Virus record (IMG/VR): IMGVR_UViG_2675903278_000002
Source: a virus
Taxonomy: Duplodnaviria; Heunggongvirae; Uroviricota; Caudoviricetes
Length of the DNA stretch: 64,000 nucleotides
Direction: 5' to 3' (one strand)
The position numbers were made by a program, and so were the translations under genes. Each line of letters begins with the position of its first letter. Positions within the stretch are counted from its first letter, which is position 1. Below, piece by piece: positions 1 to 64,000 of this stretch. The notes below the pieces were generated by a model. The model saw only the letters and a list, made by a program, of their open reading frames with translations, was not told the origin of the DNA and made no database searches.

Positions 1-2256
1 CGCGTCGTAATGTATGGCGTAGAAGGCATTCGTGGTGTAAGCGCATCCGCTGTAGCAATGGGAGCTGCGGCCAGCATTTTTGATGGGATTACCACCAGCC
101 AGTTGCATGAGGCTTTGGTTAAATCTGCCGCTGATTTGATCTCACCAGAAGCACCAAATTACTCACAGGTGGCTGCCCGCCTGAACATTTTTAAAATCCG
201 CAAAGATGCCTTCGGTCGTTACGACTATCCGAACTTCTACCAACACATTGTCAAGAACGTTAACAAGGGCGTTTATGACAAGGATTTGCTGACACATTAT
301 TCGTTTGAAGAGATCGAAGAACTCGGCAATTACATTAAGCCGAAACGTGACGATCTTTTTGGCTATGCAGCTACGGTGCAGTTGCAAAGCAAATACCTCG
401 TTCAAAACCGTGTTACTGGTGAGATTCATGAGGGGCCGCAACATATCTATATGCTGGTAGGCATGTGTCTGTTCCAGAATTGGGAAGACGACTGCGCTGG
501 CAAAACACGTATGGAGATGGTCAAAGGTTTCTATGACGTTACAAGTACGTTCAAACTGTCTCTGCCCACACCAATCATGGCCGGCGTCCGTACTCCAACC
601 CGTCAGTTCTCCAGTTGTGTGCTGATTGAGTCTGGCGATAGTCTGAAAGGGATTAGTGCAGCTTCAGCCGCAATTATCGACTACGTTTCACGTCGTGCTG
701 GAATTGGTATTGGTTTTGGCCGTATCCGTGCGCTGGGCAGCGAGATCCGCAATGGTGAAGCCACCCATACCGGAGTTATTCCATTCCTGAAGCATTTCCA
801 GACGGCTGTTAAATCTTGTTCGCAAGGTGGTGTTCGTGGTGGCGCAGCAACAGCGTTTTACCCGATCTGGCATCTTGAAGTTGAAAGTCTGCTGGTGGTG
901 AAAAATAACCGTGGTATTGATGAAAACCGCGTTCGCCATCTTGATTACGGCGTCATGAGTAACCGTCTAATGTACCGTCGACTCGTCAGAAGCGAGAACA
1001 TCACTCTGTTCAGCCCGCATGATGTGCCTGATATGTACGAAGCCTTCTTCACAGACCAGGAGCTGTTTGAAAAGCTGTACCATAAATACGAAGCCGATGA
1101 TTCAATTCGCAAGAAGTCAGTACCTGCCATTGAGCTGTTCTCATCTCTGATGCAGGAACGAGCGTCCACGGGCCGAATTTATATTGCGAACGTCGATCAT
1201 ATTAACGAGCATGGCGCTTTCATTCCTGCTCTTGCACCTGTTCGCCAGTCAAACCTGTGCATGGAGATCACTCTACCCACTCGTCCACTGGCATTTACCG
1301 ACGACCCGAACGGTGAGATCGCGCTATGCACTTTATCCGCTTTTAACCTCGGAGCCATCCGTTCACTGGAGTCTCTTAAAGAGGTGGCGTTCTATGCCGT
1401 TGCTGCACTGGATTCGTTACTGGATTATCAAGACTATCCGATGGAGGCAGCCGAAGTGCCTGCCAAAGCTCGTCGTAGCTTGGGAATTGGTGTAACCAAC
1501 TTTGCTTATTACCTGGCAAAGAATGGCGTTCGTTATTCTGATACCGCTGGCAATAAACTGGTGCATGAAACGTTCGAAGCTATCCAGTATTACCTTCTTG
1601 ATGCCAGCTGCCGACTTGCTGAAGCAAAAGGTGAGTGTGACTGGTTTGAGCAGACCAAGTACGCAATTGGTCAGTTGCCGATCGACCATTACCGTTCTTC
1701 ATTAGACGAAAGTGGCGAAACCAACTTTGAGTTAAAGATGCCGTGGGAAGAACTGCGTGAACGTATTGCAAAATACGGCCTTCGCAACTCCACACTGACG
1801 GCACAAATGCCATGCGAGACTTCCAGCCAGATCACTAATTCCACCAACGGCATCGAACCGCCTCGTGGACCGGTGTCGGTGAAATCTTCTAAGGACGGCA
1901 TCGTTAAGATGGTCGTGCCTGAGTTTGAAAAACTGAAGGAACAGTATGAATACCTGTGGGATATGCCGGACAACCGCGGCTATCTGACAAAGGTGGCGAT
2001 CATCCAGAAGTTCTTTGACCAGGCTATTTCAGCCAATACCAACTATGACCCTTCTCGCTTTGAAGGCGATAAAGTCCCAATGATGACGCTACTGTCAGAT
2101 TTGCTTCTCGCCTACAAGATGGGAGTTAAAACGCTTTACTACCACAACACCAGAGATGGGGCAGGAAAGCGTGATGACGACGAACCGCAGAATCCACTGA
2201 CGCAAGCTGTAGCCGTCGAGCCAGAAGATGAGTGCGACGGAGCCTGCAAAATCTGA
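1..2256 (+). CDS. nrdA: ribonucleoside-diphosphate reductase alpha subunit (class Ia NrdA), 5' end outside window
   Basis: Frame open from base 1; NrdA-like along its length (QSKYLVQNRVTGEI, PTRQFSSCVLIE, RVRHLDYGV, C-terminal DECDGACKI tail); N-terminal ATP-cone region missing upstream. Confidence 0.95.
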   Translation, partial: RVVMYGVEGIRGVSASAVAMGAAASIFDGITTSQLHEALVKSAADLISPEAPNYSQVAARLNIFKIRKDAFGRYDYPNFYQHIVKNVNKGVYDKDLLTHYSFEEIEELGNYIKPKRDDLFGYAATVQLQSKYLVQNRVTGEIHEGPQHIYMLVGMCLFQNWEDDCAGKTRMEMVKGFYDVTSTFKLSLPTPIMAGVRTPTRQFSSCVLIESGDSLKGISAASAAIIDYVSRRAGIGIGFGRIRALGSEIRNGEATHTGVIPFLKHFQTAVKSCSQGGVRGGAATAFYPIWHLEVESLLVVKNNRGIDENRVRHLDYGVMSNRLMYRRLVRSENITLFSPHDVPDMYEAFFTDQELFEKLYHKYEADDSIRKKSVPAIELFSSLMQERASTGRIYIANVDHINEHGAFIPALAPVRQSNLCMEITLPTRPLAFTDDPNGEIALCTLSAFNLGAIRSLESLKEVAFYAVAALDSLLDYQDYPMEAAEVPAKARRSLGIGVTNFAYYLAKNGVRYSDTAGNKLVHETFEAIQYYLLDASCRLAEAKGECDWFEQTKYAIGQLPIDHYRSSLDESGETNFELKMPWEELRERIAKYGLRNSTLTAQMPCETSSQITNSTNGIEPPRGPVSVKSSKDGIVKMVVPEFEKLKEQYEYLWDMPDNRGYLTKVAIIQKFFDQAISANTNYDPSRFEGDKVPMMTLLSDLLLAYKMGVKTLYYHNTRDGAGKRDDDEPQNPLTQAVAVEPEDECDGACKI

Positions 2257-2362
2257 CATATGGTGGGGGATATCCCCACCTTCTCTTTGATTTGTAAGCC
2301 TTGTTTAAACACATAAGATAACAACTTGTTTAAACGCACCAAAAAAGAAAAAGGAAAAACAC

Positions 2363-3505
2363 ATGTCATATTCAACGTTCCGTTTGGGTGCTAATGATGC
2401 AACCAAAGAGCCTATGTTCCTCGGACAATCTGTCAACGTGGCACGTTACGATCAGCAAAAATACCGTGATTTTGAAAAGTTGATTGAACGTCAATTGTCT
2501 TTCTTCTGGCGGCCGGAAGAAGTTGATATTTCGAGCGATCGTATCGACTTCAACACGAAGCTGCGGGACCACGAACGTCACATTTTTCTGAGCAATCTCC
2601 GTTATCAAACGTTACTCGATTCAGTTCAGGGACGTAGTCCAAATGCAACGCTGCTGCCGCTTATCTCTATTCCTGAACTGGAAACGTGGGTTGAAACGTG
2701 GTCTTTCTCTGAGACTATCCATAGCCGCAGCTACACCCACATTATTCGTGGCATGGTGGACGATCCGAGCATTGTTTTTGACGGTATTGTTACGGATGAA
2801 GAAATCATCAACCGAGCGATCAGTATCTCTGCTGAATATGACAGGCTTTATGGGATGACCTGCGAGCGCCAGTCGTTAGGTGAGAAGGAATTTGAGCGTC
2901 TGTACGTAAATGAATATGGCTGGGAGCCATACCCTTTGCACCGTCAGCTTTTCCGCACGTTGGTGTCCATTAATGCGCTTGAGGCGATCCGTTTCTATGT
3001 AAGTTTTGCATGTACGTTTGCCTTTGGCGAACGGAAGTTGCTTGAGGGTAACACCAAAATTATGCGCTTTATTGCCCGTGATGAAGCTCTGCATTGCGAA
3101 GGAACTGAACGCATGATCCGCTTCATGCGTACCGGTCGCGAAGGTTTATTGTGGAAAGAGATTGCTGCTGATGAAGAAAACGTCATTTACGACACCATGA
3201 AATCAGTCGCCGAACAAGAAATGAACTGGGCAGACTATCTCTTCAAAGACGGTTCGATGATTGGTTTAAACGCGGATATTCTCAAAACCTATGTAAAATA
3301 CCGCACCAATCTGGCTATGAATCGTCTTGGCCTGAAGGCTTTATTTCCAGAGGTTACCACCGATCCGCTGGTCTGGATGAACAAGTGGTTGTTAACCGAC
3401 ACACTGCAAATTGCACCACAAGAGGCAGAGCAAAGCACATATCTGGTAGGTCAGATCGATTCTACCGTGGATAAGGCTTCTCTAAGCCAGTTTGCAGACC
3501 TGTAA
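2363..3505 (+). CDS. nrdB: ribonucleoside-diphosphate reductase beta subunit (NrdB)
   Basis: 380 aa; [48 protein letters not shown] as in class Ia NrdB; directly downstream of nrdA; RBS-like GGAAAAACACATG. Confidence 0.96.
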
Positions 3506-3582
3506 ACCGATACAAAGCATTATGTGGCCTGGCAACGCTGGGCCACAATGGATCACAAGAATTAAGAAGGAACAAAACTAGC

Positions 3583-4452
3583 ATGAACTTTACCAAACTG
3601 ACTGACCACCTGAAACTTGCCACCGATCGACTCATTGGATTTAAGCCAGAACCATATGAGTTGCATGAAGGCCATGGTGTAGCCACTGAAAGTATTTACA
3701 AGATGGTCGATCAGTTTCATGAACTCTTCCAGCATCCGAGACGCGTTATGCCGACACCAGAGCTGCTTCGTCTCCGTGCAAGCCTGATTCATGAAGAAGC
3801 TGTAGTGGAAGGTATTCCAGCCGCAATGAATGGGGATATTGAGCAACTGCTGGATGCAATGGCCGACTTTTTATACGTTGGTGTTGGTACGATGGTCGCC
3901 ATCAAAGGTGGTATTTCTACCGGCATGACCTATTACACGCAGGAACAGAGCATTGATCGCTTTATGCAGACAATTTTTGTGCCCGGTAACACTGTTTTCG
4001 ATGATATGGCAATGCCATTTCAGGAAGCTCGTGAGGCGTCATGTATGCTCGAAGAGCTGGCAGATAAACTTGAGAACAAGACTGTTAAGGATTCTGAGCT
4101 GATTCAGGAACTGCGCCGTGTCATGAACAAAATCTATGTGGCGTGCATGATGACCTATCGACTGGCTGATTTCCTCGGTATCAATGTAGTCGAGCTGGTT
4201 GGCGAAATTCATCGGTCTAACATGACAAAATTATGGCCTGCTGATGTTGAGGAACGTCGCCAGGCTGTGGCCAACTGCAAATACGACTCTTCAGATCTGG
4301 GATTCCGCCATGCTGATGGCACCGATAAGATGATCGGTTTTCGAATTTCCGATGGAAAGATTCTGAAGTCTCCAACCTATAGTGATGTCGATTTATCCTC
4401 CTTTGTTGAGCAAGCTAAAGCCTCAGCAATGTACGGAATGATCAAAAAATAA
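3583..4452 (+). CDS. hypothetical protein, possible MazG-like nucleotide pyrophosphohydrolase
   Basis: 289 aa ORF with RBS (AAGGAAC) in the nucleotide-metabolism module; acidic helical segments with E-x-x-E/D spacing; function is a guess. Confidence 0.7.
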   Translation: MNFTKLTDHLKLATDRLIGFKPEPYELHEGHGVATESIYKMVDQFHELFQHPRRVMPTPELLRLRASLIHEEAVVEGIPAAMNGDIEQLLDAMADFLYVGVGTMVAIKGGISTGMTYYTQEQSIDRFMQTIFVPGNTVFDDMAMPFQEAREASCMLEELADKLENKTVKDSELIQELRRVMNKIYVACMMTYRLADFLGINVVELVGEIHRSNMTKLWPADVEERRQAVANCKYDSSDLGFRHADGTDKMIGFRISDGKILKSPTYSDVDLSSFVEQAKASAMYGMIKK

Positions 4453-4620
4453 TTGTAGGTAGTTATCTATCTGTGTATATTGCGTTGGCGCGTTAAATTT
4501 CTGAAACAACTATTCGTTTTTGGTGGCCTATGGCCACCATTTTTTTATCTGTCTGGTCTTGTTCTCTCAATAAATGTAAACTCACGCAATGAATAAGTGG
4601 TTACTTATCTTTGTGAGGTT

Positions 4621-5727
4621 TTTGTGTCACTCCTTTTGAATCGTGAGCATACGAACGGTCAGGTAACAAACGCATCGTATGCAAAAGTTATTGAGACGGT
4701 GCTTAAAAGCGGCGTGCAGGCTGATGATCGCACAGGCACTGGTACTTTAAGCACCTGCTACGTTCCCTCTTACTACATGCTTACTGGTGGGACTGTGCCG
4801 CTTATTTCTGGAAAGGCGGTAAATCTTAAGCCACTGCTTGTCGAACTTGAGTGGTATCTGAAAGGCACGGGCAACATCCAATTTCTCAAGGATAACGGCG
4901 TTAAGATTTGGGATGCATGGGCCGATGAGAATGGCGATTTGGGGCCGGTTTACGGTAAGCAGTGGCGTCGATGGGAAGATACCCGCATCGTGAGCCATAG
5001 TGAATATCTGAGCAAGATCGCTACTTTCCGTGAACGCGGGTACAAAGTCGAGGGATACCTGGGTATCAGTGAAGATCGCGTAGTGCTGTCCCGTGAAATC
5101 GATCAGCTACAGCGTATTGTCGATACACTGCGCACGAACCCTACCGATCGTCGCATCATGCTTAACGCATGGAACGTAGGCGAGCTTGAGGATATGAAAC
5201 TGCCACCTTGCCACTTTGTCTTCTCTTTGTGGAGTCGTGAGCTGGATTTTGAAACCCGTTTAACGATGGCAACTGACATTGGTCTTCAACACAGTCGCCT
5301 CGGTTATGAGTCTATCTACACCAAGATGCTATACGATCTGGAGATGGACGGCAGTGTTACTGAAACTGAACTGGATGAACTTGGAATCCCCAAACGCATC
5401 CTCAACTCCTGCCTCGTACAGCGTAGCGTAGACACTTTTGTTGGTATGCCATTCAATATTGCTGGCTATGGCATTCTCACTCATTTTCTCGCGAAGATTA
5501 CGGGTCACATGGCCGGTGCATTTGTGCATTTTGGCTTTGACGTGCATTTATACAATAACCACATGGAAAGTGTGTGTGAGCTAATGAAACGACAGGCTCC
5601 AGAGCATTCAGATCCGGTCGTTATTTTCCCTCATGAATGGTCTGAGCTGGATGATTTCAAATGGGACGATATTCTGATTCTTGGCTATGACCCTCTACCG
5701 TGGATCAAGGTTCCAGTGGCGGTGTGA
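4621..5727 (+). CDS. thyA: thymidylate synthase family protein (ThyA-like) with ~100-aa insertion
   Basis: DRTGTGTLS, GDLGPVYGKQWRRWE, catalytic LPPCHF, insertion before it; adjacent DHFR favours a true thymidylate synthase; track ORF starts at GTG 4597, GTG 4621 with GAGG upstream preferred. Confidence 0.85.
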   Translation, partial: FVSLLLNREHTNGQVTNASYAKVIETVLKSGVQADDRTGTGTLSTCYVPSYYMLTGGTVPLISGKAVNLKPLLVELEWYLKGTGNIQFLKDNGVKIWDAWADENGDLGPVYGKQWRRWEDTRIVSHSEYLSKIATFRERGYKVEGYLGISEDRVVLSREIDQLQRIVDTLRTNPTDRRIMLNAWNVGELEDMKLPPCHFVFSLWSRELDFETRLTMATDIGLQHSRLGYESIYTKMLYDLEMDGSVTETELDELGIPKRILNSCLVQRSVDTFVGMPFNIAGYGILTHFLAKITGHMAGAFVHFGFDVHLYNNHMESVCELMKRQAPEHSDPVVIFPHEWSELDDFKWDDILILGYDPLPWIKVPVAV

Positions 5728-5728
5728 T

Positions 5729-6142
5729 ATGGCAAGAGGTATGTATGTCTTATGCGAAATTGAAGGTGTGCTGGCAAATGCCAGCCATCGTAAATCAGTA
5801 TCTGACGCGGATGCAGGCCAGCTCATTGCCGGTGATGAACTCATTTTCCCCACCAGCCGTATGTTGCGTGGTTTTGCTCGCTCAGGGGCTGAAGTGGTGC
5901 TTATCAGTAGCCGCTCTGAAACTCTTGAAGCGCCAACTAAACGATGGCTGAAAGATTTTGGCGTTGATTATGACTGGCTTCATCTCGTACCGAATGGCAC
6001 CAGTTATGAGAAGCATATTAAGCGCACATTAGCGGAGCATAAAGGCGATCTGCTTATCGCTGCGCTGGTGCACGATCCTCGACTCCGTGCCGCTTTAGCC
6101 GACTCTCACCATCGACCGGTCATCTATGAGGTGAGCAAATGA
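5729..6142 (+). CDS. hypothetical protein
   Basis: ATG one codon after thyA stop, in frame with track ORF 5681..6142; overlaps DHFR start by 4 nt (translational coupling). Confidence 0.55.
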   Translation: MARGMYVLCEIEGVLANASHRKSVSDADAGQLIAGDELIFPTSRMLRGFARSGAEVVLISSRSETLEAPTKRWLKDFGVDYDWLHLVPNGTSYEKHIKRTLAEHKGDLLIAALVHDPRLRAALADSHHRPVIYEVSK

Positions 6143-6615
6143 AGATGATCGCTGCTGTTGGCCGTAACTATGAGATCGGCATAGCGAATGAACTCCCCTG
6201 GCGTTGTTCTACCGATCTGAAGCTATTTAAGAGACTCACCAAAAACGCCACTGTCGTTATGGGGCGTAAAACGATGGAAAGTCTCAAACGCCCTCTTCCA
6301 GAGCGTCATAACCTCGTTTTGACGCGCTCTCATGGCTTTGTACCAAATGGATTCTACCCTGCTGGTGTGGATGATGTGTTGCGATTACCAGAGCCTGTGT
6401 GGGTGATTGGCGGGGAACAAATTTACTCGCTATTCATGCCGCATGTTGAAGAGATTTGGCTCTCCCACATCGGCGTTGATGTGCCAAACGCCGATGCATT
6501 CTTCCCGGCAAGCATGATGCGTAATTTAGGCTTTGTGCCTGTTGAAACAGCTTATACCCAACGAGCCAGCGAGGAAGAGCCTGGCTTTTCGCAGATCGTA
6601 TACAGAAGGTCGTAA
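6139..6615 (+). CDS. folA: dihydrofolate reductase
   Basis: 158 aa; MIAAVGRNYEIGIANELPW and VMGRKTMESL are typical type I DHFR; coupled to flanking genes. Confidence 0.92.
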   Translation: MKMIAAVGRNYEIGIANELPWRCSTDLKLFKRLTKNATVVMGRKTMESLKRPLPERHNLVLTRSHGFVPNGFYPAGVDDVLRLPEPVWVIGGEQIYSLFMPHVEEIWLSHIGVDVPNADAFFPASMMRNLGFVPVETAYTQRASEEEPGFSQIVYRRS

Positions 6616-7259
6616 TGGATTACCGGATTGGGATCACTGGTGCTCAGGGCAGTGGGAAAACAACCCTGGCTAAATATATCGACAAACATTACGGAATCCC
6701 TTACGTGGATGCTGGTGTCGGAAGTTTGATGAGCCGCCTCGGTGTTCGAGTAGGTGATTCTATGCCTCTATATGAGCGGCTTCAGATTCAAATGGAAATA
6801 GCAAAGCATATAGAGCTACTTACGCGTGGTGTTGAAGGCTTTGTTATCGATCGCACACCTGCTGATGTTATGGCCTACACGTTGGATTTGGTCGGCCATA
6901 CAAATGAAGATCGGTGTATTGAGTTAGCCCTCGATATCGAAAAGTTTTGCCACAAAACTGCTATTTCAAACTTTAACGCCATTGCTGGCTTACGCCCGGG
7001 AGTCGCTCTCTCAGAGCGAGATTACTTGCGATCACAACGAGCATCATTAGACCGTCTGTATGTCGCTCGTATTGATGCGTTGATGTGCGGGGAACTGACA
7101 AAAATTCACCTGCATCCGCAAAGGGGAGATCTGCAAACCTTCGTCGTTTCCAACCGATATCGCACGGTTGAAGCAAGAGCCAGATCAGTGATGAGAATGC
7201 TAGATAACGCTGTAGAAAAGATAGAAAACCGGTTCTGTGGCCGAGTGACCGTTCATTAG
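6615..7259 (+). CDS. P-loop NTPase, putative (deoxy)nucleoside monophosphate kinase
   Basis: 214 aa; Walker A GITGAQGSGKTT near N-terminus; position next to thyA/folA suggests dNMP kinase. Confidence 0.75.
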   Translation: MDYRIGITGAQGSGKTTLAKYIDKHYGIPYVDAGVGSLMSRLGVRVGDSMPLYERLQIQMEIAKHIELLTRGVEGFVIDRTPADVMAYTLDLVGHTNEDRCIELALDIEKFCHKTAISNFNAIAGLRPGVALSERDYLRSQRASLDRLYVARIDALMCGELTKIHLHPQRGDLQTFVVSNRYRTVEARARSVMRMLDNAVEKIENRFCGRVTVH

Positions 7260-7320
7260 AAATTGTTCGCCTCTTCGACATTGCGACAATAAAACTCTCA
7301 AAATGGGTTAAGGATAAAAA

Positions 7321-7740
7321 ATGTTTAGTGAAATGTTGCTTGAAGATGAACTGGATCGGAAAACAACAGAGGCTTTGATTCGTGTAGCGGACGAACATTC
7401 CCGGTCGCTTATGAGCGATCGAGAGGCTCGTCTGGCTATTCGTGCCATATTCGAAACTGCGCAGGGGCTTGTTGGTACACAAGTGGGTGAAGCCATTAAC
7501 ATCGCCATGTCTCAGTTCAGTGAAGGCAGTAAAAAGCCTCTGTTTCCTATGCATTTGATGCTGGCTGGTGGCTCGGTGCTTTATATCTCTGTTTGTCTGG
7601 ATAGCAACCAAATCAATATTCTCAACACTGTGTCAGGTAAGTGGAAAGATCCGATTGTCTGTGAAACCAGTGAAGAAACTTTGAAAAAAGCGGCTCAATT
7701 TGTACGTAGCGCACTACTTAAGGGCGCTAAGAAGTTGTAA
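7321..7740 (+). CDS. hypothetical protein
   Basis: 139 aa ORF, ATG preceded by A-rich RBS region; no recognisable motif. Confidence 0.65.
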   Translation: MFSEMLLEDELDRKTTEALIRVADEHSRSLMSDREARLAIRAIFETAQGLVGTQVGEAINIAMSQFSEGSKKPLFPMHLMLAGGSVLYISVCLDSNQINILNTVSGKWKDPIVCETSEETLKKAAQFVRSALLKGAKKL

Positions 7741-7749
7741 GGAGTTCTG

Positions 7750-8307
7750 ATGACAACGATTGTTGCAGGCATCGATATCGAGTCTACGGGACTGGATTTC
7801 CTTGCTGGTCATAAAATTATTGAAATCGCAATTACCCGCTATGAACTGGAGACACAGAGACATATTGATAGTCTGGAGATGCGTTTTAACCCTCGCAGAA
7901 ACATAGATCCGAAAGCTCAAGCCGTTCATGGCATTTCATTGGAACAGCTCGCAGCTGAACCTTTGTTGTCAAATCATGCCAGCGAAATTGGCGCTTATAT
8001 GGGGGCATGTAGTGTGTGGGTTGCTCATAACGGCGAAGCATTTGATATACCATTTATTCGACACGAGTTTTCAGGGTATGGAGTAAGACTGCCAGAAGTT
8101 CCTGTTATAGATACTATGTTATCGGGATTGTGGGCCACAGAAGACGGTAAACGTCCCCGCCTTGAAGAGTTGGCCTTCTCTCTTGGCTTTATATACGATC
8201 ATGCCAAAGCACATAGTGCCTTATATGACACAAACTTAATGATGCAATGCTTCTTTAAGGCACGTAATAAGTACGGATTTTTTAAATTACCCTCTGAAAT
8301 TGTGTAA
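7750..8307 (+). CDS. DnaQ-like 3'-5' exonuclease (DEDDh family)
   Basis: 185 aa; Exo I GIDIESTGLD, Exo II VAHNGEAFDIPF, Exo III HSALYDT; RBS AGGAG; hairpin terminator follows. Confidence 0.85.
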   Translation: MTTIVAGIDIESTGLDFLAGHKIIEIAITRYELETQRHIDSLEMRFNPRRNIDPKAQAVHGISLEQLAAEPLLSNHASEIGAYMGACSVWVAHNGEAFDIPFIRHEFSGYGVRLPEVPVIDTMLSGLWATEDGKRPRLEELAFSLGFIYDHAKAHSALYDTNLMMQCFFKARNKYGFFKLPSEIV

Positions 8308-8311
8308 AACA

Positions 8312-8349
8312 AAAGCCTACTTTAAAAAGTTTAAAGTAGGCTTTCTTTT
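8312..8349 (+). terminator. rho-independent terminator
   Basis: 13-bp stem AAAGCCTACTTTA/TAAAGTAGGCTTT, loop, then CTTTT tract directly after exonuclease gene. Confidence 0.75.
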
Positions 8350-8465
8350 AAAGAACAGTCGCCTTTCAATCATTTCCTGCCTGTATTTAATACTTTTCCG
8401 CCTGATAGGTTTAGTCAAAATGTAGCCATCGAAACGCAAATGTAACCAAACAGAAGGAGACTTAC

Positions 8466-9275
8466 ATGAGTTCGGTTGAAAATGTAATGACAAATGATGA
8501 TCTGGACGAGCTGACAGCCATGTTGCAATCACTTGATGAACCAGTAAAAAAAGCTGCACAGGTTGAAAATACTGATGATATTGACGATCTGCTGCTCGGC
8601 CTAGATGCTGGCGTAGCCATGAGTTCTGATGATGTTGCCGAAGAACTGTTCAATGAAGAAAAAGCAGGTGATTTCAGCTCTGCTTTAAATGAGTTGGAGT
8701 TAGCGCATGAGCCTATAAACGTAATTAACGCTGAAAGTGTTGAAGCTGCCGAAAACGAGCCAGAACAATTGGGATTTATTGAGGTTGAAGAGTGTGTTGA
8801 GGTTAATGATGAATTAAAAGTTCAACAGTCAAATGATAGCAATACAAATAAAAAAGCTCGTGCTGCAAGAGGTCCTCGTTTTACTTTAAGTGATAAAGAT
8901 GATTCGTTTTTCAATAAAGCGGGCTTAGAAAAAGATATTTTCTTAGACGCTTACGATAACGCGCCTGTCAAAGCAAAGGATAAGATATTAAACCTTCTTA
9001 ATTGGTTTAGCGGAGGTCCAGATATTAGTGTTTACACGGTAATTTCCATGAGACACCTTCTCACAGAAAAGAAGGCTACAAGTAATAGTATTAAGATTGC
9101 TTTAATGAGCAATCCAGAAAAACCGTATCCGCTTAACACTGCGTCAACTCAGGCTGGGCAAATGATGGCTGTATTTCCAGCGACAGGAATTGCCGTTAGA
9201 GGCGGTGGAAATCTAACATTGAACGAAGAATCACCGATCGTTAAGAAGTTTGTCGCGGAGTACACTATTGGATGA
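8466..9275 (+). CDS. hypothetical protein with strongly acidic N-terminal half
   Basis: 269 aa; RBS AAGGAG; first ~120 aa very rich in D/E; upstream of Dam-like gene. Confidence 0.7.
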   Translation: MSSVENVMTNDDLDELTAMLQSLDEPVKKAAQVENTDDIDDLLLGLDAGVAMSSDDVAEELFNEEKAGDFSSALNELELAHEPINVINAESVEAAENEPEQLGFIEVEECVEVNDELKVQQSNDSNTNKKARAARGPRFTLSDKDDSFFNKAGLEKDIFLDAYDNAPVKAKDKILNLLNWFSGGPDISVYTVISMRHLLTEKKATSNSIKIALMSNPEKPYPLNTASTQAGQMMAVFPATGIAVRGGGNLTLNEESPIVKKFVAEYTIG

Positions 9276-9428
9276 CGTTCCCCTACTGAAAATAAAGCCC
9301 ATAGAGAGCTTTATAGTGCTGGGTAAGCCAATCACATACCCAGCACCACAAAAACGCGCCAGAGAGCTTCTCGTTTGCATTTCTGGCGCGTTTTATTTGA
9401 TTGCCAGACATAAAATCAAATGCAAAAA

Positions 9429-9448
9429 TAGGTATTTACTTACCTATC
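9429..9448. repeat. class-B palindrome (ATAGGTAnnTACTTACCTAT family)
   Basis: ATAGGTATTTACTTACCTAT just upstream of the Dam-like gene; same family at ten other intergenic sites. Confidence 0.6.
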
Positions 9449-9458
9449 GAGAAAGAAG

Positions 9459-10052
9459 ATGATTGCAGCCGAAAAAATCAAACAGCGAAAGCGCGACAAC
9501 TCTCTTCGTGACCTCTGGAGAACACCTGACTGGCTGTTTTCTGCCATTCAACGTTATCTTGGAGTGACATTTGATGTTGACGTTGCCTGCAACAAGGACA
9601 ATGCAAAGCTGCCTAATTTCATAGGCGTTGAGCGTGATGCTTTGAAATCTGAATGGGGACAGCCAGGTACAATTGCCTTCCTCAATCCACCCTACTCCAA
9701 AATCTCCCCCTGGATTGATGCGGCTATACGTGAGCAGGCTCGCGGAGTTACAACAGTGATGCTAATTCCTCAATCCCTAGATACAAAGTGGTATGAGCGT
9801 GCAACAGAGTGTGCGAATGAGACGATTATTCTGTCTGGTGGCCGCGTAGCGTTTGTCGAGCCTGACGTCAATCTGGGTCAGGTAGAAGTAAACATCAACC
9901 CAGGTGGCAGTATGCTCGTTGTTTTTCGAGGATTCTGTCAGGACGCTGGGCACTCTATAAGCAAGATCCCTTTGGACGTCATGAAAAGTCTGGGAGGGTA
10001 TGATCCTGCGAATGTGATCAGGAAAAAAAGACCATCAAAGAAGGCTGCTTAG
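9459..10052 (+). CDS. dam: DNA N6-adenine methyltransferase (phage Dam-like)
   Basis: 197 aa; catalytic NPPYS (AFLNPPYSKISPW); size and motif order fit small phage Dam enzymes. Confidence 0.8.
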   Translation: MIAAEKIKQRKRDNSLRDLWRTPDWLFSAIQRYLGVTFDVDVACNKDNAKLPNFIGVERDALKSEWGQPGTIAFLNPPYSKISPWIDAAIREQARGVTTVMLIPQSLDTKWYERATECANETIILSGGRVAFVEPDVNLGQVEVNINPGGSMLVVFRGFCQDAGHSISKIPLDVMKSLGGYDPANVIRKKRPSKKAA

Positions 10053-10074
10053 TTTGTTCTGGCGTCTGTAATTA

Positions 10075-10131
10075 GCCTGCTTCTGTATATATAAATAACT
10101 ACATATTAATTATTAATATACGGAAGCAGGC
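10075..10131. repeat. long AT-rich hairpin element, copy 1 of 2
   Basis: GCCTGCTTCTG ... CGGAAGCAGGC inverted arms around an AT-rich loop; near-identical element at ~39561-39616. Confidence 0.7.
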
Positions 10132-10213
10132 TGTTTTGTATCAGAGACTCCAGACCTGAACATCACTACAGAATCCACTAGAACCCCTTCCCAGACGCTT
10201 TAAAATCGATTTT

Positions 10214-10468
10214 ATGAATCACTTTAAGGAAACTAACATGTCATACCCGACTAATGTCGTTGCGCTCGTAGAGAGCGATTTTCTGGCCCAGGCCCGTGAA
10301 ATGATGAAAGATCGCGAGCAGGCTTTCAACTTGTACGAATGGGCAATTAAGTGCTTGCATCTTGGGGAGCATCGCGAACTTGTTGAACAGCTTTTAGGTG
10401 AGTTGATTAACGAGGTGTTTGCCTTGAATGTTCAACTACATGGTCGAGAAAATAATCAATCGAAATGA
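10214..10468 (+). CDS. hypothetical protein
   Basis: 84 aa ORF; alternative start at internal ATG ~10238 with AAGGAAAC upstream. Confidence 0.55.
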   Translation: MNHFKETNMSYPTNVVALVESDFLAQAREMMKDREQAFNLYEWAIKCLHLGEHRELVEQLLGELINEVFALNVQLHGRENNQSK

Positions 10469-10469
10469 T

Positions 10470-10998
10470 AGATAAGTACAAACTATTCATAAAGTGAATT
10501 GTAAGTGCTAAGATCTGATAGTTTCCAGTCGTAGACTGGAGACTCGACCTGATGGGTGGGGGTAAGCGTCACTGGCGTCAGGTTTAAAAAAGCTCACTAC
10601 CAGCGTAGAACCGGTGCCGTTTAGGTGTCGGGGAAGGGGGAACCAAAGTGAGCGGAGACAAGGGTCACTTTATGATTGTCGAGTCTGGGGTGTTTCGAGA
10701 GGTTGAATCCAGTACTCCCCTTCATAAAGTGTGGGAAGATCTCGGTTCTGGGGTGCTGTCATCCATAACTTCCCAAGTCTAAGCTGGCAGTAGACTTAGG
10801 CCATAACTTTTCAGGTTATGAAACGACCAGGTTGGTGAGGGATTTTTATACTCACCTCCCTGGGAGAGTATTACCTGAAAAGACAACCTCTCACTTCGTT
10901 CGAGGTGAACTTCACTCACTTCGTTCGTTCAGTTCAGGTTTATAAAAACCTGTTCTGGGAAGTAATTTGTTTATTTTAATAATTATTAACACGCACGC
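10470..10998. other. ~0.5 kb non-coding region with multiple hairpins and short direct repeats
   Basis: No ORF >60 aa; complementary segments (GTAGACTGGAGACTCGAC ... GTCGAGTCTGG), TCACTTCGTTCG x2, GC palindrome CACGCACGCGTGTGCGCACGCGCG at the 3' end; no tRNA cloverleaf found. Confidence 0.4.
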
Positions 10999-11052
10999 GT
11001 GTGCGCACGCGCGAGGAAAAAAATCGGCGCGGCGCTTGATTCAGGAGTTTAT

Positions 11053-11646
11053 ATGACGACGAAGACACCAGCCCGATCGCAAGAAAAAACTCGCAAAAAA
11101 GCCAAAAACAAAAATTCTCCCCGCACCAATTCCACAACGCCTGTCGTAGAGTTCAATCCCCAGCTTAAAACCGTGAAAATCTTCAGTGATGGCTCTTGCC
11201 TTAAAAATCCGGGTGGCCCGGGCGGTTACGGTATAGTTCTCCAGTATCGTGGTGAGGAACGCGAGTTCTCAGATGGTTTTCATAGCACCACCAATAACCG
11301 CATGGAGATGATGGGGGCACTTATCGGGCTGGAGCGTTTGAAATATCCATGCAACGTTATTTTGCACTCTGATAGCCAGTATCTGAAAAACGGCATGACA
11401 CAGTGGATGAAATGGTGGAAACGCAATGGATGGGTGACTTCTGACAAAAAACCGGTAAAGAATGTTGATCTGTGGAAGCGTCTGGATGAGGCTGCAAGTC
11501 GACATAATGTTCGCTGGAAGTGGGTTAAAGGTCACGCCGGGCATCGTGAAAATGAAATATGTGATCGACTCGCGAAGATCGCAGCTTTTTCCGCAGCAGA
11601 TATGCCTCACAAGAAAGATATTGGTTTTGTTTACAACAAGCAGTAA
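11053..11646 (+). CDS. rnhA: ribonuclease HI
   Basis: [51 protein letters not shown] match RNase HI catalytic regions; basic N-terminal extension; in frame with track ORF 10999. Confidence 0.9.
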
Positions 11647-11791
11647 GTAAGTGTTTACCTATCATTTTAAATCATGTATCTTATCAGCGTCAGGATGACA
11701 ATGTGTCGGTAAGACACAGTTCCAGGATGGAACGAGAAAGGCGGCTGGCAATCGCCAGCCGCAACTCTTTCTGACACTGGATGGAGTCCAC

Positions 11792-12286
11792 ATGGCACGT
11801 CAAACCTATTTCACTTCTGCAACTAAACGTCCTCGTTCACTACGTCAAATTTTGGCCGAATTATTTAGCGGTCGTGTTCTGTCACGTCTTGATGAACTAG
11901 AGACTGCCGTTCGGTTGCTGAATGAACGTTTAGATAAGCAAGCGTCAGTTGTTGCGAACGTGGGGGCGATTGTTACCTCTGGTTCTTCACGCGAAGCGAA
12001 AAGTACACGGCCTTTAGTGAAGGAGAAAAACAACAAGGACAGTTCGAATGGAAAATTTTCAAAGAAAGAGGCTGAAACCAATGGCCTACGTTCTCATTAT
12101 AGTTTCACTGGCGACGATAGCCGTTCCAGCCGGCCAGAGCCTTTTGATGCCGGGTTCATCCATCACCACACCTCCGTCGACGACAATTACCACCACTCCA
12201 GTAGAGCGTCCTGTCACTCTGGATGGGATGACGGTGGATGCGATACCTCAAGTTCATCCAGTTACTCAGGATCATGCTGTGACTAA
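11792..12286 (+). CDS. hypothetical protein (Ser/Asp-rich C-terminus)
   Basis: 164 aa ORF; no recognisable domain. Confidence 0.6.
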   Translation: MARQTYFTSATKRPRSLRQILAELFSGRVLSRLDELETAVRLLNERLDKQASVVANVGAIVTSGSSREAKSTRPLVKEKNNKDSSNGKFSKKEAETNGLRSHYSFTGDDSRSSRPEPFDAGFIHHHTSVDDNYHHSSRASCHSGWDDGGCDTSSSSSYSGSCCD

Positions 12287-12295
12287 GGCGGTTGT

Positions 12296-12484
12296 ATGAA
12301 CTGGTTTTCAAATCACTTTGGAAAAATTTGGCTGGCAATTCTTGCCCTCATGGCCGCCGGTTGGGTATCGAACATTATAAAACTTGTTTGCTCTGGCGAT
12401 CTCCAGTTTCAGGCTGGTATGACCTTGGCTCGTGTTGTTGGGATTTTTGTTTTTCCAGTTGGTTCGGTACTTGGTTATTTCTGA
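12296..12484 (+). CDS. small hydrophobic protein, putative membrane protein
   Basis: 62 aa; two hydrophobic stretches (LAILALMAAGWV, VVGIFVFPVGSVLGYF). Confidence 0.45.
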   Translation: MNWFSNHFGKIWLAILALMAAGWVSNIIKLVCSGDLQFQAGMTLARVVGIFVFPVGSVLGYF

Positions 12485-12538
12485 CGGCTGTTAGTGCATA
12501 TGCATTGACCATCTCTGCGTAAGCAATTTATGTAATTA

Positions 12539-12554
12539 GAAAACAACTTGTTTT
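12539..12554 (+). promoter_or_regulatory. class-A palindromic promoter/operator-like motif (GAAAACAAnnTGTTT)
   Basis: GAAAACAACTTGTTTT ~25 nt upstream of RBS GGAAAACACATG of the TerB-like gene; recurs before many small genes. Confidence 0.6.
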
Positions 12555-12577
12555 GACAAATAATAAAAGGAAAACAC

Positions 12578-13003
12578 ATGTTAGGTTTCTTCAAAAAGAA
12601 AACTCGTAAAGCTGTTATCGAAGTCAAAAAAATGGAGAACCGTGATGCGGTTGAGGCCACCGTGTGGGGCGCGTACATGATCTCCTATGCCGACGGCACA
12701 TGTGACGCAAAAGAAATTGCCATTCTTGAGAAGACAATTGCAGCTCTGCCTGCGTTTTCTCCGTTTGCTGGTGAAATTGCCCAAATGAGCGCCAATATCC
12801 GTGCTCGTTACGAAGCGTCCCCTCGTTCTGCTAATGCACAGGCTATTCGTGAGCTGTCTGATATTGCGGGTACTCCAGAGGCGGTCGATGTTCTGTGTCT
12901 GTGCCTTGATATTGCCGACCAAGACGGTATTGGCGAACAAGAAGAGCTGGCCCTGAAAAAGATCGCACAGGCGCTTCAGTTGTCACTGGATGCTTATCTC
13001 TAA
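12578..13003 (+). CDS. TerB-like (tellurite-resistance TerB domain) protein
   Basis: 141 aa; two helical halves each with acidic DG...EE pattern (ISYADGTCDAKEIAILE; DIADQDGIGEQEELALKKIA) resembling TerB; motif-level only. Confidence 0.6.
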   Translation: MLGFFKKKTRKAVIEVKKMENRDAVEATVWGAYMISYADGTCDAKEIAILEKTIAALPAFSPFAGEIAQMSANIRARYEASPRSANAQAIRELSDIAGTPEAVDVLCLCLDIADQDGIGEQEELALKKIAQALQLSLDAYL

Positions 13004-13161
13004 TGCTTGAGAGATTCCGGCTTGTGACCGTCATTGCTCTTCTGGTGATGGCGGTGTTGGTGGATTTTACGGGAAAGATGATGTCTGTCATTTCTGATGG
13101 CGTCCTCATTGGTCTGGCGATCTACTTCGCTTATCCGCTAGTCCGTAAAGCAACGTGTTAA
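13003..13161 (+). CDS. small hydrophobic protein (52 aa)
   Basis: ATG overlaps stop of the TerB-like gene (TAATG); predicted product MLERFRLVTVIALLVMAVLV..., below track cutoff; terminator follows. Confidence 0.4.
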   Translation: MLERFRLVTVIALLVMAVLVDFTGKMMSVISDGVLIGLAIYFAYPLVRKATC

Positions 13162-13163
13162 TG

Positions 13164-13191
13164 ACAAGGGCCAAATGGCCCTTGTGTTTCG
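13164..13191 (+). terminator. rho-independent terminator
   Basis: ACAAGGGCC-AAAT-GGCCCTTGT hairpin followed by GTTTCG. Confidence 0.65.
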
Positions 13192-13267
13192 TTGACCGAA
13201 ATAGAGAGTTTGCACCTTTACGTTTAGCTTGCTCCCCTTTTATGCCACATCACAATAAAGCCAATAA

Positions 13268-13283
13268 GAAAACAACTTGTTTA
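13268..13283 (+). promoter_or_regulatory. class-A palindromic motif
   Basis: GAAAACAACTTGTTTA, then RBS GGAAAAACACATG of gene at 13301. Confidence 0.6.
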
Positions 13284-13300
13284 AGCATTAGGAAAAACAC

Positions 13301-13870
13301 ATGTGCAAGAAATGCAAAGCGATAGCTGATGAACAAAACGCCTTATTCGAAGAAATGGATGCTAATGAACTGGTCAAAATGTTAGCCATTCTTCGAGGAA
13401 TAGAAGACGTTTCCATATTTGAGAGAGTGGTTACAGCACTTAATTTTGAGTCCACCTTTGAAGAGCCAACTCAGGTTGTAGCTTTAGCACATCATTTCGG
13501 TGTTCATTATCTTGCTGAAAAAGAGCGCGCTGATAAGTTGCAGGCGACTTTGGATATGGTGAGCGAGACTCAACGAACTGATGACACTAACAAGAGTGAG
13601 GCGATTATTGCCAGCAAAGATCGTGAAATTGCTGGGCTTAAATCCTCTCTAACGATGTTGATGTCTGCGTTCAATCTTATGTCTTCTCAGGCGGGTTATA
13701 AAATGCCATCACTAAACAGCGATGATCCGATGGCCGTTCGTCAGCTTTTGGGAGCAATGGCCGACCAACTCGACGACACAAAGAGTCGGCTTGAAGACAT
13801 GATGCGTGAGTTAAGCCATCGACATAACCTCGCAACACAGCCACACAAAGCCTTTCAAAGCTCTAATTGA
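13301..13870 (+). CDS. hypothetical protein
   Basis: 189 aa ORF with conserved upstream motif and RBS; helical, no enzymatic motif. Confidence 0.65.
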   Translation: MCKKCKAIADEQNALFEEMDANELVKMLAILRGIEDVSIFERVVTALNFESTFEEPTQVVALAHHFGVHYLAEKERADKLQATLDMVSETQRTDDTNKSEAIIASKDREIAGLKSSLTMLMSAFNLMSSQAGYKMPSLNSDDPMAVRQLLGAMADQLDDTKSRLEDMMRELSHRHNLATQPHKAFQSSN

Positions 13871-13925
13871 TCTGATATGGCCGCATGATCGGCCATATTG
13901 TGTTGATAAAAAACAAGGATGAAAA

Positions 13926-14207
13926 ATGGCATACGGTACAGGGATTTACAACAATAAAGGAATTAACGTTACTGGCTTCCTTACTCCTATTTTTTTTCTT
14001 GATCGATTTACTGCGTCATCAGGCTCTAAGACGTACTCCAATCCGCCACCGGGTAAATCGCTACATGCCGTGTGGTCATTGATGCCTCTTAACAACGACA
14101 ACTACATTAATTTACCTGTTCCAACAGTTACTATTAATGGAAATACGGTTAGTTGGTCAAATTTATATACGGGGCTTGGTTCTTACATATACACATACTG
14201 GGGATAA
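13926..14207 (+). CDS. hypothetical protein
   Basis: 93 aa ORF; tightly followed by next ORF. Confidence 0.45.
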   Translation: MAYGTGIYNNKGINVTGFLTPIFFLDRFTASSGSKTYSNPPPGKSLHAVWSLMPLNNDNYINLPVPTVTINGNTVSWSNLYTGLGSYIYTYWG

Positions 14208-14209
14208 TT

Positions 14210-14824
14210 ATGTTCGGGATGTCAATTACTCAATCAGATGGAAGTTTGTGGATGAGTCCAGAATTTACTCCGCAAAATCTGATTAATAAAGGGACAATGT
14301 CTACATCTAAAGGTTCTGTTTTTCAAACATCAATCCCATCAAACAAATCATGCTTTTTCTTCATAAAAAGCAGTAATAAGGCGAACATGATGTTTATTCA
14401 TGAGCATAGTAACGGATACAATGCTCTCAGATTGCATCAGGTAAATGGTAGCCCCGGAACAATAACAGTTTATGCTTTTTCTGATATGGTGTTACCACAT
14501 TCTGGCTATGGCATTGCCATGTATAACAGCGCAGGCGCAATGGTGTATCACGGTGAGATGATGCCCCTTGATGCGAAACTTATCACTATTTCTGACCCTC
14601 AATTTACAATAGATATGGGGTATCCATGTGCGGTAATGCCTGCTATGGTTGGGGTATATAACTATAGACGAACCGATTACGACAGACCTGTCTATGTAAC
14701 AATGACAGGTGCAACTGGAAACCAAGTATATAACGGTCAATGGTATTCCGGTAATGTCACATGGGATATTAAGAAGATTTATACAAACAAAATTCTGGTG
14801 ATAAATACCTCCAAGTATGATTAG
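14210..14824 (+). CDS. hypothetical protein
   Basis: ATG 2 nt after previous stop, in frame with track ORF 14153..14824; ~204 aa. Confidence 0.5.
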   Translation: MFGMSITQSDGSLWMSPEFTPQNLINKGTMSTSKGSVFQTSIPSNKSCFFFIKSSNKANMMFIHEHSNGYNALRLHQVNGSPGTITVYAFSDMVLPHSGYGIAMYNSAGAMVYHGEMMPLDAKLITISDPQFTIDMGYPCAVMPAMVGVYNYRRTDYDRPVYVTMTGATGNQVYNGQWYSGNVTWDIKKIYTNKILVINTSKYD

Positions 14825-14927
14825 CCAATGCCTTTATTTGAAGGATTGCCTGTTTATTTCTATTTAGTACCTTTTCATTTTTGAAATAATTGCACCATTA
14901 AACAAATCACTTCTTAATGGTGCAATT

Positions 14928-16613
14928 ATGAATACAGCCCTTTCCATCATCGACGATGCCAACTCAAACACTGCTATCGACTATCGGCAGGAAATGAACG
15001 TCATCCACGAAATTGTGGCCGAGTGCGAGAAAGAGATCGCCTTCATGTATCAGGTACACGACTTCGTTTATGGCGACGAACGCCACAACATGATTAATCG
15101 CCTGCTGAGACTAAACCATCGACCAGATGAAGATCGCTCGCGTTTAAATCGAGGTTGGTTGGATAAAGTCGATCTGGAATGGGTGAAACAGAATATTTGG
15201 GCCGAGTACTGGAGGAAGGTCACGGACATGACTAACGTTTTGCTGATCATGCCAGCTTCCCGTCGAGATGAGTGGCGCGAGCAGTTTATAGAGGGCAAAC
15301 AGGAAGTCATCAAAACTGACAGAACCGGCTACCAGATGAAGGTTAAAGAGTTCGTTGGTGTACCGGAGTTCAAAGCAGAAACGGTCATACCCACGATGCT
15401 TAATTTGCTGAATGACAGGCACAAATATCTCTCTGAGCGCGTGTATGGCTTGTTTAAGGCGCTGAGTCCTGCGCACAAGACAAATAAGACAAACGGTTTC
15501 AGCGAACGTCTGATAATCGCTGACTGCATTTCTGATTTCTGGCGGGACAGCGTTAGTGTGAACTATCGCAAAGAGGACTATATCGACGATCTGCGTGTCT
15601 TGCTTCATTTCTTCGCGCACAAAGAATTTATTACCATCAACCGCACTGCTGAGGTGCTATCAGCTGCGTATCGGGCAAACGACTGCCAGACCGGTGACTG
15701 GATGAACGTCGATGGAAATCTAATGCGCGTGAAGATGTTCAAGAACGGCAACGTTCACTTTGAAATACATCCTGACGTGGCCTGGAAGTTGAATGAGGTG
15801 CTGGCTTACAGTATGCCTGCTGCAATCCCCGCGCCATGTCGCACCGCGCCAAAAACACGGGCACCAAAGCAGTTCGGGTTAATCCAGAAGACGATCTCCG
15901 TGCCGGTTCGCACTGCGCTTCGTGACGGGCGATTAAGCAAAGACAAAGGCGTATGGTACTTCTCTGATTCAGCTCTCCAGAAGTCGCAGGTGGAAGAGCT
16001 TGAGCGCACACTGAGCTTCATTGGCGGCGTGCAGGAGAAAAAGCACTGGCAGTTCCCGTATGAGATCGGCCATACGCTAAATACGATTGTGGCTACCGGA
16101 TTAATACCGGATACAAAATCACACCAGTTCTACCCTACCCCACGCTTGATTGCTGAGTACGTTGCCAGAGCCACTGAATTGAAGTCTGGTGAGAAGCTGC
16201 TGGAGCCTCAAGCCGGACGTGGGGATCTTCTGGCCTATATCAACGCCGATCTGGAAGATGTTACCTGCATAGAAATCGCACCTCTCTTCGCTGATATCCT
16301 GCGCGGAAAAGGGTATACGAACACGATTTGCTGCGACTTCATAAAGTGGTCTGAGGACAACGTAGGTTATCAGTTCGACAAAATCGTTATGAACCCGCCG
16401 TACTCGCTTGGTCGTCATAGAGAGCACACGCTGGCTGCGCTGGGGCATCTGAAAGTCGGCGGGCGTCTTGTAGCAGTATTGCCGGGCACTGCGCCAATAC
16501 TGGACTGGATGACGATGGATAATTACGTTTATGCCAGAGGGAAGTCGTTTACCAACGAGTTTGAAGACACAGGGATCACAGTCAGCGTATACGTTTTCAA
16601 ACGCGTTAAATGA
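14928..16613 (+). CDS. putative DNA methyltransferase with large N-terminal domain of unknown function
   Basis: 561 aa; C-terminal third has SAM-binding-like LEPQAGRGDL and catalytic IVMNPPYS; first ~330 aa unrecognised. Confidence 0.75.
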   Translation: MNTALSIIDDANSNTAIDYRQEMNVIHEIVAECEKEIAFMYQVHDFVYGDERHNMINRLLRLNHRPDEDRSRLNRGWLDKVDLEWVKQNIWAEYWRKVTDMTNVLLIMPASRRDEWREQFIEGKQEVIKTDRTGYQMKVKEFVGVPEFKAETVIPTMLNLLNDRHKYLSERVYGLFKALSPAHKTNKTNGFSERLIIADCISDFWRDSVSVNYRKEDYIDDLRVLLHFFAHKEFITINRTAEVLSAAYRANDCQTGDWMNVDGNLMRVKMFKNGNVHFEIHPDVAWKLNEVLAYSMPAAIPAPCRTAPKTRAPKQFGLIQKTISVPVRTALRDGRLSKDKGVWYFSDSALQKSQVEELERTLSFIGGVQEKKHWQFPYEIGHTLNTIVATGLIPDTKSHQFYPTPRLIAEYVARATELKSGEKLLEPQAGRGDLLAYINADLEDVTCIEIAPLFADILRGKGYTNTICCDFIKWSEDNVGYQFDKIVMNPPYSLGRHREHTLAALGHLKVGGRLVAVLPGTAPILDWMTMDNYVYARGKSFTNEFEDTGITVSVYVFKRVK

Positions 16614-16633
16614 TAGGTAAATACTTACCTAAT
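16613..16633. repeat. class-B palindrome
   Basis: ATAGGTAAATACTTACCTAAT, near-perfect palindrome directly after the methyltransferase stop. Confidence 0.6.
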
Positions 16634-16674
16634 TTGTGTAAGAATGTAGTTACTAAACGATAAGAGAAAAACAC

Positions 16675-17379
16675 ATGAACAACCTCCAGTTAGAGCATTT
16701 TAACGTCACAGGCCATTCTGATTTTCCTTTCAAGTTTACATTGAAAGGTTATGCAGAGGATGCGGTAGGCCAGATCATTATTGATAAAGGCATCGTTAAG
16801 TTTGAGGGGGATTTTGATGAATCCGCGAAAACATTCATAGACTTCGTTGCCAAACGTTGGAGCGAGCAATGGAAAAACCTGGAAAAGCGCGCCAATGAGT
16901 TTGATCGGTTCATGGATGCAATGGATACAGCAAAAGAGGCTCTTGATGCCGGGACTCCGTTAGATCTGGAGTCACTTTTCAACGGCGAAGTGGCCTCTGC
17001 GATGTTCGCCACCATGTTCGCGGGTGAGTTCGTCCGCAGCGGTGCCAAAAACTACCTTGAGCTGGATTACAACGTCCCTGCAATTGGCGATTTCGTCGTT
17101 ACCATCCAACGCAAAGAAGGTAAGACGCCAGGTGAACGCGTCGCAGAACTTGAGGCTGTTGTGGATCAGCGTAACGGAGAGTGTGACCGTTTGATCAACG
17201 AGCTTCATGCACTTCGGGAAGAAAGAATATGCGCGGGTAGCAATACACGTAATGCAGCGGATATCTACTTCCAGTTAGTTGAGGAATGCCAGATTCCACC
17301 AGGCGGCTCTCTTGTCGATTACGTCAGACATTTAATGACGGAAGTTAACTCCAGCCATAAAGATGGTGAGGTGCGCTGA
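16675..17379 (+). CDS. hypothetical protein
   Basis: 234 aa ORF with RBS GAGAAAAACACATG. Confidence 0.65.
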   Translation: MNNLQLEHFNVTGHSDFPFKFTLKGYAEDAVGQIIIDKGIVKFEGDFDESAKTFIDFVAKRWSEQWKNLEKRANEFDRFMDAMDTAKEALDAGTPLDLESLFNGEVASAMFATMFAGEFVRSGAKNYLELDYNVPAIGDFVVTIQRKEGKTPGERVAELEAVVDQRNGECDRLINELHALREERICAGSNTRNAADIYFQLVEECQIPPGGSLVDYVRHLMTEVNSSHKDGEVR

Positions 17380-17759
17380 TGTTTGGCATTGACGCACAGC
17401 GTATAGCCGCTTTTGCAAAAAGCCCTCTTGATAATCCCTTGTCTCGTAGTGAGCAAATGGAGCTGGCAAGGCTTTTTCTTCACATTCAAAAACAGGCAGA
17501 CGTTTTCAATAACATGCCTGATCAACCTATTCTGGATGGTCACATCCAGATGGTCATTAACAGTCATGAGAAAGGCTGGGCTGCAATCGTCCCCTGCACA
17601 ATTACATACAAGTTGGCGAAAGAGGTTCAAGAGTTTCGAAAAGTCAGCGTCGAATCAGAGTCTACCAAAGCCGCAATAAACACTCTTATTCGCATGGGGT
17701 TCACATGGGACGGTGGAGCTTACTGGCAAGCGCCTCAACCCATTTTATACGGCAATTAG
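17379..17759 (+). CDS. hypothetical protein
   Basis: 126 aa; start overlaps previous stop (TGATG). Confidence 0.6.
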   Translation: MFGIDAQRIAAFAKSPLDNPLSRSEQMELARLFLHIQKQADVFNNMPDQPILDGHIQMVINSHEKGWAAIVPCTITYKLAKEVQEFRKVSVESESTKAAINTLIRMGFTWDGGAYWQAPQPILYGN

Positions 17760-17897
17760 GCGCTACAAATCCTTCTGCATGAATAAATAAAGGCCATAAC
17801 TTATGGCCTTAAATAAATTGTTTTCTACATTTTCTTATTTGTGAAAATAAACCAGCACTTGGTAGTGCTTATGTAACAGCAAAGAAGAGAAAAACAC

Positions 17898-18353
17898 ATG
17901 AGTAACAAAATCGAAAATCCCGTAGTTCTCATTCACAAGCGCGAGAACCACGACTCCTATGCGGTGGCGATCACCAATGGGAGTCACGATTTTTACGATG
18001 GCCTGCTAATGGCCTCAGTGTCGCCTGATGAGGCAGACAACTCTTTTGCCGTCTTCGCTATGGTTGGTTACTACATGGCTGCTGAAATTGAGAAGTTGCG
18101 GGCGCAGAGAGACGCATTAGCGGCGGAGAATGCAGCCCTGAAAGAATCTGAGCGAGCATTCGATGCGATGTGTGCCGAGGAACACGGAGATAATTGGGTT
18201 AGCGAATTAACGGAGACTCCAGCCACCGATGCTTTTCTGGCTGAAGTACGTGCGCAGGGCGTGGAGATGTTTGCTGAGTGCGCATACACACTTGAACATC
18301 ATGATCACGCAGTAGCTTTTGCCGCTGAGCTTCGTACAGGAAATAAACAGTGA
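17898..18353 (+). CDS. hypothetical protein
   Basis: 151 aa; RBS GAGAAAAACACATG. Confidence 0.65.
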   Translation: MSNKIENPVVLIHKRENHDSYAVAITNGSHDFYDGLLMASVSPDEADNSFAVFAMVGYYMAAEIEKLRAQRDALAAENAALKESERAFDAMCAEEHGDNWVSELTETPATDAFLAEVRAQGVEMFAECAYTLEHHDHAVAFAAELRTGNKQ

Positions 18354-18916
18354 ATGAGATTTACTACCTGACGTTACGTGAACGTTATTCACCAAAACCA
18401 GCGCCTAAATGCTCTGTTTGTGGCGAGGAAATGTCAATACAGCGCATATCTGGAGCACATGTTGTTTATGCCTGTTCCGGTGAGAGTGATGACGGATATT
18501 TTAAGATAGGGCGTACTTTTGCAGATGAACATTATGAAAAATCACGCGTAACAGTAGTTGATGATAGTGATCCCGATGTGATTGCACTGCTGGACGAACT
18601 GGATAAAAGACAGCAACACATCCGACGTCTTGAGCAGGAGAACGTAGAGATGGCCCTAACGCTTGAGAAACTGCGTGTTGAGCTGGAGACCGTTAAACAG
18701 CGGGAAAAGGATCTGTTTATGGAAAATGTTCGACTTAAGTCAGGTATAGCAGGTCTGATACACCTCGGTATTCGATATGCGAATGTCGAAGTCATGAAAA
18801 TAGCTGGAGATGCCCAGCTTTCTACTCCCTGTACTGACAGCATCATAAACAGTATTGCATCAGGCGTTTTCACCAAAGAGGGTCAGCATTATGAGAACAG
18901 TAGAAGTTCGCGCTGA
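18350..18916 (+). CDS. hypothetical protein (Cys pairs, coiled-coil segment)
   Basis: 188 aa; CSVCGEEM ... YACSG suggests small zinc-ribbon; overlaps previous stop. Confidence 0.6.
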   Translation: MNEIYYLTLRERYSPKPAPKCSVCGEEMSIQRISGAHVVYACSGESDDGYFKIGRTFADEHYEKSRVTVVDDSDPDVIALLDELDKRQQHIRRLEQENVEMALTLEKLRVELETVKQREKDLFMENVRLKSGIAGLIHLGIRYANVEVMKIAGDAQLSTPCTDSIINSIASGVFTKEGQHYENSRSSR

Positions 18917-19076
18917 AGATGTAACCCCAGGTGATGTGGTCATAACATCTAAAGGCAAACGATGTGCGGTTAAATCTTTCTGGATGGAAGGTGACAAAGT
19001 GACTCTGTTCGGTACGGATGGTTCCGAAACGGATTATGACTACGACGAATTGCTTGTTGTTGAGAGAGCTGCCTAA
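18891..19076 (+). CDS. hypothetical small protein
   Basis: Internal ATG of track ORF 18855..19076 with AGAGGG RBS; ~61 aa. Confidence 0.45.
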   Translation: MRTVEVRAEDVTPGDVVITSKGKRCAVKSFWMEGDKVTLFGTDGSETDYDYDELLVVERAA

Positions 19077-19834
19077 TGACCACCTTAACCAAAGAACAGT
19101 TAATCTCCCATGCACGCGAAAGCGTTAGTTATCTGGAAGACTTGAAAGGACGTGTTAGTAAAGAAGGTGCGGACTGCAAAGTTGTTATTGAGATGGTTGC
19201 ACGAGATCTAAAACTGGCACGAATTGCACTGGCCTCGCTTGAGGCAAAACCAATAGGTGCATTCCACATTGCAGAACAGCAAGTTGACGGCACAAGTGAC
19301 TACCTCAAGGATGGAGAATGGCCTATTGATAATGGGACAATTGAAGTATACGCCGCCCCTCCAGTGCCAGTAGTACCGGAAGAAAAACCAATGCCTAACG
19401 CTCTAAGCATGCTTGAAAGAGAGATCACACAACTGATTGGTGATGCGCAGGAAGCCACTGTTACTGGCTATGAGTTAATCGCTGAAGCTTGGCGTTTGAT
19501 GGATGGACAAGACCCTAAAACCAGCGATTGGCATAGCAAGGCTTCGAAGTATTTAAATTCCAATATTGTAGAAAAAGTTGATGATGACCGTATTGAGGCT
19601 GTTAAGGCCGTTTTGCGTAGACTGGCTGGCAACCATCCGGATTTTCCGGATAGTTCCCAACAATCGCCCAAGAAAAGCGTAAAAACCACTCTGGAAAGAG
19701 GCTATCTTGAGGCCGCATTAAAGATTAAGCCGGGCCATACGCTAGGCGTCATTGATGCCATGTTGGTTCATGAAATGGCGAAGGCTTTATTGCCGCTGGT
19801 GGCTGATAAAATTCCGAATAAGGCCGATATCTGA
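19076..19834 (+). CDS. hypothetical protein
   Basis: 252 aa; start overlaps previous stop; strong hairpin terminator follows. Confidence 0.65.
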   Translation: MTTLTKEQLISHARESVSYLEDLKGRVSKEGADCKVVIEMVARDLKLARIALASLEAKPIGAFHIAEQQVDGTSDYLKDGEWPIDNGTIEVYAAPPVPVVPEEKPMPNALSMLEREITQLIGDAQEATVTGYELIAEAWRLMDGQDPKTSDWHSKASKYLNSNIVEKVDDDRIEAVKAVLRRLAGNHPDFPDSSQQSPKKSVKTTLERGYLEAALKIKPGHTLGVIDAMLVHEMAKALLPLVADKIPNKADI

Positions 19835-19844
19835 TCACCATGCT

Positions 19845-19876
19845 AAAATCCCCTCAATTCACAGAGGGGATTTTTG
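19845..19876 (+). terminator. rho-independent terminator
   Basis: AAAATCCCCTC ... GAGGGGATTTTT hairpin plus T tract; closes the left + strand gene block. Confidence 0.8.
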
Positions 19877-19879
19877 TAT

Positions 19880-20146
19880 ATGTTGCATAGAGTTTTATGG
19901 AAAAGCGTTATTGTCGGCGCGATACTGGCTATATCTGGGTGTGCAATGGTGCAATACAACGACGGTGAAAAGGTAAGCATACAGTCAGATGGTTGGTATG
20001 GCCTGGATAGCCTGCAAAAAACCGCAGATAAAGCCTGTCAGCAATATGGGAAGTCTAAAGCAGTATATCAGCATAGCGCGAACGCTAACCCTAATCTTGC
20101 GCCCGGTTCGGGTGTTCAGAATACCATCTGGAAATGTGAGCCTTAA
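19880..20146 (+). CDS. putative lipoprotein
   Basis: ~88 aa; signal peptide with lipobox LAISGC; origin (phage or host) unresolved. Confidence 0.65.
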
Positions 20147-20148
20147 AT

Positions 20149-20400
20149 ATGAGCGACTGGAATATTGCAGCTAAAAGTCAGGAAGAACGGGATAAGGTTA
20201 ACGTTGATCTGGCTGCCAGCGGTGTGGCGTACAAAGAGCGATTGAACATACCTGTCATAGCTGAACAGGTAGCCCGCGAGCAACCAGAGAACCTGCGCAC
20301 CTATTTCATGGAACGGTTACGGCACTACCGGCAGTTAAGCCTCCAGTTGCCAAAAGGAAGCCATCCGGTGTATCAGAACGAGGATGCACCAAGAAAATAA
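20149..20400 (+). CDS. hypothetical protein
   Basis: 83 aa; ATG 2 nt after lipoprotein stop. Confidence 0.55.
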
Positions 20401-20776
20401 CGGCAAGATGGGGAAGACATTAAACATGCTTAACTATCACGACAACACGCGTTCTATGCAGACAATCCGCACCAATACAGCGGTGGTCGATAGCTTTCCT
20501 GTACATACTCAAGGCCGTGAAGATACCGTGGAAGTGCGACGCATGTTGTGTCGCCGGTCACCAGGCCACCAGCACTTCATCGTAACGTTTAAAAGCGATG
20601 TAGAGCGCGCCGAGAAAATCTCTAACTCCACATCTCTGGTTAGTCCGTTGGCGGAGGTTATTGTGCGCAACAATAAGGCGCGCTTTGTCCTTGAGGAGCA
20701 TCATTCTGATTTTAATGAAAAAATTGAGTCAAGCATTTTGCAATATATGAATGGCAAGTTCACGCCACCAATGTGA
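20384..20776 (+). CDS. hypothetical protein
   Basis: 130 aa ORF overlapping previous gene end; start uncertain (internal ATGs at ~20408, ~20426). Confidence 0.5.
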
Positions 20777-20837
20777 TTAGCCCCCAGCGTGGCGCGCCTG
20801 CAAACCCCGCTTTCACAAACTATGCCTTTTCAATGTA

Positions 20838-20857
20838 TACTGTATGAATAAACAGTA
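20838..20857 (+). promoter_or_regulatory. LexA (SOS) box
   Basis: TACTGTATGAATAAACAGTA: CTGT-N8-ACAG in AT-rich context, ~20 nt upstream of the UmuD'-like gene. Confidence 0.75.
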
Positions 20858-20875
20858 TCATTGAGGTAAAACGCT

Positions 20876-21265
20876 ATGGGCTTCCCTTCTCCTGCGGCGG
20901 ATTATGCAGAGAGCCGTATTTCTCTTGATCAGCAACTAATCAGACATCCTTCAGCGACCTACTTCATGCGGGCAGCTGATAGTCATCATCGTGAGGGAAT
21001 ATTACAGGGTGCATTGCTGGTGGTCGATTCCTCACTTACCCCGGTTGATGGTTCTCTGCTTGTATGCGCTCTGGATGGGGAATATCGCGTAAAAAGATAC
21101 CGGAAGTACCCACGTCAGCATCTGGAGGATTTAAGAACCGGTAAGAAGGAAGCATTGCCAAAGGATGACGATGGATGCACGGGCAGCAATGCCGTGTTTG
21201 GTGTGATCACTCACATTATCAACGACGCAAGAAGTGGCGAGTTTGATGATTGTCCCGTGATGTAG
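20876..21265 (+). CDS. UmuD'-like protein (S24 peptidase fold, lacks LexA-like N-terminal arm)
   Basis: 129 aa; begins GFPSPAADYAE...HPSATYF, i.e. where processed UmuD' begins; C-terminal ~35-aa extension. Confidence 0.8.
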   Translation: MGFPSPAADYAESRISLDQQLIRHPSATYFMRAADSHHREGILQGALLVVDSSLTPVDGSLLVCALDGEYRVKRYRKYPRQHLEDLRTGKKEALPKDDDGCTGSNAVFGVITHIINDARSGEFDDCPVM

Positions 21266-21277
21266 GAGAACTGATTA

Positions 21278-21301
21278 GGCGGTGCATTGCACCGCCTTTT
21301 T
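21278..21301 (+). terminator. rho-independent terminator
   Basis: GGCGGTGCA/TGCACCGCC hairpin followed by TTTTT, between the UmuD'-like gene and the convergent apbC stop. Confidence 0.7.
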
Positions 21302-21302
21302 A

Positions 21303-22403
21303 TCACACTGCGCGGAATGCGATTTCGCCAGGTATTACTTCACCTTGCCAATACATTTGGGCAGCAACGCGATCTGCGAGGTCACGATAAATAGCCGTAA
21401 ATTCGCTATCTGGACGACTAATAACGGTTGGTGTTCCGTTATCCAGATCTTCACGAAGAGAGATATGAAGTGGCATTTGGCCTAACAACTGCGTGTTGTA
21501 TTTCTCGGCCAGTTTCTGTGCGCCACCGGTGCCAAAAATTGGCTCGTGATGACCGCAGTTACTGCAAATATGCACACTCATGTTTTCGACGATACCCAGT
21601 ACCGGCACTTCGACTTTTTCGAACATCACAATGCCTTTCTTCGCATCGATCAGCGCGATGTCTTGCGGCGTAGTTACCACAACCGCACCAGTTACAGGAA
21701 TGTTCTGCGCCAGCGTCAACTGAATATCACCAGTGCCCGGCGGCATATCGAGAACGAGATAGTCCAGATCAGGCCATAGAGTTTCCTGCAACATCTGCAT
21801 CAGCGCCTTGCTGGCCATCGGTCCACGCCACACCATTGCATTGTCGTCGGTGACCAGATAACCAATAGAGTTGGTTGCCAGGCCATGAGACATGATAGGT
21901 GCCATGTGAGTACCGTCCGGTGAGGTTGGACGTTGGTTTTCCGCGCCCAGCATGGTTGGAATTGATGGACCATAGATATCGGCATCCAAAATACCAACTT
22001 TCGCACCTTCAGCAGCCAACGCCAGTGCCAGATTTACCGCCGTGGAGGATTTACCTACGCCGCCCTTGCCTGAGCTGACGGCGATAATGTTCTTAACGCC
22101 ATTAATGCCTGGTTGGTTTTTGACGCGCTTAAGCGTGGCAATGTTGTACGACAGCTTCCAGTCAATAGCCTTTGCGCCAGTGATACGGAGCAGATCACCA
22201 CTACATTGCTCTTTCAGGTCTTCAAAAGGCTTATTCCACACGAAAGGCATGATTAGTTCGACATGCAGTGTGTCATCCATCAACGCAACATGGTGTAACG
22301 CTTTAAGCGTAGTCAGGTTGTGTTTCAGGGTTGGGTGCTGAAAATTAGCCAGCGTACCGGCTACCATTGCTCTCAGGGCATCCGGCGATTTGGACTCGCT
22401 CAT
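21303..22403 (-). CDS. apbC: iron-sulfur cluster carrier ATPase ApbC/Mrp (host-type)
   Basis: 366 aa; deviant Walker A AVSSGKGGVGKSST, CSNCGHH motif; from recall, matches enterobacterial ApbC/Mrp closely along its length (not alignment-checked, unlike metG); divergent from metG as in E. coli. Confidence 0.95.
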   Translation of the reverse strand: MSESKSPDALRAMVAGTLANFQHPTLKHNLTTLKALHHVALMDDTLHVELIMPFVWNKPFEDLKEQCSGDLLRITGAKAIDWKLSYNIATLKRVKNQPGINGVKNIIAVSSGKGGVGKSSTAVNLALALAAEGAKVGILDADIYGPSIPTMLGAENQRPTSPDGTHMAPIMSHGLATNSIGYLVTDDNAMVWRGPMASKALMQMLQETLWPDLDYLVLDMPPGTGDIQLTLAQNIPVTGAVVVTTPQDIALIDAKKGIVMFEKVEVPVLGIVENMSVHICSNCGHHEPIFGTGGAQKLAEKYNTQLLGQMPLHISLREDLDNGTPTVISRPDSEFTAIYRDLADRVAAQMYWQGEVIPGEIAFRAV

Positions 22404-22560
22404 CCCGTCTCCTTTATTTTAATTTGCGCAATTGTCGCCTTGTAGTGTACTCCAGCTACGACATTTAATCATTTATGAGAAATGCTGTTATCACATGGCA
22501 GACATAAGGCCATTTTGTTACTATCAAGCCCCTTTTCACTACAAAGAAGTAATGCCTACT

Positions 22561-24594
22561 ATGACCCAAGTCGCGAAGAAAATTCTGGTGACGTGCGCGC
22601 TGCCGTACGCTAACGGCTCAATCCACCTCGGCCATATGCTGGAGCACATCCAGGCTGATGTCTGGGTTCGTTACCAGCGAATGCGCGGCCACGAGGTTAA
22701 TTTCATCTGTGCCGACGATGCCCACGGTACGCCGATCATGCTGAAAGCACAGCAGCTTGGTATCACACCGGAGCAGATGATTGGCGAAATGAGTCAGGAA
22801 CACCAGACTGATTTCGCAGGCTTTAACATCAGCTATGACAACTATCACTCGACGCACAGCGAAGAGAACCGTCAGTTGTCTGAGCTTATCTATACTCGCC
22901 TGAAAGAGAACGGTTTTATTAAAAACCGCACTATCTCTCAGTTGTACGACCCGGAAAAAGGCATGTTCCTGCCGGATCGTTTTGTAAAAGGCACCTGCCC
23001 GAAATGTAAAGCGCCAGATCAATACGGCGATAACTGTGAAGTCTGCGGCGCAACATATAGCCCGACTGAATTGATCGAGCCGAAATCGGTGGTTTCTGGC
23101 GCTACCCCGGTAATGCGTGATTCCGAACACTTCTTCTTTGATCTGCCTTCTTTCAGCGAAATGTTGCAGGCATGGACCCGCAGCGGCGCGTTGCAGGAGC
23201 AGGTGGCGAACAAAATGCAGGAATGGTTTGAATCCGGCCTGCAACAGTGGGATATCTCCCGAGATGCGCCTTACTTCGGTTTTGAAATTCCGAACGCGCC
23301 GGGCAAATATTTCTACGTCTGGCTGGACGCGCCGATTGGCTACATGGGTTCCTTCAAGAATCTGTGCGACAAGCGCGGCGATACCACCAGCTTCGATGAA
23401 TACTGGAAGAAAGACTCCACCGCCGAGCTGTACCACTTCATCGGTAAAGATATTGTTTACTTCCACAGCCTGTTCTGGCCTGCCATGCTGGAAGGCAGCA
23501 ACTTCCGCAAGCCGACCAACCTGTTTGTTCACGGCTATGTGACGGTGAACGGCGCGAAGATGTCCAAGTCTCGCGGCACCTTTATTAAAGCCAGCACCTG
23601 GCTGAATCATTTTGACGCCGACAGCCTGCGTTACTACTACACTGCGAAACTCTCTTCGCGCATTGATGATATCGATCTCAACCTGGAGGATTTCGTTCAG
23701 CGCGTGAATGCCGATATCGTGAACAAAGTGGTTAACCTGGCCTCCCGTAATGCAGGCTTTATCAACAAGCGTTTTGACGGCGTGCTGGCAAGCGAACTGG
23801 CTGACCCGCAACTGTACAAAACCTTTACTGATGCCGCTGAAGTGATTGGCGAAGCATGGGAAAGCCGCGAATTTGGTAAAGCTATCCGTGAAATCATGGC
23901 ATTGGCTGACCTGGCTAACCGCTATGTCGATGAACAGGCTCCGTGGGTGGTGGCGAAGCAGGAAGGACGCGATGCCGATCTGCAGGCGATTTGCTCTATG
24001 GGCATTAACCTGTTCCGCGTGCTGATGACGTACCTGAAGCCGGTACTGCCGAAACTGACTGAACGTGCAGAAGCATTCCTGAATACAGAACTGACCTGGG
24101 ATGGTATCCAGCAACCGCTGCTGGGCCATAAAGTAAATCCGTTCAAGGCACTGTATAACCGCATCGATATGAAGCAGGTTGAAGCACTGGTGGAAGCATC
24201 CAAAGAAGAAGTGAAAGCCACAGCCGCACCGGTAACTGGCCCACTGGCTGACGACCCGATTCAGGAAACTATCACCTTTGACGACTTCGCCAAAGTTGAC
24301 CTGCGCGTGGCGCTGATTGAAAACGCAGAGTTTGTAGAAGGTTCTGACAAACTGCTTCGCCTGACGCTGGATCTCGGTGGTGAAAAGCGTAATGTCTTCT
24401 CAGGCATCCGTTCCGCTTATCCAGATCCACAGGCACTGATTGGTCGTCACACCATTATGGTGGCTAACCTGGCACCACGTAAAATGCGCTTCGGTATCTC
24501 TGAAGGCATGGTGATGGCTGCTGGCCCCGGCGGGAAAGATATCTTCCTGTTAAGCCCGGATGCTGGTGCTAAACCTGGCCACCAGGTTAAGTAA
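22561..24594 (+). CDS. metG: methionyl-tRNA synthetase (host-type)
   Basis: Starts [31 protein letters not shown]..., KMSKS present, ends ...GAKPGHQVK; essentially the E. coli MetG sequence; track ORF 22432 begins upstream in frame, ATG 22561 is the conserved start. Confidence 0.96.
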
Positions 24595-24612
24595 TTAAAC
24601 AACCTCTCTTCG

Positions 24613-24641
24613 CAATGCCCGGCAACACGCCGGGCATTTTC
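24613..24641 (+). terminator. rho-independent terminator (metG)
   Basis: GCCCGGC-AACAC-GCCGGGC hairpin followed by ATTTT right after metG stop. Confidence 0.85.
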
Positions 24642-24677
24642 ATATAGACACAATCCCTTCTGATTTACACAGTACCT

Positions 24678-24692
24678 AAAACAATTTGTTTT
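24678..24692 (+). promoter_or_regulatory. class-A palindromic motif (first of a tandem pair)
   Basis: AAAACAATTTGTTTT followed by CTGCC, same as motif at ~29301. Confidence 0.6.
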
Positions 24693-24727
24693 CTGCCTTT
24701 TGTTGATGGAGATAATAAACCACATAA

Positions 24728-24743
24728 GAAAACAACTTGTTTT
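24728..24743 (+). promoter_or_regulatory. class-A palindromic motif
   Basis: GAAAACAACTTGTTTT immediately upstream of RBS GGAGTGG and ATG 24756. Confidence 0.6.
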
Positions 24744-24755
24744 GGAGTGGTTGAA

Positions 24756-25055
24756 ATGTTGAACATTACCCAAGCCTACCAGGTGGCATTGATCAGCTCA
24801 TCTCATACATCAGAGGAAGATGCTCGCCGATTCATGATCGCAAGCAATGAGCTGGATTGGGTTTCACAAATTGAGTACGGTTGCATTGTCCACGCCGGGT
24901 TACAGGACGATGACTGGAAAGATGAGTTGCGTCGATATGGTATATCCGAGGGCGCGATTGCGAACATTCAGAAAGTACTTGATGTAGGCTTTGACTCTGT
25001 ACATTTTGATTGTGGTGCACCGGTCGTTGAAGGGCTAGAGTGCTGGCAATGGTAA
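24756..25055 (+). CDS. hypothetical small protein
   Basis: ~99 aa; ATG with GGAG upstream, in frame with track ORF 24747 (GTG). Confidence 0.6.
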   Translation: MLNITQAYQVALISSSHTSEEDARRFMIASNELDWVSQIEYGCIVHAGLQDDDWKDELRRYGISEGAIANIQKVLDVGFDSVHFDCGAPVVEGLECWQW

Positions 25056-25091
25056 TCCGGCAATCGCTTCATACTAGACAACGGAGAATTT

Positions 25092-25277
25092 ATGCTTAAA
25101 GAAGACTCATATCTACTAAAGGCGCTTGAAATGCGTGGCGTTGAACCTACAGTGAAAAACGCTCACGATATCTACCTTCAGTTTTCACCGGAGCTGAAAC
25201 GGTTCATAAATCAATACGGGGTTAATGACTCAAGTGTTAAAGCAATGATAGATGATGAATTAGACCATCTCATCTAA
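25092..25277 (+). CDS. hypothetical small protein
   Basis: 61 aa; RBS GGAG 7 nt upstream. Confidence 0.5.
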   Translation: MLKEDSYLLKALEMRGVEPTVKNAHDIYLQFSPELKRFINQYGVNDSSVKAMIDDELDHLI

Positions 25278-25429
25278 TCGTTTCCTATGATAATGGTTTT
25301 CACTTTGAGATTGTTATTTTTCATAGCTAAAGCTGATGTTTGTGGAAGGTGGATTGATAAACGGATGCGTATTTAGGTTATACAAGTGAGAAAATTGATA
25401 ATATATAAACGCGATTTTTATGTGATGGA

Positions 25430-25999
25430 ATGGATGTGATGGAAACCCAGAACCAACAAACAAAACCTCTGAATAACATTTATGCGTGGATTCTAGCGTT
25501 CATGCCTTTCTTCTTTGGAGTATCGCCGGAAGAGTATACCAATTACGCTATTATAATTGGGGGTGTAACTACCATCGGTTTGTTAGTAGCTGACAGAATG
25601 GCTCTATCGGAGTCTGGCTGTGAACCACCTTCAATTCTATGGGGGGTATTCCTCCTGCCTGTCTATCTCTGGAAGCGCGCGACTATTACAAAAGGCAGCA
25701 GAGTGCCATTTATCATAATCGTTGCGTCGCTGGCTTGGATTATCTTCATCGGCATCCCACACAAGGACGAGGTTGCTCTTGAAGAAGCAGCCTGCCCTCT
25801 CGTGACAACTATTCTGAAAGAGAATAACGGTTCGACTGCACCAAAATGTATGAAGGTGACAATAGAGGACAAGGTGACGGATAAGTTCTATAGAGCAACG
25901 GCTACACTAGACAATGGTAATGACATTAACATTACTCTGGAACTTACCGGCGACAGGAACTTCTACGTCCGTGTTCCAAATGTTTATCTGAACAACTAA
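25430..25999 (+). CDS. putative inner-membrane protein
   Basis: 189 aa; three hydrophobic helices, then a soluble C-terminal domain. Confidence 0.6.
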   Translation: MDVMETQNQQTKPLNNIYAWILAFMPFFFGVSPEEYTNYAIIIGGVTTIGLLVADRMALSESGCEPPSILWGVFLLPVYLWKRATITKGSRVPFIIIVASLAWIIFIGIPHKDEVALEEAACPLVTTILKENNGSTAPKCMKVTIEDKVTDKFYRATATLDNGNDINITLELTGDRNFYVRVPNVYLNN

Positions 26000-26109
26000 C
26001 GGTTGCAACTTATTGATAATGGCGGTCACAATTTGATTCTTTTCTATAAGAACCCGTTGATCGCCACTACTCCCCTCCCATACCAGCAATCACATCATTA
26101 AATATCAAT

Positions 26110-26960
26110 AGGTTATGGTTGTTTATACAAATAAGAAAACAACTAAATAACAGATCAACGAAACGTCAACGCTTTCACCCGATTTGGTCTAAAAAATTGA
26201 CGTTTTCACACATCACTTCTTATACCCGTAACTCTACGCAGCAGACATCGCCACAGCGTCCAATTTTCACCACAGACGACCCAACACACTACCAACAAAA
26301 ACACACGCTCAAAATCGCTCCCGTTGCGTTACACAACCATATAAACAACTTATTTTCAGGCATAACAAAACAACTAAATAACACACATGCCATTTCCAAA
26401 AACAACCAACCTCTTTATGGCAGGCTACCGAAAAGACCCACCTCTTCTCCCCAGGCTACCGGACAACCAACCTAACTTTCACAGGCAATCCGAAAACATT
26501 CATACGCGCGATACCCACGACACGCCATTACCCAAACAGCGAAGAAACACCAGAATCACTGAACCCCCAACGAAGCCTGTAACCGCAAGGCTTCTCTCAA
26601 TCCCAAAAGACACGAAACAGAACAATCACGGGAAACGCCATTACCCAACACACGAATAACTACAAAAGCCCTTCACGCACTCCAGACAAACAACTCAAAC
26701 ACAATAACGAAAGGAATCGCCCACCTGCCATTACTCCATACACGGAGAAGAACAATCACCAAAACGACGAGAACACCCCATAGAAGAACCACCGCAAAAC
26801 GAACGAAACCACATACACCGACAGAGAGAACAACACACCCAATTCACCAACAGAATTAGTCGCCGTATAGAACGTTCTGGAAGGAGTGAGTGTTAACGTC
26901 CATAGAGAGGTTGAGACAGATAAAACACGAATAAAACACAACATGTATAGCGAAGAAGCC
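26110..26960 (+). ncRNA. candidate non-coding transcript, A+C-rich and G-poor on the + strand
   Basis: ~0.85 kb strongly depleted in G and T; starts after a class-A-like half motif (AAGAAAACAACTAAATAACA, repeated ~240 nt in); ends at hairpin+T terminator ~26983-27007; ORFs here are low-complexity. Confidence 0.35.
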
Positions 26961-26982
26961 AGGTATGTATAAGTGGGGAGAG

Positions 26983-27007
26983 AAGGAGGGGTGTCGCCTC
27001 CTTTTTC
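26983..27007 (+). terminator. rho-independent terminator
   Basis: GGAGG-GGTGTCG-CCTCC followed by TTTTT. Confidence 0.65.
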
Positions 27008-27059
27008 GTATTTATTCAACTCCTGATTTTACCCCCCGTAACACCCCTACGGTCAGCCT

Positions 27060-27210
27060 TCGGTCCATACAGGGAAAAGGCTGCATCCCGCTACAGAAAC
27101 GGCTGGGTTGCCTTCGGGGAACGGCTGGAGGTTTTCAGGGAAACGGTCGAGTTGCCTGTGTGGATTTCGGGAAAAGGCTCGATGCCGGTTCAGGAACGGT
27201 GGCGTACCGG
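27060..27210. repeat. array of short iterated repeats (GGGAAAmGGCT-like), ~6 copies at ~20-30 nt spacing
   Basis: CAGGGAAAAGGCTG, CAGAAACGGCTGG, GGGGAACGGCTGG, CAGGGAAACGGTCG, CGGGAAAAGGCTCG, CAGGAACGGTGGCG in series; related array at ~31085-31260. Confidence 0.6.
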
Positions 27211-27535
27211 TATAGCGTGAGGGAGAGTTGCGGCTGTCCACCTGTAATGTGCGGGAAGAAGAGAGGCGCTCACGTGCAGGCGAACTTACTTACCGCTGGA
27301 TTCCCTCTGAATGCCCAGCTACAGCGTAATTGTGCCAGACAGTCAGCGGGTCACAATCGATTTCAGTAGGTTTTCGGGGAGAAGAAAATTCTGCCCACCA
27401 GCCCTGCGGCGCGCGTAGAGCAGAATATCGTAAATACTGGTTCCGTGTCGTTCCCGGATACTCACTACCCAGCCTGGCTTTCCCGACATAAAATCCTTTT
27501 CCGCCTTTGTCTTATTGCGATAATAACACCAACAA

Positions 27536-27552
27536 GTAAACAACATGTTTAG
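27536..27552 (+). promoter_or_regulatory. class-A palindromic motif
   Basis: GTAAACAACATGTTTAG preceded by CGATAATAACACCAACAAG box, upstream of ATG 27583. Confidence 0.6.
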
Positions 27553-27582
27553 ACGTTATATAAACGAAGTGAGGATGAAGAG

Positions 27583-27801
27583 ATGATTAAGATGCCTGTG
27601 ACGGTTGAGGTGTGGGGCGTGGATTCCCTGGCTGAGTGTCTGGATGCAGTGGGGCCGGAGTTGTACCGCAAGTTGTGGTCGTTCGTCCCGGCAGAAGGGG
27701 AATCGCCCAAAGGGAAGGATATCTGGCACCTGCTGAGTGAAGATGAAAAGCGGGAGCTGGTGGACGCGGTACACAGCGAGTTCCCGGGCGACGAAGATTA
27801 A
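27583..27801 (+). CDS. hypothetical small acidic protein
   Basis: 72 aa; RBS GAGGATGAAGAG; terminator follows. Confidence 0.6.
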   Translation: MIKMPVTVEVWGVDSLAECLDAVGPELYRKLWSFVPAEGESPKGKDIWHLLSEDEKRELVDAVHSEFPGDED

Positions 27802-27806
27802 GAGTG

Positions 27807-27830
27807 AGGCCACCAGCACGGTGGCTTTTG
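27807..27830 (+). terminator. rho-independent terminator (GGCCACC...GGTGGC family)
   Basis: GCCACC-AGCAC-GGTGGC hairpin followed by TTTTG. Confidence 0.7.
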
Positions 27831-27912
27831 TCGCTATTAACCTCCGGGCAGCGCAGCACCGTAACGATATACTTTGTGGCCGTTTTCTTACTGGTATTGT
27901 TTACGCAATTCA

Positions 27913-27930
27913 GAAAACAACATGTTTAAG
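27913..27930 (+). promoter_or_regulatory. class-A palindromic motif
   Basis: GAAAACAACATGTTTAAG; ~35 nt upstream sequence nearly identical to that before the motif at ~28396. Confidence 0.6.
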
Positions 27931-27939
27931 GATTGCGTT

Positions 27940-28269
27940 ATGTTTGCAAATATCGACATCAACCAAATCAAGAAAATGACTCAAAAAGAGTTTGACCAGT
28001 TTTATGAGTTAGAAGGTTGGTCTTCCACTCTGATCAATTCGCGGTGGGTGCTTGAGCTGATGACTCGTGATGACGCACCTGCTTTGATGATTTGCGACAT
28101 GGGTGAAGATGCTGACTTTATGGATATGAGCGAATTTTGTGTGGACACATACAACCGCAGCCAGAAGTACTACTTCACATGCGATAGCGAAAATGACGTG
28201 ATTTCTAAGGTCTATCTTCACCTCGTCCAGCATTGGGACGTTCAGGAGTTTCTTGAAGTATTCGAGTAA
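27940..28269 (+). CDS. hypothetical small acidic protein
   Basis: ~109 aa from ATG 27940 (AAGGA upstream), in frame with track ORF 27874; terminator follows. Confidence 0.6.
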   Translation: MFANIDINQIKKMTQKEFDQFYELEGWSSTLINSRWVLELMTRDDAPALMICDMGEDADFMDMSEFCVDTYNRSQKYYFTCDSENDVISKVYLHLVQHWDVQEFLEVFE

Positions 28270-28277
28270 CCCCAACC

Positions 28278-28303
28278 AAAGCCAGCATTGCTGGCTTAAT
28301 TTC
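28278..28303 (+). terminator. rho-independent terminator
   Basis: AAGCCAGC-ATT-GCTGGCTT hairpin then AATTTC. Confidence 0.65.
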
Positions 28304-28395
28304 TCTATAGCCGCAGGGAAGAACCTGCATATCGCTCATGCACCTGATCAATATGCTTTGTAGCCGTTTTCTTACTGGTATTATTTACGCCATTG

Positions 28396-28412
28396 AGAAA
28401 ACAAGTTGTTTA
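28396..28412 (+). promoter_or_regulatory. class-A palindromic motif
   Basis: GAAAACAAGTTGTTTAC upstream of RBS GGAG and ATG 28423. Confidence 0.6.
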
Positions 28413-28422
28413 CGGAGTTGTG

Positions 28423-28734
28423 ATGAAAAAATCATTGGTTCTTGGTCTGGACAAAGACCAGAAGAGAAAAGAGAAGCCTGCGCTGGTTGCTCAATTAACT
28501 TTGCTGGACATCGTTGCCAATGGAACCTCTATTCGTCTGTTCCGTGAAACAGCGGTGTCTTTCGATAAAAACACCTTTACTCGTTATGTAATGAATGTTC
28601 GTCGCCAGCGTGGAAAAGGCTGGGTGGCATTTCAAAGAATGTGGCCGGAACATCAGCTCGAACTGGCTTTGATGGAAGTTAACCGCGTGGCCCAGCAAGA
28701 GATTCAGAGAGCATCAGTGATGGCAATAGCCTGA
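28423..28734 (+). CDS. hypothetical small basic protein
   Basis: ~103 aa from ATG 28423, in frame with track ORF 28393; terminator follows. Confidence 0.6.
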   Translation: MKKSLVLGLDKDQKRKEKPALVAQLTLLDIVANGTSIRLFRETAVSFDKNTFTRYVMNVRRQRGKGWVAFQRMWPEHQLELALMEVNRVAQQEIQRASVMAIA

Positions 28735-28767
28735 TAATGTGCAAGTGGTAATTAGTCGACAGTACGA

Positions 28768-28797
28768 CAGCCCCGCCATCCTTACGGGGCTTTTTTG
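28768..28797 (+). terminator. rho-independent terminator
   Basis: GCCCCG-CCATCCTTA-CGGGGC hairpin followed by TTTTTT. Confidence 0.8.
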
Positions 28798-28860
28798 TAT
28801 TGTAAGTACATACTTATGATCATAGAATATAAAAATAACCAAAACACTACGGAGAGTGAA

Positions 28861-29256
28861 ATGACCGTTAAACGCGAAAAACTGACAGTTGATGTTTACT
28901 ATGCCTCTGAAACCGCCGAAGGTAAGAATGTGGCAAAAATCACCGTTGTTACGTACAACACCGAAACTGGTGCCGAAGTCCAGGCCAGTACGATCGTGCG
29001 TAAAGGTGATGCCTCCGACGGCGAGTACGCGACTCAATACCAGTCCATTCTCGATGCAACTGACCCGCTGCTGCTGAAAATCGAGAACTACTTCCGCCAG
29101 GTTGATGAAGAGGTGTTTGAAACCATGATGAATATGGTTAACACCGTATTCGCCTCCAACCTGAATACCAACACTACCTGGATTGGTCAGTACGGCCTGC
29201 GCATTACCTCTGGCATTCCTGCCGACACCTTAATCCCTGAAAGCGTATTCGCTTAA
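28861..29256 (+). CDS. hypothetical protein
   Basis: ~131 aa from ATG 28861 (GGAGAG upstream), in frame with track ORF 28795; terminator follows. Confidence 0.6.
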   Translation: MTVKREKLTVDVYYASETAEGKNVAKITVVTYNTETGAEVQASTIVRKGDASDGEYATQYQSILDATDPLLLKIENYFRQVDEEVFETMMNMVNTVFASNLNTNTTWIGQYGLRITSGIPADTLIPESVFA

Positions 29257-29263
29257 TCCTCTT

Positions 29264-29293
29264 TAAATGGCGCGTAAACCGCGCCATTTTCTT
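29264..29293 (+). terminator. rho-independent terminator
   Basis: AATGGCGCG-TAAAC-CGCGCCATT hairpin followed by TTCTT. Confidence 0.75.
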
Positions 29294-29300
29294 ATGCCCG

Positions 29301-29318
29301 ATAACAATTTGTTTTCTG
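29301..29318 (+). promoter_or_regulatory. class-A palindromic motif
   Basis: ATAACAATTTGTTTTCTG, same variant as at ~24678. Confidence 0.6.
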
Positions 29319-29373
29319 CCTTATCTGATTTGTGAAAATGATTTCACTGAAGCAACTTAATAAGGAAACCATC

Positions 29374-29748
29374 ATGGGACTTGATATCTATATCGAGACA
29401 CAGCCTAAAAACGATCTGAATAACGAGGCATCCAGAAAGCAGGTTGCTTACTTCCGTAAGTTCAATGCGCTCGTTGGGTGGATGGAGCGCAACGTAGGTG
29501 AAGTCGAAAATTGTGAGCTTTTAGAATTAACGATGAATGACATTTGTTTTCTGAAGGCTCATTTGATGCACATAAACGAAAGTAATTGCGAAGAGTACTT
29601 GCCTACCCGGGAAGGTTTTTTCTTCGGCAGTCAGGAGTACGATGAAGGTTACTGGCATGATGTGGGGCAGTTGAAAGAGCTTGTGGAAGATCTGATTAAG
29701 AACCACGACTTTCACAATAACAGACTGACCTTCTGCGCCTGGTGGTAA
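29374..29748 (+). CDS. hypothetical protein
   Basis: ~124 aa from ATG 29374 (AAGGAAACC upstream), in frame with track ORF 29332. Confidence 0.6.
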   Translation: MGLDIYIETQPKNDLNNEASRKQVAYFRKFNALVGWMERNVGEVENCELLELTMNDICFLKAHLMHINESNCEEYLPTREGFFFGSQEYDEGYWHDVGQLKELVEDLIKNHDFHNNRLTFCAWW

Positions 29749-29750
29749 AT

Positions 29751-29894
29751 ATGGGCGATTTCAAGAAACGCCTGAAGGAAAGAGCCGAGATGGTCAGAAA
29801 GCAAAACGCCTCTTCTGTCATCAGATACGCAAGGCAGTTTAGTCGCAACAACAAATCAGTTGAGGAAAAGATCCTTAGCGTAATCGGTCGATAA
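29751..29894 (+). CDS. hypothetical small basic protein (47 aa)
   Basis: ATG 2 nt after previous stop; product MGDFKKRLKERAEMVRKQ...; below track cutoff. Confidence 0.35.
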   Translation: MGDFKKRLKERAEMVRKQNASSVIRYARQFSRNNKSVEEKILSVIGR

Positions 29895-29900
29895 TTATTA

Positions 29901-29925
29901 AGGCCACCAGCATTGGTGGTCTTAA
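29901..29925 (+). terminator. terminator-like hairpin (GGCCACCA...TGGTGG family)
   Basis: AAGGCCACCAGCATTGGTGGTCTT; near-identical hairpin at ~30373. Confidence 0.55.
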
Positions 29926-30049
29926 ATGACTTTTAATAACCGAAGGTTAGTTTGAAACCTGGCTATCAACTTCCAGAACCTTTCTTGTGTATTCAGCCTG
30001 TATTAACTTCTTTTATGCCTTATCTACACTGCGATAATTACACCAACAA

Positions 30050-30067
30050 GAAAACAACATGTTTACG
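30050..30067 (+). promoter_or_regulatory. class-A palindromic motif
   Basis: AGAAAACAACATGTTTAC preceded by GCGATAATTACACCAACAAG box. Confidence 0.6.
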
Positions 30068-30077
30068 CAGTGAGGAT

Positions 30078-30365
30078 ATGCTCATGACTGATTTCACCAT
30101 TACCCCTAAAGCACAAAATGTATTTCTTGAATCATGGCTGGACTTGCCGGAAACAGAACAGCAAGAAATGGATCATGTGGATTATGACGAGCAGGTAAGC
30201 ACGCGATTCTTCCACTTTGAGGGATGCGTTTACGACATTGCTGACTTCATGCGAGATGACCGCTTCCCTGAATGGCACGCCAGTTATCCACTAAACGCCT
30301 TTGCCATGCTGATGATCCGTGTGGATGATTCAGGGGATACCATCGACATCGGTCTGCTCCACTAA
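30078..30365 (+). CDS. hypothetical small acidic protein
   Basis: ~95 aa from ATG 30078 (GTGAGGAT upstream), in frame with track ORF 29952. Confidence 0.55.
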   Translation: MLMTDFTITPKAQNVFLESWLDLPETEQQEMDHVDYDEQVSTRFFHFEGCVYDIADFMRDDRFPEWHASYPLNAFAMLMIRVDDSGDTIDIGLLH

Positions 30366-30370
30366 AGATT

Positions 30371-30396
30371 AAGGCCACCAATGCTGGTGGCCTTAA
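30371..30396 (+). terminator. terminator-like hairpin
   Basis: AAGGCCACCA-ATGC-TGGTGGCCTT, perfect 8-bp stem, then AAATG. Confidence 0.55.
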
Positions 30397-30534
30397 ATGA
30401 CCATCCTGTTTCCCGCAGGCTAAAAACACCAACCTCTTACCTCCAGGCAACCGACAAACCCACCTGTTCCCGTCCGGCTACCGCAACTTTCCACTTTGAC
30501 GCCTTATTCGTACAACGATAATTAACACCAACAA

Positions 30535-30555
30535 GAAAACAATTTGTTATTTACG
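30535..30555 (+). promoter_or_regulatory. class-A palindromic motif
   Basis: AGAAAACAATTTGTTATTTAC preceded by ACGATAATTAACACCAACAAG box. Confidence 0.6.
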
Positions 30556-30569
30556 ATAAGGAATTAATC

Positions 30570-31052
30570 ATGAATTTTATCGCTACTGTAAACGCACCCG
30601 CACATGGCAATATCGCTGTAACGTTCTCTGACATTGAAAAACGAGTACTTGGTGCATGGCGCGACAATGAGACGGTAGAACTGTCAGCACAAGAAAAATG
30701 CATTATTGCACGCGACATCATTGGCAATCGTCGTTACTCGCGGGTATTTGAGAAAGCGTATGTGGTAAATTCTGGGTTCGGAACGTTCGTCTTTCCGGTG
30801 CGCTCCGGGCGATTCTGCCAGTCCAAGCTGATTGAGTTCGCTACGCAGATTTCTGTCTGGATTAAAACTCAATCGTCGTTCAAATTTTCCGACGATGAAG
30901 CAGTATCGCAGGGGATGCGGATCGCCAACAATGCGATTAAATGCAAAAACATTACGTATACCGCTGGCGTTGATACATGGAAACTGTTTTGCGCTAACTT
31001 TATGCTGAATGTATACGCAAGCAACCGCATCCACATCCTTGATGGCGTGTAA
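30570..31052 (+). CDS. hypothetical protein
   Basis: 160 aa; RBS AAGGAATTAATC; hairpin terminator follows. Confidence 0.65.
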   Translation: MNFIATVNAPAHGNIAVTFSDIEKRVLGAWRDNETVELSAQEKCIIARDIIGNRRYSRVFEKAYVVNSGFGTFVFPVRSGRFCQSKLIEFATQISVWIKTQSSFKFSDDEAVSQGMRIANNAIKCKNITYTAGVDTWKLFCANFMLNVYASNRIHILDGV

Positions 31053-31055
31053 CTG

Positions 31056-31083
31056 AGAAGAGGGCCAGAAACGGCCCTTTCTC
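31056..31083 (+). terminator. rho-independent terminator
   Basis: AGGGCC-AGAAAC-GGCCCT hairpin followed by TTCTC. Confidence 0.7.
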
Positions 31084-31084
31084 T

Positions 31085-31260
31085 ATAGCCACCAGCTGCC
31101 GCAGGGAAATTTTCAGAAACGGCGAGGAACGTATTCATAAGCCGACGGGAAACGGCCAGGATTTTTTCGGGAAACGGCTGCATTCGCCTTTATGTAGAAA
31201 AAAACATCGGGAAGCTGGTGGAATCCAACCAGCGGTTGTCGGACAGGCGAGCGGGGAAAA
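31085..31260. repeat. second array of GGGAAACGG-like iterated repeats
   Basis: GCAGGGAAATT, CAGAAACGGCG, GACGGGAAACGGCC, TCGGGAAACGGCTG, ATCGGGAAGCTGG, GCGGGGAAAATT; begins with CTCTATAGCC box also seen after the terminator at ~28303. Confidence 0.6.
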
Positions 31261-31289
31261 TTATGATGACTTTCGTCGCCTGAGACATC

Positions 31290-31360
31290 CAGATTTCTTT
31301 CGTAGCATAATCACATACGTGATTAAGTGGTGTGATTATGTGAAAAATCACGCGCACATA
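31290..31360. promoter_or_regulatory. cluster of TCACA/TGTGA half-site palindromes
   Basis: AATCACATACGTGATT, GTGTGATTATGTGA, AATCACGCGCACATAAT within ~70 nt of AT-rich non-coding DNA. Confidence 0.35.
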
Positions 31361-31635
31361 ATACGCGAGCGGATACGGAACAAAACAAAATGCCGATCCG
31401 CGCCGACAAATAAACGCGGATCACATAGCAAGAATAAAAGCCAATGATTAGCCATACGTTATAGCGCAATATAACGCATTTTAAGCGCGTTAATGTGCTA
31501 AGTAATGGGTATGTACTGGTAAGGATATAAAAGCGCGTCTATGGCGTTATTTTGGCGCTTATTTTTATGTTGTTGGAGTGAGTTAAAGACAATAAAAAAC
31601 GCGCCATCATTGGCGCGCTATGGTGGGAGTATTGG

Positions 31636-31662
31636 AAACGAAAAAAGCGCCCATAGTGGGCG
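31636..31662 (-). terminator. rho-independent terminator for minus-strand cassette
   Basis: AAGCGCCCATAGTGGGCGCT hairpin with A-run on + strand; same 20-nt hairpin in inverse orientation at ~32139. Confidence 0.65.
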
Positions 31663-31669
31663 CTCGATT

Positions 31670-31900
31670 TTATTTGTGTAAACTGATTTTAAATCCCATT
31701 TCTACAAACGCTTTTAACATTAAAAATATATCAGCGTCGTTGATTCCAATATCCGAACGCTCAATATCATTTAATAAATCAATTTTACGCGTTGTTTCAT
31801 CGATAAACTCGACTGAGCGCCCAGCGTAACCAGCGATCCCAGCGATGCGATTAACAAAATATTCATTGCGCACGTTAACGCCAGCGATAAGAACAAACAT
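31670..31900 (-). CDS. hypothetical small protein
   Basis: 76 aa; minus-strand AAGGAG RBS 7 nt before ATG; AT-richer than flanking DNA by eye. Confidence 0.55.
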   Translation of the reverse strand: MFVLIAGVNVRNEYFVNRIAGIAGYAGRSVEFIDETTRKIDLLNDIERSDIGINDADIFLMLKAFVEMGFKISLHK

Positions 31901-31921
31901 GATAAAGCTCCTTAAAAAAAA

Positions 31922-32125
31922 TTAAATAGAATTTTGAAGTTTTCCGATTAATGCGCTTAAACGTAAGTATTCACGTTTGCGCTTGCAATCTCGCTTGCTG
32001 TTGAGCAAATCAGAAAACGTAAAATTTAATTGGTCGCGTTGCGCGATCAAATCATCGATTAATTCCAGTTTATAAGCGCGATACTTTGCGCGATATTCCG
32101 CGCGGATCTTGTCATAGCTGACCAT
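31922..32125 (-). CDS. hypothetical small basic protein
   Basis: ~67 aa from internal Met (MVSYDKIRAEY...) of track ORF 31922..32170, with AAGGAG RBS. Confidence 0.5.
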   Translation of the reverse strand: MVSYDKIRAEYRAKYRAYKLELIDDLIAQRDQLNFTFSDLLNSKRDCKRKREYLRLSALIGKLQNSI

Positions 32126-32138
32126 TTTTAAAGCTCCT

Positions 32139-32162
32139 TTAAAGCGCCCACTATGGGCGCTT
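32139..32162 (-). terminator. intercistronic hairpin (attenuator-like)
   Basis: AAGCGCCCACTATGGGCGCTT between the 216-aa gene stop and the next RBS. Confidence 0.5.
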
Positions 32163-32173
32163 GATTCCATTAA

Positions 32174-32824
32174 TTACGCTTTGAAAGCATCAGCTAAATA
32201 ATTGTAGAAATCATTTTTAATGAAGCGATATTGCTGAGTACCAGCTTTCGCGCTCCCAGCTCCTTTGACTTTTTCAACAAGTCCAAGACGTTCGCAAAGA
32301 TTGATCAACTGGTTGGCTTGAGTATAGCCAGCGTCCAATTTAATTTCGCACGCTTTTTTCGCTTCATTCATTAAATCGAAAACAGCGCCATTGGTGAACG
32401 TGTCGATCTCGTCGTTAATCATATCGATTAATGCGAATACACGAGATCCGGACATATCAGCGACGGAATAAACACACTTTCCAGCTTTAATGGATTTAAC
32501 CAGATAAACCAGTTTTTCCAGAGAATAACTATTAGTCATTGCATCACGGAAAAATACTTCTGGCGCTTGTTTGCTTGCTTTGATCGCATAGTAGAAAACA
32601 GAGCACAATTTTTCGTCTTCTACAGCGTTTACAACGTTGTTGATGAAGTAAGCAAGTTTAGTGGTTGCAGCTTGCATATTTGCTTTGTCTGCTTTGGTGT
32701 GCGTGCCATTTTTATAATGTTCGTTATATGTTTGAGTTGCCAGATCTGCTTTTTCGCGCAGTTCATCGGATACAATGGAAGCAGCTTCAATGATGGATTT
32801 TTTAGAAATGATAATGTTAGCCAT
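32174..32824 (-). CDS. hypothetical protein (216 aa)
   Basis: Long minus-strand ORF, AT-richer by eye, AT-rich promoter-like region upstream (32825-33070); no recognisable domain. Confidence 0.7.
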   Translation of the reverse strand: MANIIISKKSIIEAASIVSDELREKADLATQTYNEHYKNGTHTKADKANMQAATTKLAYFINNVVNAVEDEKLCSVFYYAIKASKQAPEVFFRDAMTNSYSLEKLVYLVKSIKAGKCVYSVADMSGSRVFALIDMINDEIDTFTNGAVFDLMNEAKKACEIKLDAGYTQANQLINLCERLGLVEKVKGAGSAKAGTQQYRFIKNDFYNYLADAFKA

Positions 32825-33069
32825 GATAATTTTTCCTTATGTAAATTTAAAATTTATTGTCGTTAGCGTCTTCGCTTTCGACGAGTTCAATTATCGATAT
32901 GCGAAAAAAGATTGCAAGTGTTTTTTTTAAATTTTTTGCAGGGATGAAAGTCCTAGAAATAAAAGCGAGATCGTCGAAGGTGTTCCCTAAATAAATAATT
33001 GATTGCGGCTTTAGACCTTATATATATTTAGGTTATTTGATTTGTAGATATAAAGAAGTGATGTGAAAA

Positions 33070-33098
33070 ATAATAACCGGACTTAGCCGGTTATTAAC
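33070..33098. terminator. bidirectional hairpin terminator
   Basis: AATAACCGG-ACTTAG-CCGGTTATT between the two minus-strand cassettes. Confidence 0.6.
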
Positions 33099-33107
33099 CT
33101 TATAGAT

Positions 33108-33416
33108 TTATTGAACAGACTCTACAGCCTTACGATTGGTGTCAAATAGCGCATCAACGAACTGTGCCGATGACTCGCTAGATTCGCAATCCAACATTGC
33201 CCGTTCTTCATTTGCCACTTTCTTACACAGTTCCACATTCTCACCTATCGCTTTTCCTGCTTTTACGGCTGCCGAAAATTGATACATGCAAACTGATACA
33301 TTCTGAGACGTTGAGCACACGTCATTCATCAGCGACTGAATGACAGGCTTATAGTCCATTGCATTTGCCGCAACTGAGCAAAGTAAAAATAATGGTGGTA
33401 ACAATATCGATTTCAT
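33108..33416 (-). CDS. putative secreted/periplasmic small protein
   Basis: 102 aa; N-terminal signal peptide MKSILLPPLFLLCSVAANA; several Cys. Confidence 0.6.
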   Translation of the reverse strand: MKSILLPPLFLLCSVAANAMDYKPVIQSLMNDVCSTSQNVSVCMYQFSAAVKAGKAIGENVELCKKVANEERAMLDCESSESSAQFVDALFDTNRKAVESVQ

Positions 33417-33419
33417 AAC

Positions 33420-33944
33420 TCAAAAAGGCAAAATTCGTTCAACCCAATCGAACAAAACAACTATTTTTCTACCGTTCTCGACACGTAGTGTAACCTGACA
33501 AGCATCTGCGCCTGCTGACACCCCCTCAATTTCACGGCCATCCGCCATGTACACCCTTATAGATTTGTTTGCTTTGTAGGCTTGGTTGCAAATTGCAAAA
33601 AAATCGCGGCGTGATGGCCGATTATCGACATAATCAGGGTGAACTGTTAGTCGACCTTTGAAATCGTGAGCGATACTGTCAACCACACCTGATTCAATTG
33701 TACTAATGCGTTCAAGTGGGAGCCTTATACGATTTTCTTTGTCAAAAGGGGCTGGGCAAAGGTCAACTTTGTTACGAGATGGCATGAGGCCATAAACGTA
33801 CATGCAAAACGCCTGGCCATCTTCGAGAGTGACCCTTACAGGAATTTGTTCTCTGCGCCAGAACATCAGTAGTTTTTCAACGTTAGTGTAATCTCGCGGC
33901 CAGAGTTCAGCTTGGATACCGTAGGTAATATCTTTGGTTGTCAT
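33420..33944 (-). CDS. hypothetical protein
   Basis: ~174 aa from internal Met (MTTKDITYG...) of track ORF 33420..34022; ATG 1 nt after the upstream lipoprotein gene stop. Confidence 0.55.
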   Translation of the reverse strand: MTTKDITYGIQAELWPRDYTNVEKLLMFWRREQIPVRVTLEDGQAFCMYVYGLMPSRNKVDLCPAPFDKENRIRLPLERISTIESGVVDSIAHDFKGRLTVHPDYVDNRPSRRDFFAICNQAYKANKSIRVYMADGREIEGVSAGADACQVTLRVENGRKIVVLFDWVERILPF

Positions 33945-33948
33945 ATCA

Positions 33949-34371
33949 TCACAGAGTTGTTGGCAGAATGTCGATGTCACCAGAATTGCTGGTAAACACC
34001 CTGAACGCTTTTGTGTCTCCATTCTTCAGAGTCGTTTCTCGCTCTTGACGAGCGGGGTTTAGAGCACATAAACCTGCACCTTCAAGAGATGCACCCACAA
34101 TTAATTCTCCGGCATTTAAATGGAAAGTCGCTTTTTCGCCTGTAGCCAGTTTTGCGACAGTTTCGCCGTTGATGAAAATGGAAGCATCACATCCAGCTCC
34201 TACAAAACCTGTGTCTCTCATTACCACCAACGTAGCTGGCGCTGCGCTTTGATACTTGAACACTTTGGCCTGCGGTGCTGGTTTGGCGTCATGGATTGAT
34301 ATTGGGTGTGATTGGCACGCGGCAAGCATCAACACTGGTAACGTTAGTAGAGGGAGAAGCGAGTATTTCAT
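33949..34371 (-). CDS. putative lipoprotein (candidate superinfection-exclusion protein)
   Basis: ~140 aa from internal Met (MKYSLLPLLTLPVLMLAACQ...); lipobox LAAC; function inferred by analogy. Confidence 0.6.
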   Translation of the reverse strand: MKYSLLPLLTLPVLMLAACQSHPISIHDAKPAPQAKVFKYQSAAPATLVVMRDTGFVGAGCDASIFINGETVAKLATGEKATFHLNAGELIVGASLEGAGLCALNPARQERETTLKNGDTKAFRVFTSNSGDIDILPTTL

Positions 34372-34439
34372 GATAGTTTTAGAACAGAAAGTGAACAGTA
34401 TGGGAGACTTCATCTTTGTCTCCCTAATTGATAGCGTGA

Positions 34440-34718
34440 TTATTTTAATCTGCTTAATAGCGTTTCGAGATCTTCCTTTGTCATATTAGAGTTCTCATAG
34501 ATACGCATGATTTTCTCACGAGTCTTAGCGGAAGCCCCGACAGAAGATATAACCTTGTCAAAGTCGGCCATTGTCAATTGTTCCAGAATGGTATTTATGA
34601 CTTCAGCCTTAGACATTTTGATATTTTTTTCTTTTAGTTTCACTTGAAACTTTCCAAGTTTGTCATTGGCCTTATCAGACAATGCTACCTGACAGTAAGT
34701 TGTTTTCTTTTCACTCAT
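34440..34718 (-). CDS. hypothetical protein
   Basis: 92 aa ORF immediately downstream of the helicase gene on the minus strand. Confidence 0.55.
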   Translation of the reverse strand: MSEKKTTYCQVALSDKANDKLGKFQVKLKEKNIKMSKAEVINTILEQLTMADFDKVISSVGASAKTREKIMRIYENSNMTKEDLETLLSRLK

Positions 34719-34720
34719 AA

Positions 34721-36280
34721 CTAATCTCGTTTCAGAACTCCAAAATCGAATGCTCCATCAATAGGCAATACACCTTCTGCAAAGCCAGGTGTGGTGTCGA
34801 TGATGTGTTTTCGCTCATAAGAGTGAGACAACAGGTATTTGTTGCTAATGTCAATGAAATCAGTGATAAAACACACGTTTGCCTGATTTTTTTTGGCTCG
34901 TAAGCCACGACCGACACGCTGCCTCATTTCAACTTCTGCTTTTCCACCACCAGCCAGAATGACCGCACCAACGCTTGGCACATCAACACCGACATCCAGA
35001 ATAGTCGAGCCTATTAAAACATCTATTTCGCCAGACGCTAAACTGTTCAGCTTTGCTTGCCTTGTCGCCTGGTTCGATTCCCCATAGATGAAGTCAACTT
35101 TAAGACCTGACTCCTTCATCATCTCCATCAGGATTTGCCCGTGGCGTTTAAGACGAACCAGAGTCATGCAATTGAGAGAATGTTGCTTATAGAGCAATGC
35201 TTCGCGCACAATGGCCTCGTTACGTCCCAAATTATACACGATCCCCAACTGATAAGCCTTTTGGTAGGCTGTGCTCATACCTACTCTAAAATTAAGGTGT
35301 TTGTTGGCAAGTTCCGCCTTGATTCTGACCTCGTCTGGCTTGTAAGCAACTTTATGATAAAGGAAGTACGGTTTTGCCAGAATGCCTCGATCAATCAGGT
35401 ACTTTTCTGTGACTTTAATTTCAATTCGACCGGCCACAGCCATCAGACGCATGTTGGCTTCTGTAGAATCCTTCATGAACGGCGTGGCCGTAAGCGCCAG
35501 ACGATAGTCTGCGTTCACACATAATCTGGCAATGTCATAGAAATTAGAGCCTGAAGACTCATGCGCTTCTTCCAGAATAAGCAGAGACACACTTGAAAGG
35601 AAGCGTTTCACCAACTCCCGACGTTTGAGGTGGTAGCTTTTCTTATCTGGTGTTGCATCGCGTGGTGGTTCTTCGAGGAAACTTGCAAGAGTTTGAACTG
35701 TAGCGACGTTGATATGTCGTGATACCTGGAACTCACCCGAGCCAATGACTCCAACCTTTTGGTCTTTTAACCACGGTTCGCCATTTTCGGCGCGGTAGTC
35801 GATGGATCTCTGGAAGTTTTCGGCCATTTGAAACATCAGAACAGAGCGGGTTGTTAAAAATAATGTCATTCGACCGATACGTGCAGCTGCTTTGCAGGCA
35901 ACGTTAGATTTCCCGCCACCAGTAGCGATCTGCGCAATCATCATTCCCTCTCGAACCAGTGTTTCCACAGTCTGATCCTGATACGCATAATCAGGATTGT
36001 ATGGGAATGGGTTAACCGCCGGATTTGGTTTACCAAGCGCCGGGGCTTTGTCTTTGCGGATATGAACACATTTGATGCCCGCCTTGTTCAAGTTCGCCGC
36101 TACAGGCTTGGCAAAGCCAGCAGGGAACGAGTTTTTACTCCAGTTGAACATCGTGCTTGTGCCCTTCCAGTCGCCAGTCTCGACTTCGTAGCTCAACATT
36201 TGCTGCACCAGTTGCTTTACCTTGTCATCTGCGCCAGAAATAAGCGCATTTACTGCGTTAGATACAATCCGAACAGTCAT
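34721..36280 (-). CDS. SF2 DNA/RNA helicase (DEAD/DEAH-like)
   Basis: 519 aa; Walker A IATGGGKS, motif II LILEEAHE, C-terminal domain with QRVGRGLR arginine finger. Confidence 0.88.
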   Translation of the reverse strand: MTVRIVSNAVNALISGADDKVKQLVQQMLSYEVETGDWKGTSTMFNWSKNSFPAGFAKPVAANLNKAGIKCVHIRKDKAPALGKPNPAVNPFPYNPDYAYQDQTVETLVREGMMIAQIATGGGKSNVACKAAARIGRMTLFLTTRSVLMFQMAENFQRSIDYRAENGEPWLKDQKVGVIGSGEFQVSRHINVATVQTLASFLEEPPRDATPDKKSYHLKRRELVKRFLSSVSLLILEEAHESSGSNFYDIARLCVNADYRLALTATPFMKDSTEANMRLMAVAGRIEIKVTEKYLIDRGILAKPYFLYHKVAYKPDEVRIKAELANKHLNFRVGMSTAYQKAYQLGIVYNLGRNEAIVREALLYKQHSLNCMTLVRLKRHGQILMEMMKESGLKVDFIYGESNQATRQAKLNSLASGEIDVLIGSTILDVGVDVPSVGAVILAGGGKAEVEMRQRVGRGLRAKKNQANVCFITDFIDISNKYLLSHSYERKHIIDTTPGFAEGVLPIDGAFDFGVLKRD

Positions 36281-36322
36281 AAACCTCTTTCCTTAGTGCC
36301 TTTTGTATGTTATTTGGCTATT

Positions 36323-36347
36323 ATAATAAGTAAGTGATTACTTAGTG
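36323..36347. repeat. class-B palindrome in divergent intergenic region
   Basis: TAATAAGTAAGTGATTACTTAGTGG between helicase (-) and ParB-like (+) starts; overlaps a TATAAT hexamer. Confidence 0.55.
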
Positions 36348-37043
36348 GATTGTAGCAATAAAATGGATGTAAAAATCACGATTTTGCAGGTTGATGTTGC
36401 CAACCTTCGCCCGAATACCTGGAACACCAATTCGGTTGGTGCGCAGAATTTTGAAAAACTGAAAGGTTCTATCGAAAAATTGGGCTTTTTTAAGCCAATT
36501 TTGGCTCGTGAACTTGAAGATGGATTTTTTGAAATCCTCGGCGGTGAACATCGCTGGCGTGCTGCTATTGAGCAAGGAATTTCAACGGTTCCGGTGCTTT
36601 CTGTGGGCAAAATTAGCGATGTCGTAGCTAAACAGATGTCACTGGTGGACAACGAGCGATACGGTGAAGACGACCAAATCGCATTGCAACGCTTCATTGA
36701 AGAAATTCAGTCAGAACTTGACTATCAACTGTCTGAAATCGCCCCGTATGACGACGAAATCTCGATGGTTTTAGCAAAAGAGGCGGCAATCGACCTTGAA
36801 GCACTGGAGGCGTTGTCTCGTGGTAGTGATGAGCCTGTCGATACCGACAAACGAGAGAAAACCGAACGTGTGGGTGCGGAACATCAGACCATGCGCTTCA
36901 AAGTAACTTTCGATGCGTCAGATCGTGTTGCAGAAACCATAAAAAACATCATCAAAGAGCAGGCTATTAACACCGGTAATGAAATGGAGAACGCTGGTGA
37001 GGCTCTGGTGTGGCTGGTCGACTACTACAAGGAGCGTATGTAA
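36345..37043 (+). CDS. ParB-like nuclease domain protein
   Basis: 232 aa; ParB/Srx-like N-terminal motif FEILGGEHRWRAA; track start is GTG 36345, ATG at 36363 also possible. Confidence 0.8.
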   Translation: MDCSNKMDVKITILQVDVANLRPNTWNTNSVGAQNFEKLKGSIEKLGFFKPILARELEDGFFEILGGEHRWRAAIEQGISTVPVLSVGKISDVVAKQMSLVDNERYGEDDQIALQRFIEEIQSELDYQLSEIAPYDDEISMVLAKEAAIDLEALEALSRGSDEPVDTDKREKTERVGAEHQTMRFKVTFDASDRVAETIKNIIKEQAINTGNEMENAGEALVWLVDYYKERM

Positions 37044-37711
37044 TGACCAAAAAGTTTGAAATCGTATATCGCGACCCGGCAGATCTTATTCCCTATGAGA
37101 TGAATGCCAAAAAGCATGATGAACAGCAGATCAGAGATTTGGCCGCAGCCATTAAAAAGCGCGGATTTGACCAGCCAATTACGGTCGATAAGAACGACGT
37201 AATTATTACTGGCCACGGCCGCCGTGAGGCTGCAATTTTTGCTGGACTTGAGCGCGTACCGGTTATTGTTCGTGATGATCTGAGTGATGACGAGGTTCGT
37301 GCGAAGCGCCTTGAAGATAACCGACTTGCCAGCATTGATTACGATGCAATTAAGCTACAGAAAGAGCTTGAGTCGCTTGTTCTGGACGATATTGAGGTTT
37401 TCGGCTTTGAAGAGCGTGAGTTGAATGTTCTCGTTGGCAGTATGACAGAAGAAATGGACACCGACTCGCTAGTTATCGATCTTGGCGAAGAAACTAAACG
37501 ACAGAAGGATGAACACACCGAGATCAGTCGTGAAGTTGCAGCGGAAGAAGTACGTGTTGTCGACGTATTGGGCTTTAAAACGCTCCCTGCTGGCTCTGCC
37601 ATTGTTGTTGGTGATTTGCTTGCCCATATGGAAGAAATGACGGGAGAAAGCGGGGTAGACGCATTTGTGGCATATGCGGAGAAGATCTCTTCCGGGGAGA
37701 TGGCTGCATGA
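37043..37711 (+). CDS. ParB-like nuclease domain protein (second paralogue)
   Basis: ~222 aa from ATG overlapping previous stop; ParB-like ITGHGRREAA; acidic C-terminal half. Confidence 0.8.
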   Translation: MTKKFEIVYRDPADLIPYEMNAKKHDEQQIRDLAAAIKKRGFDQPITVDKNDVIITGHGRREAAIFAGLERVPVIVRDDLSDDEVRAKRLEDNRLASIDYDAIKLQKELESLVLDDIEVFGFEERELNVLVGSMTEEMDTDSLVIDLGEETKRQKDEHTEISREVAAEEVRVVDVLGFKTLPAGSAIVVGDLLAHMEEMTGESGVDAFVAYAEKISSGEMAA

Positions 37712-38373
37712 GCAAATACATCATCAACGTATCGTTTCAGACACGCGTAAATAAAACCACGCGCACGTTGGAAATCGCTGAGTCGTTCGGGCTTGGCCTG
37801 GACGAAAAAGAGTGGACGCTTTACGACAATCTGGAGCTGGAAGTGAAGCAGGGCGATGTGGTGTACATCACCGGCCAATCCGGTTCCGGCAAATCCGTTG
37901 TGCTGCGCGAGTTGCAACGACAGATGAAGGATGAAGGGCTGTCTGTAGCCTCCATCGATGATTTTACCTTCGATAATGAGGTTAACGTCATCGATCAGTT
38001 GGGCAAAACGACCAGTGATGCGCTTGGGTTGTTATCTATGGCTGGTCTGAACGATGCATATCTGTTTGTTCGCAAGCCTTCTGAAATGTCAGACGGCCAG
38101 AAATATCGTCTCAAGATTGCCAAACTGATTGAGTCAGGCGCTAAAGTATGGGCTGCTGACGAGTTCGGCGCTGTTCTCGACCGTGTAACCGCTCAGGTTG
38201 TGGCGTCTAACCTCCAGCGTGCCGCTCGAAAGGTTGGTGCGACGGTAATGGTGGCGACGACTCACGAAGACCTGAAGAACGCGCTGCGCCCTGATATGCA
38301 GATCACCAAGCACTACAAAGAACGCGTGAAGGTGGAATATCACAATGGTAGTCATGATGAGGTCCATTCATGA
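37708..38373 (+). CDS. ABC-type ATPase
   Basis: 221 aa; Walker A ITGQSGSGKS, signature-like MSDGQKYRLKIA, Walker B VWAADEF; coupled to ParB-like genes. Confidence 0.8.
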   Translation: MSKYIINVSFQTRVNKTTRTLEIAESFGLGLDEKEWTLYDNLELEVKQGDVVYITGQSGSGKSVVLRELQRQMKDEGLSVASIDDFTFDNEVNVIDQLGKTTSDALGLLSMAGLNDAYLFVRKPSEMSDGQKYRLKIAKLIESGAKVWAADEFGAVLDRVTAQVVASNLQRAARKVGATVMVATTHEDLKNALRPDMQITKHYKERVKVEYHNGSHDEVHS

Positions 38374-39260
38374 CGGACATCATCATTAAACGCTACCGCC
38401 CTGAAGAGTTTCCGCGTCATCTGGACTTTCTGGAGCGAATGACTGTTACAAAGGGAACTGTAGAGGACTGGCACGCTCTTAAGTCGCTTCACTACAAAAC
38501 AGACGGCAAACCTTTCGCGCCAACTTACTATCGCTGCGAACTTGATGACCGTCTGGTGGGCGTCGTGGTTATGGCTTACCCGAAACTACTGTTGGCACCT
38601 CGCCACCGCATGTTTCCTAAGTTGAAACCAACCACTAATACCACCGTGGCTAACCAGTACTGGGGTCGGTACGTGAATAACAACTTTGCGGTGATCAGTC
38701 GCTCAGTTGTGGATACTCAGTATCGTGGCGTAGGCGTCTCTTATAGAATGATTAACCTGGTTAGCAGGATGCATGACCGGCCAATCATTGAGATCCAGTC
38801 CTCGATGAGCAAATACAATCCCTTCGCCATGAAAGCAGGGTTTAAGTTCATCCGCCCTGAGCGACCGAAGAGCTATGAAAGTGCACTGCGTGTGTTCCAG
38901 CGCCATTTCCGCTCCGACCCGGGTGATAACGAGGCGATCGTCAAAGAGTTGTTCGCTATGAGCGAGTCTCGTCGTCGCCGTGCGCTGCGCGATTTGGTGG
39001 CGGACTACCATAAGAACAGTTCCCTGGCAAAAGCTGGGCGGAATCGTGGCACGACGATTCAGGACATTGCCGACAGTCTGGTGGACGAGGCCAGCATTGT
39101 GAAGCTGCTCAAGGACATTCACAACCTGAGCTTTACGTCTCCGTTGTATGGTGTGTACCGAAACCCTGACTTTGGCCGTCGACTGCCTGACACGCTGCCA
39201 CTGCTGGCATTCGACAAACAACCTTTGGATAAACCGTTAGAAATTGCTTTACCGGCATAA
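38370..39260 (+). CDS. hypothetical protein, possibly acetyltransferase-like
   Basis: 296 aa; overlaps previous stop; QYRGVGVSYRMINLV loosely resembles a GNAT acyl-CoA site; low confidence on function. Confidence 0.65.
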   Translation: MTDIIIKRYRPEEFPRHLDFLERMTVTKGTVEDWHALKSLHYKTDGKPFAPTYYRCELDDRLVGVVVMAYPKLLLAPRHRMFPKLKPTTNTTVANQYWGRYVNNNFAVISRSVVDTQYRGVGVSYRMINLVSRMHDRPIIEIQSSMSKYNPFAMKAGFKFIRPERPKSYESALRVFQRHFRSDPGDNEAIVKELFAMSESRRRRALRDLVADYHKNSSLAKAGRNRGTTIQDIADSLVDEASIVKLLKDIHNLSFTSPLYGVYRNPDFGRRLPDTLPLLAFDKQPLDKPLEIALPA

Positions 39261-39269
39261 GGATTTGCC

Positions 39270-39536
39270 ATGACGTTAACCGACAAACAAAAGGACATCA
39301 TCAAAACGCTCAATCTCGGTTATGAGCGAGGTCATCTACTTGACCTGGACGAATTGCTTGAAGTTTTGCCGTACAAGACAACCAAGCAAAGTATCCAGTT
39401 CTCAATTCGCGCTCTGATAAAAAAGGGGCTGGTGGAGAAAGGGCATACGCGCCAACGCAGTGACAATCGCTATCACCGCCGGACTCTTGGGTTAACCACT
39501 TTAGGTCGAGCCAAAGCGAAGTTACTGGTGATGTAA
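39270..39536 (+). CDS. small basic protein, possible DNA-binding
   Basis: 88 aa; lysine/arginine-rich with helix-turn-helix-like segment; immediately upstream of packaging genes. Confidence 0.6.
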   Translation: MTLTDKQKDIIKTLNLGYERGHLLDLDELLEVLPYKTTKQSIQFSIRALIKKGLVEKGHTRQRSDNRYHRRTLGLTTLGRAKAKLLVM

Positions 39537-39560
39537 TCGGTCTGGGAGCTTATTTAAAGA

Positions 39561-39616
39561 CCTGCATCTGTATATATAAATAATAAGTAACTTATTAAAT
39601 ATATACGGAAGCAGGC
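39561..39616. repeat. long AT-rich hairpin element, copy 2 of 2
   Basis: CCTGCATCTG ... CGGAAGCAGGC around AT-rich loop; homologous to element at 10075-10131; ~115 nt upstream of terminase small subunit. Confidence 0.7.
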
Positions 39617-39650
39617 TTCGTAAGACATGCCAGACCTAATTAAACACCCC

Positions 39651-39693
39651 AGAAAACAAGTTGGTTAGCAGATGCAGTAAACAAGTTGTTTTA
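39651..39693 (+). promoter_or_regulatory. tandem class-A palindromic motifs plus hairpin, upstream of packaging operon
   Basis: AGAAAACAAGTTGGTTA and GTAAACAAGTTGTTTTA ~10 nt apart, followed by AGAGCGC-ATGGAC-GCGCTCT hairpin. Confidence 0.6.
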
Positions 39694-39731
39694 GAGCGCA
39701 TGGACGCGCTCTGTGTGTTTTAGAGGGATCT

Positions 39732-40364
39732 ATGACGGTCGAAAAAGACGAGGTAAAAACTCGCCTGACACCAGCGGAGTGGGCCGAAGCTGAAGCCAAA
39801 TGGACGTCAGGCGAATATACACTCTCAAAGCTGGAGGAAGAGTACGGCATTCGTCGTGAAACACTCTCCAGACATTTCAAAAAGCGAGGATTAGAGAAAG
39901 GCGCGGACTCTGTTGGGAAGATGGTTCGTGAGTCTCTTAAATCTGACGCAGAGCTTCGCGCTAAAGCCCGTGCGGAAAAGATAGAAGAACGTCGTACACG
40001 TTATGACGGCTGGGCGTATGCGTTGGGGCAGATGGTGATGGTCGAAGTCACTACGGCCAAACGTGAGGGTAAGCCTTTAGGGGCGATTGAGGATTCTCTC
40101 AAGAGCTTACAGAGAGCCAGTAATACCCTTGCAAAATGCTTTGAAGTTTCGTCCAAAGCATTGGGCATGGATCATGCGGAAAATGACGAGGAAGAAATTC
40201 CGAACCTGGTATTTGGTGAGCTTACGCCTTCCCAGGTGGCGAAATTACGTCAGGAAGACGACGAGCCTGAAATCATCGATGACGAATTGCTTGAGACGTT
40301 GGAAGAAGAAGCTCTAAGCGAATTTGATGCGACAGATGATGGAAGTGAAGGGGAGGACGAATAA
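39732..40364 (+). CDS. terminase small subunit (putative)
   Basis: 210 aa; helical N-terminal region, highly acidic C-terminal tail; directly precedes and is coupled to large subunit. Confidence 0.7.
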   Translation: MTVEKDEVKTRLTPAEWAEAEAKWTSGEYTLSKLEEEYGIRRETLSRHFKKRGLEKGADSVGKMVRESLKSDAELRAKARAEKIEERRTRYDGWAYALGQMVMVEVTTAKREGKPLGAIEDSLKSLQRASNTLAKCFEVSSKALGMDHAENDEEEIPNLVFGELTPSQVAKLRQEDDEPEIIDDELLETLEEEALSEFDATDDGSEGEDE

Positions 40365-41620
40365 TGGCAATCCCGTCCTCGCTCAGTCTTGTGCAACTGC
40401 ATTCTGGACAGATGAAAGTCTTCCAGTCTCCGCATCGATTTAAAGTTGTTTGTGCTGGTCGACGCTGGGGAAAATCCCGGTTGTCGATCTCCACTATTAT
40501 TCGTGCGGCGGCAAAGGAAAAAAAGCAAAGAGTCTGGTATGTCGCTCCTACTTACCAGATGGCTCGCCAGATTTTGTGGGACGATCTACAGGAAGTTCTG
40601 CCTCGTAAGTGGGTTAGGAAAAAGAACGACACCACGATGACAATCGTGTTGAAGAACGGTTCGGAGATCGCCCTCAAAGGTGCTGATAAGCCTGACACTC
40701 TGCGCGGCGTAGCGTTGCATTTTGTAGTGCTTGATGAATTTCAGGATATGAAGGCTGACACCTGGTACAAGGTGTTACGACCTACTCTTTCATCGACACG
40801 CGGCGGTGCACTGATCATTGGTACGCCAAAAGGCTTCTCGGAATTTCACAAACTGTGGACTATAGGCCAGAACGTAGAGCTGCAAACAAAGGGACAGTGG
40901 AAGAGCTGGCAGTTTGTAACTGCCGATTCTCCGTTTGTACCTACGGCGGAAATTGAAGCTGCTAAGAACGATATGGACCCGAAATCGTTCGCTCAGGAGT
41001 ACCTGGCGAGCTTTGAGAACATGTCCGGGCGCGTTTACTACCCGTTCGATCGTAACGTGCATGTAAAACCGCTTCAGTTCAACCCTCGGTTGCCTATATG
41101 GGTAGGGCAGGACTTCAACATTGACCCGATGTCTTCAGTAATTTTGCAACCTCAGCCAAATGGTGAGCTATGGGCAATTGATGAATTGGTGCTCTTTTCC
41201 TCTAACACGGCAGAGGTTTGTGATGAGCTTGAGAGACGCTTCTGGCGCTGGAAATCACAGATAACGGTATTTCCAGATCCGGCAGGTGCTTATCGCCAAC
41301 ATGCTCGCGGGGAGTCTGACGTCGACATATTCAAAGAGAAGGGATTCTTACGTGTCGATTATTCGAAAAAGCACCCGCCAATTGCGGATCGTGTTAATGC
41401 TGTTAACCGAATGCTGATGACCGCATCTGGAGATATCCGGCTGTATATCGATCCGAAGTGCAAGCATTTGATTGATTCACTGGAAAAAGTCATCTACAAG
41501 CCTGGAACACGAGATATGGATAAGACAGGTGGCATTGAGCATAGTGCAGACGCATTGGGCTATCCAGTACATCGTAGGTATCCAGTCAAAAACCGTGTTA
41601 TTCTTGGTGGTTCTCGATAG
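40364..41620 (+). CDS. terminase large subunit
   Basis: 418 aa; Walker A VVCAGRRWGKS, Walker B VVLDEFQD, C-terminal nuclease-like acidic motifs (GQDFNIDP, FPDPAG). Confidence 0.85.
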   Translation: MAIPSSLSLVQLHSGQMKVFQSPHRFKVVCAGRRWGKSRLSISTIIRAAAKEKKQRVWYVAPTYQMARQILWDDLQEVLPRKWVRKKNDTTMTIVLKNGSEIALKGADKPDTLRGVALHFVVLDEFQDMKADTWYKVLRPTLSSTRGGALIIGTPKGFSEFHKLWTIGQNVELQTKGQWKSWQFVTADSPFVPTAEIEAAKNDMDPKSFAQEYLASFENMSGRVYYPFDRNVHVKPLQFNPRLPIWVGQDFNIDPMSSVILQPQPNGELWAIDELVLFSSNTAEVCDELERRFWRWKSQITVFPDPAGAYRQHARGESDVDIFKEKGFLRVDYSKKHPPIADRVNAVNRMLMTASGDIRLYIDPKCKHLIDSLEKVIYKPGTRDMDKTGGIEHSADALGYPVHRRYPVKNRVILGGSR

Positions 41621-41635
41621 GTAAGTAATTATCTA
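41618..41635. repeat. class-B palindrome
   Basis: TAGGTAAGTAATTATCTA overlapping the terminase stop, before portal gene. Confidence 0.55.
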
Positions 41636-41646
41636 AGGTTATTCAA

Positions 41647-43221
41647 ATGGAATTGAACGACAAACAAATTAAGGATCTGGTGGCGCGACGCCACCCGGAA
41701 TACGAAAAGAAAAAAGAACATTGGGACTTCCTCGCCAGCACTTACGCTGGCGGGCGTGGTTGGTTTACAGACAATATCTTTCGTTACTTTAAAGAGGGAG
41801 ATCAGGAGTTTAAGGAGCGAGTTGAACGTGCTTATCGCTTCAACCACACTCGTGAGGTGGTAAACCTCATCAACAAATATCTCTTTAAAGAAGACATTCA
41901 TAGAAATATCGAAGAGGCACCAGAGCAGATCCGCAATTTCTGGAAACGTGCGACTCGCCAGAATGCCTCTATTGACTCATTTATGGCCGCTATTGATTTG
42001 CAGTCGTCTATTTACGGTCGCATATGGGTTGTTGTCGATAGCACGATGAGTGGTGATGTTGAGTCAGTAGCTGACGAGAAAAAGAAAGATGCTCGCGCCT
42101 ACGCCTACTGGATTTCACCTCAGCAAATGCTGGATGTGGCATGGGACGACGACGGGAATATGTTGTGGGCGTTAATTGTGGAAGTCGCTCGTGATGACGC
42201 AGATCCTTTTACTTCTACAGGTCAGGAATACCAACGTTATCGTCTGTGGACACAAAACGAGTGGTATCTGTTCCGTGAGGAAGTGAAGAAGGGCGCTGGT
42301 GGAGCAGGTCGCCGTCAGGCAAAAGTTATTTTAGAGGATAGCGGTGAGCATAATCTCGGCGTAGTTCCTGTGTTTCCTGTTGATTGTATTGGAGAAAGTG
42401 AATCACCGTATTTCAGCCCATCGTTGATCGATGATATCGCTTATCTTGATCGTGCGGTTGCAAACTATCTGTCAAACCTTGATGCCATTATTCAGGATCA
42501 GACATTTAGCCAGTTGGCTATACCGGTACAGTCGCTTTTACCTGGTGATGAAAACCACACTAAAGTGCTTGAAATGGGCACAAAGCGAGTATTCACCTAC
42601 GATTCTGAAGGTGGAAACCAGCCGTTTTATCTGTCACCAGACCCGAAACAAGCTCAGATGATCATCACTACGATTAAGACGGTGATTAACGAAATCTACC
42701 ATTCAGTTGGTGTAGCTGGTGAGCGAACGAAGCAGGACAACGCACAGGGAATCGATAATTCATCTGGTGCCGCAAAAATGTATGACTTCCAGCGTGTAAA
42801 TAGCTTGCTTGTCACAAAAGCAGAGCGTCTGGAAAGGGCTGAACGCCAAATCATGCTACTGGTTGCGAAATGGATGGGGGTAGATCTGGACGAAGACCAC
42901 TCTTTAATTGCGTATCCAGAAAGTTTCGATATTCGTGGCCTTACTGATGAATTTTCTGTTGCCGAGAAACTGTCATTACTTCAGGCACCGGACTCTGTAC
43001 GTCGTCACCAGATGGAAATGCTTATTGAGAAGATTTTCCCGAACATTACTGAGGCGATGAAAAAGGAATTTGATAAAGATCTCTTGAATTTTCCTCCAAA
43101 AAATGATCTAAATACCCTTGAAAATAAGTCAGTACTTACTTATGATCGTGGTGCAGCCCAAGAAAGCGGGCAAGATCAACCCCGAGGGAATGGGGACTCA
43201 TCTACTCAAGAGAACGAGTGA
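41647..43221 (+). CDS. portal protein (putative)
   Basis: 524 aa; assignment by size and position between terminase and scaffold/capsid. Confidence 0.7.
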   Translation: MELNDKQIKDLVARRHPEYEKKKEHWDFLASTYAGGRGWFTDNIFRYFKEGDQEFKERVERAYRFNHTREVVNLINKYLFKEDIHRNIEEAPEQIRNFWKRATRQNASIDSFMAAIDLQSSIYGRIWVVVDSTMSGDVESVADEKKKDARAYAYWISPQQMLDVAWDDDGNMLWALIVEVARDDADPFTSTGQEYQRYRLWTQNEWYLFREEVKKGAGGAGRRQAKVILEDSGEHNLGVVPVFPVDCIGESESPYFSPSLIDDIAYLDRAVANYLSNLDAIIQDQTFSQLAIPVQSLLPGDENHTKVLEMGTKRVFTYDSEGGNQPFYLSPDPKQAQMIITTIKTVINEIYHSVGVAGERTKQDNAQGIDNSSGAAKMYDFQRVNSLLVTKAERLERAERQIMLLVAKWMGVDLDEDHSLIAYPESFDIRGLTDEFSVAEKLSLLQAPDSVRRHQMEMLIEKIFPNITEAMKKEFDKDLLNFPPKNDLNTLENKSVLTYDRGAAQESGQDQPRGNGDSSTQENE

Positions 43222-43242
43222 TAAGTAACAAAAGGAATTTTT

Positions 43243-44130
43243 ATGAATCTGTGGCAAATGCTTTTGGCCCGTCGTGGTCTGATGGATGTCGCTGAAGCGC
43301 ATGAGCGTGGAGGCGCTGGCGGTGTAGCTGCTGATAATGAGCAGAGTACACAAGATCCTGACAAACAGGGTGAACAAAAAGAGCAGCCGAAGGGCGATGA
43401 CGAATACGCTGGCATGACTCAGGAAGAGTTACTGGCCGAACTTCGTAAAACCAAGAAAGCTGGTGCTGAACTGCTGAAGGAGAACATGAAGCGCAAAGAG
43501 AAAGAGCGCACATTGGCCGATCAGCTTGCTCAGTACGGTGATATCGATCCGGCTCGTGCTCGCCAGCTTTTAGAAGCTGAACAGGCCGCAGAAAACGCAC
43601 GTCGTGAGGCGGAGCAAGCTGAACTGGAGCGTCGTGGTGAGTTCGATGCTGTTAAAAAACAGATGATCGAAGCACACCAGGCAGAGCTGGCACAGCGTGA
43701 CGAACGTTATGCAGCACTGGAAAGTGAAAACGCATCACTGAAATCTCAATTAGTCGAGATGACCGTGGGCGCTTCCTTCAGTAACTCTCTCTTCCTACGT
43801 GACAAAGTTCTGATGACCCCGGCAAAAGCCCGCGTGATCTACGGTTCTCATTTTGAAGTGGGTGAAGACGGTAGCGTAGTGGGTTATGACAAACCGGCAG
43901 GTCACAAAGAACGAGCTGTTCTGGTTGACGGTGAAGGTAAGCCGTTGCCGTTTGAATCCGCGATTGAACGCATTGTGCGGGCAGATCCGGAAGCTGACGC
44001 ATTGATGCGTAGCGAAGCCAAGCAGGGTGTAGGCTCACATTCCAAATCGACCTACACAATATCCCAACCGAAGAACAAGTCGACTATGGATAAGTTGGCC
44101 TCCGGTCTGGGGAAAATTGGACTTAAGTAA
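43243..44130 (+). CDS. scaffolding protein (putative)
   Basis: 295 aa; long charged helical segment typical of scaffolds; directly upstream of capsid gene. Confidence 0.65.
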   Translation: MNLWQMLLARRGLMDVAEAHERGGAGGVAADNEQSTQDPDKQGEQKEQPKGDDEYAGMTQEELLAELRKTKKAGAELLKENMKRKEKERTLADQLAQYGDIDPARARQLLEAEQAAENARREAEQAELERRGEFDAVKKQMIEAHQAELAQRDERYAALESENASLKSQLVEMTVGASFSNSLFLRDKVLMTPAKARVIYGSHFEVGEDGSVVGYDKPAGHKERAVLVDGEGKPLPFESAIERIVRADPEADALMRSEAKQGVGSHSKSTYTISQPKNKSTMDKLASGLGKIGLK

Positions 44131-44155
44131 CATCTAAATCAAAGGGAATTGATAG

Positions 44156-45031
44156 ATGCCATTACTGCGTGAAGAAGCTGAAAAGCTGTCTAACAACGAA
44201 CTTGAACAGGGTGTGATCGAAACTATCATCGATCGCGATGACCTGTTTGCCATCCTGCCTTTTATGAAAATTAATTCAAAGGCATATCTGTACAACCGTG
44301 AAAAAACGCTGAGTGAAGCTACCTTCATCGACGTTAACGACACCATCCCTGAAGGTGCAGCAACCTTCGAAGAATGCGTTGCGAAACTGCGTATTCTGGC
44401 TGGTGACGTAGACGTTGATAAATTCCTGGCGACCACTATGGCCGACACCAACAACCAGTTGGCTATTCAGGTTCGTCAGAAAGTTAAAGGTCTGGCTCGT
44501 GCGTTCCGTCGCAACCTGATTTTGGGTGACTCCAGCTCCAACAACAAGGCGTTTGACGGCATTCCACGCCTGATGCACGCAGATCAGAAGATCGATATCG
44601 CCGGTGCATCTATGACTTTCTCTATGTTCGACGAACTGGTCGATGCGGTGAAAGATCTTGGTGCTGACTGCATCATGATGCGTTCAGAGCACCTGCGTGC
44701 TTACCGTGCGCTGCTGCGTACAGTAAACGTAGGTCCGTCTGAAATCATGATGGAGAACTTCGGTCGTCCGATGCTGTGTCATAACGGCGTTCCGTTCATC
44801 ATCAACGACTTCATCCCGACCGATTCTGGCAAAGCAAGCATCTACTGCCTGCATCTGTCAGAAGAGAACGGCGTTACTGGTCTGTATGGCGGCGACAACG
44901 CAGGTATCGTTGTTGAAAACATTGGTACTGTACAGAACAAAGACGCAGTACGTACCCGTGTGAAGTGGTACTGCTCTCTGGCGAATAAGCACGATAAGGC
45001 TATCGCTGCACTGACCAATGTAAAAATTTAA
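44156..45031 (+). CDS. major capsid protein (putative)
   Basis: 291 aa; position after portal and scaffold; strong RBS; terminator follows. Confidence 0.7.
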   Translation: MPLLREEAEKLSNNELEQGVIETIIDRDDLFAILPFMKINSKAYLYNREKTLSEATFIDVNDTIPEGAATFEECVAKLRILAGDVDVDKFLATTMADTNNQLAIQVRQKVKGLARAFRRNLILGDSSSNNKAFDGIPRLMHADQKIDIAGASMTFSMFDELVDAVKDLGADCIMMRSEHLRAYRALLRTVNVGPSEIMMENFGRPMLCHNGVPFIINDFIPTDSGKASIYCLHLSEENGVTGLYGGDNAGIVVENIGTVQNKDAVRTRVKWYCSLANKHDKAIAALTNVKI

Positions 45032-45039
45032 TCAGTGTA

Positions 45040-45059
45040 GTAGATAAGTAGTTATCTAT
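45040..45059. repeat. class-B palindrome
   Basis: GTAGATAAGTAGTTATCTAT after capsid gene. Confidence 0.55.
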
Positions 45060-45062
45060 GTT

Positions 45063-45092
45063 AAAGGGTGGGCTATACGCCCACCCTTTTTG
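45063..45092 (+). terminator. rho-independent terminator
   Basis: AAAGGGTGGGC-TATAC-GCCCACCCTTTTT after capsid gene. Confidence 0.8.
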
Positions 45093-45104
45093 TAGGAGCG
45101 AGAA

Positions 45105-46025
45105 ATGCCAGAACAAAAGATGAAGATTACGGAAGAGGCATTTTCGGATTTTACGGGGCATATGTGCCGTGCCGGATTTACCAATTCTATCTCCGATCAA
45201 CCTTTAACTGAGCGGCAACAAAGTCAGCTATCTGCTTGTTTGCAGGCGGTTCCCCTCTCCCAATCCGTAAACATAACCCCGGCTTCACCGTCAGTTTTGG
45301 TTGGGAAAACTGTTCAACTTAGTGCAGGTATTAGTATGGGTAAGAGTGCCAGTTCATTCACCTGGAAGTCAGCCAATGACCAAATTGCAACCGTTAACGG
45401 CACTGGATTAGTAACTGGCGTAGCACCAGGCAAAGTAAAAATTACTGCAACTGATCAGGAAACCCAGCTTTCCGCTTCAGTGGAAGTCACCGTAAATCCG
45501 GTAGCCGTTCAATCCGTAACGGTAACGCCAGAATCAACGTCTGTTGAGAAAGGGAAATCAGTCAGTCTGAAAGCGAATGTTCAGCCGTCAAATGCGACGA
45601 ATAAGGCTGTTACCTGGTCTTCCAAAAATGAAGATAAGGCAACGGTAGACCAGAGCGGGAACGTTACTGGTGTAGAAGTTGGCACTGCGACGATTGAGAT
45701 CGTTTCCCAAGATGGCAGCAAAAAGGCAACTGCAACGGTGGAAGTAACTGCGCCTGTTGTGGCTGTTACCGGCGTCGAAATCGACCCAAATAGCACAACC
45801 GTTGAGGCAAACAAAACTGTTCAGCTGACCGCAAATGTCGAGCCGGCAGGAGCAACAAATAAAACCGTTACTTGGGAATCCAAAAATACCGAGTTTGCAA
45901 CGGTGGATAGCGAAACCGGTGTTGTAACTGGCGTTGCGGCTGGTACTGCCACAATCGAGGTTACTACCCAAGATGGTAGCCACAAAGCGACAGCGACCGT
46001 AGAAGTCACTGCTGCACAGGAATAA
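45105..46025 (+). CDS. Ig-like (Big_2-type) repeat protein, putative head decoration/accessory protein
   Basis: 306 aa; three ~85-aa repeats each ending ...ATATVEVT; short hairpin follows. Confidence 0.75.
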   Translation: MPEQKMKITEEAFSDFTGHMCRAGFTNSISDQPLTERQQSQLSACLQAVPLSQSVNITPASPSVLVGKTVQLSAGISMGKSASSFTWKSANDQIATVNGTGLVTGVAPGKVKITATDQETQLSASVEVTVNPVAVQSVTVTPESTSVEKGKSVSLKANVQPSNATNKAVTWSSKNEDKATVDQSGNVTGVEVGTATIEIVSQDGSKKATATVEVTAPVVAVTGVEIDPNSTTVEANKTVQLTANVEPAGATNKTVTWESKNTEFATVDSETGVVTGVAAGTATIEVTTQDGSHKATATVEVTAAQE

Positions 46026-46069
46026 TCAATATTGGGCGGCGAAAGCCGCCCATGTAGAGAGAATGCGTT

Positions 46070-46504
46070 ATGAAACCAGCAAAAATTGTTTTATTAGAAC
46101 CGCAATTTTCCGGTTATTCGGGAATGTTGTGCGGCGTTCAGTTCGAGAACGGGGTGTCCGTAGCGGAGTTGCCTTTTATCGATCAGCAAAGGATTTGTGC
46201 CTCAATGCGAGCATCAACAGTCGAGGGCAAAAATGTTTCTCCGTCTGCCGCATACAGTGATCGTGGCGAGTTGACCGCAGACCTGATTACCGAGCCAGCA
46301 GCACCTGACATTGTGCCAATGAAACGTGGGACACCAGATGAACCGGCCAAACAGATCCAGACTTTCACACGAGAAGAGTTGGAGTCAATTGCAGACAATG
46401 AAGGCATTGCCGGTCTACGTGTGATTGGTAATCAGGTTGGTGTCAAAGCGAAAGGAATTGTCGAGATGATTGAAGGCATCCTGAAAGCACAAGGCGGTGA
46501 GTAA
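46070..46504 (+). CDS. hypothetical structural protein
   Basis: 144 aa ORF in morphogenesis block. Confidence 0.6.
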   Translation: MKPAKIVLLEPQFSGYSGMLCGVQFENGVSVAELPFIDQQRICASMRASTVEGKNVSPSAAYSDRGELTADLITEPAAPDIVPMKRGTPDEPAKQIQTFTREELESIADNEGIAGLRVIGNQVGVKAKGIVEMIEGILKAQGGE

Positions 46505-47337
46505 TGGCGCAGATCGACTCGTATCGTAGCGGTGAAGCTGTTTCCCTTTCATTTGCCTTCAACGTGCTGGATATCGAATCTGCTACCTACACAGTAAAGG
46601 ACAGCACCGGGGCTATTCTCGTTGATGGCGAGCCGCTAGAAATTACCAGCGGTCAAATGTCGATTCCGGTTGTCGTGTCGGCTGAATATAACCAGCTCTC
46701 TGAGAAAGAACGCGATCTGCGGTACGTCATTGTGAAGGCTGTTGCATCGGGTCTGACGCATGAAGAGCGGCAAATGTATGTTCTGCTGAATAGTTTTGAA
46801 CTGTCGATACCAGAACAGTCGTTTGCAACTGTCGCTGATGCTCAAATGCAAGCGATCGATATGCTGAATGGGGACACTTTGCTGTCGGATGGTGAAGGCT
46901 TAATGCGCAAGCGTCTCATTGAGGCTACCAGACGAATTAAAACTTTACCGTTCTCAATCCGCAAAATTCTACGTATCGACTTTGACCGATACGATCGCCC
47001 TCAAAATATGCTGAATGTGTATGACATTCCGTGGGGAGCAGATGGAGCGTACCGGCATGATTTAGTCGATTGGGAAAAGATGACGCAGGAGAAGTTTGAA
47101 GAGTTCCCTGACTACTTCAAAGAAGCGTTGATGCTTGCCGTTGTCAACGAAGCGTGTGAGATCGCAAATGGCAATGATGTTGCCGCAGCACGAGAGGATG
47201 GCATTTTGTCAGAGTCAATCGGTGAAACAACCAACATGTACCGTACCGGTAAAGCTGCAAACGTGCATGTGGCTCGCAGTACCTGGCGCTTGCTGGTCAG
47301 TTACATCAACAACCGTATGATTGTTCGCCGTGCGTAA
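46504..47337 (+). CDS. hypothetical structural protein (possible head-tail connector)
   Basis: 277 aa; start overlaps previous stop; position between capsid and tail genes. Confidence 0.65.
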   Translation: MAQIDSYRSGEAVSLSFAFNVLDIESATYTVKDSTGAILVDGEPLEITSGQMSIPVVVSAEYNQLSEKERDLRYVIVKAVASGLTHEERQMYVLLNSFELSIPEQSFATVADAQMQAIDMLNGDTLLSDGEGLMRKRLIEATRRIKTLPFSIRKILRIDFDRYDRPQNMLNVYDIPWGADGAYRHDLVDWEKMTQEKFEEFPDYFKEALMLAVVNEACEIANGNDVAAAREDGILSESIGETTNMYRTGKAANVHVARSTWRLLVSYINNRMIVRRA

Positions 47338-47416
47338 CGCCAGTCGCATTATTTACTTTTGGTCGAAAGGGTTTTTGGCCAGTAATGAGAGCGACCGACA
47401 ACAACAGAGAGAGAGC

Positions 47417-47761
47417 ATGAATATTTCGTGGCAAACAGAAATTGCGATCTACCGCTTTGGCGCAAAGAACGTTTACGGCGAGGCGCAATTACAATTCGTC
47501 AGGAAGACGAATGTCGGCGTGGTTAAGTTCGAACAGAGTAATGAGAAATCGTCAGTTCGTGCTGATAGCTCTGGTAGTCGTGGTAAGGCGAGTCTGGAGC
47601 TGTTTGATGCTGTGTTAGTTGTCCCTTTAGAAGCGGCTGTACAACTTGATGATGTGCTGATCCTTGAAGGTCAAAAATTAAAGGTGTCCAGTGTTCATCG
47701 CCGCTGGGGGCTACGAGGAAGACCTGGGCATCTTGAAGTAGGGGCGAATATATGGGTCTGA
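47417..47761 (+). CDS. hypothetical structural protein
   Basis: ~114 aa from internal ATG (MNISWQTEIAIY...) with AGAGAGAG RBS, in frame with track ORF 47321. Confidence 0.55.
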   Translation: MNISWQTEIAIYRFGAKNVYGEAQLQFVRKTNVGVVKFEQSNEKSSVRADSSGSRGKASLELFDAVLVVPLEAAVQLDDVLILEGQKLKVSSVHRRWGLRGRPGHLEVGANIWV

Positions 47762-48225
47762 AATACGATGCGCATCAGTTCAAACGTGCGGGGAATCGAC
47801 TCAACAACAGCCAGAAAGCATTTAAGCGATATCTTATCCGGGACATGGAAAAGCTGGCGCGTTTGGTTGAGCGTCTCAGCCGTGCAATGGCCCCGCTGGA
47901 AACCGGATCTCTGGAGACAGCCATCTTTGCCAGGGTGATTAAAGAAGGTTATTCAGGGCTGCGTATTGAGCTTTCTGTGTCTGGAGCAAAACCACGTCAG
48001 GGGCATCCGGGCGTAGAAGTAGGTGACTATGCTAAGTACATGGAGCTGGGTAAATACCGACTCGGTTATCTTTCTCGAATGAAGAACGTGACAAACCCAC
48101 CAATTGCCGGTGTTAAACCCCGTGTTGGGCCACACTTTCTGGAAAGAGCGGTGGAAATTAGCGAGAAGCAGTTCTCAGAAGCGATTCTTGAGGCTGCCAG
48201 AAAAGCCGGATTTACGAGAGGTTAA
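47752..48225 (+). CDS. hypothetical structural protein (possible tail completion)
   Basis: 157 aa; overlaps neighbours. Confidence 0.6.
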   Translation: MGLKYDAHQFKRAGNRLNNSQKAFKRYLIRDMEKLARLVERLSRAMAPLETGSLETAIFARVIKEGYSGLRIELSVSGAKPRQGHPGVEVGDYAKYMELGKYRLGYLSRMKNVTNPPIAGVKPRVGPHFLERAVEISEKQFSEAILEAARKAGFTRG

Positions 48226-48226
48226 T

Positions 48227-48610
48227 GTGTTTATTGAAGCGTTTGCAAGTTTGATGCAGAAGGCAAAGATTGGCACGGTCGGGACTGACATTTTCTGTCA
48301 CTACTTGCCTGCCAATGTGAAATCTGGCGTCCTGCTTATTAACCCAAATACCGGCATCAGCATCGATCATGAGCTACAGGGCTTTTATCACGAATCATTC
48401 ACAATCATTGTGCGTGGTTCGTCAATTACTACGACGGTTGAGAAAGCCCATAAAATCATTGAGATGTTTCCAGTAGAGGAAACGGAATCTGGTGGTGTTT
48501 ATTTTCGACTTGTACGACCGATGGCGATGCCAATCATTTATCCCAAAAATGATGGGGCATTAATAGAAGCAGGCATTCCTGTTGAATTTGCTGGCTATTT
48601 ATTGAATTAA
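48227..48610 (+). CDS. hypothetical structural protein (possible tail terminator)
   Basis: ~127 aa from GTG just after previous stop, in frame with track ORF 48104; ATG at ~48254 also possible. Confidence 0.5.
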   Translation: MFIEAFASLMQKAKIGTVGTDIFCHYLPANVKSGVLLINPNTGISIDHELQGFYHESFTIIVRGSSITTTVEKAHKIIEMFPVEETESGGVYFRLVRPMAMPIIYPKNDGALIEAGIPVEFAGYLLN

Positions 48611-48616
48611 CTCAAT

Positions 48617-48638
48617 TGGTAAGTATATACTTACTATT
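48617..48638. repeat. class-B palindrome
   Basis: TTGGTAAGTATATACTTACTAT before major tail protein gene. Confidence 0.55.
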
Positions 48639-48684
48639 AGCGCAATGAATGCGTAGAATTAACGGAAAAAGGAGTTTTCCATCA

Positions 48685-49431
48685 ATGTCTAATACCCATG
48701 TAAAAAACATCAAACTTGGTGCCTGTAAGGTGTCGTTTGGTGGTGTGGATTTGGGTTACACCAAAGGTGGTGTTCAGGTTGAAGTAGCCACTGAAACGCT
48801 GAAAGTCACCGTCGATCAGTTGGGGCAGACCGTAATTTCCGAATTAGTTCAGGGGCGCAACATTACCATCACCGCGCCTCTGGCTGAGTCTGTACTCCAA
48901 AACATGGTTGACCTGATGCCTGGTTCTACTCTGAGCGAAGATGACAACTCTGTCACGATCACATCTGCACAGGGCGTTAACCTGATTGATGTGGCGAAGG
49001 AGCTGGTTCTGACTCCGCAGGACACCACCGACTATGTGTTGACCATCCCGAAAGCGGCAACCGCGGGCAACTTCACTATGACCTACCAGTCTGATGATGT
49101 TCGTGTGTTCTCTGTTCAGTTCAGCGCATACCCGGATGATGAAGGCGTTCTGGGCAAAATGAGCGGTCCTAAACCGGTAAAAACTGTGTCGATCTCACCG
49201 GAATCTCCAACCGTAAAAGCTGGAGAAACTGTGCAACTGACAGCCGAAATCACTCCAGCTGATGCCGCAGACAAAACCGGTGTTTGGGAATCCGAAGACC
49301 AGGAAAAGGCCACGGTAGATCAAACGGGTCTGGTACGTGGTGTGGCGCAGGGTTCTACAAATATCTCCTTCACCAGCAATAGCGGTGGTAAGAAGGCAAC
49401 TAAGTCAGTAACGATTAACCCCGCAGATTAA
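48685..49431 (+). CDS. major tail protein with C-terminal Ig-like (Big_2) domain
   Basis: ~248 aa from ATG with AAAGGAG RBS, in frame with track ORF 48649; C-terminal ~80 aa repeats the Big_2 pattern; lies before G/GT chaperones and tape measure. Confidence 0.75.
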   Translation: MSNTHVKNIKLGACKVSFGGVDLGYTKGGVQVEVATETLKVTVDQLGQTVISELVQGRNITITAPLAESVLQNMVDLMPGSTLSEDDNSVTITSAQGVNLIDVAKELVLTPQDTTDYVLTIPKAATAGNFTMTYQSDDVRVFSVQFSAYPDDEGVLGKMSGPKPVKTVSISPESPTVKAGETVQLTAEITPADAADKTGVWESEDQEKATVDQTGLVRGVAQGSTNISFTSNSGGKKATKSVTINPAD

Positions 49432-49442
49432 TCAGTAATTAA

Positions 49443-49471
49443 GCAGAGGCTCAGGATGGGCCTCTCTTTTA
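49443..49471 (+). terminator. rho-independent terminator/attenuator
   Basis: AGAGGC-TCAGGATG-GGCCTCT hairpin followed by CTTTT. Confidence 0.65.
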
Positions 49472-49486
49472 AAAGGATTTTAACCA

Positions 49487-49804
49487 ATGACCAAATTACT
49501 CGATCTCGATTCCATTCTGCCTCCGAAGAAAAGCATCAAATTTGGCGGTCAGGAATATCCCATCGTTGAAATGACGGTAGGTCTGTTCGTTTCCATCAAG
49601 CAGATGGAAGGCAAAGATCTCATGAACATGTCTCCTGTTGAGCAAGTGACAGCTTATGCAGATCTGGTTCGTAAGGTTATCCCTTCAGTACCTGACGAAG
49701 TTCTTGAAAAACTGACTGTTCCGCAACTCCAGCAGATCTTCACCTTCGCTATGGAAGTGATTGATGAAGAAAACGAAAAAGCGGCTGGCGAAGGGGCAAA
49801 GTAA
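49487..49804 (+). CDS. tail assembly chaperone (lambda gpG-like)
   Basis: 105 aa acidic protein between major tail protein and tape measure; overlapped at its 3' end by a -1 frame ORF. Confidence 0.65.
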   Translation: MTKLLDLDSILPPKKSIKFGGQEYPIVEMTVGLFVSIKQMEGKDLMNMSPVEQVTAYADLVRKVIPSVPDEVLEKLTVPQLQQIFTFAMEVIDEENEKAAGEGAK

Positions 49805-50154
49805 TTTCCCGCGATGAATCCGGGACAAGGACCGTCTCAATAGATCTCGGATTCTATTTCAGTCGTGTAGTTGCTCACTACGCCGTGTCGCCATTAGAGC
49901 TACTGAACGTTCCTCTCACGATGTTCTGGATGCTCAGTCGCAATATAGACCGTCTGCGTGCGGAAGAGGATGTCCGCAACTTACAAGTCGCTCGTGCGTC
50001 CCAGGCGGATGGCGAGGCTGTGAAGGCGTTCATGGAGGGTTTGCAACTCAGGATTGGAAGACCAGTCGTAACAGATAAAGTCTACGATCCAAGCCAGGAT
50101 AAGGCAGACCCTGACGCCAAAGAGCAACTGATGCAAATATTTGGCAGAGGATGA
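49768..50154 (+). CDS. -1 frame extension of the tail assembly chaperone (gpGT-like frameshift product, C-terminal part)
   Basis: -1 frame open from ~49768 to 50154, overlapping last ~12 codons of the G-like gene; A-run GAAAAAG at ~49775-49781 in the overlap; track reports only 49885..50154. Confidence 0.5.
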   Translation, partial: RKRKSGWRRGKVISRDESGTRTVSIDLGFYFSRVVAHYAVSPLELLNVPLTMFWMLSRNIDRLRAEEDVRNLQVARASQADGEAVKAFMEGLQLRIGRPVVTDKVYDPSQDKADPDAKEQLMQIFGRG

Positions 50155-53100
50155 CAAGGGAATGTCACAAAACGTAGAGTTTATCCTGTCGCTGGAAGAC
50201 AAACAGTTTACAGCGTCAATCGATCGTGCGGGGAAACTGCTTACTCGATTTGGTGAGCAGGTAACAAAGCCTGCTCAAAAAATCCAAACCTTTGAACGCT
50301 CTTTGGGTTCGGTCGCCCGTATCATTGGCGTTCTGGAAAGCAAGCTCGATTCTACGGCAGATAAACTACAGGATGTAGCTGCCGGTTTTGAGCTTGCTTC
50401 AGATGCTACGCGTAAAATGCGTGGCAACATCACCAGCCTCAATTCTGGTCTTAAAGCCCTGATTGAGCGCGTCGATACGACAACTTCTTCAGTAGATAAA
50501 CTCACCGCGTCATTACGTAAAGTGCAATCAGAGCTAAATGATTTCTCTGATTGGGCGACCTATGCAAGCAAAAGCGCAAGCCGCTTTGGTACGGAGGTCA
50601 AAGAAGCCTCTGCGTCCGTGAGTGGCATGAATACGCGCCTTAATACCACGACGAAGCGACTCAGTAATTGGGGTGTCACAACGAGTCAGGCTGCCGAGGG
50701 ACTGAAAAAGGTTCGTGAGCAGATGGACGAAGTTATCGGACGTCAGCAACTGATTAGCAAGCCGGTACGCGTTCGTACATCTGGAAGTGGCGATGGTGGT
50801 AGCGGGCGGCGTAGCGGCGCTTCTGGCCATAGCGGTAAAAGTAACGAAGGAGGTATGTTCTCTGGCCTTCGTGGCAACATTTTCCTGCTTGGCGAGATCG
50901 GAGATGCAGCCAGAACGGTTACTGACATCATGTTTGGGTGGCAGAAGCCTATTGTTGAAGCTGCGGCCGAAATGGAACGTATGCGGGTGATGCTTCGAGG
51001 GTTGAATAAGGAGAAGTCCAACCCGGGCCAGGCTGCCGCTGATGATATGAAGTACATCGTAGACATGGCGCAAAATGCGCCGTTCGCGATGCAGGCGTTA
51101 ACAGATTCCTTCGTGAAGTTTCGTTCTGCTGGCTTAGATCCAACCGATGGTTCTCTGAAGGCGCTGGTGGACTCCGTTGCTCGTTTTGGTGGTGATAGTG
51201 AGCTGTTGAAACGTGCGGCTGTGGCCGTTCAGCAGATGTCCGGTAAGGGCGTTGTGTCAATGGAAGAGCTACGTCAGCAATTAGGTGAAGCCGTTCCTAA
51301 CGCGATGCAGGCAATGGCAGACGCCGCAGGCATCACTATGGGGGAACTGACTAAAGCCGTTGCCAGCGGTACGGTTGAGGCAAAACAGGCGTTGTCTCTG
51401 ATGTTTGTTGGTCTGCGTGCGGAGAATGAGAACGCAGCGAAAGACATGATGCAAACCTACACAGGTGCGCTGGCGCAACTTCAGACGTCATTCACGTTAT
51501 TTGCTGATCGGGTTGGTCAGGCCGGATATCTGGATTCTCTATCGAAGGGGATGAAAGAACTGGCTTCAATCATGAATAGCGCCGAAGGGATTTCGTTTGC
51601 CAATTCTTTAGGCTCGGGGTTAACGACGGCAATCGATGGGTTGCGTCAGCTTGCTCAATGGTTAGCAAAGAACCAAGAGCTGGTAATTAATCTCGGTAAG
51701 GTCGTGGCCGCGATGGTTGCGTTCAAACTGATGCGAGCAGGGATCATGGGGGTAGTTGGCGCAGGCAGCCAGATGGTTAGCACCTTTGCCACGATGGCGA
51801 CCGCCATACAGACCCCATTTAACCTCGGCGCTACAGCAGTAACCCGATTCAATCGTGCGGCACGTATGGGGCTGGCTCCGATCCCCTCTCTTATTTTCGC
51901 CATCCGTGGGGCGATTACGGGGCTTAAAGGCGCTTTTGCTGGATTAACGGCGTTCATTGCGGCAAACCCTATAGGGGCAGCATTTACAGTCGCCACTGTA
52001 GCTGTTGCTGGCCTAATCACGTACATGACCATGCTCCGCAGCGAAACTTCAAAGGTCGTTGACGAGATTAGGAAAATACCAGAGGCGATGACGGCGGCCA
52101 AACGTGCACAAATGGCCGACCGCGCAGAAAAGCTCGAAAAGCAGATTCTTGCTGATCAACGAGCATTAAAAACTGGTGAGGGTGTTAATTACGTATCTAA
52201 CTCTGCCGGTGTTATTACTCACAAAGAGTCGAAGGCTGACATCGAAGCACGCCTGAAAAAAAATCAGGAAGAGTATCAAAAGATAACCGGCACGATAGCT
52301 CTTGGTGACGGCGCTGTAGCAAAGCGTTTGGCTAAAGAGGCTGCCGAATCTCAGATTGAGAAAATTCGAGCGGAAAACCAGATTTTCGCGGCAACATTCG
52401 TGAAAGCCCGGCAAGAGGCTCTGGATAAGATCCAGAAAATCAATGATGACGGTTCACTTTCAGATGACGAAAAGAACAAGCTATTGGCACCGTTACGTGA
52501 AACGGTAAACAAAAGCTATCTGGAGCCTGCGCAAAAACTGGTTGATTCACTTTCTTCTCGTAAGAATGCGACCGAGAAGCAAATTGCGACTCTTAATGAT
52601 CAGCTTGAAAAAGCCAAAAAGGATGGAAATACCGAGCAGATCCAGAAACTGCAAGGCAGTATTCGTGGTTATCAGGAGCATTTGGAAGCCGTTGCTCAGG
52701 AGCTGACTCAGGCAGAGTTCGAGAGAGATAACGCGGCCAAAACTGGTAAGGGCGTAATGTCAAACCAGGGGACTGTTCTTGGGTTAGGTACAACTGATAA
52801 AGCTGCTCAGAAGGCGTTGGCGCAATATATGCGAAACCAGATGGATTCTGCGACTTATCAGCGTACTTTGCCTGACGGCACTCCGATGATGGACTTCGAA
52901 GGTAAGCCGATTATTGGGCCTAAACAACTCAAGACGCAGCTTAATTTGCAGAAAGCATCCAGTGCCAGCTCTCTGGAGAAAATGAGCGATGAAGAGCGTG
53001 CCGCAGCCATTGCCGCACTTACTAAAGCTCGTGAACAGGATGCAGCAGCTGCCGAGAAAGCAGCCCAACGATCAGCTAACGCCTCGCAGCGTGCGGCCAA

Positions 53101-54733
53101 GAAGGAACAGGCAGCGCAACAGAAACTGGCAGCCGGATACCAGAAGGCTCTGGACAAAGCTGATCAGCTTATGGGGCAAATGGGTGAAAGCTCTAAGGCT
53201 ACGGTATCGTTTGATCAGTCTCTTCGCGATACAACGAAATCGCTGACAGATTTGGCTAATGCGGTACCTAACGAGTTCATCACTCAAGAGATGATCGACA
53301 AGGCGAAAAAACGTCTTGAAGACCTCAAAAATGCGACACCTGAATATCGCGAGATGTTTAATCGCCGCAATGTTGAGCAGATGATCTCCACTTGGGCACC
53401 GGAGGCGGATTCCATTATTAGTGCTGGCTATACGCCGTCTCGCGAAGAGAAAGTTGCTGATTTCGAAGACACCTACAACCGCAATCTCAAAGCGTTGATA
53501 GAACTTCGTGATAAGGCGTCTGATCCTAAAGTTGTGGCGCTTTATACAAAGAAAATCAATCAACTGATTGCTGCTGGCAATACCGCGCTTATTAAAGAGA
53601 CGGGGACTGCGACGCAGAAGTTGGCACTGGAATACGAAAATCTGGCAGAGCAGATCGAAAGCACCTGGACTGATTTGTTTAGTGGCTTAACTGATGTCCT
53701 GACTGATTTCGTTATTAACGGGAAGATGAGCTTCTCCAGCCTATCTCAGTCCATTTTGAAAGATATCACCAATATGGTCGTGAAGTCGCAGATCACGCTG
53801 CCTCTAATGAACATGTTGGGGATGGGAACCACCGCAGCTGGTAGTTCACAGAGTGGTAATTTGCTCACCGGGGTTGCTTCCGCAGTTGCCAATCAAGGTG
53901 TGCGCATAAGCAACACTGTTAATGGCGACAAGTCGGTAGGAGAAGCCACGAAGGAGACGTCCAGTTCGGTAACTGGATTGGGGCAAACGACACAGCAGAC
54001 CACCAGCGCAATTGGCACAGCAACAAATGCGATTGGTAGCTGGGTATCAGGGCTATTTAATAGCACCGAAGCCAAAGATGCTGAGACAAAAGCAGTGAAG
54101 GACTCCATCTTCTCGATGCAGAACCTCAGCTCTGTTACCGGCGCTCTGTCTGCCGCGTTTGCAATGCTTGGAGCTAATGCTTCCGGCTCTGGTAATAAGT
54201 GGTTGAATTTCGGCGCGACAGTTGCATCTGGTTTGGTTTCAGTATGGGCTGGTGGTGGATTCGATGGATTGATGTCCGGTTCTTCTGGCTCAACTTCCGG
54301 GTTCAACAATCTGACCAGTTCTGCTGCCGATGGCACGAATGGTATTCCTGCAATTCCGAAGTTTGCAAATGGTGGCATATTCGGAAAAGACGGCGTGATC
54401 CCGCTCCGGGCATACCAGAAAGGCGGTATCGCCAACTCACCTCAATTGGCGTTGTTTGGGGAAGGCGATATGAATGAGGCGTATGTTCCATTGCCTGATG
54501 GTCGAACAATCCCTGTAACGCTCAGTACCGATGGTATGAGTGGAGGAGGAAATGTTCTTTCTCCGGTATCAATTGAGATCAACGTCCATAGTGACGGTAG
54601 CACAACTGAATCCGGCGATACAGAAAGCATATGGAACAATGCCGCTCAACGGATGAAAGCAATCGCGCTTGAGACTATCGCTCAAGAGAAACGCCCTGGC
54701 GGATCACTCAACCCAAACACTCAACGTAACTAA
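50141..54733 (+). CDS. tail tape measure protein
   Basis: 1530 aa; long helical N-terminal two-thirds, Gly/Ser-rich C-terminal part; canonical position after G/GT and before tail-tip genes. Confidence 0.9.
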   Translation: MAEDDKGMSQNVEFILSLEDKQFTASIDRAGKLLTRFGEQVTKPAQKIQTFERSLGSVARIIGVLESKLDSTADKLQDVAAGFELASDATRKMRGNITSLNSGLKALIERVDTTTSSVDKLTASLRKVQSELNDFSDWATYASKSASRFGTEVKEASASVSGMNTRLNTTTKRLSNWGVTTSQAAEGLKKVREQMDEVIGRQQLISKPVRVRTSGSGDGGSGRRSGASGHSGKSNEGGMFSGLRGNIFLLGEIGDAARTVTDIMFGWQKPIVEAAAEMERMRVMLRGLNKEKSNPGQAAADDMKYIVDMAQNAPFAMQALTDSFVKFRSAGLDPTDGSLKALVDSVARFGGDSELLKRAAVAVQQMSGKGVVSMEELRQQLGEAVPNAMQAMADAAGITMGELTKAVASGTVEAKQALSLMFVGLRAENENAAKDMMQTYTGALAQLQTSFTLFADRVGQAGYLDSLSKGMKELASIMNSAEGISFANSLGSGLTTAIDGLRQLAQWLAKNQELVINLGKVVAAMVAFKLMRAGIMGVVGAGSQMVSTFATMATAIQTPFNLGATAVTRFNRAARMGLAPIPSLIFAIRGAITGLKGAFAGLTAFIAANPIGAAFTVATVAVAGLITYMTMLRSETSKVVDEIRKIPEAMTAAKRAQMADRAEKLEKQILADQRALKTGEGVNYVSNSAGVITHKESKADIEARLKKNQEEYQKITGTIALGDGAVAKRLAKEAAESQIEKIRAENQIFAATFVKARQEALDKIQKINDDGSLSDDEKNKLLAPLRETVNKSYLEPAQKLVDSLSSRKNATEKQIATLNDQLEKAKKDGNTEQIQKLQGSIRGYQEHLEAVAQELTQAEFERDNAAKTGKGVMSNQGTVLGLGTTDKAAQKALAQYMRNQMDSATYQRTLPDGTPMMDFEGKPIIGPKQLKTQLNLQKASSASSLEKMSDEERAAAIAALTKAREQDAAAAEKAAQRSANASQRAAKKEQAAQQKLAAGYQKALDKADQLMGQMGESSKATVSFDQSLRDTTKSLTDLANAVPNEFITQEMIDKAKKRLEDLKNATPEYREMFNRRNVEQMISTWAPEADSIISAGYTPSREEKVADFEDTYNRNLKALIELRDKASDPKVVALYTKKINQLIAAGNTALIKETGTATQKLALEYENLAEQIESTWTDLFSGLTDVLTDFVINGKMSFSSLSQSILKDITNMVVKSQITLPLMNMLGMGTTAAGSSQSGNLLTGVASAVANQGVRISNTVNGDKSVGEATKETSSSVTGLGQTTQQTTSAIGTATNAIGSWVSGLFNSTEAKDAETKAVKDSIFSMQNLSSVTGALSAAFAMLGANASGSGNKWLNFGATVASGLVSVWAGGGFDGLMSGSSGSTSGFNNLTSSAADGTNGIPAIPKFANGGIFGKDGVIPLRAYQKGGIANSPQLALFGEGDMNEAYVPLPDGRTIPVTLSTDGMSGGGNVLSPVSIEINVHSDGSTTESGDTESIWNNAAQRMKAIALETIAQEKRPGGSLNPNTQRN

Positions 54734-54775
54734 CTATCGACTGCCCCGACCGGGGCAGTCTCACAAGGATGTGAG

Positions 54776-55111
54776 ATGGAAAGACAAACGTTTAATTGGT
54801 ATCCAGATTACGAATCTGAAAAGAGCGTAAAACCGAATGTAACGGTACTTAATTTTGGTGATGACTACGAGCAGCGACAGGCTCAAGGTCTTAATCGTAT
54901 TAAAGAAGAATGGTCGTTAACCTTTACCAGATCATACAACGAAATTAATGCAATCGATGACTTCCTGACTGAGCGAGCAGGCGTTGAGTCGTTCTATTGG
55001 GTTAATCCAAGAGGAAAACGGATTGTAGTTGTATGTGACAGTCATACGGTCAAGCGATATCAGGGGTACTGTGTCTTAACTGCTACATTCAGACAAGTAT
55101 TTGAGGCTTAA
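54776..55111 (+). CDS. minor tail protein (lambda gpM-like)
   Basis: 111 aa; size, position and pattern (FGDDYEQRQ..., ESFYWVNPRG, VVCDSHTVKR) resemble lambda M. Confidence 0.8.
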   Translation: MERQTFNWYPDYESEKSVKPNVTVLNFGDDYEQRQAQGLNRIKEEWSLTFTRSYNEINAIDDFLTERAGVESFYWVNPRGKRIVVVCDSHTVKRYQGYCVLTATFRQVFEA

Positions 55112-55117
55112 GTATCT

Positions 55118-55140
55118 GGATAAGTAAGTACTAATTTACT
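55118..55140. repeat. class-B palindrome
   Basis: GGATAAGTAAGTACTAATTTACT after gpM-like gene. Confidence 0.5.
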
Positions 55141-55193
55141 ATCATTGTGGCGCTGACAGGATGTTAGCGCCTACTTATTTCAAGGATGAAACA

Positions 55194-55892
55194 ATGGGAA
55201 TTAAAGCTGATATTCAGAGCTTATCTCCCTCTGCACTCATTGAGTTGTTCGTACTGGATATGTCGAACACAACTTCAGGGGGGAAGTTATTCTTCCACGC
55301 CGGAACAAACGAACTGATGCAACCTGTCGTCTGGCAAGGAGTGACATACGAGCCGTGGCCAATCAAAGCATCAGGCTTTGACAAAACTGGCCAGGGAACG
55401 TTGCCACGTCCAAAAATTCAGGTATCGAACTTTGCCGGAACCGTCTCTGCGGAAGTTCAGGCGAACGACGATCTTGTTGGCTGCCGCATTATTCGCAAGA
55501 TGACGCTGGCTCGCTTCCTCGATGCCGTTAATTTTAAAGACGGCAACCCAACAGCAGATCCAAACCAACATTTCCCGGATGAAATGTGGTTTATCGAACA
55601 GAAAACTCTCGAAACTCATCAGGTTGTCGAGTTTGAATTGTCCAGTGTGTTCGATTTGATGGGGGTGCAACTGCCGTATCGTCAGATCATTAAAAACACC
55701 TGCCCGTGGAAATACCGAGGGCCAGAATGCGGCTATACCGGTCCATATTTCGACAAAAATAACCAGCAGACGTCTATGTCTGGTGCTGATTACTGCACAA
55801 AACGTTATGACGCCTGTAATGCGCGTCGGAATTATTTTGCCAACGGAGTGATCCATTTTGGCGGGTTTATTGGAGCTACGCGATATGGGTAA
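55194..55892 (+). CDS. minor tail protein (lambda gpL-like)
   Basis: ~232 aa from ATG with AAGGATGAAAC RBS; WQGVTYEPWPIKASGF, ARFLDAVNF, NTCPWKYRGPECGYTGP match lambda L including the Cys cluster. Confidence 0.85.
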   Translation: MGIKADIQSLSPSALIELFVLDMSNTTSGGKLFFHAGTNELMQPVVWQGVTYEPWPIKASGFDKTGQGTLPRPKIQVSNFAGTVSAEVQANDDLVGCRIIRKMTLARFLDAVNFKDGNPTADPNQHFPDEMWFIEQKTLETHQVVEFELSSVFDLMGVQLPYRQIIKNTCPWKYRGPECGYTGPYFDKNNQQTSMSGADYCTKRYDACNARRNYFANGVIHFGGFIGATRYG

Positions 55893-56682
55893 TAAAGCAA
55901 TCCCTGAGCTTGGCTCTGATGTTATGCAGCAAATCTATCTCTGCGCCATAAATCGCTACCCTAATGAAGCGTGTGGCTTTCTGGTGAGAACTAATGGCGA
56001 CAAATATCGCTTTATGGAAGCGCGAAATGTTTCGGAGAACCCGCAGAACACTTTTGTAATGCACGTTGACGACATTATGGCGGCAGAGGATGCAGGTGAC
56101 GTAATCGCAATCTGGCATTCACATACTGATGAATCAGCAGAAGCATCTGATGCCGATCGTGCAGGCTGTGAAGCGACGGAAGTTCCGTGGATGATTCTGG
56201 CTATTCGCAAGAATGTTGAGGGAGATGCCCCTTTCCATTTTAGCGAGATGAATGTGATCACACCTGATGGTTTCGAAATGCCATACCTGGGTAGACCGTA
56301 TGTATTTGGCGTATTCGATTGCTGGATGTTGTGTCGGGACTATTTGAAGCGTGAGTTTAACGTCGAGCTTAACCCGAACGCACACCTGCATATTCCATCG
56401 TGGTACACCGGCGATAACGACATTCTCGACCAGAACTACCGAAACGAGGGATTGGTACGGCTTGCGCCTGGAACAGAGCCTCAACGTGGGGACGTCTTCT
56501 TTATTCAATACGGGAAAATGCCAGATCACTGCGCGGTTTATATCGGCGATGGAATGATTCTTCATCACCAGATCGACCGTCTTAGTTGTCGTGCTTATTA
56601 CGGCGGAATGTATCAGAAACATACGACGCATCACTTGCGTCACAGAGACTTGCTCAAGGGAGATGAGACGTGTCTGAGTTAG
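55885..56682 (+). CDS. tail assembly protein (lambda gpK-like, JAMM/MPN plus NlpC/P60)
   Basis: ~265 aa from ATG overlapping L stop; IWHSHTDESAEASDAD (metalloprotease-like) and GVFDCWMLCRDYL ... H (NlpC/P60-like). Confidence 0.8.
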   Translation: MGNKAIPELGSDVMQQIYLCAINRYPNEACGFLVRTNGDKYRFMEARNVSENPQNTFVMHVDDIMAAEDAGDVIAIWHSHTDESAEASDADRAGCEATEVPWMILAIRKNVEGDAPFHFSEMNVITPDGFEMPYLGRPYVFGVFDCWMLCRDYLKREFNVELNPNAHLHIPSWYTGDNDILDQNYRNEGLVRLAPGTEPQRGDVFFIQYGKMPDHCAVYIGDGMILHHQIDRLSCRAYYGGMYQKHTTHHLRHRDLLKGDETCLS

Positions 56683-57263
56683 TTCATGTGCAGCTTGGCG
56701 GCCCTATGGCCAAACATTTTGGCCGCCACTGGCATCTAAAGGTGCGCAATACAAAACAGGCTCTGGATTTAATTGAGGCCAACAAGCCTGGGTTTAAAGC
56801 ATGGATGAAGCGCAATATCAAAACCTATGACCGTTACCACATCCAGATCACCAATAAACAGGGCCACAAGTGGTCTGTTGACGAAAGTGAATATCAGATG
56901 ATGGGGCAGTCTGACAACATTGCCAAAATCCGCATTACACCTGTTCCGCGAGGAAGCGGTGGATCTGCTTTTGGGTGGTTTCAGACGGTAGTAGGGGCCG
57001 CTTTGTTGGTTGTATCGGCGGTAGTGATGCCTGCTTTAGCACCTCTCGGTTTGTCACTGATGATGGGCGGCATATCACAAATCATATCGCCGCAAGCCAC
57101 TAACGAAAGTGTGAGACAGGCAGATAACTCGAACTCTTATTATTTCGACGGCCCTCAAAATACAGAAAACCAGGGCAACCCAGTACAACTTATCTATGGC
57201 GAGGAAATTCTGGTTGGCTCACAGGTTGTGAGTTCTTCAATCACGATTGACCAGCTAATGTAA
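56670..57263 (+). CDS. tail assembly protein (lambda gpI-like)
   Basis: 197 aa; hydrophobic central segment; between K-like and J-like genes. Confidence 0.75.
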   Translation: MSELVHVQLGGPMAKHFGRHWHLKVRNTKQALDLIEANKPGFKAWMKRNIKTYDRYHIQITNKQGHKWSVDESEYQMMGQSDNIAKIRITPVPRGSGGSAFGWFQTVVGAALLVVSAVVMPALAPLGLSLMMGGISQIISPQATNESVRQADNSNSYYFDGPQNTENQGNPVQLIYGEEILVGSQVVSSSITIDQLM

Positions 57264-57280
57264 ACAAGGATTTTTTGAAC

Positions 57281-60200
57281 ATGGAACAGTTCAAGAAGAA
57301 AAAGCTACCGCTGTTTATTGCCGGTGCGGGTGGTAAAAAAAGCAGCAAAAGCTCCAGCCGTACACCGGTTGAAGCCGACGATACCGTAAATTCTCGTGCA
57401 ATGGCCGCTATCCTCGATCTTCTTGGGGAAGGGGTAATTGGCGGCTTAGTAAATGGCGCAAGATCTATTTTTATCGACGATCTGCCGATTGTAAATGAAG
57501 ACGGTTCCTCCAACTTCAGCGGAATCACATGGGATTTTCGCGACGGTTCACAAGACCAGACTCCAATGTCTGGCTTTGATTTCGTTGAAACGCCTAAATC
57601 CGTCAATATCCAGTTAAAAAAAACACATTATGTAACGGTTTCAATCGATAACGATGAAGCTGATCGGGTTCGTGTCATCATGAAGTTTCCTTCTTTGCGA
57701 AGCATAGATAAAAAAACTGGTGACACGAACGGTACGACTGTTGAGTACAAGTTCCAGATAGCAAATGGCGACTCAACATTTGTAGATGTGGTCGCTGAAG
57801 GTGAAAAAAGCGTTGGCATTAAGCTAACAGCAAAGAAGACCGGCGTTTATTACCGTAGCTATGAGCTGAAGCTGCCTAAGCCTGGACGAGCATACAAGGT
57901 TCGTGTGGTCCGTATTACCGATGATAACAGTAGCCAGTATCTCTATAACGATACATGGGTGGATTCAATCGGGGAAATTGTCGATACACCGATGAACTAT
58001 CCAAACTCTGTTTTGGTTGGATTGAAGGTAAACTCTGAGCAATTCGGCAGCACCATGCCATCTCGCTCTTATCTGGTGCGTGGCCTAAAAATTCGAGTAC
58101 CTTCAAACTATAACGAGTCCAGTAACACTTACGCTGGGGTATGGGATGGCACTTTTAAGCTGTTGTCTTCTTCGAACCCCGCGTGGATTCTCTTTGATTT
58201 GCTGACCAATGCTCGATATGGCCTTGGTCAGTATGTGTCGGAATCTATGATTGACCTTGGCCAGTTGTACCAGATTGGTCGATATTGTGACGAAGAGGTC
58301 GATGATGGCTTTGGTGGCAAAGAGAAACGCTTTGCAATCAATACGCAGATCACCAGTCGACAGGACGCATACCGGCTAATTCAGGATATTGCCGGAGCAT
58401 TCCGCGGCATGGTGTTTTGGGCTGGTGGGATGGTTAACATCATGCAGGATAGCCCATCAGATCCGGTAATGATGTTTACCAACTCTAACGTCAAAGATGG
58501 ATTGTTTACCTATAAAGGTTCTGCGCGTAAAGATCGCCCATCCGTTGCGCTCGTAACCTACAACAACAAGGAGGACGGTTATAAGCAAAACATCGAGTAC
58601 GTCGAAGATCAGGACGCAATGCGCCGTTATGGTGAGCGTAAAACAGAAGTCGTAGCATTTGGCTGTACAAGCCGAGGGCAGGCTCACCGAGTTGGTTTGT
58701 GGCTTTTATATACCGCCAGAATGGAGTCGGATGTAATTACATTTACTGCCGGCTTAGACGCGTCATTTCTGATGCCTGGTGAAACCGTTCTGATTCAGAA
58801 CAAATATCGCGCAGGCAAACGTAACTCAGGTCGAATTGTGGCGTTTACCAAAAACAGCGTCACACTCGATGCGCCTGTGTCGTTAGCCAAAGGCGGCTGC
58901 TTTATTCGAATACTGAATCAGGAAGGCAAAATCGTTGAACGCGATGTTCTTGAAACTGGCGAAAATATAACAAAAGTTACGTTTTCAAAAGCCCTGTCTT
59001 CGGCTGAAACGCCTGTTTTGAACGGCGTCTGGACTATTACAGAACCAGACCTCGAACCTATGCGCGTTCGCATCGTTAACATCGCGCAGGGGGAAACGCC
59101 GGGTAGCTTTGACATCACCGCTGTTGAGAACAATCCGTCTAAATATGAGGCAATCGACAATGGTGCAACGCTGATCCCGCAGAATACGACGGTATTGGAC
59201 CCAACTTACTCCAAGCCATCTAATTTGCAAATCACTGAAGGGACTTATCTCTCAAGCCCGGGCAACCTGTCAGTAAAACTGACTGCAACATGGGAAGGGA
59301 AATCTCCAGAGTATTGGATCAGTTGGCGACGTTCTGATGAAAACAATGTATCGAACTGGCAATCGGCGCGTGTAACCGAAGAGCAATACGAAATCGTTAA
59401 TGTCGCGGAGAATGGACGCTACGACTTCCAGCTGTATGCGGTTTCATTCAACGGTAAAAAAACAGAGATTATCAGTGCCGTTTATCAGGTGTTGGGCACA
59501 ATGACACCGCCGGATTCCCCAACGTCATTAACGGCCGTTGGAGACTATCGTAATGTGATACTGAATTGGGTTAATCCAGATTCGGTAGACCTTGATCACA
59601 TTAATGTTTACGCATCCCAGACCAACAATCTGGATACGGCGAAACTGATCGCAGAGTCTGCAAGCACCACCTTTACACATGCTGGTCTTGGGGATAGCGA
59701 AACGTGGTATTACTGGGTTCGAGCATCGAACAAGCGAGGTATGTTAAGTCCTCCGAACTCAAACTTGGGTACAGAGGCGACAACTCGCGATGTACTGTCG
59801 TTCCTGACTGGCAAAATTACATCTTCCGAGCTTGGTCAGGCTCTGCTTGAGGACATCAACAGCAAAGCCTCTCAAGAAGCAGTTGACGAGTTAAATGAGC
59901 ATATCAACCAGAGCGTCGAATCTTTGGAGGGGGCGGTAAACGACGTTAAGGAAGATATAGCTGAATTAGATCAGCAGTTCAGCGATAACCTCGCGGATTT
60001 TGAAATAAAATTCAACGAGCGTAGCGATGCTTTGGAGAACGCACAAACCGAGCTTAAAGGTGAGGTTTCGGCAACGATCGACAAGGTCAATGAAGCGTTT
60101 GAAAAAATTGATGCTACTGATGCTGCAATTGTTGAAATCGAAAACACCGTATCTGAACACGATAAAGCTCTCGCTAATACAGTCGAGGCAATAAAGGCTG

Positions 60201-62008
60201 CAAGAGATGAAGCGGCGGCTCTTATTGCTAAGGAAAGCGAGGCTCGTGTTGAAGGCGATGCTGCAAACGCTAAACAACTGGAAGTGTTGCAGTCAACGGT
60301 AGAGGAAAGCTCCGCTGCCGTTGAAGAAATGAAAAAGACGGTTGCAGAGGTCGATCGTGCCAGTGCAGAACTGACTACGAACATTGAGGCGTTAGCCAAA
60401 ACAAATATTGACCTGGCTCTTCGTCAAGATGAAGACCAGCACAAGCAGATGGTCAATAACGCGAAGATCGCAACAACACAGAAAACCTTTGCTGATGATA
60501 TGTCTGCAATGGCCACGAAGGTTGAGGAAATTCGCGTAGAAATTGGCGAAGACATTAAGGCCAGTATTCTGGAAGAGTCCACCGCTCGTGCCGATGGCGA
60601 TGAAGCGTTGGCAAAGCGTGTCACTCAGCTGCAATCTAAGTTTGAAGGAGATATCAGCGCGGCGATTAGTACAGAGCAGGAGGCTCGTACATCTGCCGAT
60701 GAAGCTCTGACGACACAGATCACTCAGCTTGAGTCGAAAGTAAGCAACGATATCGTCGCAGCTATTAAGGAAGAGCAAGAAGCCCGAGCAACGGAAGATT
60801 CGGCTCTGGCAAGCCAGATCACCCAACTTCAGGCAAAGGTTGATGATGATATTTCTGCTGCAATACGTAGTGAGCAGGAGGCCCGAGCAAGCGGGGACTC
60901 TGCGTTAGCCAAACAAATAAACCAGCTTCAGTCAAAGGTTGACGGTGATATATCCGCTGCCATCACTCAGGAGCAGGAGGCCAGAGCAAGTGCTGACCAG
61001 GCGCTCTCACGAGAAATTAACAGCCTGCGAGCACAAACCGGAACTGATATTGCCGCAGCGGTTGCTGTAGAGACAAAAGCAAGGACTGATGCCGATAGTG
61101 CATTGTCTACCCAGATTACGTCTCTTACAGCAAAAGCTAATGATCTCGAGGCGTCTCTTGCCAGAGAAACAACGGCTCGTGCAGATGGTGATACCGCTTT
61201 AACAAAAGAGGTTTCAAGTTTAAAAGCACAGACAGCGAAAGATATTAGTGCGGCCGTTGCAGTTGAAACGCAGGCTCGAACTGATGCTGACTCGGCGTTG
61301 TCGTCTCAGATCACCAAGCTGACCTCTCAATACAAAGAGGATATTAAAGCGGCTGTAGCAACCGAAACGAAAACGCGTACAGAGCAAGATGCTGCATTGG
61401 CGACTCAAATCACAAACTTAGAGTCTCAAACGGCAGCCAACATTTCCGCGGCGGTAACAACTGAAACGACAGCGAGAACGCAGGCAGATAATGCTCTGAG
61501 TGGGCGAATCGATACTCTGAAAGCAGAGGTGGATGGAAATACCGCGACAATTCAACAGCAGGCAACAGCTATTGCTGATACCAACAAAAAAGTATCAACC
61601 GCGTGGACGTTGAAAATGGAGACTTCAACGAGCGGAGGGCAGAAGTATGTTGCCGGTATTGCGCTTGGTATTGACACCACTGGGCTATCTCAGTTTTTGG
61701 TTCAGGCGGACAGGTTTGGTTTGGTCAACTCTGTTAACGGGAAGATCACAACGCCATTTGTTATCGAAAACAGTATCGCCTATATGAATGGAGCGTATAT
61801 CAAGGATGGCACAATCACCAATGCAAAAGTAGGCGATCTGCAATCTACCAATTTTGTTAGCGGTAGATCTGGATGGCGGTTCGGCAAAAATGGAACGCTT
61901 GAGATCAACGGTAATAGCGGCGGCAATGGGCGATTGGTTATAAATGGTCAGCGGATTGACGTTTATGACGATAACAACGTCCTACGAGTAAGAATTGGCC
62001 GTCTGTGA
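57281..62008 (+). CDS. central tail fibre / host specificity protein (lambda gpJ-like) with internal tandem-repeat array
   Basis: ~1575 aa; YPNSVLVGLKVNSEQFG, AFGCTSRGQAHRVGLWLLYT, GQKYVAGIALGI, GRLVINGQRIDVYDD follow lambda J order; ~0.55 kb-equivalent run of ~33-aa helical repeats inserted before the C-terminal domain. Confidence 0.9.
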   Translation: MEQFKKKKLPLFIAGAGGKKSSKSSSRTPVEADDTVNSRAMAAILDLLGEGVIGGLVNGARSIFIDDLPIVNEDGSSNFSGITWDFRDGSQDQTPMSGFDFVETPKSVNIQLKKTHYVTVSIDNDEADRVRVIMKFPSLRSIDKKTGDTNGTTVEYKFQIANGDSTFVDVVAEGEKSVGIKLTAKKTGVYYRSYELKLPKPGRAYKVRVVRITDDNSSQYLYNDTWVDSIGEIVDTPMNYPNSVLVGLKVNSEQFGSTMPSRSYLVRGLKIRVPSNYNESSNTYAGVWDGTFKLLSSSNPAWILFDLLTNARYGLGQYVSESMIDLGQLYQIGRYCDEEVDDGFGGKEKRFAINTQITSRQDAYRLIQDIAGAFRGMVFWAGGMVNIMQDSPSDPVMMFTNSNVKDGLFTYKGSARKDRPSVALVTYNNKEDGYKQNIEYVEDQDAMRRYGERKTEVVAFGCTSRGQAHRVGLWLLYTARMESDVITFTAGLDASFLMPGETVLIQNKYRAGKRNSGRIVAFTKNSVTLDAPVSLAKGGCFIRILNQEGKIVERDVLETGENITKVTFSKALSSAETPVLNGVWTITEPDLEPMRVRIVNIAQGETPGSFDITAVENNPSKYEAIDNGATLIPQNTTVLDPTYSKPSNLQITEGTYLSSPGNLSVKLTATWEGKSPEYWISWRRSDENNVSNWQSARVTEEQYEIVNVAENGRYDFQLYAVSFNGKKTEIISAVYQVLGTMTPPDSPTSLTAVGDYRNVILNWVNPDSVDLDHINVYASQTNNLDTAKLIAESASTTFTHAGLGDSETWYYWVRASNKRGMLSPPNSNLGTEATTRDVLSFLTGKITSSELGQALLEDINSKASQEAVDELNEHINQSVESLEGAVNDVKEDIAELDQQFSDNLADFEIKFNERSDALENAQTELKGEVSATIDKVNEAFEKIDATDAAIVEIENTVSEHDKALANTVEAIKAARDEAAALIAKESEARVEGDAANAKQLEVLQSTVEESSAAVEEMKKTVAEVDRASAELTTNIEALAKTNIDLALRQDEDQHKQMVNNAKIATTQKTFADDMSAMATKVEEIRVEIGEDIKASILEESTARADGDEALAKRVTQLQSKFEGDISAAISTEQEARTSADEALTTQITQLESKVSNDIVAAIKEEQEARATEDSALASQITQLQAKVDDDISAAIRSEQEARASGDSALAKQINQLQSKVDGDISAAITQEQEARASADQALSREINSLRAQTGTDIAAAVAVETKARTDADSALSTQITSLTAKANDLEASLARETTARADGDTALTKEVSSLKAQTAKDISAAVAVETQARTDADSALSSQITKLTSQYKEDIKAAVATETKTRTEQDAALATQITNLESQTAANISAAVTTETTARTQADNALSGRIDTLKAEVDGNTATIQQQATAIADTNKKVSTAWTLKMETSTSGGQKYVAGIALGIDTTGLSQFLVQADRFGLVNSVNGKITTPFVIENSIAYMNGAYIKDGTITNAKVGDLQSTNFVSGRSGWRFGKNGTLEINGNSGGNGRLVINGQRIDVYDDNNVLRVRIGRL
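60500..61600 (+). repeat. in-frame tandem repeat array (~99-nt period) inside the J-like gene
   Basis: At least ten consecutive units of pattern DIxAAIxxEQEARxxADxALxxQITQLxSKV; boundaries approximate. Confidence 0.75.
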
Positions 62009-62037
62009 TGGTGGAAAAAAAATTTTATATCGGTAAA

Positions 62038-62058
62038 AATAGGTAAGTATTTACTTAA
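62038..62058. repeat. class-B palindrome
   Basis: ATAGGTAAGTATTTACTTAAT between J-like gene and tail fibre gene; GGCGGG...CCCGCC hairpin follows. Confidence 0.55.
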
Positions 62059-62101
62059 TGGCGGGCAAGGATAACCCGCCAAATCAAGGAGCATATTCAA
62101 C

Positions 62102-64000
62102 ATGTGGTACAGGGAAGGTACTATCACATTTACACAGGGTAGCAATACTCTGGTTGGGGCAGGGACAGCCTGGAACGTAACAGCTAATGGTGTGTTGCCG
62201 GGGATGATCGTCATTGGCCCCGACAATAAGCTGTATGAGATCAAGCGCGTAATAAGCGATACGAATATTGTTCTCTCAGAACCTTATACCGGCGAAACTC
62301 AGTCTGAGGTTCCGTGCCGAATCATTACGACCTATGAAGGCGACTTAACACAGTTTAGCGCGCGCTTTACAGCACTAATGTCGCGTATGTCGGCTGATTC
62401 CAAGTCTATGCGCAGTTGGTTGACTGCTCTGGATGAGGTGACAATCGAGCGTGAAGACGGTACAGAAGTAACCGTTAAGCCGCTAATGCAGATCGTCAAC
62501 GAGCACAACGAAAACGTTGAGTGGTATAAAAATAACACTGACGCGATTGATGCTGCTGGCGACAAAGCTCGTGAGGCGGCGGCCAGTGCTGCCGCAGCAG
62601 CAGAAAGCGCCAATACCGCTGGAGAAAAAGCCTCTCAAGCGTCTCAAAGTGCATCCGCTGCGGCATCCTCACAAAGTGCCGCAAGTGCGAGTGCAACTGC
62701 TGCGAAAAAATCTGAAACGAATGCCGCAGCGTCACAACAATCAGCAGCCACTTCTGCATCCACCGCGACCACGAAAGCGTCAGAAGCTGCCACCTCAGCC
62801 CGGGATGCGGCGGCCTCAAAAGAGGCAGCGAAATCATCAGAAACGAACGCATCCTTGAGCGCCAGTAGCGCAGCTTCCTCGGCAACGGCGGCAGGAAATT
62901 CCGCGAAGGCGGCAAAAACGTCCGAGACGAACGCCAGGTCTTCTGAGACGGCAGCGGGACAGAGCGCCTCAGCTGCGGCAGGCTCAAAAACAGCGGCTGC
63001 GTCGTCTGCCAGTGCCGCGTCAACAAGTGCCGGGCAGGCCTCAGCCAGTGCCACCGCCGCCGGAAAATCGGCAGAAAGTGCCGCATCGTCTGCTTCAACA
63101 GCCACAACGAAGGCTGGCGAAGCCACTGAACAGGCCAGCGCAGCAGCGAGGTCTGCTTCCGCAGCGAAGACATCCGAAACGAACGCGAAAGCGTCGGAAA
63201 CCAGCGCAGAATCATCAAAAACGGCTGCCGCATCGTCCGCCAGTTCGGCGGCGTCATCGGCATCATCTGCGTCTGCTTCAAAAGATGAGGCGACCAGACA
63301 GGCGTCAGCAGCGAAGGGCAGTGCCACGACGGCATCCACGAAAGCAACAGAGGCGGCAGGCAGTGCGACGGCAGCATCTCAGAGCAAAACTACTGCTGAA
63401 TCCGCTGCGACCCGTGCGGAAGCTGCTGCTGATCGTGCTGAAGAGATTGCCGGTGCAGTTGCGATGGAAGACGCAAGCCTTACAACTAAAGGTGTTGTGA
63501 AACTTAGCAGTGCTGTTGATAGCACCAGTGAATCGCTGGCCGCAACGCCAAAAGCAGTTAAAGCAGCCAATGACAATGCGAATAGCAGGGTGCCATCTAA
63601 CCGAAAAGTTAACGGAAAAGCATTGACTGCGGATATAACATTAACGCCGAAAGATATTGGTACTTTAAATTCAGTAACGATGTCTTTCTCTGGCGGGGCT
63701 GGGTGGTTCAAACTGGCTACGGTTACCATGCCACAAGCGAGTTCCATCGTTTACATCGCATTGATTGGTGGCGCTGGTTACAACGTCGGTTCCCCACATC
63801 AGGCAGGCATTTCAGAACTGGTTCTACGAGCAGGCAATGGAAACCCCAAAGGAATTACCGGGGCTTTGTGGAAGCGTACAGCCGTCGGATTAACGAATTT
63901 CGCCTGGATCAACACATCCGGCGATACATATGATATTTACGTTGAGATTGGCAATTATGCGACGAGTGTAAATATCCATTGGGATTGTACTGCAAATGCG
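62102..64000 (+). CDS. side tail fibre protein, 3' end outside window
   Basis: ATG after AGGAG; frame open to window end so absent from track; Ala/Ser-rich repeats (SETNA...SASAA) then conserved fibre block KGVVKLSSAVDSTSESLAATPKAVKAAND; track ORFs here are other frames. Confidence 0.85.
   Translation, partial: MWYREGTITFTQGSNTLVGAGTAWNVTANGVLPGMIVIGPDNKLYEIKRVISDTNIVLSEPYTGETQSEVPCRIITTYEGDLTQFSARFTALMSRMSADSKSMRSWLTALDEVTIEREDGTEVTVKPLMQIVNEHNENVEWYKNNTDAIDAAGDKAREAAASAAAAAESANTAGEKASQASQSASAAASSQSAASASATAAKKSETNAAASQQSAATSASTATTKASEAATSARDAAASKEAAKSSETNASLSASSAASSATAAGNSAKAAKTSETNARSSETAAGQSASAAAGSKTAAASSASAASTSAGQASASATAAGKSAESAASSASTATTKAGEATEQASAAARSASAAKTSETNAKASETSAESSKTAAASSASSAASSASSASASKDEATRQASAAKGSATTASTKATEAAGSATAASQSKTTAESAATRAEAAADRAEEIAGAVAMEDASLTTKGVVKLSSAVDSTSESLAATPKAVKAANDNANSRVPSNRKVNGKALTADITLTPKDIGTLNSVTMSFSGGAGWFKLATVTMPQASSIVYIALIGGAGYNVGSPHQAGISELVLRAGNGNPKGITGALWKRTAVGLTNFAWINTSGDTYDIYVEIGNYATSVNIHWDCTANA

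Follow-up and report, generated by a model that had tools for sequence, protein, structure and literature searches.

A ParB/ABC-ATPase/GNAT operon beside the packaging genes of an SSU5-like phage-plasmid is conserved and a probable member of a predicted acyltransferase system

Upstream of the packaging genes of an SSU5-like phage-plasmid we identified a gene cluster that is real, conserved and probably a member of the computationally predicted GNAT+ABC system. The operon most likely acylates phage DNA or DNA-bound proteins near packaging, the chemistry being a prediction. As the best explanation we propose, at a probability of about 0.4, that its five genes encode a DNA-targeted, nucleotide-gated acyltransferase machine that modifies the phage genome. 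That the five genes form one functional, DNA-associated module that does not serve partition is highly probable.

Organization of the operon

The window (the whole analysed stretch of 64,000 nucleotides of viral DNA, IMG/VR record IMGVR_UViG_2675903278_000002) is 99% identical to Escherichia phage Cyrano, and the genome is an SSU5-like phage-plasmid. The first-pass annotation had placed here a cluster of four translationally coupled genes upstream of packaging genes. All four open reading frames were found, tightly coupled, at 36345-39260, and TerS-like, TerL and portal genes follow at 39732-43221; the count of four fell short by one, as a fifth coupled gene at 39270-39536 holds a position that is conserved in relatives. 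The features of the region are:

34721..36280, minus strand, DEAD/ResIII helicase (Pfam ResIII, DEAD, Helicase_C), divergent from the operon
36345..37043, plus strand, ParB1 (GTG start; ParB_N, phrog_723)
37043..37711, plus strand, ParB2 (ATG 37043 as annotated in Cyrano and SSU5; ParB_N, phrog_930)
37708..38373, plus strand, ABC ATPase (ABC_tran; ATGA start/stop overlap)
38370..39260, plus strand, GNATx, 296 aa (GNAT fold; ATGA overlap)
39270..39536, plus strand, winged-helix-like protein, 88 aa, fifth operon gene (phrog_900)
39537..39731, no strand, non-coding gap from the module to the terminase genes (palindrome, repeats, hairpin)
39732-40364, plus strand, TerS-like DNA-binding protein (phrog_867)
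40364-41620, plus strand, large terminase TerL (Terminase_6N/6C, phrog_2)

Translational coupling of the first four genes is supported because the stops overlap the starts (TAATG, ATGA and ATGA). An alternative start of ParB1, ATG 36363, is the one used in the Cyrano record, and the ParB2 reading frame opens at GTG 37010 in the list of open reading frames, with ATG 37043 overlapping the ParB1 stop. Hydrophobic segments were absent from all operon proteins, and a promoter/terminator scan of 36000-40000 gave sites no more numerous than in shuffled sequence.

The gap at 39537-39731 holds an AT-rich palindrome of roughly 55 nt (39561-39615), direct repeats (39650-39691) and a hairpin with a T-run (39692-39713), and position ~39598 of the window corresponds to the end of the linear record in both Cyrano and SSU5; the gap is possibly a cos/pac or regulatory region. 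On the other side of the operon the helicase, annotated as 'UvsW helicase' in Cyrano, keeps its divergent position in 25 of 25 related genome loci with sequence reaching that far upstream and is also divergent to the module in phages nickie and RHEph10. It is a conserved neighbour of the module, with at most a putative part in its function.

Two paralogous ParB-like proteins

ParB1 and ParB2 scored 49.9 bits (E 3e-13) and 35.0 bits (E 1.5e-8) against Pfam ParB_N, where the gathering score is 26.3 bits, and both carry the P-motif GxxRxxA, which is kept in orthologues (G67EHRWRA, then D-N-E-R, in ParB1; G57HGRREA, then D-N-R, in ParB2). Score and motif alike place them in the ParB/Srx (ParB-CTPase fold) superfamily, and with 33% identity over 116 aa of the N-domain (E 5e-10) they are paralogous, as had been suggested. 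In ParB1 an N-terminal ParB/Srx NTP-binding-type domain (~residues 10-105) is followed by a helical C-terminal half of ~120 aa, and an AF2 model made from a shallow alignment was moderately confident for the N-domain, with pLDDT <50 in the C-half. ParB1 matches phrog_723 (E 2e-79) and Spo0J/ParB/Noc structures in the PDB, whose GERRxRAA aligned with GEHRWRAA, and GGEHR, DN.RYG and a C-terminal NAG.AL are conserved among 17 aligned orthologues. Neither protein had a Pfam match to an HTH or a ParB C-terminal domain, the C-terminal halves gave no confident model, and a motif search showed that the ParA-binding motif [LFI]G[KR]G[LFI] is absent from both.

ParB2 matches phrog_930 (E 1e-112), PADLOC MTase_II (E 3e-17) and, through its ParB part, phrog_498 'DNA methyltransferase' (E 5e-32). 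Outside its own family it is closest to the ParB domains that occur fused to DNA methyltransferases of phages. ParB2 orthologues bear the RefSeq name 'DNA methyltransferase' as a carry-over, and no methyltransferase domain is found in the window's proteins.

An ABC-type ATPase coupled to a GNAT-fold protein

The adjacent ATPase had been described as ABC-type rather than ParA-type, and this holds: it scored 50.1 bits against ABC_tran (E 6e-13; cutoff 25) and 19.0 bits against CbiA/ParA, below the cutoff of 25.4, and is no canonical ParA. Walker A (GQSGSGKS, 56-63), signature (MSDGQ, 127-131), Walker B (VWAADE, 147-152) and H-loop (TH, 185-186) are invariant in 27 orthologues, and the protein also has a family-specific N-terminal segment, ..AE.FGLGL... 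It is a soluble, single-cassette member of the ABC ATPase superfamily with a complete catalytic motif set. Its best PDB matches are transporter-type nucleotide-binding domains, as are its best NCBIfam matches, every one of which lies far below its cutoff. The full motif set is shared with the nucleotide-binding subunits of ABC transporters, but we rejected a transporter, as there is no permease or other membrane partner and relatives fuse the cassette to soluble GNAT, ParB or PolB domains; 'ABC transporter' in database records is a misnomer. A search of the protein database with the ABC protein returned close SSU5 relatives only.

The 296-aa protein, previously given as of unknown fold, is a GNAT-fold acyl-CoA transferase-like protein (GNATx) and presumably the catalytic subunit. 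The fold is formed by residues ~20-165 together with C-terminal strands 259-277, with a helical insert at ~169-254, and the CoA pyrophosphate-binding motif [RQ]-x-x-G-x-[GA] is intact (R119-G-V-G122-V-S124): R and G are invariant, position 124 is S, A or G, and the wider family reads R-G-I-G-L-G. GNATx stayed under the gathering score of the Pfam GNAT models (Acetyltransf_10, 14.4 bits vs 23.6), and some fused homologues pass Acetyltransf_1 with its cutoff of 20.7 (P0356, 25.6 bits; P0274, 21.5 bits). Its structural likeness to Mom and TmcA is no better than to amine/protein acetyltransferases, and it showed no sequence or structural membership of the Mom family beyond the generic GNAT fold. 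Searches of the PADLOC/anti-defence families gave no GNATx match, the P0305 scan gave no matches, BFVD held no close homologue, and an IMG/VR search with the 296-aa family returned close SSU5 relatives only.

The fifth gene encodes an 88-aa protein that matches phrog_900 (E 2e-45) and, weakly, the winged-helix families LexA_DNA_bind, Sta1 and Lrs14. It directly follows GNATx in 19 of the 28 related loci compared, and positional equivalents occur in alphaproteobacterial loci and as nickie gp154. We consider it a candidate sequence-specific DNA-binding or regulatory subunit.

Fusions and conservation of the module

Hundreds of viral and archaeal proviral proteins fuse ABC and GNAT, in that order, and ABC-then-GNATx fusions predominate in the wider family. 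A profile search gave 891 matches, many of them 450-510 aa long with ABC_tran and GNAT, and a fused-protein query returned 2028 proteins at E<=1e-5, of which most among the 120 listed measure ~470-510 aa. Both domains were present in 80 of 80 IMG/VR loci, fused in nearly all. ParB-ABC-GNATx triple fusions of 626-635 aa, which match the ParB1 model (E 2e-15 to 1.5e-13) and carry 'ADGEHR', were found as well, as were an ABC-GNATx-TFIIB fusion, a PolB-ABC-GNATx fusion located in a viral replication module and, in another contig, an ABC-GNATx gene directly upstream of Pol III alpha. ABC ATPase and GNAT-fold protein are two halves of one enzyme, which is a single polypeptide in many viruses. ATGA-overlapping genes here and ABC-GNATx fusions elsewhere also suggest that the window's cassette is functionally coupled to the GNAT.

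Synteny with related phages, which the first-pass annotation had named as a check, holds with the terminase in 26 genome loci, except three that are ended by contig edges, and also in nickie and RHEph10. The order ParB-like, ABC-GNAT, terminase recurs independently in Gordonia phage Axumite, Rhodococcus/Gordonia phage Jace and Leptospira phage LE3, and Streptococcus phage Javan511 has the same gene order with a putative ParB-like first gene; the layout is found in unrelated phages of Proteobacteria, Actinobacteria, Firmicutes and Spirochaetes. Among metagenomic viral ABC-GNATx loci TerL directly adjoins the gene in 40 of 80 and ParB-like genes are present in only 1 of 80. In archaeal proviruses ABC-GNAT is present, sometimes ParB-fused, and the module lies at the edge of the structural module. 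Neighbours of a tailoring type occur in other lineages (Amidoligase_2 with GGACT, a PanD-like decarboxylase, a formyltransferase, methyltransferases), and the SSU5-type operon is without tailoring enzymes. Identity in alphaproteobacterial relatives is 55% for ABC and 56% for TerL, and the pace at which the module evolves is as slow as that of the large terminase. The ABC/GNATx gene junction hosts accessory genes in relatives, including Tad2-like anti-Thoeris genes.

The module is not a canonical partition system

A partition or maintenance role deserves consideration in a phage-plasmid, which is what SSU5-like elements are. Segregation is a classical task of ParB-fold proteins and so, as with KorB, is regulation (PMC13229309), and a 'parB' gene serves as SSU5 marker in a screening study. 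The module might then be a plasmid partition/maintenance system, or a KorB-like silencer for the phage-plasmid prophage, in which the ABC ATPase replaces ParA. The ParB/Srx N-domain with its GxxRxxA-type motif is indeed common to ParABS and the window, but we rejected canonical ParABS: the adjacent ATPase is ABC_tran and not ParA, no HTH and no ParA-binding peptide were detected, and a search with the parS consensus gave matches not above chance, as the first-pass annotation's remark that the combination does not match a standard partition system had anticipated. The 'MinD' of the window was also discarded as a ParA partner, being an Mrp/ApbC-like protein next to metG, apparently part of a captured host pair.

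Cyrano and SSU5 have a separate ParA annotated elsewhere, together with a small gene as its partner. When that ParA was used as tblastn query, neither the matches listed nor the organism tally contained a Rhizobium or Stenotrophomonas phage or a Pseudomonas phage of the nickie type. Nickie, RHEph10 and phages of Stenotrophomonas do carry the module, so its distribution is decoupled from the element's ParA; because it occurs in SSU5 relatives where the plasmid ParA was not found among the listed tblastn matches, we conclude that it is not a partition system. The ABC-GNAT part, sometimes ParB-fused, moreover occurs in integrated archaeal proviruses, and partition or silencing would leave the GNAT partner unexplained. 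We therefore give this alternative very little weight, and plasmid-like maintenance is disfavoured among the four roles proposed in the first-pass annotation, of which DNA modification is the best supported.

Relation to known systems

GNAT systems with an ABC ATPase have been predicted in silico to acylate a DNA base (Iyer, Zhang, Burroughs and Aravind 2013, NAR 41:7635), as cited in PMC7824862 with Tenacibaculum phage pT24 as the example. The ABC+GNAT architecture has been catalogued already, and 'known' means predicted only for the published system as for the window. In both, an ABC cassette is coupled to a GNAT in the same order and carried by a phage; the window differs in having separate, translationally coupled genes together with two ParB paralogues and a winged-helix protein. 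The SSU5-lineage ABC profile picks up the pT24 protein (E 1.4e-25), and HHY and [QR]G.G.G motifs are shared. The GNATx profiles gave no match at E<0.01 to the GNAT halves of the pT24 and Axumite proteins, which have diverged, so that it is the ABC half and short motifs on which identity with the published system rests. JGI and phage records name the window's proteins and their homologues in the style of 'ABC-type ATPase with/fused to a predicted acetyltransferase domain', which we take to be COG2401. The cluster is not a well-characterised packaging-accessory set, the identity that the first-pass annotation had allowed for, as the literature searched held no experimental characterisation of it.

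In a published case a T-dioxygenase is activated, specifically on dsDNA, by a phage ParB-like protein that has no DNA-binding domain, and such clusters co-occur with terminases (PMC13229309). The window resembles this 5mYOX/ParB arrangement in its position near terminase genes and in the build of the ParB-like protein, where an NTP-binding domain is joined to a C-terminal domain and a DNA-binding domain is not obvious; in the published case the protein is encoded beside a post-replicative DNA-modifying enzyme. The catalytic partner there is an Fe/2OG dioxygenase, whereas the window has ABC-GNAT and two ParB paralogues. Gene coupling and the ParB-ABC-GNATx fusions are what point to a possible dependence of the window's enzyme on ParB. 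ParB-methyltransferase and ParB-acetyltransferase fusions exist too (PMC12704722), and the ParB domains of the prophage ParB-methyltransferase fusions (phrog_498) are most like ParB2, although the window is without a methyltransferase domain. Mom of phage Mu, which makes an acyl-type modification of DNA adenine N6, has the GNAT fold in common with GNATx but no sequence-level membership. TmcA/NAT10, in which a P-loop ATPase is coupled to a nucleic-acid-acylating GNAT (RNA cytidine), is a precedent for the window, again with no sequence-level membership and with a helicase-like ATPase where the window has an ABC one. ParB-methyltransferase fusions typically sit upstream of packaging genes, as the window's module does.

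Proposed function

In the mechanism that we propose, ParB1 and ParB2, NTP-binding ParB/Srx proteins with no recognisable DNA-binding domain, would serve as clamp-like activators and keep the enzyme on the double-stranded DNA of the phage, and the small winged-helix protein would possibly supply site specificity. ATP-driven dimerisation of the ABC cassettes would open or present the substrate, and the GNAT domain would take the acyl group of an acyl-CoA and place it on a nucleobase of the phage genome once this has been replicated, either ahead of packaging or in its course, much as Mom does with adenine and the ATPase-coupled GNAT TmcA with RNA cytidine. The likely benefit would be that the packaged genome is shielded from host nucleases, or that the DNA is marked for packaging.

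DNA acylation is favoured by the GNAT fold with its conserved CoA-binding motif, by the ABC-GNATx, ParB-ABC-GNATx and PolB-ABC-GNATx fusions together with terminase linkage, and by the tailoring-type neighbour enzymes of other lineages. It is further favoured by the likeness of ParB2 to the ParB domains of phage DNA methyltransferases, by core-gene conservation on a par with TerL, and by the published precedents of ParB-activated dioxygenase and ParB-enzyme fusions. A DNA base as the acceptor comes, in our judgement, somewhat short of even odds. The sequence reveals neither the acyl donor nor the acceptor, and the literature searched contains no report of a modified base in SSU5-like phages. 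Against a base speak the ABC-GNATx-TFIIB fusion, which fits a protein or chromatin target at least as well, the structural likeness of GNATx, no closer to Mom/TmcA than to amine/protein acetyltransferases, and the absence of tailoring enzymes from the SSU5-type operon, with ParB-like genes so rare in the metagenomic loci. That the module installs a chemically new acyl-type mark (e.g. acetyl or aminoacyl) on the bases of double-stranded phage DNA, by an ABC engine and ParB clamps, is put forward as a tentative proposal.

The same ParB/ABC-gated machine may instead ride the phage DNA and acetylate DNA-bound proteins, such as host nucleoid proteins, small terminase, portal or proteins to be packaged, whereby the DNA would be cleared or readied for the machinery of packaging, replication or transcription. 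Amines or proteins are the substrates of most characterised GNATs and of most among the best structural matches. DNA-tracking machines are the partners in the PolB, TFIIB and ParB fusions and likewise the neighbours where the gene adjoins TerL or Pol III alpha, and both the location at the edge of the structural module in archaeal proviruses and the core-gene-like conservation fit a morphogenetic role. We nevertheless regard this as rather unlikely: no candidate target is identifiable, the small-molecule enzymes near the module in other lineages are more typical of base hypermodification pathways, and the documented partners of ParB are DNA-modifying enzymes (PMC13229309, PMC12704722).

An anti-defence effector, whose GNAT would by acetylation inactivate either an immune protein of the host or a small molecule that signals or is toxic, under regulation by ABC and ParB, would suit the accessory, Tad2-like genes at the ABC/GNATx junction. 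Phage GNATs with anti-defence or host-takeover roles exist, e.g. AcrVA5. Rac of phiKMV-like phages is cited in PMC7824862. Such an effector is improbable here, as the module, unlike arms-race genes, is no faster to evolve than TerL and keeps its synteny between Enterobacteriaceae and Alphaproteobacteria, as GNATx has no PADLOC or anti-defence family match, and as the ParB and PolB fusions point to DNA.

Significance

The module is a core gene set of a large lineage of ~105-120 kb tailed phages and of many archaeal proviruses, and phages of Gram-positive bacteria also carry ABC-GNAT in its fused form; its role is therefore probably a basic one in the life of these viruses. E. coli K-12, Salmonella LT2 and Klebsiella are hosts of SSU5-like members, which opens the 2013 prediction to standard genetics and mass spectrometry. 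The analysis also corrects three widespread misnomers of these genes, 'ABC transporter', 'DNA methyltransferase' and 'ParB partition protein'. If the prediction of genome modification is true, the known phage genome modifications would gain a new DNA chemistry, and with it an enzyme of new logic that joins an ATP-gated ABC dimer and NTP-gated ParB clamps to a GNAT. No other DNA-modifying enzyme driven by an ABC ATPase would precede it, and ParB-activated DNA modification would have a second class. The system would be very widely spread in tailed viruses of archaea as well as bacteria, among them the SSU5-like phage-plasmids that are common in clinical E. coli, Salmonella and Klebsiella, and may allow evasion of restriction and CRISPR, affect the sequencing and cloning of these phages and provide DNA-labelling tools.

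Organization of the locus

The window is an SSU5-like phage-plasmid, and its 2.9-kb region shares 99.1% identity with Escherichia phage Cyrano and 85.5% with Salmonella phage SSU5. ORF calling recovered all four open reading frames that the first-pass annotation had proposed, i.e. two ParB-like proteins (ParB1 and ParB2), an ABC ATPase and a 296-aa protein (here GNATx, for its GNAT fold). The four genes overlap, in order, by TAATG (ParB1/ParB2), ATGA (ParB2/ABC) and ATGA (ABC/GNATx).

Features of the locus (window coordinates)
Upstream of ParB1: DEAD/ResIII helicase, divergently transcribed
36345-37043: ParB1; an alternative ATG at 36363 is used in Cyrano
37043-37711: ParB2
37708-38373: ABC ATPase
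38370-39260: 296-aa protein (GNATx)
39270-39536: 88-aa winged-helix-like (wHTH) gene, starting 9 nt after GNATx
39537-39731: structured gap of 195 nt between the wHTH and TerS-like genes
Downstream of the gap: TerS-like, TerL and portal genes, in that order

The gap holds an AT-rich imperfect palindrome of ~55 nt (39561-39615, centre ~39589), 17-nt direct repeats, CAGAAAACAAGTTGGTT and CAGTAAACAAGTTGTTT (39650-39691), and a GC hairpin with a T-run (39692-39713). In GenBank, the linear records for Cyrano and for SSU5 terminate alike at the equivalent of ~39598, within the palindrome. The gap is a candidate cos/pac or regulatory site, or else the record ends are a mere convention.

The ParB-like proteins and the ATPase are not a partition system

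Both ParB1 and ParB2 contain a ParB_N domain above the Pfam threshold and they are the paralogues they had been taken for (33% identity over 116 aa, E 5e-10). They align with the structures of Spo0J, ParB and Noc across the nucleotide-binding motif, which reads GEHRWRA in ParB1 and GHGRREA in ParB2, while Pfam and motif searches detected no HTH, ParB C-terminal domain or ParA-binding peptide in either protein. The helical C-terminal half of ParB1 was predicted without confidence. Outside its own PHROG, ParB2 most resembles the ParB domains of phage DNA methyltransferase fusions (phrog_498, E 5e-32; PADLOC MTase_II, E 3e-17).

The ATPase consists of one complete ABC cassette, and Pfam, PDB matches and the motif set agree with the earlier reading that it is ABC-type and not a ParA. 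Since no membrane segment was found in any operon protein, an ABC transporter was ruled out. In the records, 'ABC transporter', 'ABC transporter ATP-binding subunit' and 'DNA methyltransferase' are product names inherited through similarity of domains. The last of these, or 'DNA modification methylase', is given in public records to three proteins of ~170-230 aa, from the phages nickie (gp158, locus L210, 4322-5014), RHEph10 (gp083, L211, 3677-4339) and Javan511 (L215, 2875-3393). The ParB2 profile covers nickie gp158 over nearly its entire length (E 6e-67), leaving no space for a catalytic domain, and the record of RHEph10 gp083 itself notes a ParB-like nuclease. By these comparisons, the methyltransferase name appears to spread to short ParB-like proteins from ParB-methyltransferase fusion families.

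The module is not the plasmid's partition system, in line with the initial remark that it matches no standard one. Elsewhere in their genomes Cyrano and SSU5 encode a separate ParA, followed by a small gene, and its distribution is decoupled from that of the module: neither the matches listed nor the organism tally from tblastn with this ParA included a Rhizobium, Stenotrophomonas or nickie-type Pseudomonas phage, and the relatives from these groups retain the module. The parS consensus, which is the chromosomal one, was not enriched within the window. A role in partition or regulation is very improbable.

The window gene annotated as 'MinD' in Cyrano was rejected as a ParA, being a 366-aa Mrp/ApbC-like P-loop protein. 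It is divergent from a full-length methionyl-tRNA synthetase gene, and the two (21303-24594) look like a bacterial mrp-metG pair captured by the phage-plasmid.

Gene fusions join ParB, ABC and GNAT

A profile search with the 296-aa family yielded 891 representatives among 1.8 billion proteins. Many of the matches are 450-510 aa long with an ABC cassette N-terminal to the GNAT module, an architecture that JGI annotates as 'ABC-type ATPase with predicted acetyltransferase domain'. When one fused archaeal protein was used as query, 2028 proteins were found, including five ParB-ABC-GNAT triple fusions (626-635 aa) whose N-termini match the SSU5-lineage ParB1 model (E 2e-15 to 1.5e-13) and have, like ParB1, such a motif (ADGEHR). 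The ABC-GNAT unit is also fused to a family-B DNA polymerase (PolB-ABC-GNAT, 1260 aa, located in a viral replication module) and, in another protein, to a TFIIB repeat. Because such Rosetta-stone fusions join them, the genes grouped by the first-pass annotation function together, and its grouping is upheld. By these fusions, ABC and GNAT are one enzyme, with ParB as part of it.

One ABC-GNAT homologue (P0285) has its ABC cassette split by an intein that bears a LAGLIDADG domain, and in some relatives ~0.9-1.3 kb interrupts the large terminase gene (loci L007, 9947-12190, and L021, 9892-12481). This suggests selfish-element insertions typical of essential DNA-handling genes.

The module is linked to terminase genes

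The full order, helicase(-), ParB1, ParB2, ABC, GNATx, (wHTH), TerS, TerL, portal, is kept in 26 genome-collection loci, bar three shortened by contig ends. These range from Yersinia, Kluyvera and Xenorhabdus to Sphingomonas, Phyllobacterium, Magnetospirillum and Paracoccus, often on contigs of ~100-118 kb. Two phage isolates, Pseudomonas nickie and Rhizobium RHEph10, have the order too, and GNATx homologues are present in Stenotrophomonas and Xanthomonas phages with similarly sized genomes. Identity to the alphaproteobacterial relatives is 55% for ABC, 56% for TerL, 42% for GNATx, 37-38% for the ParBs and 31% for TerS. With ABC as conserved as TerL, the module behaves as a core gene and not as an arms-race gene; that it serves anti-defence is improbable.

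In 80 more distant IMG/VR loci ABC and GNAT are fused in nearly all, and the gene is immediately beside TerL in half (40 of 80); in several checked loci without a TerL match it lies at the margin of the structural module, after the tail genes. All genomic copies looked up are in mobile elements: two archaeal copies lie within head-tail proviruses, and one ParB-ABC-GNAT fusion belongs to an element that carries PolB and is bounded by an integrase. A Heliorestis prophage has the order ABC-GNAT, amidoligase, gamma-glutamyl cyclotransferase-like, TerL, portal. Some copies are instead in replication modules, adjoining Pol III alpha or DnaB. The order of a ParB-like gene, ABC-GNAT and terminase recurs among unrelated cultured phages.

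Cultured phages with this order
Gordonia Axumite: gp1-gp2-(methyltransferase)-terminase
Rhodococcus/Gordonia Jace: gp85-gp86-(PanD-like), terS ~3 kb beyond
Leptospira LE3: gp16-gp17, TerL four genes beyond
Streptococcus Javan511: same order, the first gene a putative ParB-like

Taken together, our results show that the parts are a single module tied to DNA-handling genes.

Additional genes in relatives

The ABC/GNATx junction (window 38370-38373) is an insertion hotspot in relatives. Among the inserts are an 84-aa ORF (SSU5), ORFs 182-189 aa long (Enterobacterales relatives), and genes for a HAD/PNKP-type phosphatase, a BTLCP transglutaminase-like peptidase and Tad2-like (DUF2829) anti-Thoeris proteins. 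On viral contig L119 the two halves are ~3.6 kb apart with five ORFs between them, one a Pfam methyltransferase and four without a Pfam match. Alphaproteobacterial relatives have two additional conserved small genes inside the module, both without a Pfam match and missing from the window: a Cys-rich (zinc-ribbon-like) one of ~60 aa between ParB1 and ParB2, at the same position in nickie, and one of ~125-145 aa between ParB2 and ABC. In other phage lineages small-molecule enzymes lie downstream of the ABC-GNAT gene, namely Amidoligase_2 with a GGACT/AIG2-like cyclotransferase, a PanD-like aspartate decarboxylase, a PurN-like formyltransferase or a methyltransferase. These may define differing chemistries on the same ABC-GNAT core.

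Additional genes (coordinates of each relative's own locus)
ABC/GNATx junction: L002 7994-8248
ABC/GNATx junction: L006 7368-7916
ABC/GNATx junction: L008 7439-8008
ABC/GNATx junction: L015 7112-7573
ABC/GNATx junction: L019 7327-7914
ABC/GNATx junction: L020 6976-7284
ABC/GNATx junction: L211 (RHEph10) 5393-5695
Small genes: L015 5250-5441 and 6109-6483, with equivalents in L019, L020, L022 and L023
Small genes, phages: L210 (nickie) 4168-4329
Small genes, phages: L211 (RHEph10) 3505-3687 and 4336-4755
Downstream enzymes: L120 8874-10696
Downstream enzymes: L203 11534-13338
Downstream enzymes: L214 4595-5020
Downstream enzymes: L217 4661-5134
Downstream enzymes: L213 1805-2452

A possible DNA-acylating machine

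We propose that the ParB proteins would act as NTP-gated clamps or activators holding the enzyme on double-stranded phage DNA, that the ABC cassettes would dimerise with ATP and expose an acceptor, and that the GNAT domain would then move an acyl group from acyl-CoA to it. The acceptor is most likely a nucleobase, to which we give a probability of roughly 0.4, because phage ParB-like proteins with no DNA-binding domain have been shown to switch on a post-replicative DNA-modifying enzyme, and to do so specifically on dsDNA, in clusters that often adjoin terminases (PMC13229309), because fusions of ParB domains recur, with DNA methyltransferases in prophages and with an acetyltransferase in bacteria (PMC12704722), and because other lineages have the module flanked by enzymes that tailor small molecules, as is typical of hypermodification pathways. 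The main rival is that the same machine acylates DNA-bound proteins; the TFIIB fusion and the generic GNAT similarity both fit this, and we consider it possible, if rather unlikely. A fourth reason to favour the nucleobase is that its acylation has been predicted in silico for the GNAT+ABC system of Tenacibaculum phage pT24 (PMC7824862), whose protein matches the ABC profile of the SSU5 lineage (E 1.4e-25) and has the HHY and QG.G.G motifs in common with the window family.

The architecture has already been catalogued and its function predicted computationally, so the cluster is not categorically new but a member of a known, though only predicted, kind. In the searchable literature we found no experimental work on the cluster and no description of the split, two-ParB, wHTH-containing SSU5 form, of the ParB-ABC-GNAT and PolB-ABC-GNAT fusions or of the breadth of the terminase linkage; part of this may stand in the 2013 source paper (Iyer et al.). 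The interest of the module lies in a possibly new DNA chemistry in easily handled phages of E. coli, Salmonella and Klebsiella.

Follow-up and report, generated by a model that had tools for sequence, protein, structure and literature searches.

A predicted −1 frameshift at the last sense codon of a G-like tail assembly chaperone gene in SSU5-like phage-plasmids

How is a reading frame expressed that lies between the genes for the major tail protein and the tape measure protein, overlaps the 3' end of the preceding gene in another frame and has no translation start of its own? This question is raised by a locus in a 64,000-nucleotide stretch of viral DNA (hereafter the window), which is 99.6% identical to Escherichia phage Cyrano and 86% identical to Salmonella phage SSU5 and is the tail module of an SSU5-like phage-plasmid. 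The genes follow in the order major tail protein, G, T and tape measure protein (Table 1), an arrangement for which the initial annotation had proposed a programmed −1 frameshift at an A-run, joining a gpG-like chaperone to a T-like extension. Phages with a G/GT pair make G together with a G-T fusion, the GT:G ratio being low and fixed; G interacts with the tape measure protein and T with the major tail protein, and virions contain neither of the two. Such a frameshift in lambda and long-tailed dsDNA phages goes back, according to the summary given in PMC5009743, to Levin, Hendrix and Casjens (1993) and Xu, Hendrix and Duda (2004). Recoding of this G/GT kind in tail chaperone genes is known and textbook biology; the site at the present locus is non-canonical.

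Table 1. Features of the G/T locus and of its neighbours, with positions in the window
Feature	Position	Strand	Basis or remark
Major tail protein gene, C-terminal Ig-like (Big_2) domain	48649..49431	+	Pfam Big_2 5.8e-26; phrog_1280
G-like tail assembly chaperone ORF, 105 aa, product of standard decoding	49487..49804	+	ATG 49487, TAA 49802-49804
A-run GAAAAAG, probably not the programmed site	49775..49781	+	Phase GAA_AAA_G; not conserved
Proposed shift site G_GCA_AAG; operative tetranucleotide A_AAG 49798-49801	49795..49801	+	Conservation in the clade
G stop TAA, abutting the slip codon on its 3' side; possible 'shifty stop' stimulator	49802..49804	+	Adjacency in 69/69
T extension, −1 frame, 117 codons, GTA 49801 to TGA 50152-50154	49801..50154	+	Translation, phrog_1131, selection
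T linker without ATG, GTG or TTG	49804..49884	+	81 nt; constraint in the −1 frame
Candidate stimulatory hairpin, GAAUCCGG 49816-49823 / UCGGAUUC 49847-49854, 8 bp, 23-nt loop	49816..49854	+	RNAalifold consensus
Tape measure protein gene, 1523 aa counted from the ATG	50162..54733	+	Pfam TMP_3 4.3e-27, Tape_meas_lam_C 6.1e-13

The G gene and the open −1 frame

Both flanking genes have profile matches. The neighbour upstream of G matches several further 'major tail protein' PHROGs besides the one in Table 1, and the start annotated for this gene in phage Cyrano corresponds to position 48685 of the window. The tape measure protein is matched over its full length by phrog_1292, and its gene is preceded by a Shine-Dalgarno sequence (GAGGA, −5.8 kcal/mol). 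Rfam and tRNA scans of the window gave no matches.

G itself has a Shine-Dalgarno sequence (AAGGA, −5.4 kcal/mol) and matches phrog_893, a family of 'unknown function', at 4.5e-49. No curated chaperone family was matched when G and T were searched against Pfam and NCBIfam, and profile and family searches of the two proteins against the PDB, Pfam and NCBIfam returned nothing significant. A search of a large protein database with the fused GT yielded only 6 matches, all of at least 131 aa and mostly chimeric or mis-called ORFs; as this was no usable homolog set, structure was predicted from the single sequence. The resulting AF2 model of G (single-sequence input, pLDDT 73) consists of a β-hairpin and four helices, and the term 'tail assembly chaperone' is enriched among its best BFVD matches, which are yet weak (E ≥ 2e-3). 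It is by analogy with the known G/GT pairs that we infer a chaperone function for G/GT.

The −1 frame described in the initial annotation, which was said to overlap the 3' end of G and to run up to the tape measure gene, is borne out by the sequence: it is free of stops from 49768 to the TGA at 50152-50154 (128 codons), overlaps 34 nt of the sense codons of G and closes 8 nt ahead of the tape measure ATG. This openness exceeds chance, as dinucleotide shuffling of the segment left the frame free of stops in only 53 of 20000 cases and the longest stop-free run in an alternative frame among 16 neighbouring plus-strand genes is 92 codons, versus 128 here. It had also been noted that only the downstream part of T appears as a separate ORF, and indeed no ATG, GTG or TTG occurs in the −1 frame between 49768 and 49884, the first start codon being the GTG at 49885. 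The linker between the G stop and this GTG, being devoid of these start codons, is translatable only by ribosomes coming from G.

The pattern of variation in the linker points to coding in this frame. Its variable sites number 16, 10 and 25 of 27 at codon positions 1, 2 and 3, respectively, its pN/pS is 0.19-0.59 versus 0.12-0.43 for the body of T, and its indels comprise whole codons. Comparison of the relatives therefore indicates that purifying selection acts on the −1 frame of the linker, starting with its first codon.

The probable slip site in the clade and in distant relatives

The clade set comprises 99 loci representing 69 distinct sequences; the locus search was built on three close sequences, an alignment of distant T domains being too divergent for it. 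T lies in the −1 frame with respect to G at 99/99 clade loci and in 9/9 distant relatives. G ends in GCA or GTA followed by AAG and then, with no gap, by TAA or TAG in 69/69 distinct clade sequences (99 loci; 49796-49804 in the window), so that a stop directly abuts the putative slip codon throughout. In the window, this TAA shares bases with GTA and ATT, the codons with which T begins.

The terminal AAG is the only one among 22 degenerate G codons with an invariant amino acid whose third base is invariant as well, while Lys elsewhere in G is encoded 362 times by AAA and 165 times by AAG. The preceding codon 104 varies between Ala and Val, yet it is always NNA. The nucleotides of A_AAG are thus more conserved than the protein calls for; since the invariant G of AAG doubles as the first base of the conserved T codon for Val, some of the constraint could be at the protein level. 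Prediction of the frameshift site and of a downstream structure, which the initial annotation had put forward as a check, returned no canonical heptamer X_XXY_YYZ in phase within 49768-49801 and brought out instead the conserved A_AAG together with a candidate 8-bp hairpin. The phase of the last two sense codons is that of an NNA_AAG site (GCA_AAG, 49796-49801), and the −1 frame is open across it from 49768.

Outside the clade, eight distant relatives carry a canonical slippery heptamer near the G stop at the homologous position: G_GGA_AAA in hairong, G_GGA_AAG in V1VFA-S and Photobacterium, G_GGA_AAC in RHEph10 and Y2_11, C_CCA_AAG in ZY21, A_AAA_AAA(G) in BUCTxx99 and A_AAA_AAG in an Oxalobacter MAG. 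In these relatives the stop lies 1-10 codons beyond the heptamer. Furthermore, the GCA AAG of the window aligns codon for codon with the G_GGA_AAG of the Photobacterium locus (L029). Taken on sequence evidence, the fusion of a gpG-like protein to a T-like one is strongly supported by this comparison, and the slip site is likely the A_AAG at the last sense codon rather than the A-run at which the initial annotation had placed it.

The G/T pair is widespread. tblastn matches to it were found in 805 plasmid records, including Y. pestis pMT1 and a large set from Klebsiella, Escherichia, Enterobacter and Salmonella, and in 31 phage records. Both ORFs are called 'hypothetical protein' in every annotated record among the matches listed, and no G/GT frameshift is annotated in the records examined. 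A literature search, incomplete in its coverage, found no paper on a G/GT frameshift in SSU5-like elements.

Proposed mechanism and competing explanations

We put at about 0.75 the probability that a −1 slip at A_AAG (49798-49801) makes a 222-aa G-T fusion and hence a tail chaperone pair. Most ribosomes translating the 105 codons of G would end at the TAA at 49802, and a minority would slip back by 1 nt at the last sense codon, where the single tRNA-Lys of E. coli would move from AAG (49799-49801) to the overlapping AAA (49798-49800). The next codon would then be GTA (49801-49803), and translation would proceed in the −1 frame to the TGA at 50152-50154, giving a predicted fusion of 105 + 117 = 222 aa with the junction …AAGEGAK-VISRDESGTRTVSIDLGFYFSRV… (…GEGAK-VISRDESG…). 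The slip could occur with tRNA-Lys in the A site, as at hexanucleotide NNA_AAG sites, or with tRNA-Lys in the P site while the stop codon occupies the A site, and either way the same protein would result. Such a slip would presumably be infrequent, and its low frequency would set the G:GT ratio. On the model of lambda gpG/gpGT, coating of the tape measure protein would fall to G and to the G moiety of GT, and recruitment of the major tail protein to the T moiety.

In the P site, tRNA-Ala or tRNA-Val is poor at re-pairing (GCA to GGC), and tandem slippage is unavailable because this tRNA cannot re-pair at GCA/GUA. Among −1 tetramers in E. coli, A_AAG shifts far more readily than any other, reaching up to 5.6% with a stimulator, while tetramers without a stimulator yield about 0.15%, barely over background (PMC4066793). 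The A_AAG of this locus therefore needs a stimulator, for which the stop codon and the hairpin at 49816-49854 are the candidates. With regard to the stop, it is followed here by U, and UAAU is a strong termination context in E. coli, which argues against a long pause at the end of G. As for the hairpin, 97% of the cells of its consensus are paired, 1/500 shuffles reached its score, and its covariation resides in a single pair that occurs as four types (UA, GC, AU and UG). It is present in the minimum free energy structures of the window and of the Klebsiella loci L013 and L015, and its 3' arm pairs in a shifted register in Morganella L026 and Xenorhabdus L028. In the window it is no more stable than shuffles (z = −0.39), it starts 14 nt after AAG, versus the usual 5-9 nt, and both of its arms are coding. 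This partly covarying hairpin may thus aid the frameshift.

Several other elements were considered and set aside. A small hairpin with ideal spacing, UCCCG/CGGGA (49807-49811 with 49821-49825), is not kept in L013, L015, L024 and L026 and also competes with the better conserved 8-bp stem. Upstream, a Shine-Dalgarno-like AAGGGG lies merely 2 nt from AAG, and relatives have GAAGAAG or GAAGACG; a spacing of 2 nt from the slip codon favours +1 shifts. No conserved upstream Shine-Dalgarno stimulator was found, the GGUGA of many relatives being GGCGA in the window. Reading in the +1 frame would stop five codons past the G stop, and transcriptional slippage would have only runs of 3-5 A's to act on, with no long homopolymer.

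Two explanations dispense with a fusion protein altogether. T might be an independent small protein translated with no frameshift from GTG 49885 (89 aa) or ATG 49921 (77 aa), which is how all public records annotate it (Cyrano, SSU5, PhiR41_1, Klebsiella phages and RefSeq plasmids) and which agrees with phrog_1131, a model spanning only the part of T downstream of the internal start. However, neither start has a Shine-Dalgarno sequence, with anti-SD energies of +0.9 kcal/mol at the GTG and +0.4 kcal/mol at the ATG; at 17 neighbouring gene starts, 14 energies are between −5.3 and −11.2 kcal/mol and the other three are weaker, down to −1.5 kcal/mol. The first start codon of T also shifts in position and type among relatives (codon 9, 28, 33-40 or 44), and it is the 27 selected codons upstream of GTG 49885 that hold the most conserved motif of the family, SIDLGFYFSRV, with the invariant Asp of its IDL/IDF core. 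Moreover, distant homologs align through the start-less region: in tblastn, homology to phages of Pseudomonas, Rhizobium and Stenotrophomonas sets in at fusion residues 108-119, ahead of any start codon. An independent T is thus unlikely. The coding constraint on the linker would also be accounted for if ribosomes terminating at the end of G restarted at AUU 49804-49806 (UAAUU), in a geometry resembling UAAUG-type translational coupling, and released a free T of about 116 aa without any fusion. But the codon after GTA is ATT, ATA, GTT or GAA in relatives, so no start-like codon is conserved, and the restart leaves unexplained the conserved Val codon GTA upstream of it, the invariant A_AAG and the canonical heptamers found at the same place in distant relatives. 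We hold such a reinitiation to be very improbable.

A third explanation retains the fusion and moves the slip upstream to the A-run, which does lie inside the overlap as initially described. There, tRNA-Lys would move from AAA 49778-49780 to AAA 49777-49779, giving …EENEK-SGWRRGKVISRDESG…; T would be reachable in the window, whose −1 frame is already open from 49768, and an ENA protein (P0001) reads exactly so. A_AA.A belongs to the six tetramers that are measurably shifty in E. coli, but it is the weakest active one (PMC4066793). The run is, moreover, out of X_XXY_YYZ phase, because the G frame reads GAA_AAA_G, and non-slippery sequence replaces it in diverged members of the clade (Klebsiella L013-L015 and L110, Photorhabdus L024, Morganella L026, Xenorhabdus L027 and L028). 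In 30/69 distinct relatives, including phage SSU5 and Y. pestis pMT1, a −1-frame TGA stands between the A-run and T, and the −1 frame is open over only the final 10 nt of G. The codons of the run are under no special synonymous constraint, column 98 being AAA, GCC, CAA or CAT, and P0001, which comes from a single contig, shifts frame again further on and may be explained by a homopolymer indel in the assembly. A programmed slip at the A-run is consequently quite unlikely, and the slip at A_AAG remains our preferred reading.

Comparison with known recoding systems and implications

The proposed slip at A_AAG combines traits of several characterized systems. The locus shares with lambda gpG/gpGT a pair of overlapping ORFs flanked by the major tail and tape measure genes; the second ORF, which lacks its own start, lies in the −1 frame and stops shortly before the tape measure gene, and the shift would take place at a Lys codon, AAG, close to the 3' end of G. 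The lambda-type G_GGA_AAG of the Photobacterium relative is the positional homolog of the site described here. On the other hand, the site in this clade is G_GCA_AAG or N_GUA_AAG and not G_GGA_AAG, which leaves no room for tandem slippage, the stop is flush with the slip codon, there is no detectable sequence similarity to curated chaperone families, and the function is a predicted one.

A mechanistic parallel is the natural use of A_AAG in A_CGA_AAG of B. subtilis cdd and G_CGA_AAG of IS1222, the efficiency of which depends on the wobble properties of the tRNA on the 5' codon (PMC5009743). In both cases, as would be the case here, a single tRNA-Lys moves from AAG to AAA, the preceding tRNA is unable to re-pair, and the 5' codon ends in A. 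GCA and GUA are read by tRNAs with cmo5U34, a wobble-permissive class reported to favour the NNA_AAG shift. Unlike in cdd and IS1222, the 5' codon here is GCA/GUA and not CGA, the context is that of a phage tail chaperone, the stop is adjacent, the window has no upstream Shine-Dalgarno stimulator, and the downstream structure, if acting, is farther than usual.

With the shifty stops of prfB (CUU_UGA) and antizyme, both +1 (PMC5009743, PMC10885494), the locus shares a zero-frame stop immediately after the slip codon; as the stop abuts that codon, competition between termination and slippage could set the product ratio. The shift here would nonetheless be −1 rather than +1, and where the stop context of prfB is weak and its Shine-Dalgarno sequence closely spaced, this locus has UAA-U and no conserved Shine-Dalgarno. 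The site also resembles A_AAA_AAG of E. coli dnaX in the shift-prone tRNA-Lys on AAG, the enterobacterial setting and a hairpin downstream, which is a stimulator in dnaX and a candidate here. Unlike dnaX, where a full heptamer is joined by an upstream Shine-Dalgarno sequence and a strong hairpin and a shorter product is made at about 50% efficiency (PMC5009743), the present locus has a minimal motif, presumably of low efficiency, and would make a longer product.

These results suggest a function for two 'hypothetical' proteins, phrog_893 and phrog_1131, and would correct the gene model, T being an extension of G and not a separate gene. As the conserved site consists only of A_AAG and the stop, heptamer-based frameshift finders would miss the SSU5-like family. 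Slippage by −1 at the last sense codon could be studied in a natural setting with the G/T pair of these elements. More tentatively, and as a possibility that we rate at somewhat under even odds, a large clade of enterobacterial phage-plasmids may have swapped the canonical heptamer for a minimal A_AAG at the G stop, such that the stop and the distal hairpin, rather than tandem re-pairing, would set the G:GT ratio; this clade comprises SSU5, Cyrano, Y. pestis pMT1 and more than 800 sequenced plasmids. If true, a structural gene would here make productive use of a naturally selected −1 'shifty stop'.

The G/T locus in an SSU5-like structural module

Over 48600-50300, the window shares 99.6% identity with Escherichia phage Cyrano and 86% with Salmonella phage SSU5, from which it is recognized as carrying the structural genes of an SSU5-like phage-plasmid. 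When the fused G-T protein (G, the gpG-like ORF; T, its −1-frame extension) served as tblastn query, it matched 805 plasmid records from Klebsiella, Escherichia, Enterobacter, Yersinia, Salmonella, and Citrobacter, with pMT1 of Y. pestis at 95.7% identity to the query. The −1 frame described in the initial annotation, overlapping the 3' end of G and running to the tape measure start, is confirmed at 49768-50154, and the A-run that it noted is present within the overlap, which covers the final 34 nt of the sense codons of G. The frame closes 8 nt before the tape measure ATG. Such an opening is not a chance feature. Of 20000 dinucleotide shuffles, just 53 are free of stops, and 16 neighbouring genes reach at most 92 codons in an alternative frame, versus 128 for the T frame.

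Features of the G/T region (window positions)
Feature	Position	Strand	Description
Major tail protein gene	48649-49431	+	with Big_2 Ig-like domain; upstream of G
GC-rich hairpin	49441-49468		AGAGGCUCA-GGA-UGGGCCUCU, then CUUUUAAAA
G	49487 (ATG) to 49802-49804 (TAA)	+	ORF, 105 aa
T frame (−1)	stop-free 49768 to TGA 50152-50154	+	128 codons
A-run GAAAAAG	49775-49781		G-frame phase GAA_AAA_G
A_AAG	49798-49801		proposed slip site; ends in last sense codon of G
Linker	49804-49884		start-less part of T
Candidate 8-bp stem	GAAUCCGG 49816-49823 with UCGGAUUC 49847-49854	+	RNAalifold, 14 diverse clade sequences
Tape measure gene	ATG 50162	+	TMP_3, Tape_meas_lam_C; full-length phrog_1292

Tail-terminator and tail-completion/Neck1 (phrog_927) genes lie 5' of the major tail protein gene. 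The Big_2 domain of the latter is C-terminal (residues 176-254, E = 5.8e-26) and fused in frame, and the start annotated in Cyrano and SSU5 is 48685, 36 nt downstream of 48649, with a strong Shine-Dalgarno (−8.2 kcal/mol). Between the major tail protein stop and the G start, the GC-rich hairpin (MFE −15 kcal/mol, z −1.9) resembles a leaky intrinsic terminator, which would cut G, T, and tape measure expression compared with that of the major tail protein; a simple terminator scan of 48500-50400 did not report it. The T stop sits inside GAGGA, the Shine-Dalgarno region of the tape measure gene, and GT termination beside that start could couple translation of the two. The ORF lister stretched the tape measure ORF to TTG 50141, whose Shine-Dalgarno match is weak (−2.1 kcal/mol, about the median of random positions).

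T as a probable −1 extension of G

All 99 SSU5-clade loci, drawn from phages, plasmids, GTDB genomes, and IMG/VR, have T in the −1 frame with respect to G, as do all nine distant relatives examined. Eight of the latter carry a textbook slippery heptamer in the G frame near the G stop: G_GGA_AAA in Pseudomonas phage hairong, G_GGA_AAG in Rhizobium phage V1VFA-S and Photobacterium ganghwense (L029), G_GGA_AAC in Rhizobium phages RHEph10 and RHph_Y2_11, C_CCA_AAG in Pseudomonas phage ZY21, A_AAA_AAA(G) in Stenotrophomonas phage BUCTxx99, and A_AAA_AAG in an Oxalobacter MAG (L030); for the ninth, Azospirillum pAB510b, only the −1 relationship was established. The G/GT programmed frameshift is known for lambda and most long-tailed phages (PMC5009743), and this combination of frame and heptamers is its signature, in keeping with the kind of event that the initial annotation had proposed.

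The alternative is that T initiates independently, either at GTG 49885, the earliest possible start in its frame, as the initial annotation had considered, or at the ATG of the MFWML motif, equivalent to 49921, where RefSeq annotation of relatives places it. This is contradicted on several grounds. Neither codon has a Shine-Dalgarno: their anti-SD duplex energies (+0.9 and +0.4 kcal/mol) fall among the worst 5-12% of random positions, while G scores −5.4 and the tape measure gene −5.8 kcal/mol, and 11 of the 14 other structural-gene starts scored lie at −5.3 to −11.2 (the remaining three at −3.8, −3.5, and −1.5 kcal/mol). The start position varies among relatives. Furthermore, the linker that separates the G stop from GTG 49885, 27 codons long, has no start codon and nonetheless behaves as −1-frame coding sequence: across 48 distinct T sequences its variable sites number 16/10/25 at codon positions 1/2/3, its indels are whole codons, and its pairwise pN/pS (0.19-0.59) is comparable to that of the T body (0.12-0.43). 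The family's most conserved motif, SIDLGFYFSRV, also falls within the linker, with an Asp that does not vary even in Pseudomonas, Rhizobium, Stenotrophomonas, and Azospirillum relatives. tblastn alignments to distant phages start at fusion residues 108-119, just past the proposed junction, and cross the annotated boundary between two hypothetical proteins. The evidence thus says that T is not translated on its own.

The proposed slip site

While the initial annotation was right in kind, it was wrong in site. The A-run that it proposed does not fit the phase of X_XXY_YYZ. Diverged clade members carry GAAGCCG, CAACATG, or CATCACG in its place, and in 30 of 69 distinct clade sequences a −1-frame TGA on its 3' side cuts it off from T. 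A GGC to GGT substitution, synonymous in G, creates this TGA (G GTG AA) exactly 10 nt ahead of the G stop and restricts the overlap to the last 10 nt of G in its bearers, which include SSU5, pMT1, and members from Buttiauxella, Kluyvera, Morganella, and Xenorhabdus hominickii. The bearers comprise the relatives' loci L002, L013, L017, and L018 plus 26 further distinct sequences; their substitution also yields an SD-like GGUGA, 7 nt upstream of AAG, and the window has neither feature because it carries GGCGA at 49787-49791. One database protein, P0001 (from an ENA contig of 111509 nt, corresponding to window 49487-49860), passes into the −1 frame precisely at the A-run (…EENEK-SGWRRGKVISRDESG…) and shifts frame a second time thereafter. 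An assembly indel in the A5 run would account for the change, and the entry could mislead database searches for a fusion.

Within the final 10 nt of G, all 69 sequences share just one element, (GCA|GTA) AAG with TAA or TAG immediately after it. Among the 22 amino-acid-invariant columns of G with synonymous alternatives (58 distinct sequences), the third base is invariant only in the terminal Lys codon, always AAG, versus 362 AAA and 165 AAG for Lys codons elsewhere in G; codon 104 is Ala or Val, yet always ends in A. The window junction would be …EGAK|VISRDESG… via G_GCA_AAG, positionally homologous in alignment to the canonical Photobacterium one (…SEGK|GITRNESG… via G_GGA_AAG). Given this homology, the clade site resembles a lambda-type heptamer that has degenerated (GGA to GCA or GUA), the stop having moved up against it.

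Other routes into T account less well for these data. Reinitiation on AUU 49804 is contradicted by the homologous codon, which is ATT, ATA, GTT, or GAA in relatives, and would not account for the constraint on A_AAG. A minor product could arise in this particular strain by a shift at the A-run, but the A-run is not the conserved signal. A +1 frameshift is rejected since that frame closes after five codons, and transcriptional slippage lacks a homopolymer.

Proposed mechanism and annotation

A_AAG is a classic minimal −1 site in E. coli, in which GCA and GUA are decoded by cmo5U34 tRNAs, of the wobble-permissive class. No other Z_ZZN tetramer comes close to A_AAG there: its frameshifting reaches 5.6% with a pseudoknot and stays near background without a stimulator (PMC4066793). 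On NNA_AAG, a wobble-permissive tRNA on the 5' codon raises efficiency by freeing the A for re-pairing, and natural use is known from B. subtilis cdd (A_CGA_AAG) and IS1222 (G_CGA_AAG) (PMC5009743). On the preferred A_AAG site, tRNA-Lys alone might slip in the A site, or P-site tRNA-Lys might slip with the stop codon in the A site (a "shifty stop"); both modes would give an identical protein. The latter is suggested by the G stop, flush with AAG in 69/69 clade sequences versus 1-10 codons further on in relatives with full heptamers. UAA-U is a strong terminator, which counts against a long pause at the G stop.

Downstream of the conserved A_AAG and its stop lies the predicted 8-bp stem, a candidate stimulator only. 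In the alignment, 97% of its cells are paired, and one pair takes four types (UA, GC, AU, UG), with a non-synonymous Ser to Ala or Asn change in the 5' arm matched by a synonymous Gly third-base change in the 3' arm. The covariation score is reached by 1 of 500 shuffles, with slid controls clearly worse, and reflects a single pair, perhaps two independent events, in arms that are both coding. The stem is recovered in the MFE of the window and of Klebsiella L013 and L015; in Morganella L026 and Xenorhabdus L028 its 3' arm is paired in a shifted register. The window gives the stem a z-score of −0.4 and the relatives about −2, and it begins 14 nt past AAG (11 nt past the stop), versus the usual 5-9 nt. 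It is weak by contrast with the typical stimulator of RHEph10 (L009 1528-1566), a very stable hairpin beginning 8 nt past G_GGA_AAC (MFE −24.9 kcal/mol, z −4.9, 65 nt folded), in a record where the frameshift is not annotated. No conserved Shine-Dalgarno-like stimulator was found among clade sequences.

G is a predicted chaperone by position and frameshift architecture, a role that sequence libraries do not support. Both phrog_893 (G) and phrog_1131 (T part) are labelled "unknown function", Pfam and NCBIfam gave no match save Phage_TAC_7 at E = 0.032 for one distant member, and a profile search against PDB sequences returned nothing relevant. The single-sequence AlphaFold model of G (pLDDT 73, pTM 0.61) has a β-hairpin then four helices, and its best BFVD matches include eight proteins named "tail assembly chaperone". 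With E-values of 2e-3 or worse, fold support from the model is weak. A search of 5.8 billion proteins gave only six hits, all of at least 131 aa, though the pair is present in >800 plasmids; ORFs of ~75-105 aa seem under-represented or not indexed in that set, and missing hits for small phage proteins there are uninformative.

No joined CDS or chaperone is annotated in the records examined for Cyrano, SSU5, PhiR41_1, the Klebsiella phages, and RefSeq PGAP plasmids including pMT1, which all give two hypothetical proteins, and full-text literature searches of incomplete coverage turned up no publication on a G/GT frameshift in SSU5-like elements. The phenomenon is textbook, and the slip site is non-canonical. 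PRFect reports three tail assembly chaperone frameshifts of the Xu et al. 2004 phage set as missed because their motif is outside its searched set (PMC10885494). Heptamer-based predictors would likewise miss the site of the SSU5 clade.

Follow-up and report, generated by a model that had tools for sequence, protein, structure and literature searches.

What does a long run of near-regular repeats do in the middle of a protein that otherwise has the makeup of a lambda-type central tail fibre? This question is raised by one gene in the window, as we call the whole 64,000-nucleotide stretch of DNA analysed here, which belongs to an SSU5-like phage-plasmid of E. coli and is 99.3% identical to Escherichia phage Cyrano. 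The answer that we prefer, with a probability of roughly 0.55, is that the repeats form part of a trimeric coiled-coil stalk, placed between the last FNIII and the central-straight-fibre domain, which likely refolds into a beta-prism on infection. To arrive at this view, we will describe the gene and the domains on either side of the repeats, then the repeats themselves and their behavior among relatives, and finally the structural evidence along with the other explanations that can be given for it.

The J-Like Gene and the Domains Flanking the Shaft

The gene lies after the homologues of M, L, K, and I, as judged from the list of open reading frames and their translations, and its start is the same as that of CYRAN_20 in the Cyrano annotation. 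The tail-tip cluster of the window reads tape measure, M, L, K, I, J, side fibre, an order also supported by the annotations of Cyrano, PhiR41_1, and SSU5. PHROGs assigns the protein to phrog_31, 'central tail fiber J', and Pfam reports FNIII-A_GpJ (1.5e-29), Phage-tail_3 (7e-34), fn3, and Phage_Tail_Tip. Taken together, the hub, the FNIII and central-straight-fibre domains, and the position of the gene point to a member of the lambda gpJ/TipJ central tail fibre family. The side tail fibre gene that follows is a possible partner of the shaft. The features discussed in this work are collected in Table 1.

Table 1. Features of the J-like gene and its downstream neighbour, with positions in the window.
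Feature	Residues	Position (nt)	Strand	Basis or remark
J-like central tail fibre gene	1575 aa plus stop	57281..62008	+	ATG start
Hub + FNIII part	19-861	57335..59863	+	homologous to lambda J 3-837
Proximal shaft	862-1090 (229 aa)	59864..60550	+	irregular helical coiled-coil segment
Highly conserved segment in shaft	1031-1085, TNIEALAKTNIDLALRQDEDQHKQMVNNAKIATTQKTFADDMSAMATKVEEIR	60371..60535	+	column conservation
Regular array, ten 33-aa units	1091-1419	60551..61537	+	self-identity, own profile, invariant columns
Unit starts		60551, 60650, 60749, 60848, 60947, 61046 (32 aa), 61142, 61241, 61340, 61439		
Central-straight-fibre beta domain	1420-1575	61538..62005	+	Pfam, alignments, Foldseek, AF2 strands
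Side tail fibre gene, start		62102..64000	+	translation; Cyrano CYRAN_21 'tail fiber protein'; runs off window

In searches with phmmer against PDB chains, the hub and FNIII part matches not only lambda J (3e-124) but also residues 7-843 of the F2-pyocin fibre and 8-853 of T1 gp33, with E values from 3e-124 to 3e-154. Lambda J resumes with its residues 839-971, which correspond to aa 1418-1547, and a helical insertion of ~556 aa (aa 862-1417) sits precisely between residues 837 and 839 of lambda J. The preliminary description of this DNA had recognized the protein as homologous to J, with its N-terminal blocks conserved and a long insertion of helical repeats; the alignments, Pfam, and AF2 all agree with it, and the flanking lambda residues 837 and 839 confirm that the segment is an insertion relative to lambda J.

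The same description had placed a C-terminal receptor-binding region after the repeats, and here the annotation needs correction, as what follows them is instead a central-straight-fibre domain, after which the protein stops. Phage_Tail_Tip (PF09327/DUF1983) covers aa 1423-1557 with E = 1.4e-41, and the C-terminal tip is of the T1 gp33/DEV gp56 type, with T1 gp33 986-1168 and DEV gp56 367-427 aligning to it. A Foldseek search with the AF2 model recovered the fibre-tip domains of the lambda central fibre (8xcj, E = 1.4e-6) and of the SU10 tip fibre, and these alone. The stop comes 28 residues past the match to lambda J 971, and the lambda-type receptor-binding domain (lambda J ~972-1132) is absent, with no alignment to lambda past residue 971. 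Receptor binding is probably the task of another protein, either the side fibre or a tip protein with a gene of its own. The J proteins of some relatives have longer C-termini.

The 33-Residue Array and Its Copy Number

The units of the array share the consensus DISAAIxxETxARAxADxALxxQITxLxSKxxx, with columns A4, E9, R13, D17, A19, L20, and L27 invariant. Compared with itself at an offset of 33 residues, aa 1091-1419 shows an identity of 0.486 versus 0.099 +/- 0.016 in shuffled sequences (z = 23.7), and, against a profile built from them, the ten units score 46-60 bits each. Hydrophobic residues recur with a period of 3.65 residues (33/9), accompanied by a strong 16.5-residue period, and the net charge is -22. 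The repeats had originally been drawn as a ~33-aa array at 59880-61600; this holds for 60551-61537, while the first ~670 nt of that span lack the 33-residue periodicity. This part is the proximal shaft, where the offset-33 identity is 0.107 (z = 1.0) and a single degenerate unit occurs at aa 980-1008. The proximal shaft has a hydrophobic period of 3.56 and a net charge of -31, is helical in AF2, and, as for the array, contains no Pro or Trp. Its first ~50 aa are variable in the conservation profile, with indels among relatives. In its distal part, the columns of aa 1031-1085 reach a conservation of 0.90-0.97 among 29 distinct relatives, equal to that of the hub region, and the segment overlaps the helix breaks of the single-sequence AF2 model at about aa 1039-1064. 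By analogy with the kink at G955 of the F2 pyocin, which anchors side fibres (PMC13455828), this segment is a candidate kink or side-fibre docking site.

The array is a known feature of this central-fibre family, here unusually long and regular. The 33-aa unit recurs in about 2000 protein clusters, where a single protein can have up to about 24 of them, and its consensus is kept across diverse homologues and 2030 representative proteins, the family-wide form being A4.I6..E9..A12.A14 / A19.A21..I24..L27.A29. Pfam holds no family for this unit, PHROGs places it in generic 'tail fiber protein' families only, and our literature search returned nothing specific on a described 33-residue repeat, on variation of the repeat number in J, or on the function of SSU5 J.

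The repeat exists at the protein level only. Tandem Repeats Finder and a direct-repeat search detected no 99-nt array; the units have a mean nucleotide identity of 52% (maximum 66%), their longest exact shared run is 12 nt, and only 34% of the residues identical between units use the same codon. Among 5426 complete E. coli genomes, 165 have the array segment as a colinear, full-length copy, in every case on a plasmid; 111 of these copies are at least 99% identical. Identical or near-identical 1575-aa proteins were found in 17 fetched loci, and Cyrano has the protein as well.

That the repeat number differs among related phages, as had been anticipated, is indeed the case: related phage-plasmids carry 3, 4, 5, 6, 9, or 10 regular units. 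Five occur in SSU5 of Salmonella and in Kluyvera, six in the locus from Yersinia pestis, and 9-10 in E. coli. These counts were made on loci fetched out of IMG/VR, GTDB genomes, and GenBank phages, because the homologue search with the C-terminal 485 aa gave only fragments and proteins no longer than 850 aa. The first and the last units are orthologous and conserved across the SSU5-like family. The most informative pair is CP054387 and PV340561, which differ by 2 aa and by exactly one 33-aa unit, a clean 99-nt deletion whose crossover falls inside an 11-nt run, GCTGCTATTAA (microhomology).

This last case, a recent in-frame loss of one unit between two nearly identical phages, together with the copy numbers that differ among relatives, favors the earlier proposal of a slippage or recombination hotspot, a contingency locus whose frequent copy-number changes would diversify host range. 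Unit loss by recombination is the part of this proposal that survives. Slippage is implausible because the units share so little nucleotide identity, and on short time scales the array does not behave as a hotspot, because its copy number is fixed in the 165 independent complete E. coli plasmids, the pair above being the exception; the silence of Tandem Repeats Finder and the orthology of the terminal units across the family also count against it. The slippage reading is largely refuted by this divergence and colinearity, and we regard the contingency locus as a whole as very improbable. We infer that units are gained and lost rarely, by short-homology recombination. An expansion or collapse of the repeats during assembly, which the preliminary description had named as the result that would undo it, deserves practically no credence and is refuted: the array keeps its colinearity across the 165 E. 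coli plasmids, the same 1575-aa protein recurs in Cyrano, in the fetched loci (17), and in over 100 complete genomes, and the units are too diverged for mis-assembly.

The Shaft as a Probable Coiled Coil and Its Possible Refolding

Both AF2 runs return a helix in the shaft. The single-sequence model does so with the breaks noted above, and the monomer model built with a 111-sequence alignment has a continuous helix at aa 1190-1383 (pLDDT block means of 71-93). This second model was built to learn whether beta structure would emerge in the repeats; they stayed helical and no beta-prism appeared. At the end of the helix, aa 1379-1407 have a pLDDT below 50, and aa 1409-1417, the last half-unit, are modelled as a beta strand (pLDDT about 75) that runs on into the beta domain, which resembles the published 'seed' strands of switching fibres. 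The hydrophobic period of 3.56-3.65 and the absence of Pro are compatible with a coiled coil. Moreover, residues 882-1193 of the F2-pyocin fibre (25vf) align to aa 1240-1547 (E = 1.1e-24), and residues 890-1168 of T1 gp33 (9l9p) align through the very end of the J-like protein (E = 5e-30). Judged by these alignments, the shaft and the coiled-coil shafts of the F-type pyocin and T1 central fibres are homologous. The relationship to the F-type pyocin coiled coil had escaped the preliminary description. In the pyocin, the homologous shaft is a coiled coil of three strands to which side fibres are anchored (PMC13455828; bioRxiv 10.64898/2026.02.24.707460), and in the virion three chains of the J-like protein would form a parallel coiled coil. 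The Cyrano tail was measured at 259 nm versus 230 nm expected from the tape measure (PMC9928086), an excess that is at most loosely suggestive.

The reason to consider more than a rod is the F7 pyocin, for which the refolding of the central-fibre coiled coil into a beta-prism has been demonstrated (He et al. 2026, PMC12874032). According to the same work, lambda and T5 do not use this switch; SSU5 is not mentioned in its text nor visibly among its 24 predicted phages (PMC12874032). In the array, each of the ten units shows the motif published for fold-switching fibres, SxSxxMxxLxS, two times, reversed (SxLxxMxxSxS) at unit positions 4-14 and forward at positions 19-29, and the Glu/Asp at M is paired with Arg at i+/-4, namely the E9, R13, and D17 listed above as invariant. 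Matches number 26 versus 4.8 +/- 2.2 in shuffles, and 0 of 2000 shuffles reach 26, a count to be read with the knowledge that the matches are not independent, because the units are repeats, and that the motif is degenerate. The scan was calibrated, in a slightly relaxed version, on the F2 sequence: all four mutated corner residues (A987, A995, V1010, and A1017) fall on S positions, and the neutral controls A998 and A1011 fall off them. F2 carries the residues cited by the papers at 11 of 11 positions (eight from the F7 paper and three from the F2/PAO1 papers), and therefore F2 and the published numbering agree in this region. In F2 the forward and reverse motifs alternate with a period of 32, which suggests two strands per ~32 residues, and E9 and R13 of the unit align with E1039 and R1043 of the F2 fibre.

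On these grounds, the stalk may work as follows. The array accounts for the distal two-thirds of the ~556-residue alpha-helical shaft. Each stretch of 33 residues would contribute 9 core positions to the coiled coil, or about 3.67 residues per turn. At about 4.9 nm per unit, the coil would keep the tip of the fibre at a distance of roughly 80 nm from the tail cone, and it could serve as a negatively charged platform for the side fibres. By homology with the F7 pyocin, the coiled coil would be metastable, and contact with the receptor would convert it into a triangular beta-prism, each 33-aa unit supplying one antiparallel strand pair. With this refolding the fibre would become shorter, the tail tip would open, and the tape-measure protein would be set free; the number of units, from 3 to 10 in the phage-plasmid family, would set reach and stroke.

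The main alternative, to which we assign a real although smaller share of probability, is a stable coiled-coil spacer that places the tip, and the side fibres with it, beyond the surface polysaccharide and never refolds, with the tip opening as in lambda or T5. Every structure prediction obtained here gives helix for the repeats, the unit number differs among relatives with different hosts, as length tuning would have it, and the 2908-aa insert of the Klebsiella relatives looks like a reach and binding module rather than a spring. In addition, a 556-residue switch would be 3.4 times the size of the observed one, and trimeric coiled-coil packing could by itself account for the small residues beside the core positions. 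Against a permanent spacer stand the six small-residue positions per unit, which are kept in every one of the ten units as well as in the family consensus and which coincide with the prism-corner positions that experiments on the F7 pyocin showed to be critical, and the homology of the shaft to one shown to switch (PMC12874032). Refolding of the stalk is the reading that we prefer. A more specific version, tentative and on balance unlikely, makes each 33-residue unit a module of a fold-switching spring, one beta-hairpin per unit, in which the copy number would set reach, stroke, and stored energy, and the 3-10-unit series would be tuned to the thickness of the host surface. A unit would measure about 4.9 nm as coiled coil versus about 1 nm as two strands, so that ten units would contract with a stroke of about 40 nm, and the SSU5-like phage-plasmids, which have 3, 4, 5, 6, 9, and 10 units, would constitute a natural allelic series. 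Such a modular spring was not found in the literature searched. Since close relatives differ by whole units, the effect of shaft length on reach, stroke, and host range is directly testable, as is the switch itself in real phages.

Comparison with Known Central Fibres

The F-type pyocin central fibre (PyoF10/PA0641; PDB 25vf; F7, PMC12874032) has the same domain order as the window J, namely hub, FNIII, alpha-helical shaft (trimeric in the pyocin and probably so in the window J), and central-straight-fibre beta-prism, and both are devoid of a fused receptor-binding domain. Their sequence homology spans the last shaft units and the beta domain, and they share the alternating SxSxxMxxLxS motif, the ~32-33-residue period, the Glu-Arg pair, and an acidic shaft. 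They differ in that the shaft is ~556 aa long in the window J versus ~163-180 aa in the pyocin, and in that the distal 329 aa of the former are ten clear units, whereas the pyocin units are degenerate. Furthermore, the pyocin is a tailocin whereas the window J belongs to a DNA-containing temperate phage-plasmid, in which the equivalent of the tip adhesin gene (PA0642/PyoF11-12) is absent between J and the side fibre gene. The fold switch is demonstrated for the F7 pyocin, whereas for the window J it is proposed from homology.

T1 gp33 (PDB 9l9p; PMC11945409) has 33-aa repeats of the same family (DIQASLTDIREVIATETEALSREIDQLKAQIGD), although only about 3-4 units, and ends in ...LRVQIGRL where the window J ends in ...LRVRIGRL; its 352-aa C-terminal part was unresolved by cryo-EM (PMC11945409). 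In the T1-like phages (Drexlerviridae), the gene beside J specifies a separate receptor-binding protein. Lambda gpJ (PDB 8iyk, 8xcj) is homologous in its hub, FNIII, and central straight fibre, and the gene order M-L-K-I-J is shared, but it has no shaft at all and carries the C-terminal LamB-binding domain that the window J lacks.

Comparisons can also be drawn within the phage-plasmids themselves. SSU5 J (SSU5_020) is an ortholog of 1385 aa that shares its proximal shaft and its first and last units with the window J but has 5 regular units, while other SSU5-like phage-plasmids have 3, 4, 6, or 9. In the Klebsiella relatives, J reaches 4044 aa and the shaft is replaced, at the same site, by the 2908-aa insert of coils and globular domains. 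Seen against these systems, the window J is a long, unusually regular version of a shaft element of common and clinically relevant phage-plasmids of E. coli, Salmonella, and Klebsiella.

The J protein and its repeat array

The window is an SSU5-like phage-plasmid, and its gene region for the J-like central tail fibre protein is 99.3% identical to that of Escherichia phage Cyrano (pLF82) and 98.1% identical to that of phage CMS-2020a; with Salmonella phage SSU5, the DNA-level match is limited to the first 62% of this region. The tape measure, M, L, K, and I homologues lie upstream of J, whose start codon was chosen as in the Cyrano annotation, and no ORF occurs between its stop and the start of the side tail fibre gene. 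The latter encodes a ~150-aa N-terminal domain followed by long Ala/Ser-rich repeats (SETNAAASQQSAATSAS...), which may be lambda Stf-like.

Features of the J gene and its surroundings
Feature	Nucleotides (window)	Residues (J)	Remarks
J ORF	57275-62008		start taken at ATG 57281, 1575 aa
Proximal shaft	59864-60550	862-1090	229 residues, upstream of the array
Conserved non-repeat segment	60371-60535	1031-1085	in the shaft
Regular array	60551-61537	1091-1419	ten units in rows of 33
T1 gp33/DEV gp56-type tip	61817-62005	1513-1575	short
Side tail fibre gene	from 62102		downstream of J; leaves the window before its end

The array is a real, well-defined repeat array at the protein level: self-identity at an offset of 33 is 0.486 versus 0.099 ± 0.016 in shuffles (z = 23.7), individual units score 46–60 bits against the profile, and the unit consensus, DISAAIxxETxARAxADxALxxQITxLxSKxxx, has seven invariant columns, with one of the ten units shorter by one residue. 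The preliminary description had extended the repeats over 59880-61600, which holds for the regular array but not for the proximal shaft, a helical segment that has one degenerate unit and lacks 33-residue periodicity (z = 1.0). On DNA, TRF detected no repeat for the array; the units share on average 52% of their nucleotides (maximum 66%), common runs reach at most 12 nt, and only 34% of identical residues are encoded by the same codon.

In phmmer alignments against PDB sequences, aa 19-861 pair with lambda J 3-837 and aa 1418-1547 with lambda J 839-971, so that ~556 residues are inserted between two adjacent lambda residues, directly after the second FNIII domain and ahead of the central straight fibre. 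The Pfam domain order (FNIII-A_GpJ, Phage-tail_3, fn3, then Phage_Tail_Tip at 1423-1557) agrees with this placement, and the long insertion relative to lambda J noted earlier is thereby borne out. The wording that the array precedes a C-terminal receptor-binding region is unsupported, because J stops 28 residues past the lambda match, leaving the lambda LamB-binding domain without a counterpart, and over its final 63 residues it matches the C-terminal tips of T1 gp33 and DEV gp56; the second of these fibres reportedly recruits receptor-binding proteins that are encoded separately (PMC12892993). The tip following the fibre domain is modular in the SSU5-like family: four relatives (L030, L035, L037, and L054) carry 112–156 extra C-terminal residues, comprising a lambda-like EFNN.T.RG segment and an additional domain.

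Copy number and spread of the unit

The 91 fetched loci gave 49 distinct complete J proteins, in which insert lengths are 292, 332, 368–369, 409, 518, 551, or 558 aa and regular units number 3, 4, 5, 6, 9, or 10, so the anticipated variation between related phages is found. Gain and loss are confined to internal units, the first and last units being conserved together with the proximal shaft. Between CP054387 and PV340561 there are two substitutions and a difference of exactly one unit, whose junction lies within GCTGCTATTAA; this pair shows unit loss by microhomology recombination. In Yersinia pestis NCTC5923, a plasmid-sized 108-kb contig (L086) encodes an orthologous J of 1543 aa, which has six regular units and whose C-terminal domain is longer.

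In 165 complete E. coli genomes, a 2145-nt segment is colinear (165/165 on plasmids; 111 at ≥99% identity); therefore, copy number is stable over short time scales, and an assembly artefact is rejected. For the suggested recombination or slippage hotspot, one microhomology event is on record; a slippage hotspot is not supported, given these colinear copies and the divergence of the units in nucleotides. In E. coli strain 3385 (NZ_CP029421.1 24831-28228), an IS3-like ISEc52 element interrupts this part of J, so that phage-plasmid is probably tail-defective.

A search of 1.84 billion proteins with the ten-unit profile retrieved 2030 representative proteins with E ≤ 1e-3; the number falls to 968 for a limit of 1e-10 and to 189 for 1e-30, and the best match is a J-like protein of 2138 aa. 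Unit counts in the best 150 of the 2030 are mostly 6–10 and reach 20–24, hence ten units are not exceptional. What is useful and new here is a modular 33-residue unit together with a natural copy-number series.

Klebsiella SSU5-like phage-plasmids (L091, PQ492289.1, 321-12452; L092, CP058330.1, 5412 onward) encode a J of 4044 aa, with the N-terminal 860 aa and the Phage_Tail_Tip domain as in the window and a 2908-aa insert at the identical site. In this insert, coiled-coil segments alternate with about ten ~130-aa globular domains, which look like carbohydrate-binding modules; Pfam recognised almost none of them.

Predicted structure and the fold-switch motif

The helical nature ascribed to the repeats is upheld by both AF2 runs. 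From the single sequence, long helices cover aa 865-1439 with breaks at ~1039-1064, and from a 111-sequence alignment aa 1190-1383 form one continuous helix (pLDDT block means 71–93), after which confidence is low over 1379-1407, and from aa 1409 on the model has beta strands; Foldseek hits for this beta part were the lambda central fibre and the SU10 tip fibre. The insert contains neither proline nor tryptophan and is acidic, with net charges of -22 (array) and -31 (upstream part). Its hydrophobicity recurs every 3.65 residues in the array, equivalent to nine core positions per 33 residues, and every 3.56 residues upstream; a further strong period of 16.5 residues is seen in the array. Across 29 distinct relatives, the conserved non-repeat segment reaches a conservation of 0.90–0.97, equal to the hub, and overlaps the helix breaks, making it a candidate kink or side-fibre docking site.

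In the F7 pyocin, 163 shaft residues become a triangular beta-prism when the cell is contacted, and Gln at small prism-corner residues abolishes killing with assembly unaffected; the orientation of the motif defined there, SxSxxMxxLxS, tracks strand direction, and Glu/Asp at M pairs with Arg four residues off (PMC12874032). Scanning the array in both orientations gave 26 matches versus 4.8 ± 2.2 in composition-preserving shuffles (0/2000), at a constant phase: positions 4-14 of the unit carry the reverse motif and 19-29 the forward one. The F2 sequence served for calibration and has the published residues at 11/11 positions checked (A987, A995, A998, V1010, A1011, A1017, E1039, and R1043 from the F7 paper; G955, L1050, and I1054 from the F2/PAO1 papers), which makes the numbering consistent in that region. 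There, a slightly relaxed scan (Gly accepted at S, Thr at M) put deleterious mutant positions on S in 4/4 cases and neutral controls off S in 2/2, and the motifs alternate (F985, R1002, F1017, R1034, F1049, R1066) with a period of 32. The forward/reverse pattern also occurs in the consensus of 111 diverse homologues, and phmmer aligns E9 and R13 of the last unit with F2 E1039 and R1043. By homology, the F2 pattern and this pairing therefore equate the 33-aa unit with one forward plus one reverse motif, which would be a hairpin should the prism form.

The shaft among known central fibres

The best explanation of the array is a coiled-coil shaft in a central fibre of the pyocin/T1 type, an account we regard as very probable. 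A shaft that switches to a beta-prism is the likeliest mode of action, and to this full statement we assign a probability of about 0.55. The motif pattern supports it, short of proof because none of the AF2 runs on the repeats gave a prism; the main rival, a purely static stalk, is given an appreciable but lower probability. The long central fibre may also contribute to the excess length of the Cyrano virion tail, measured at 259 ± 12 nm versus 230 nm predicted from the tape measure (PMC9928086).

In F-type pyocins, the homologous region is a three-stranded coiled-coil shaft, as shown in three 2026 studies (PMC13455828; bioRxiv 10.64898/2026.02.24.707460; PMC12874032), and side fibres dock at a kink in it (the first two of these). 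The J shaft and beta domain align with residues 882-1193 of the F2-pyocin central fibre (25vf; E = 1.1e-24), and likewise with T1 gp33 (9l9p), which has 33-aa repeats of its own.
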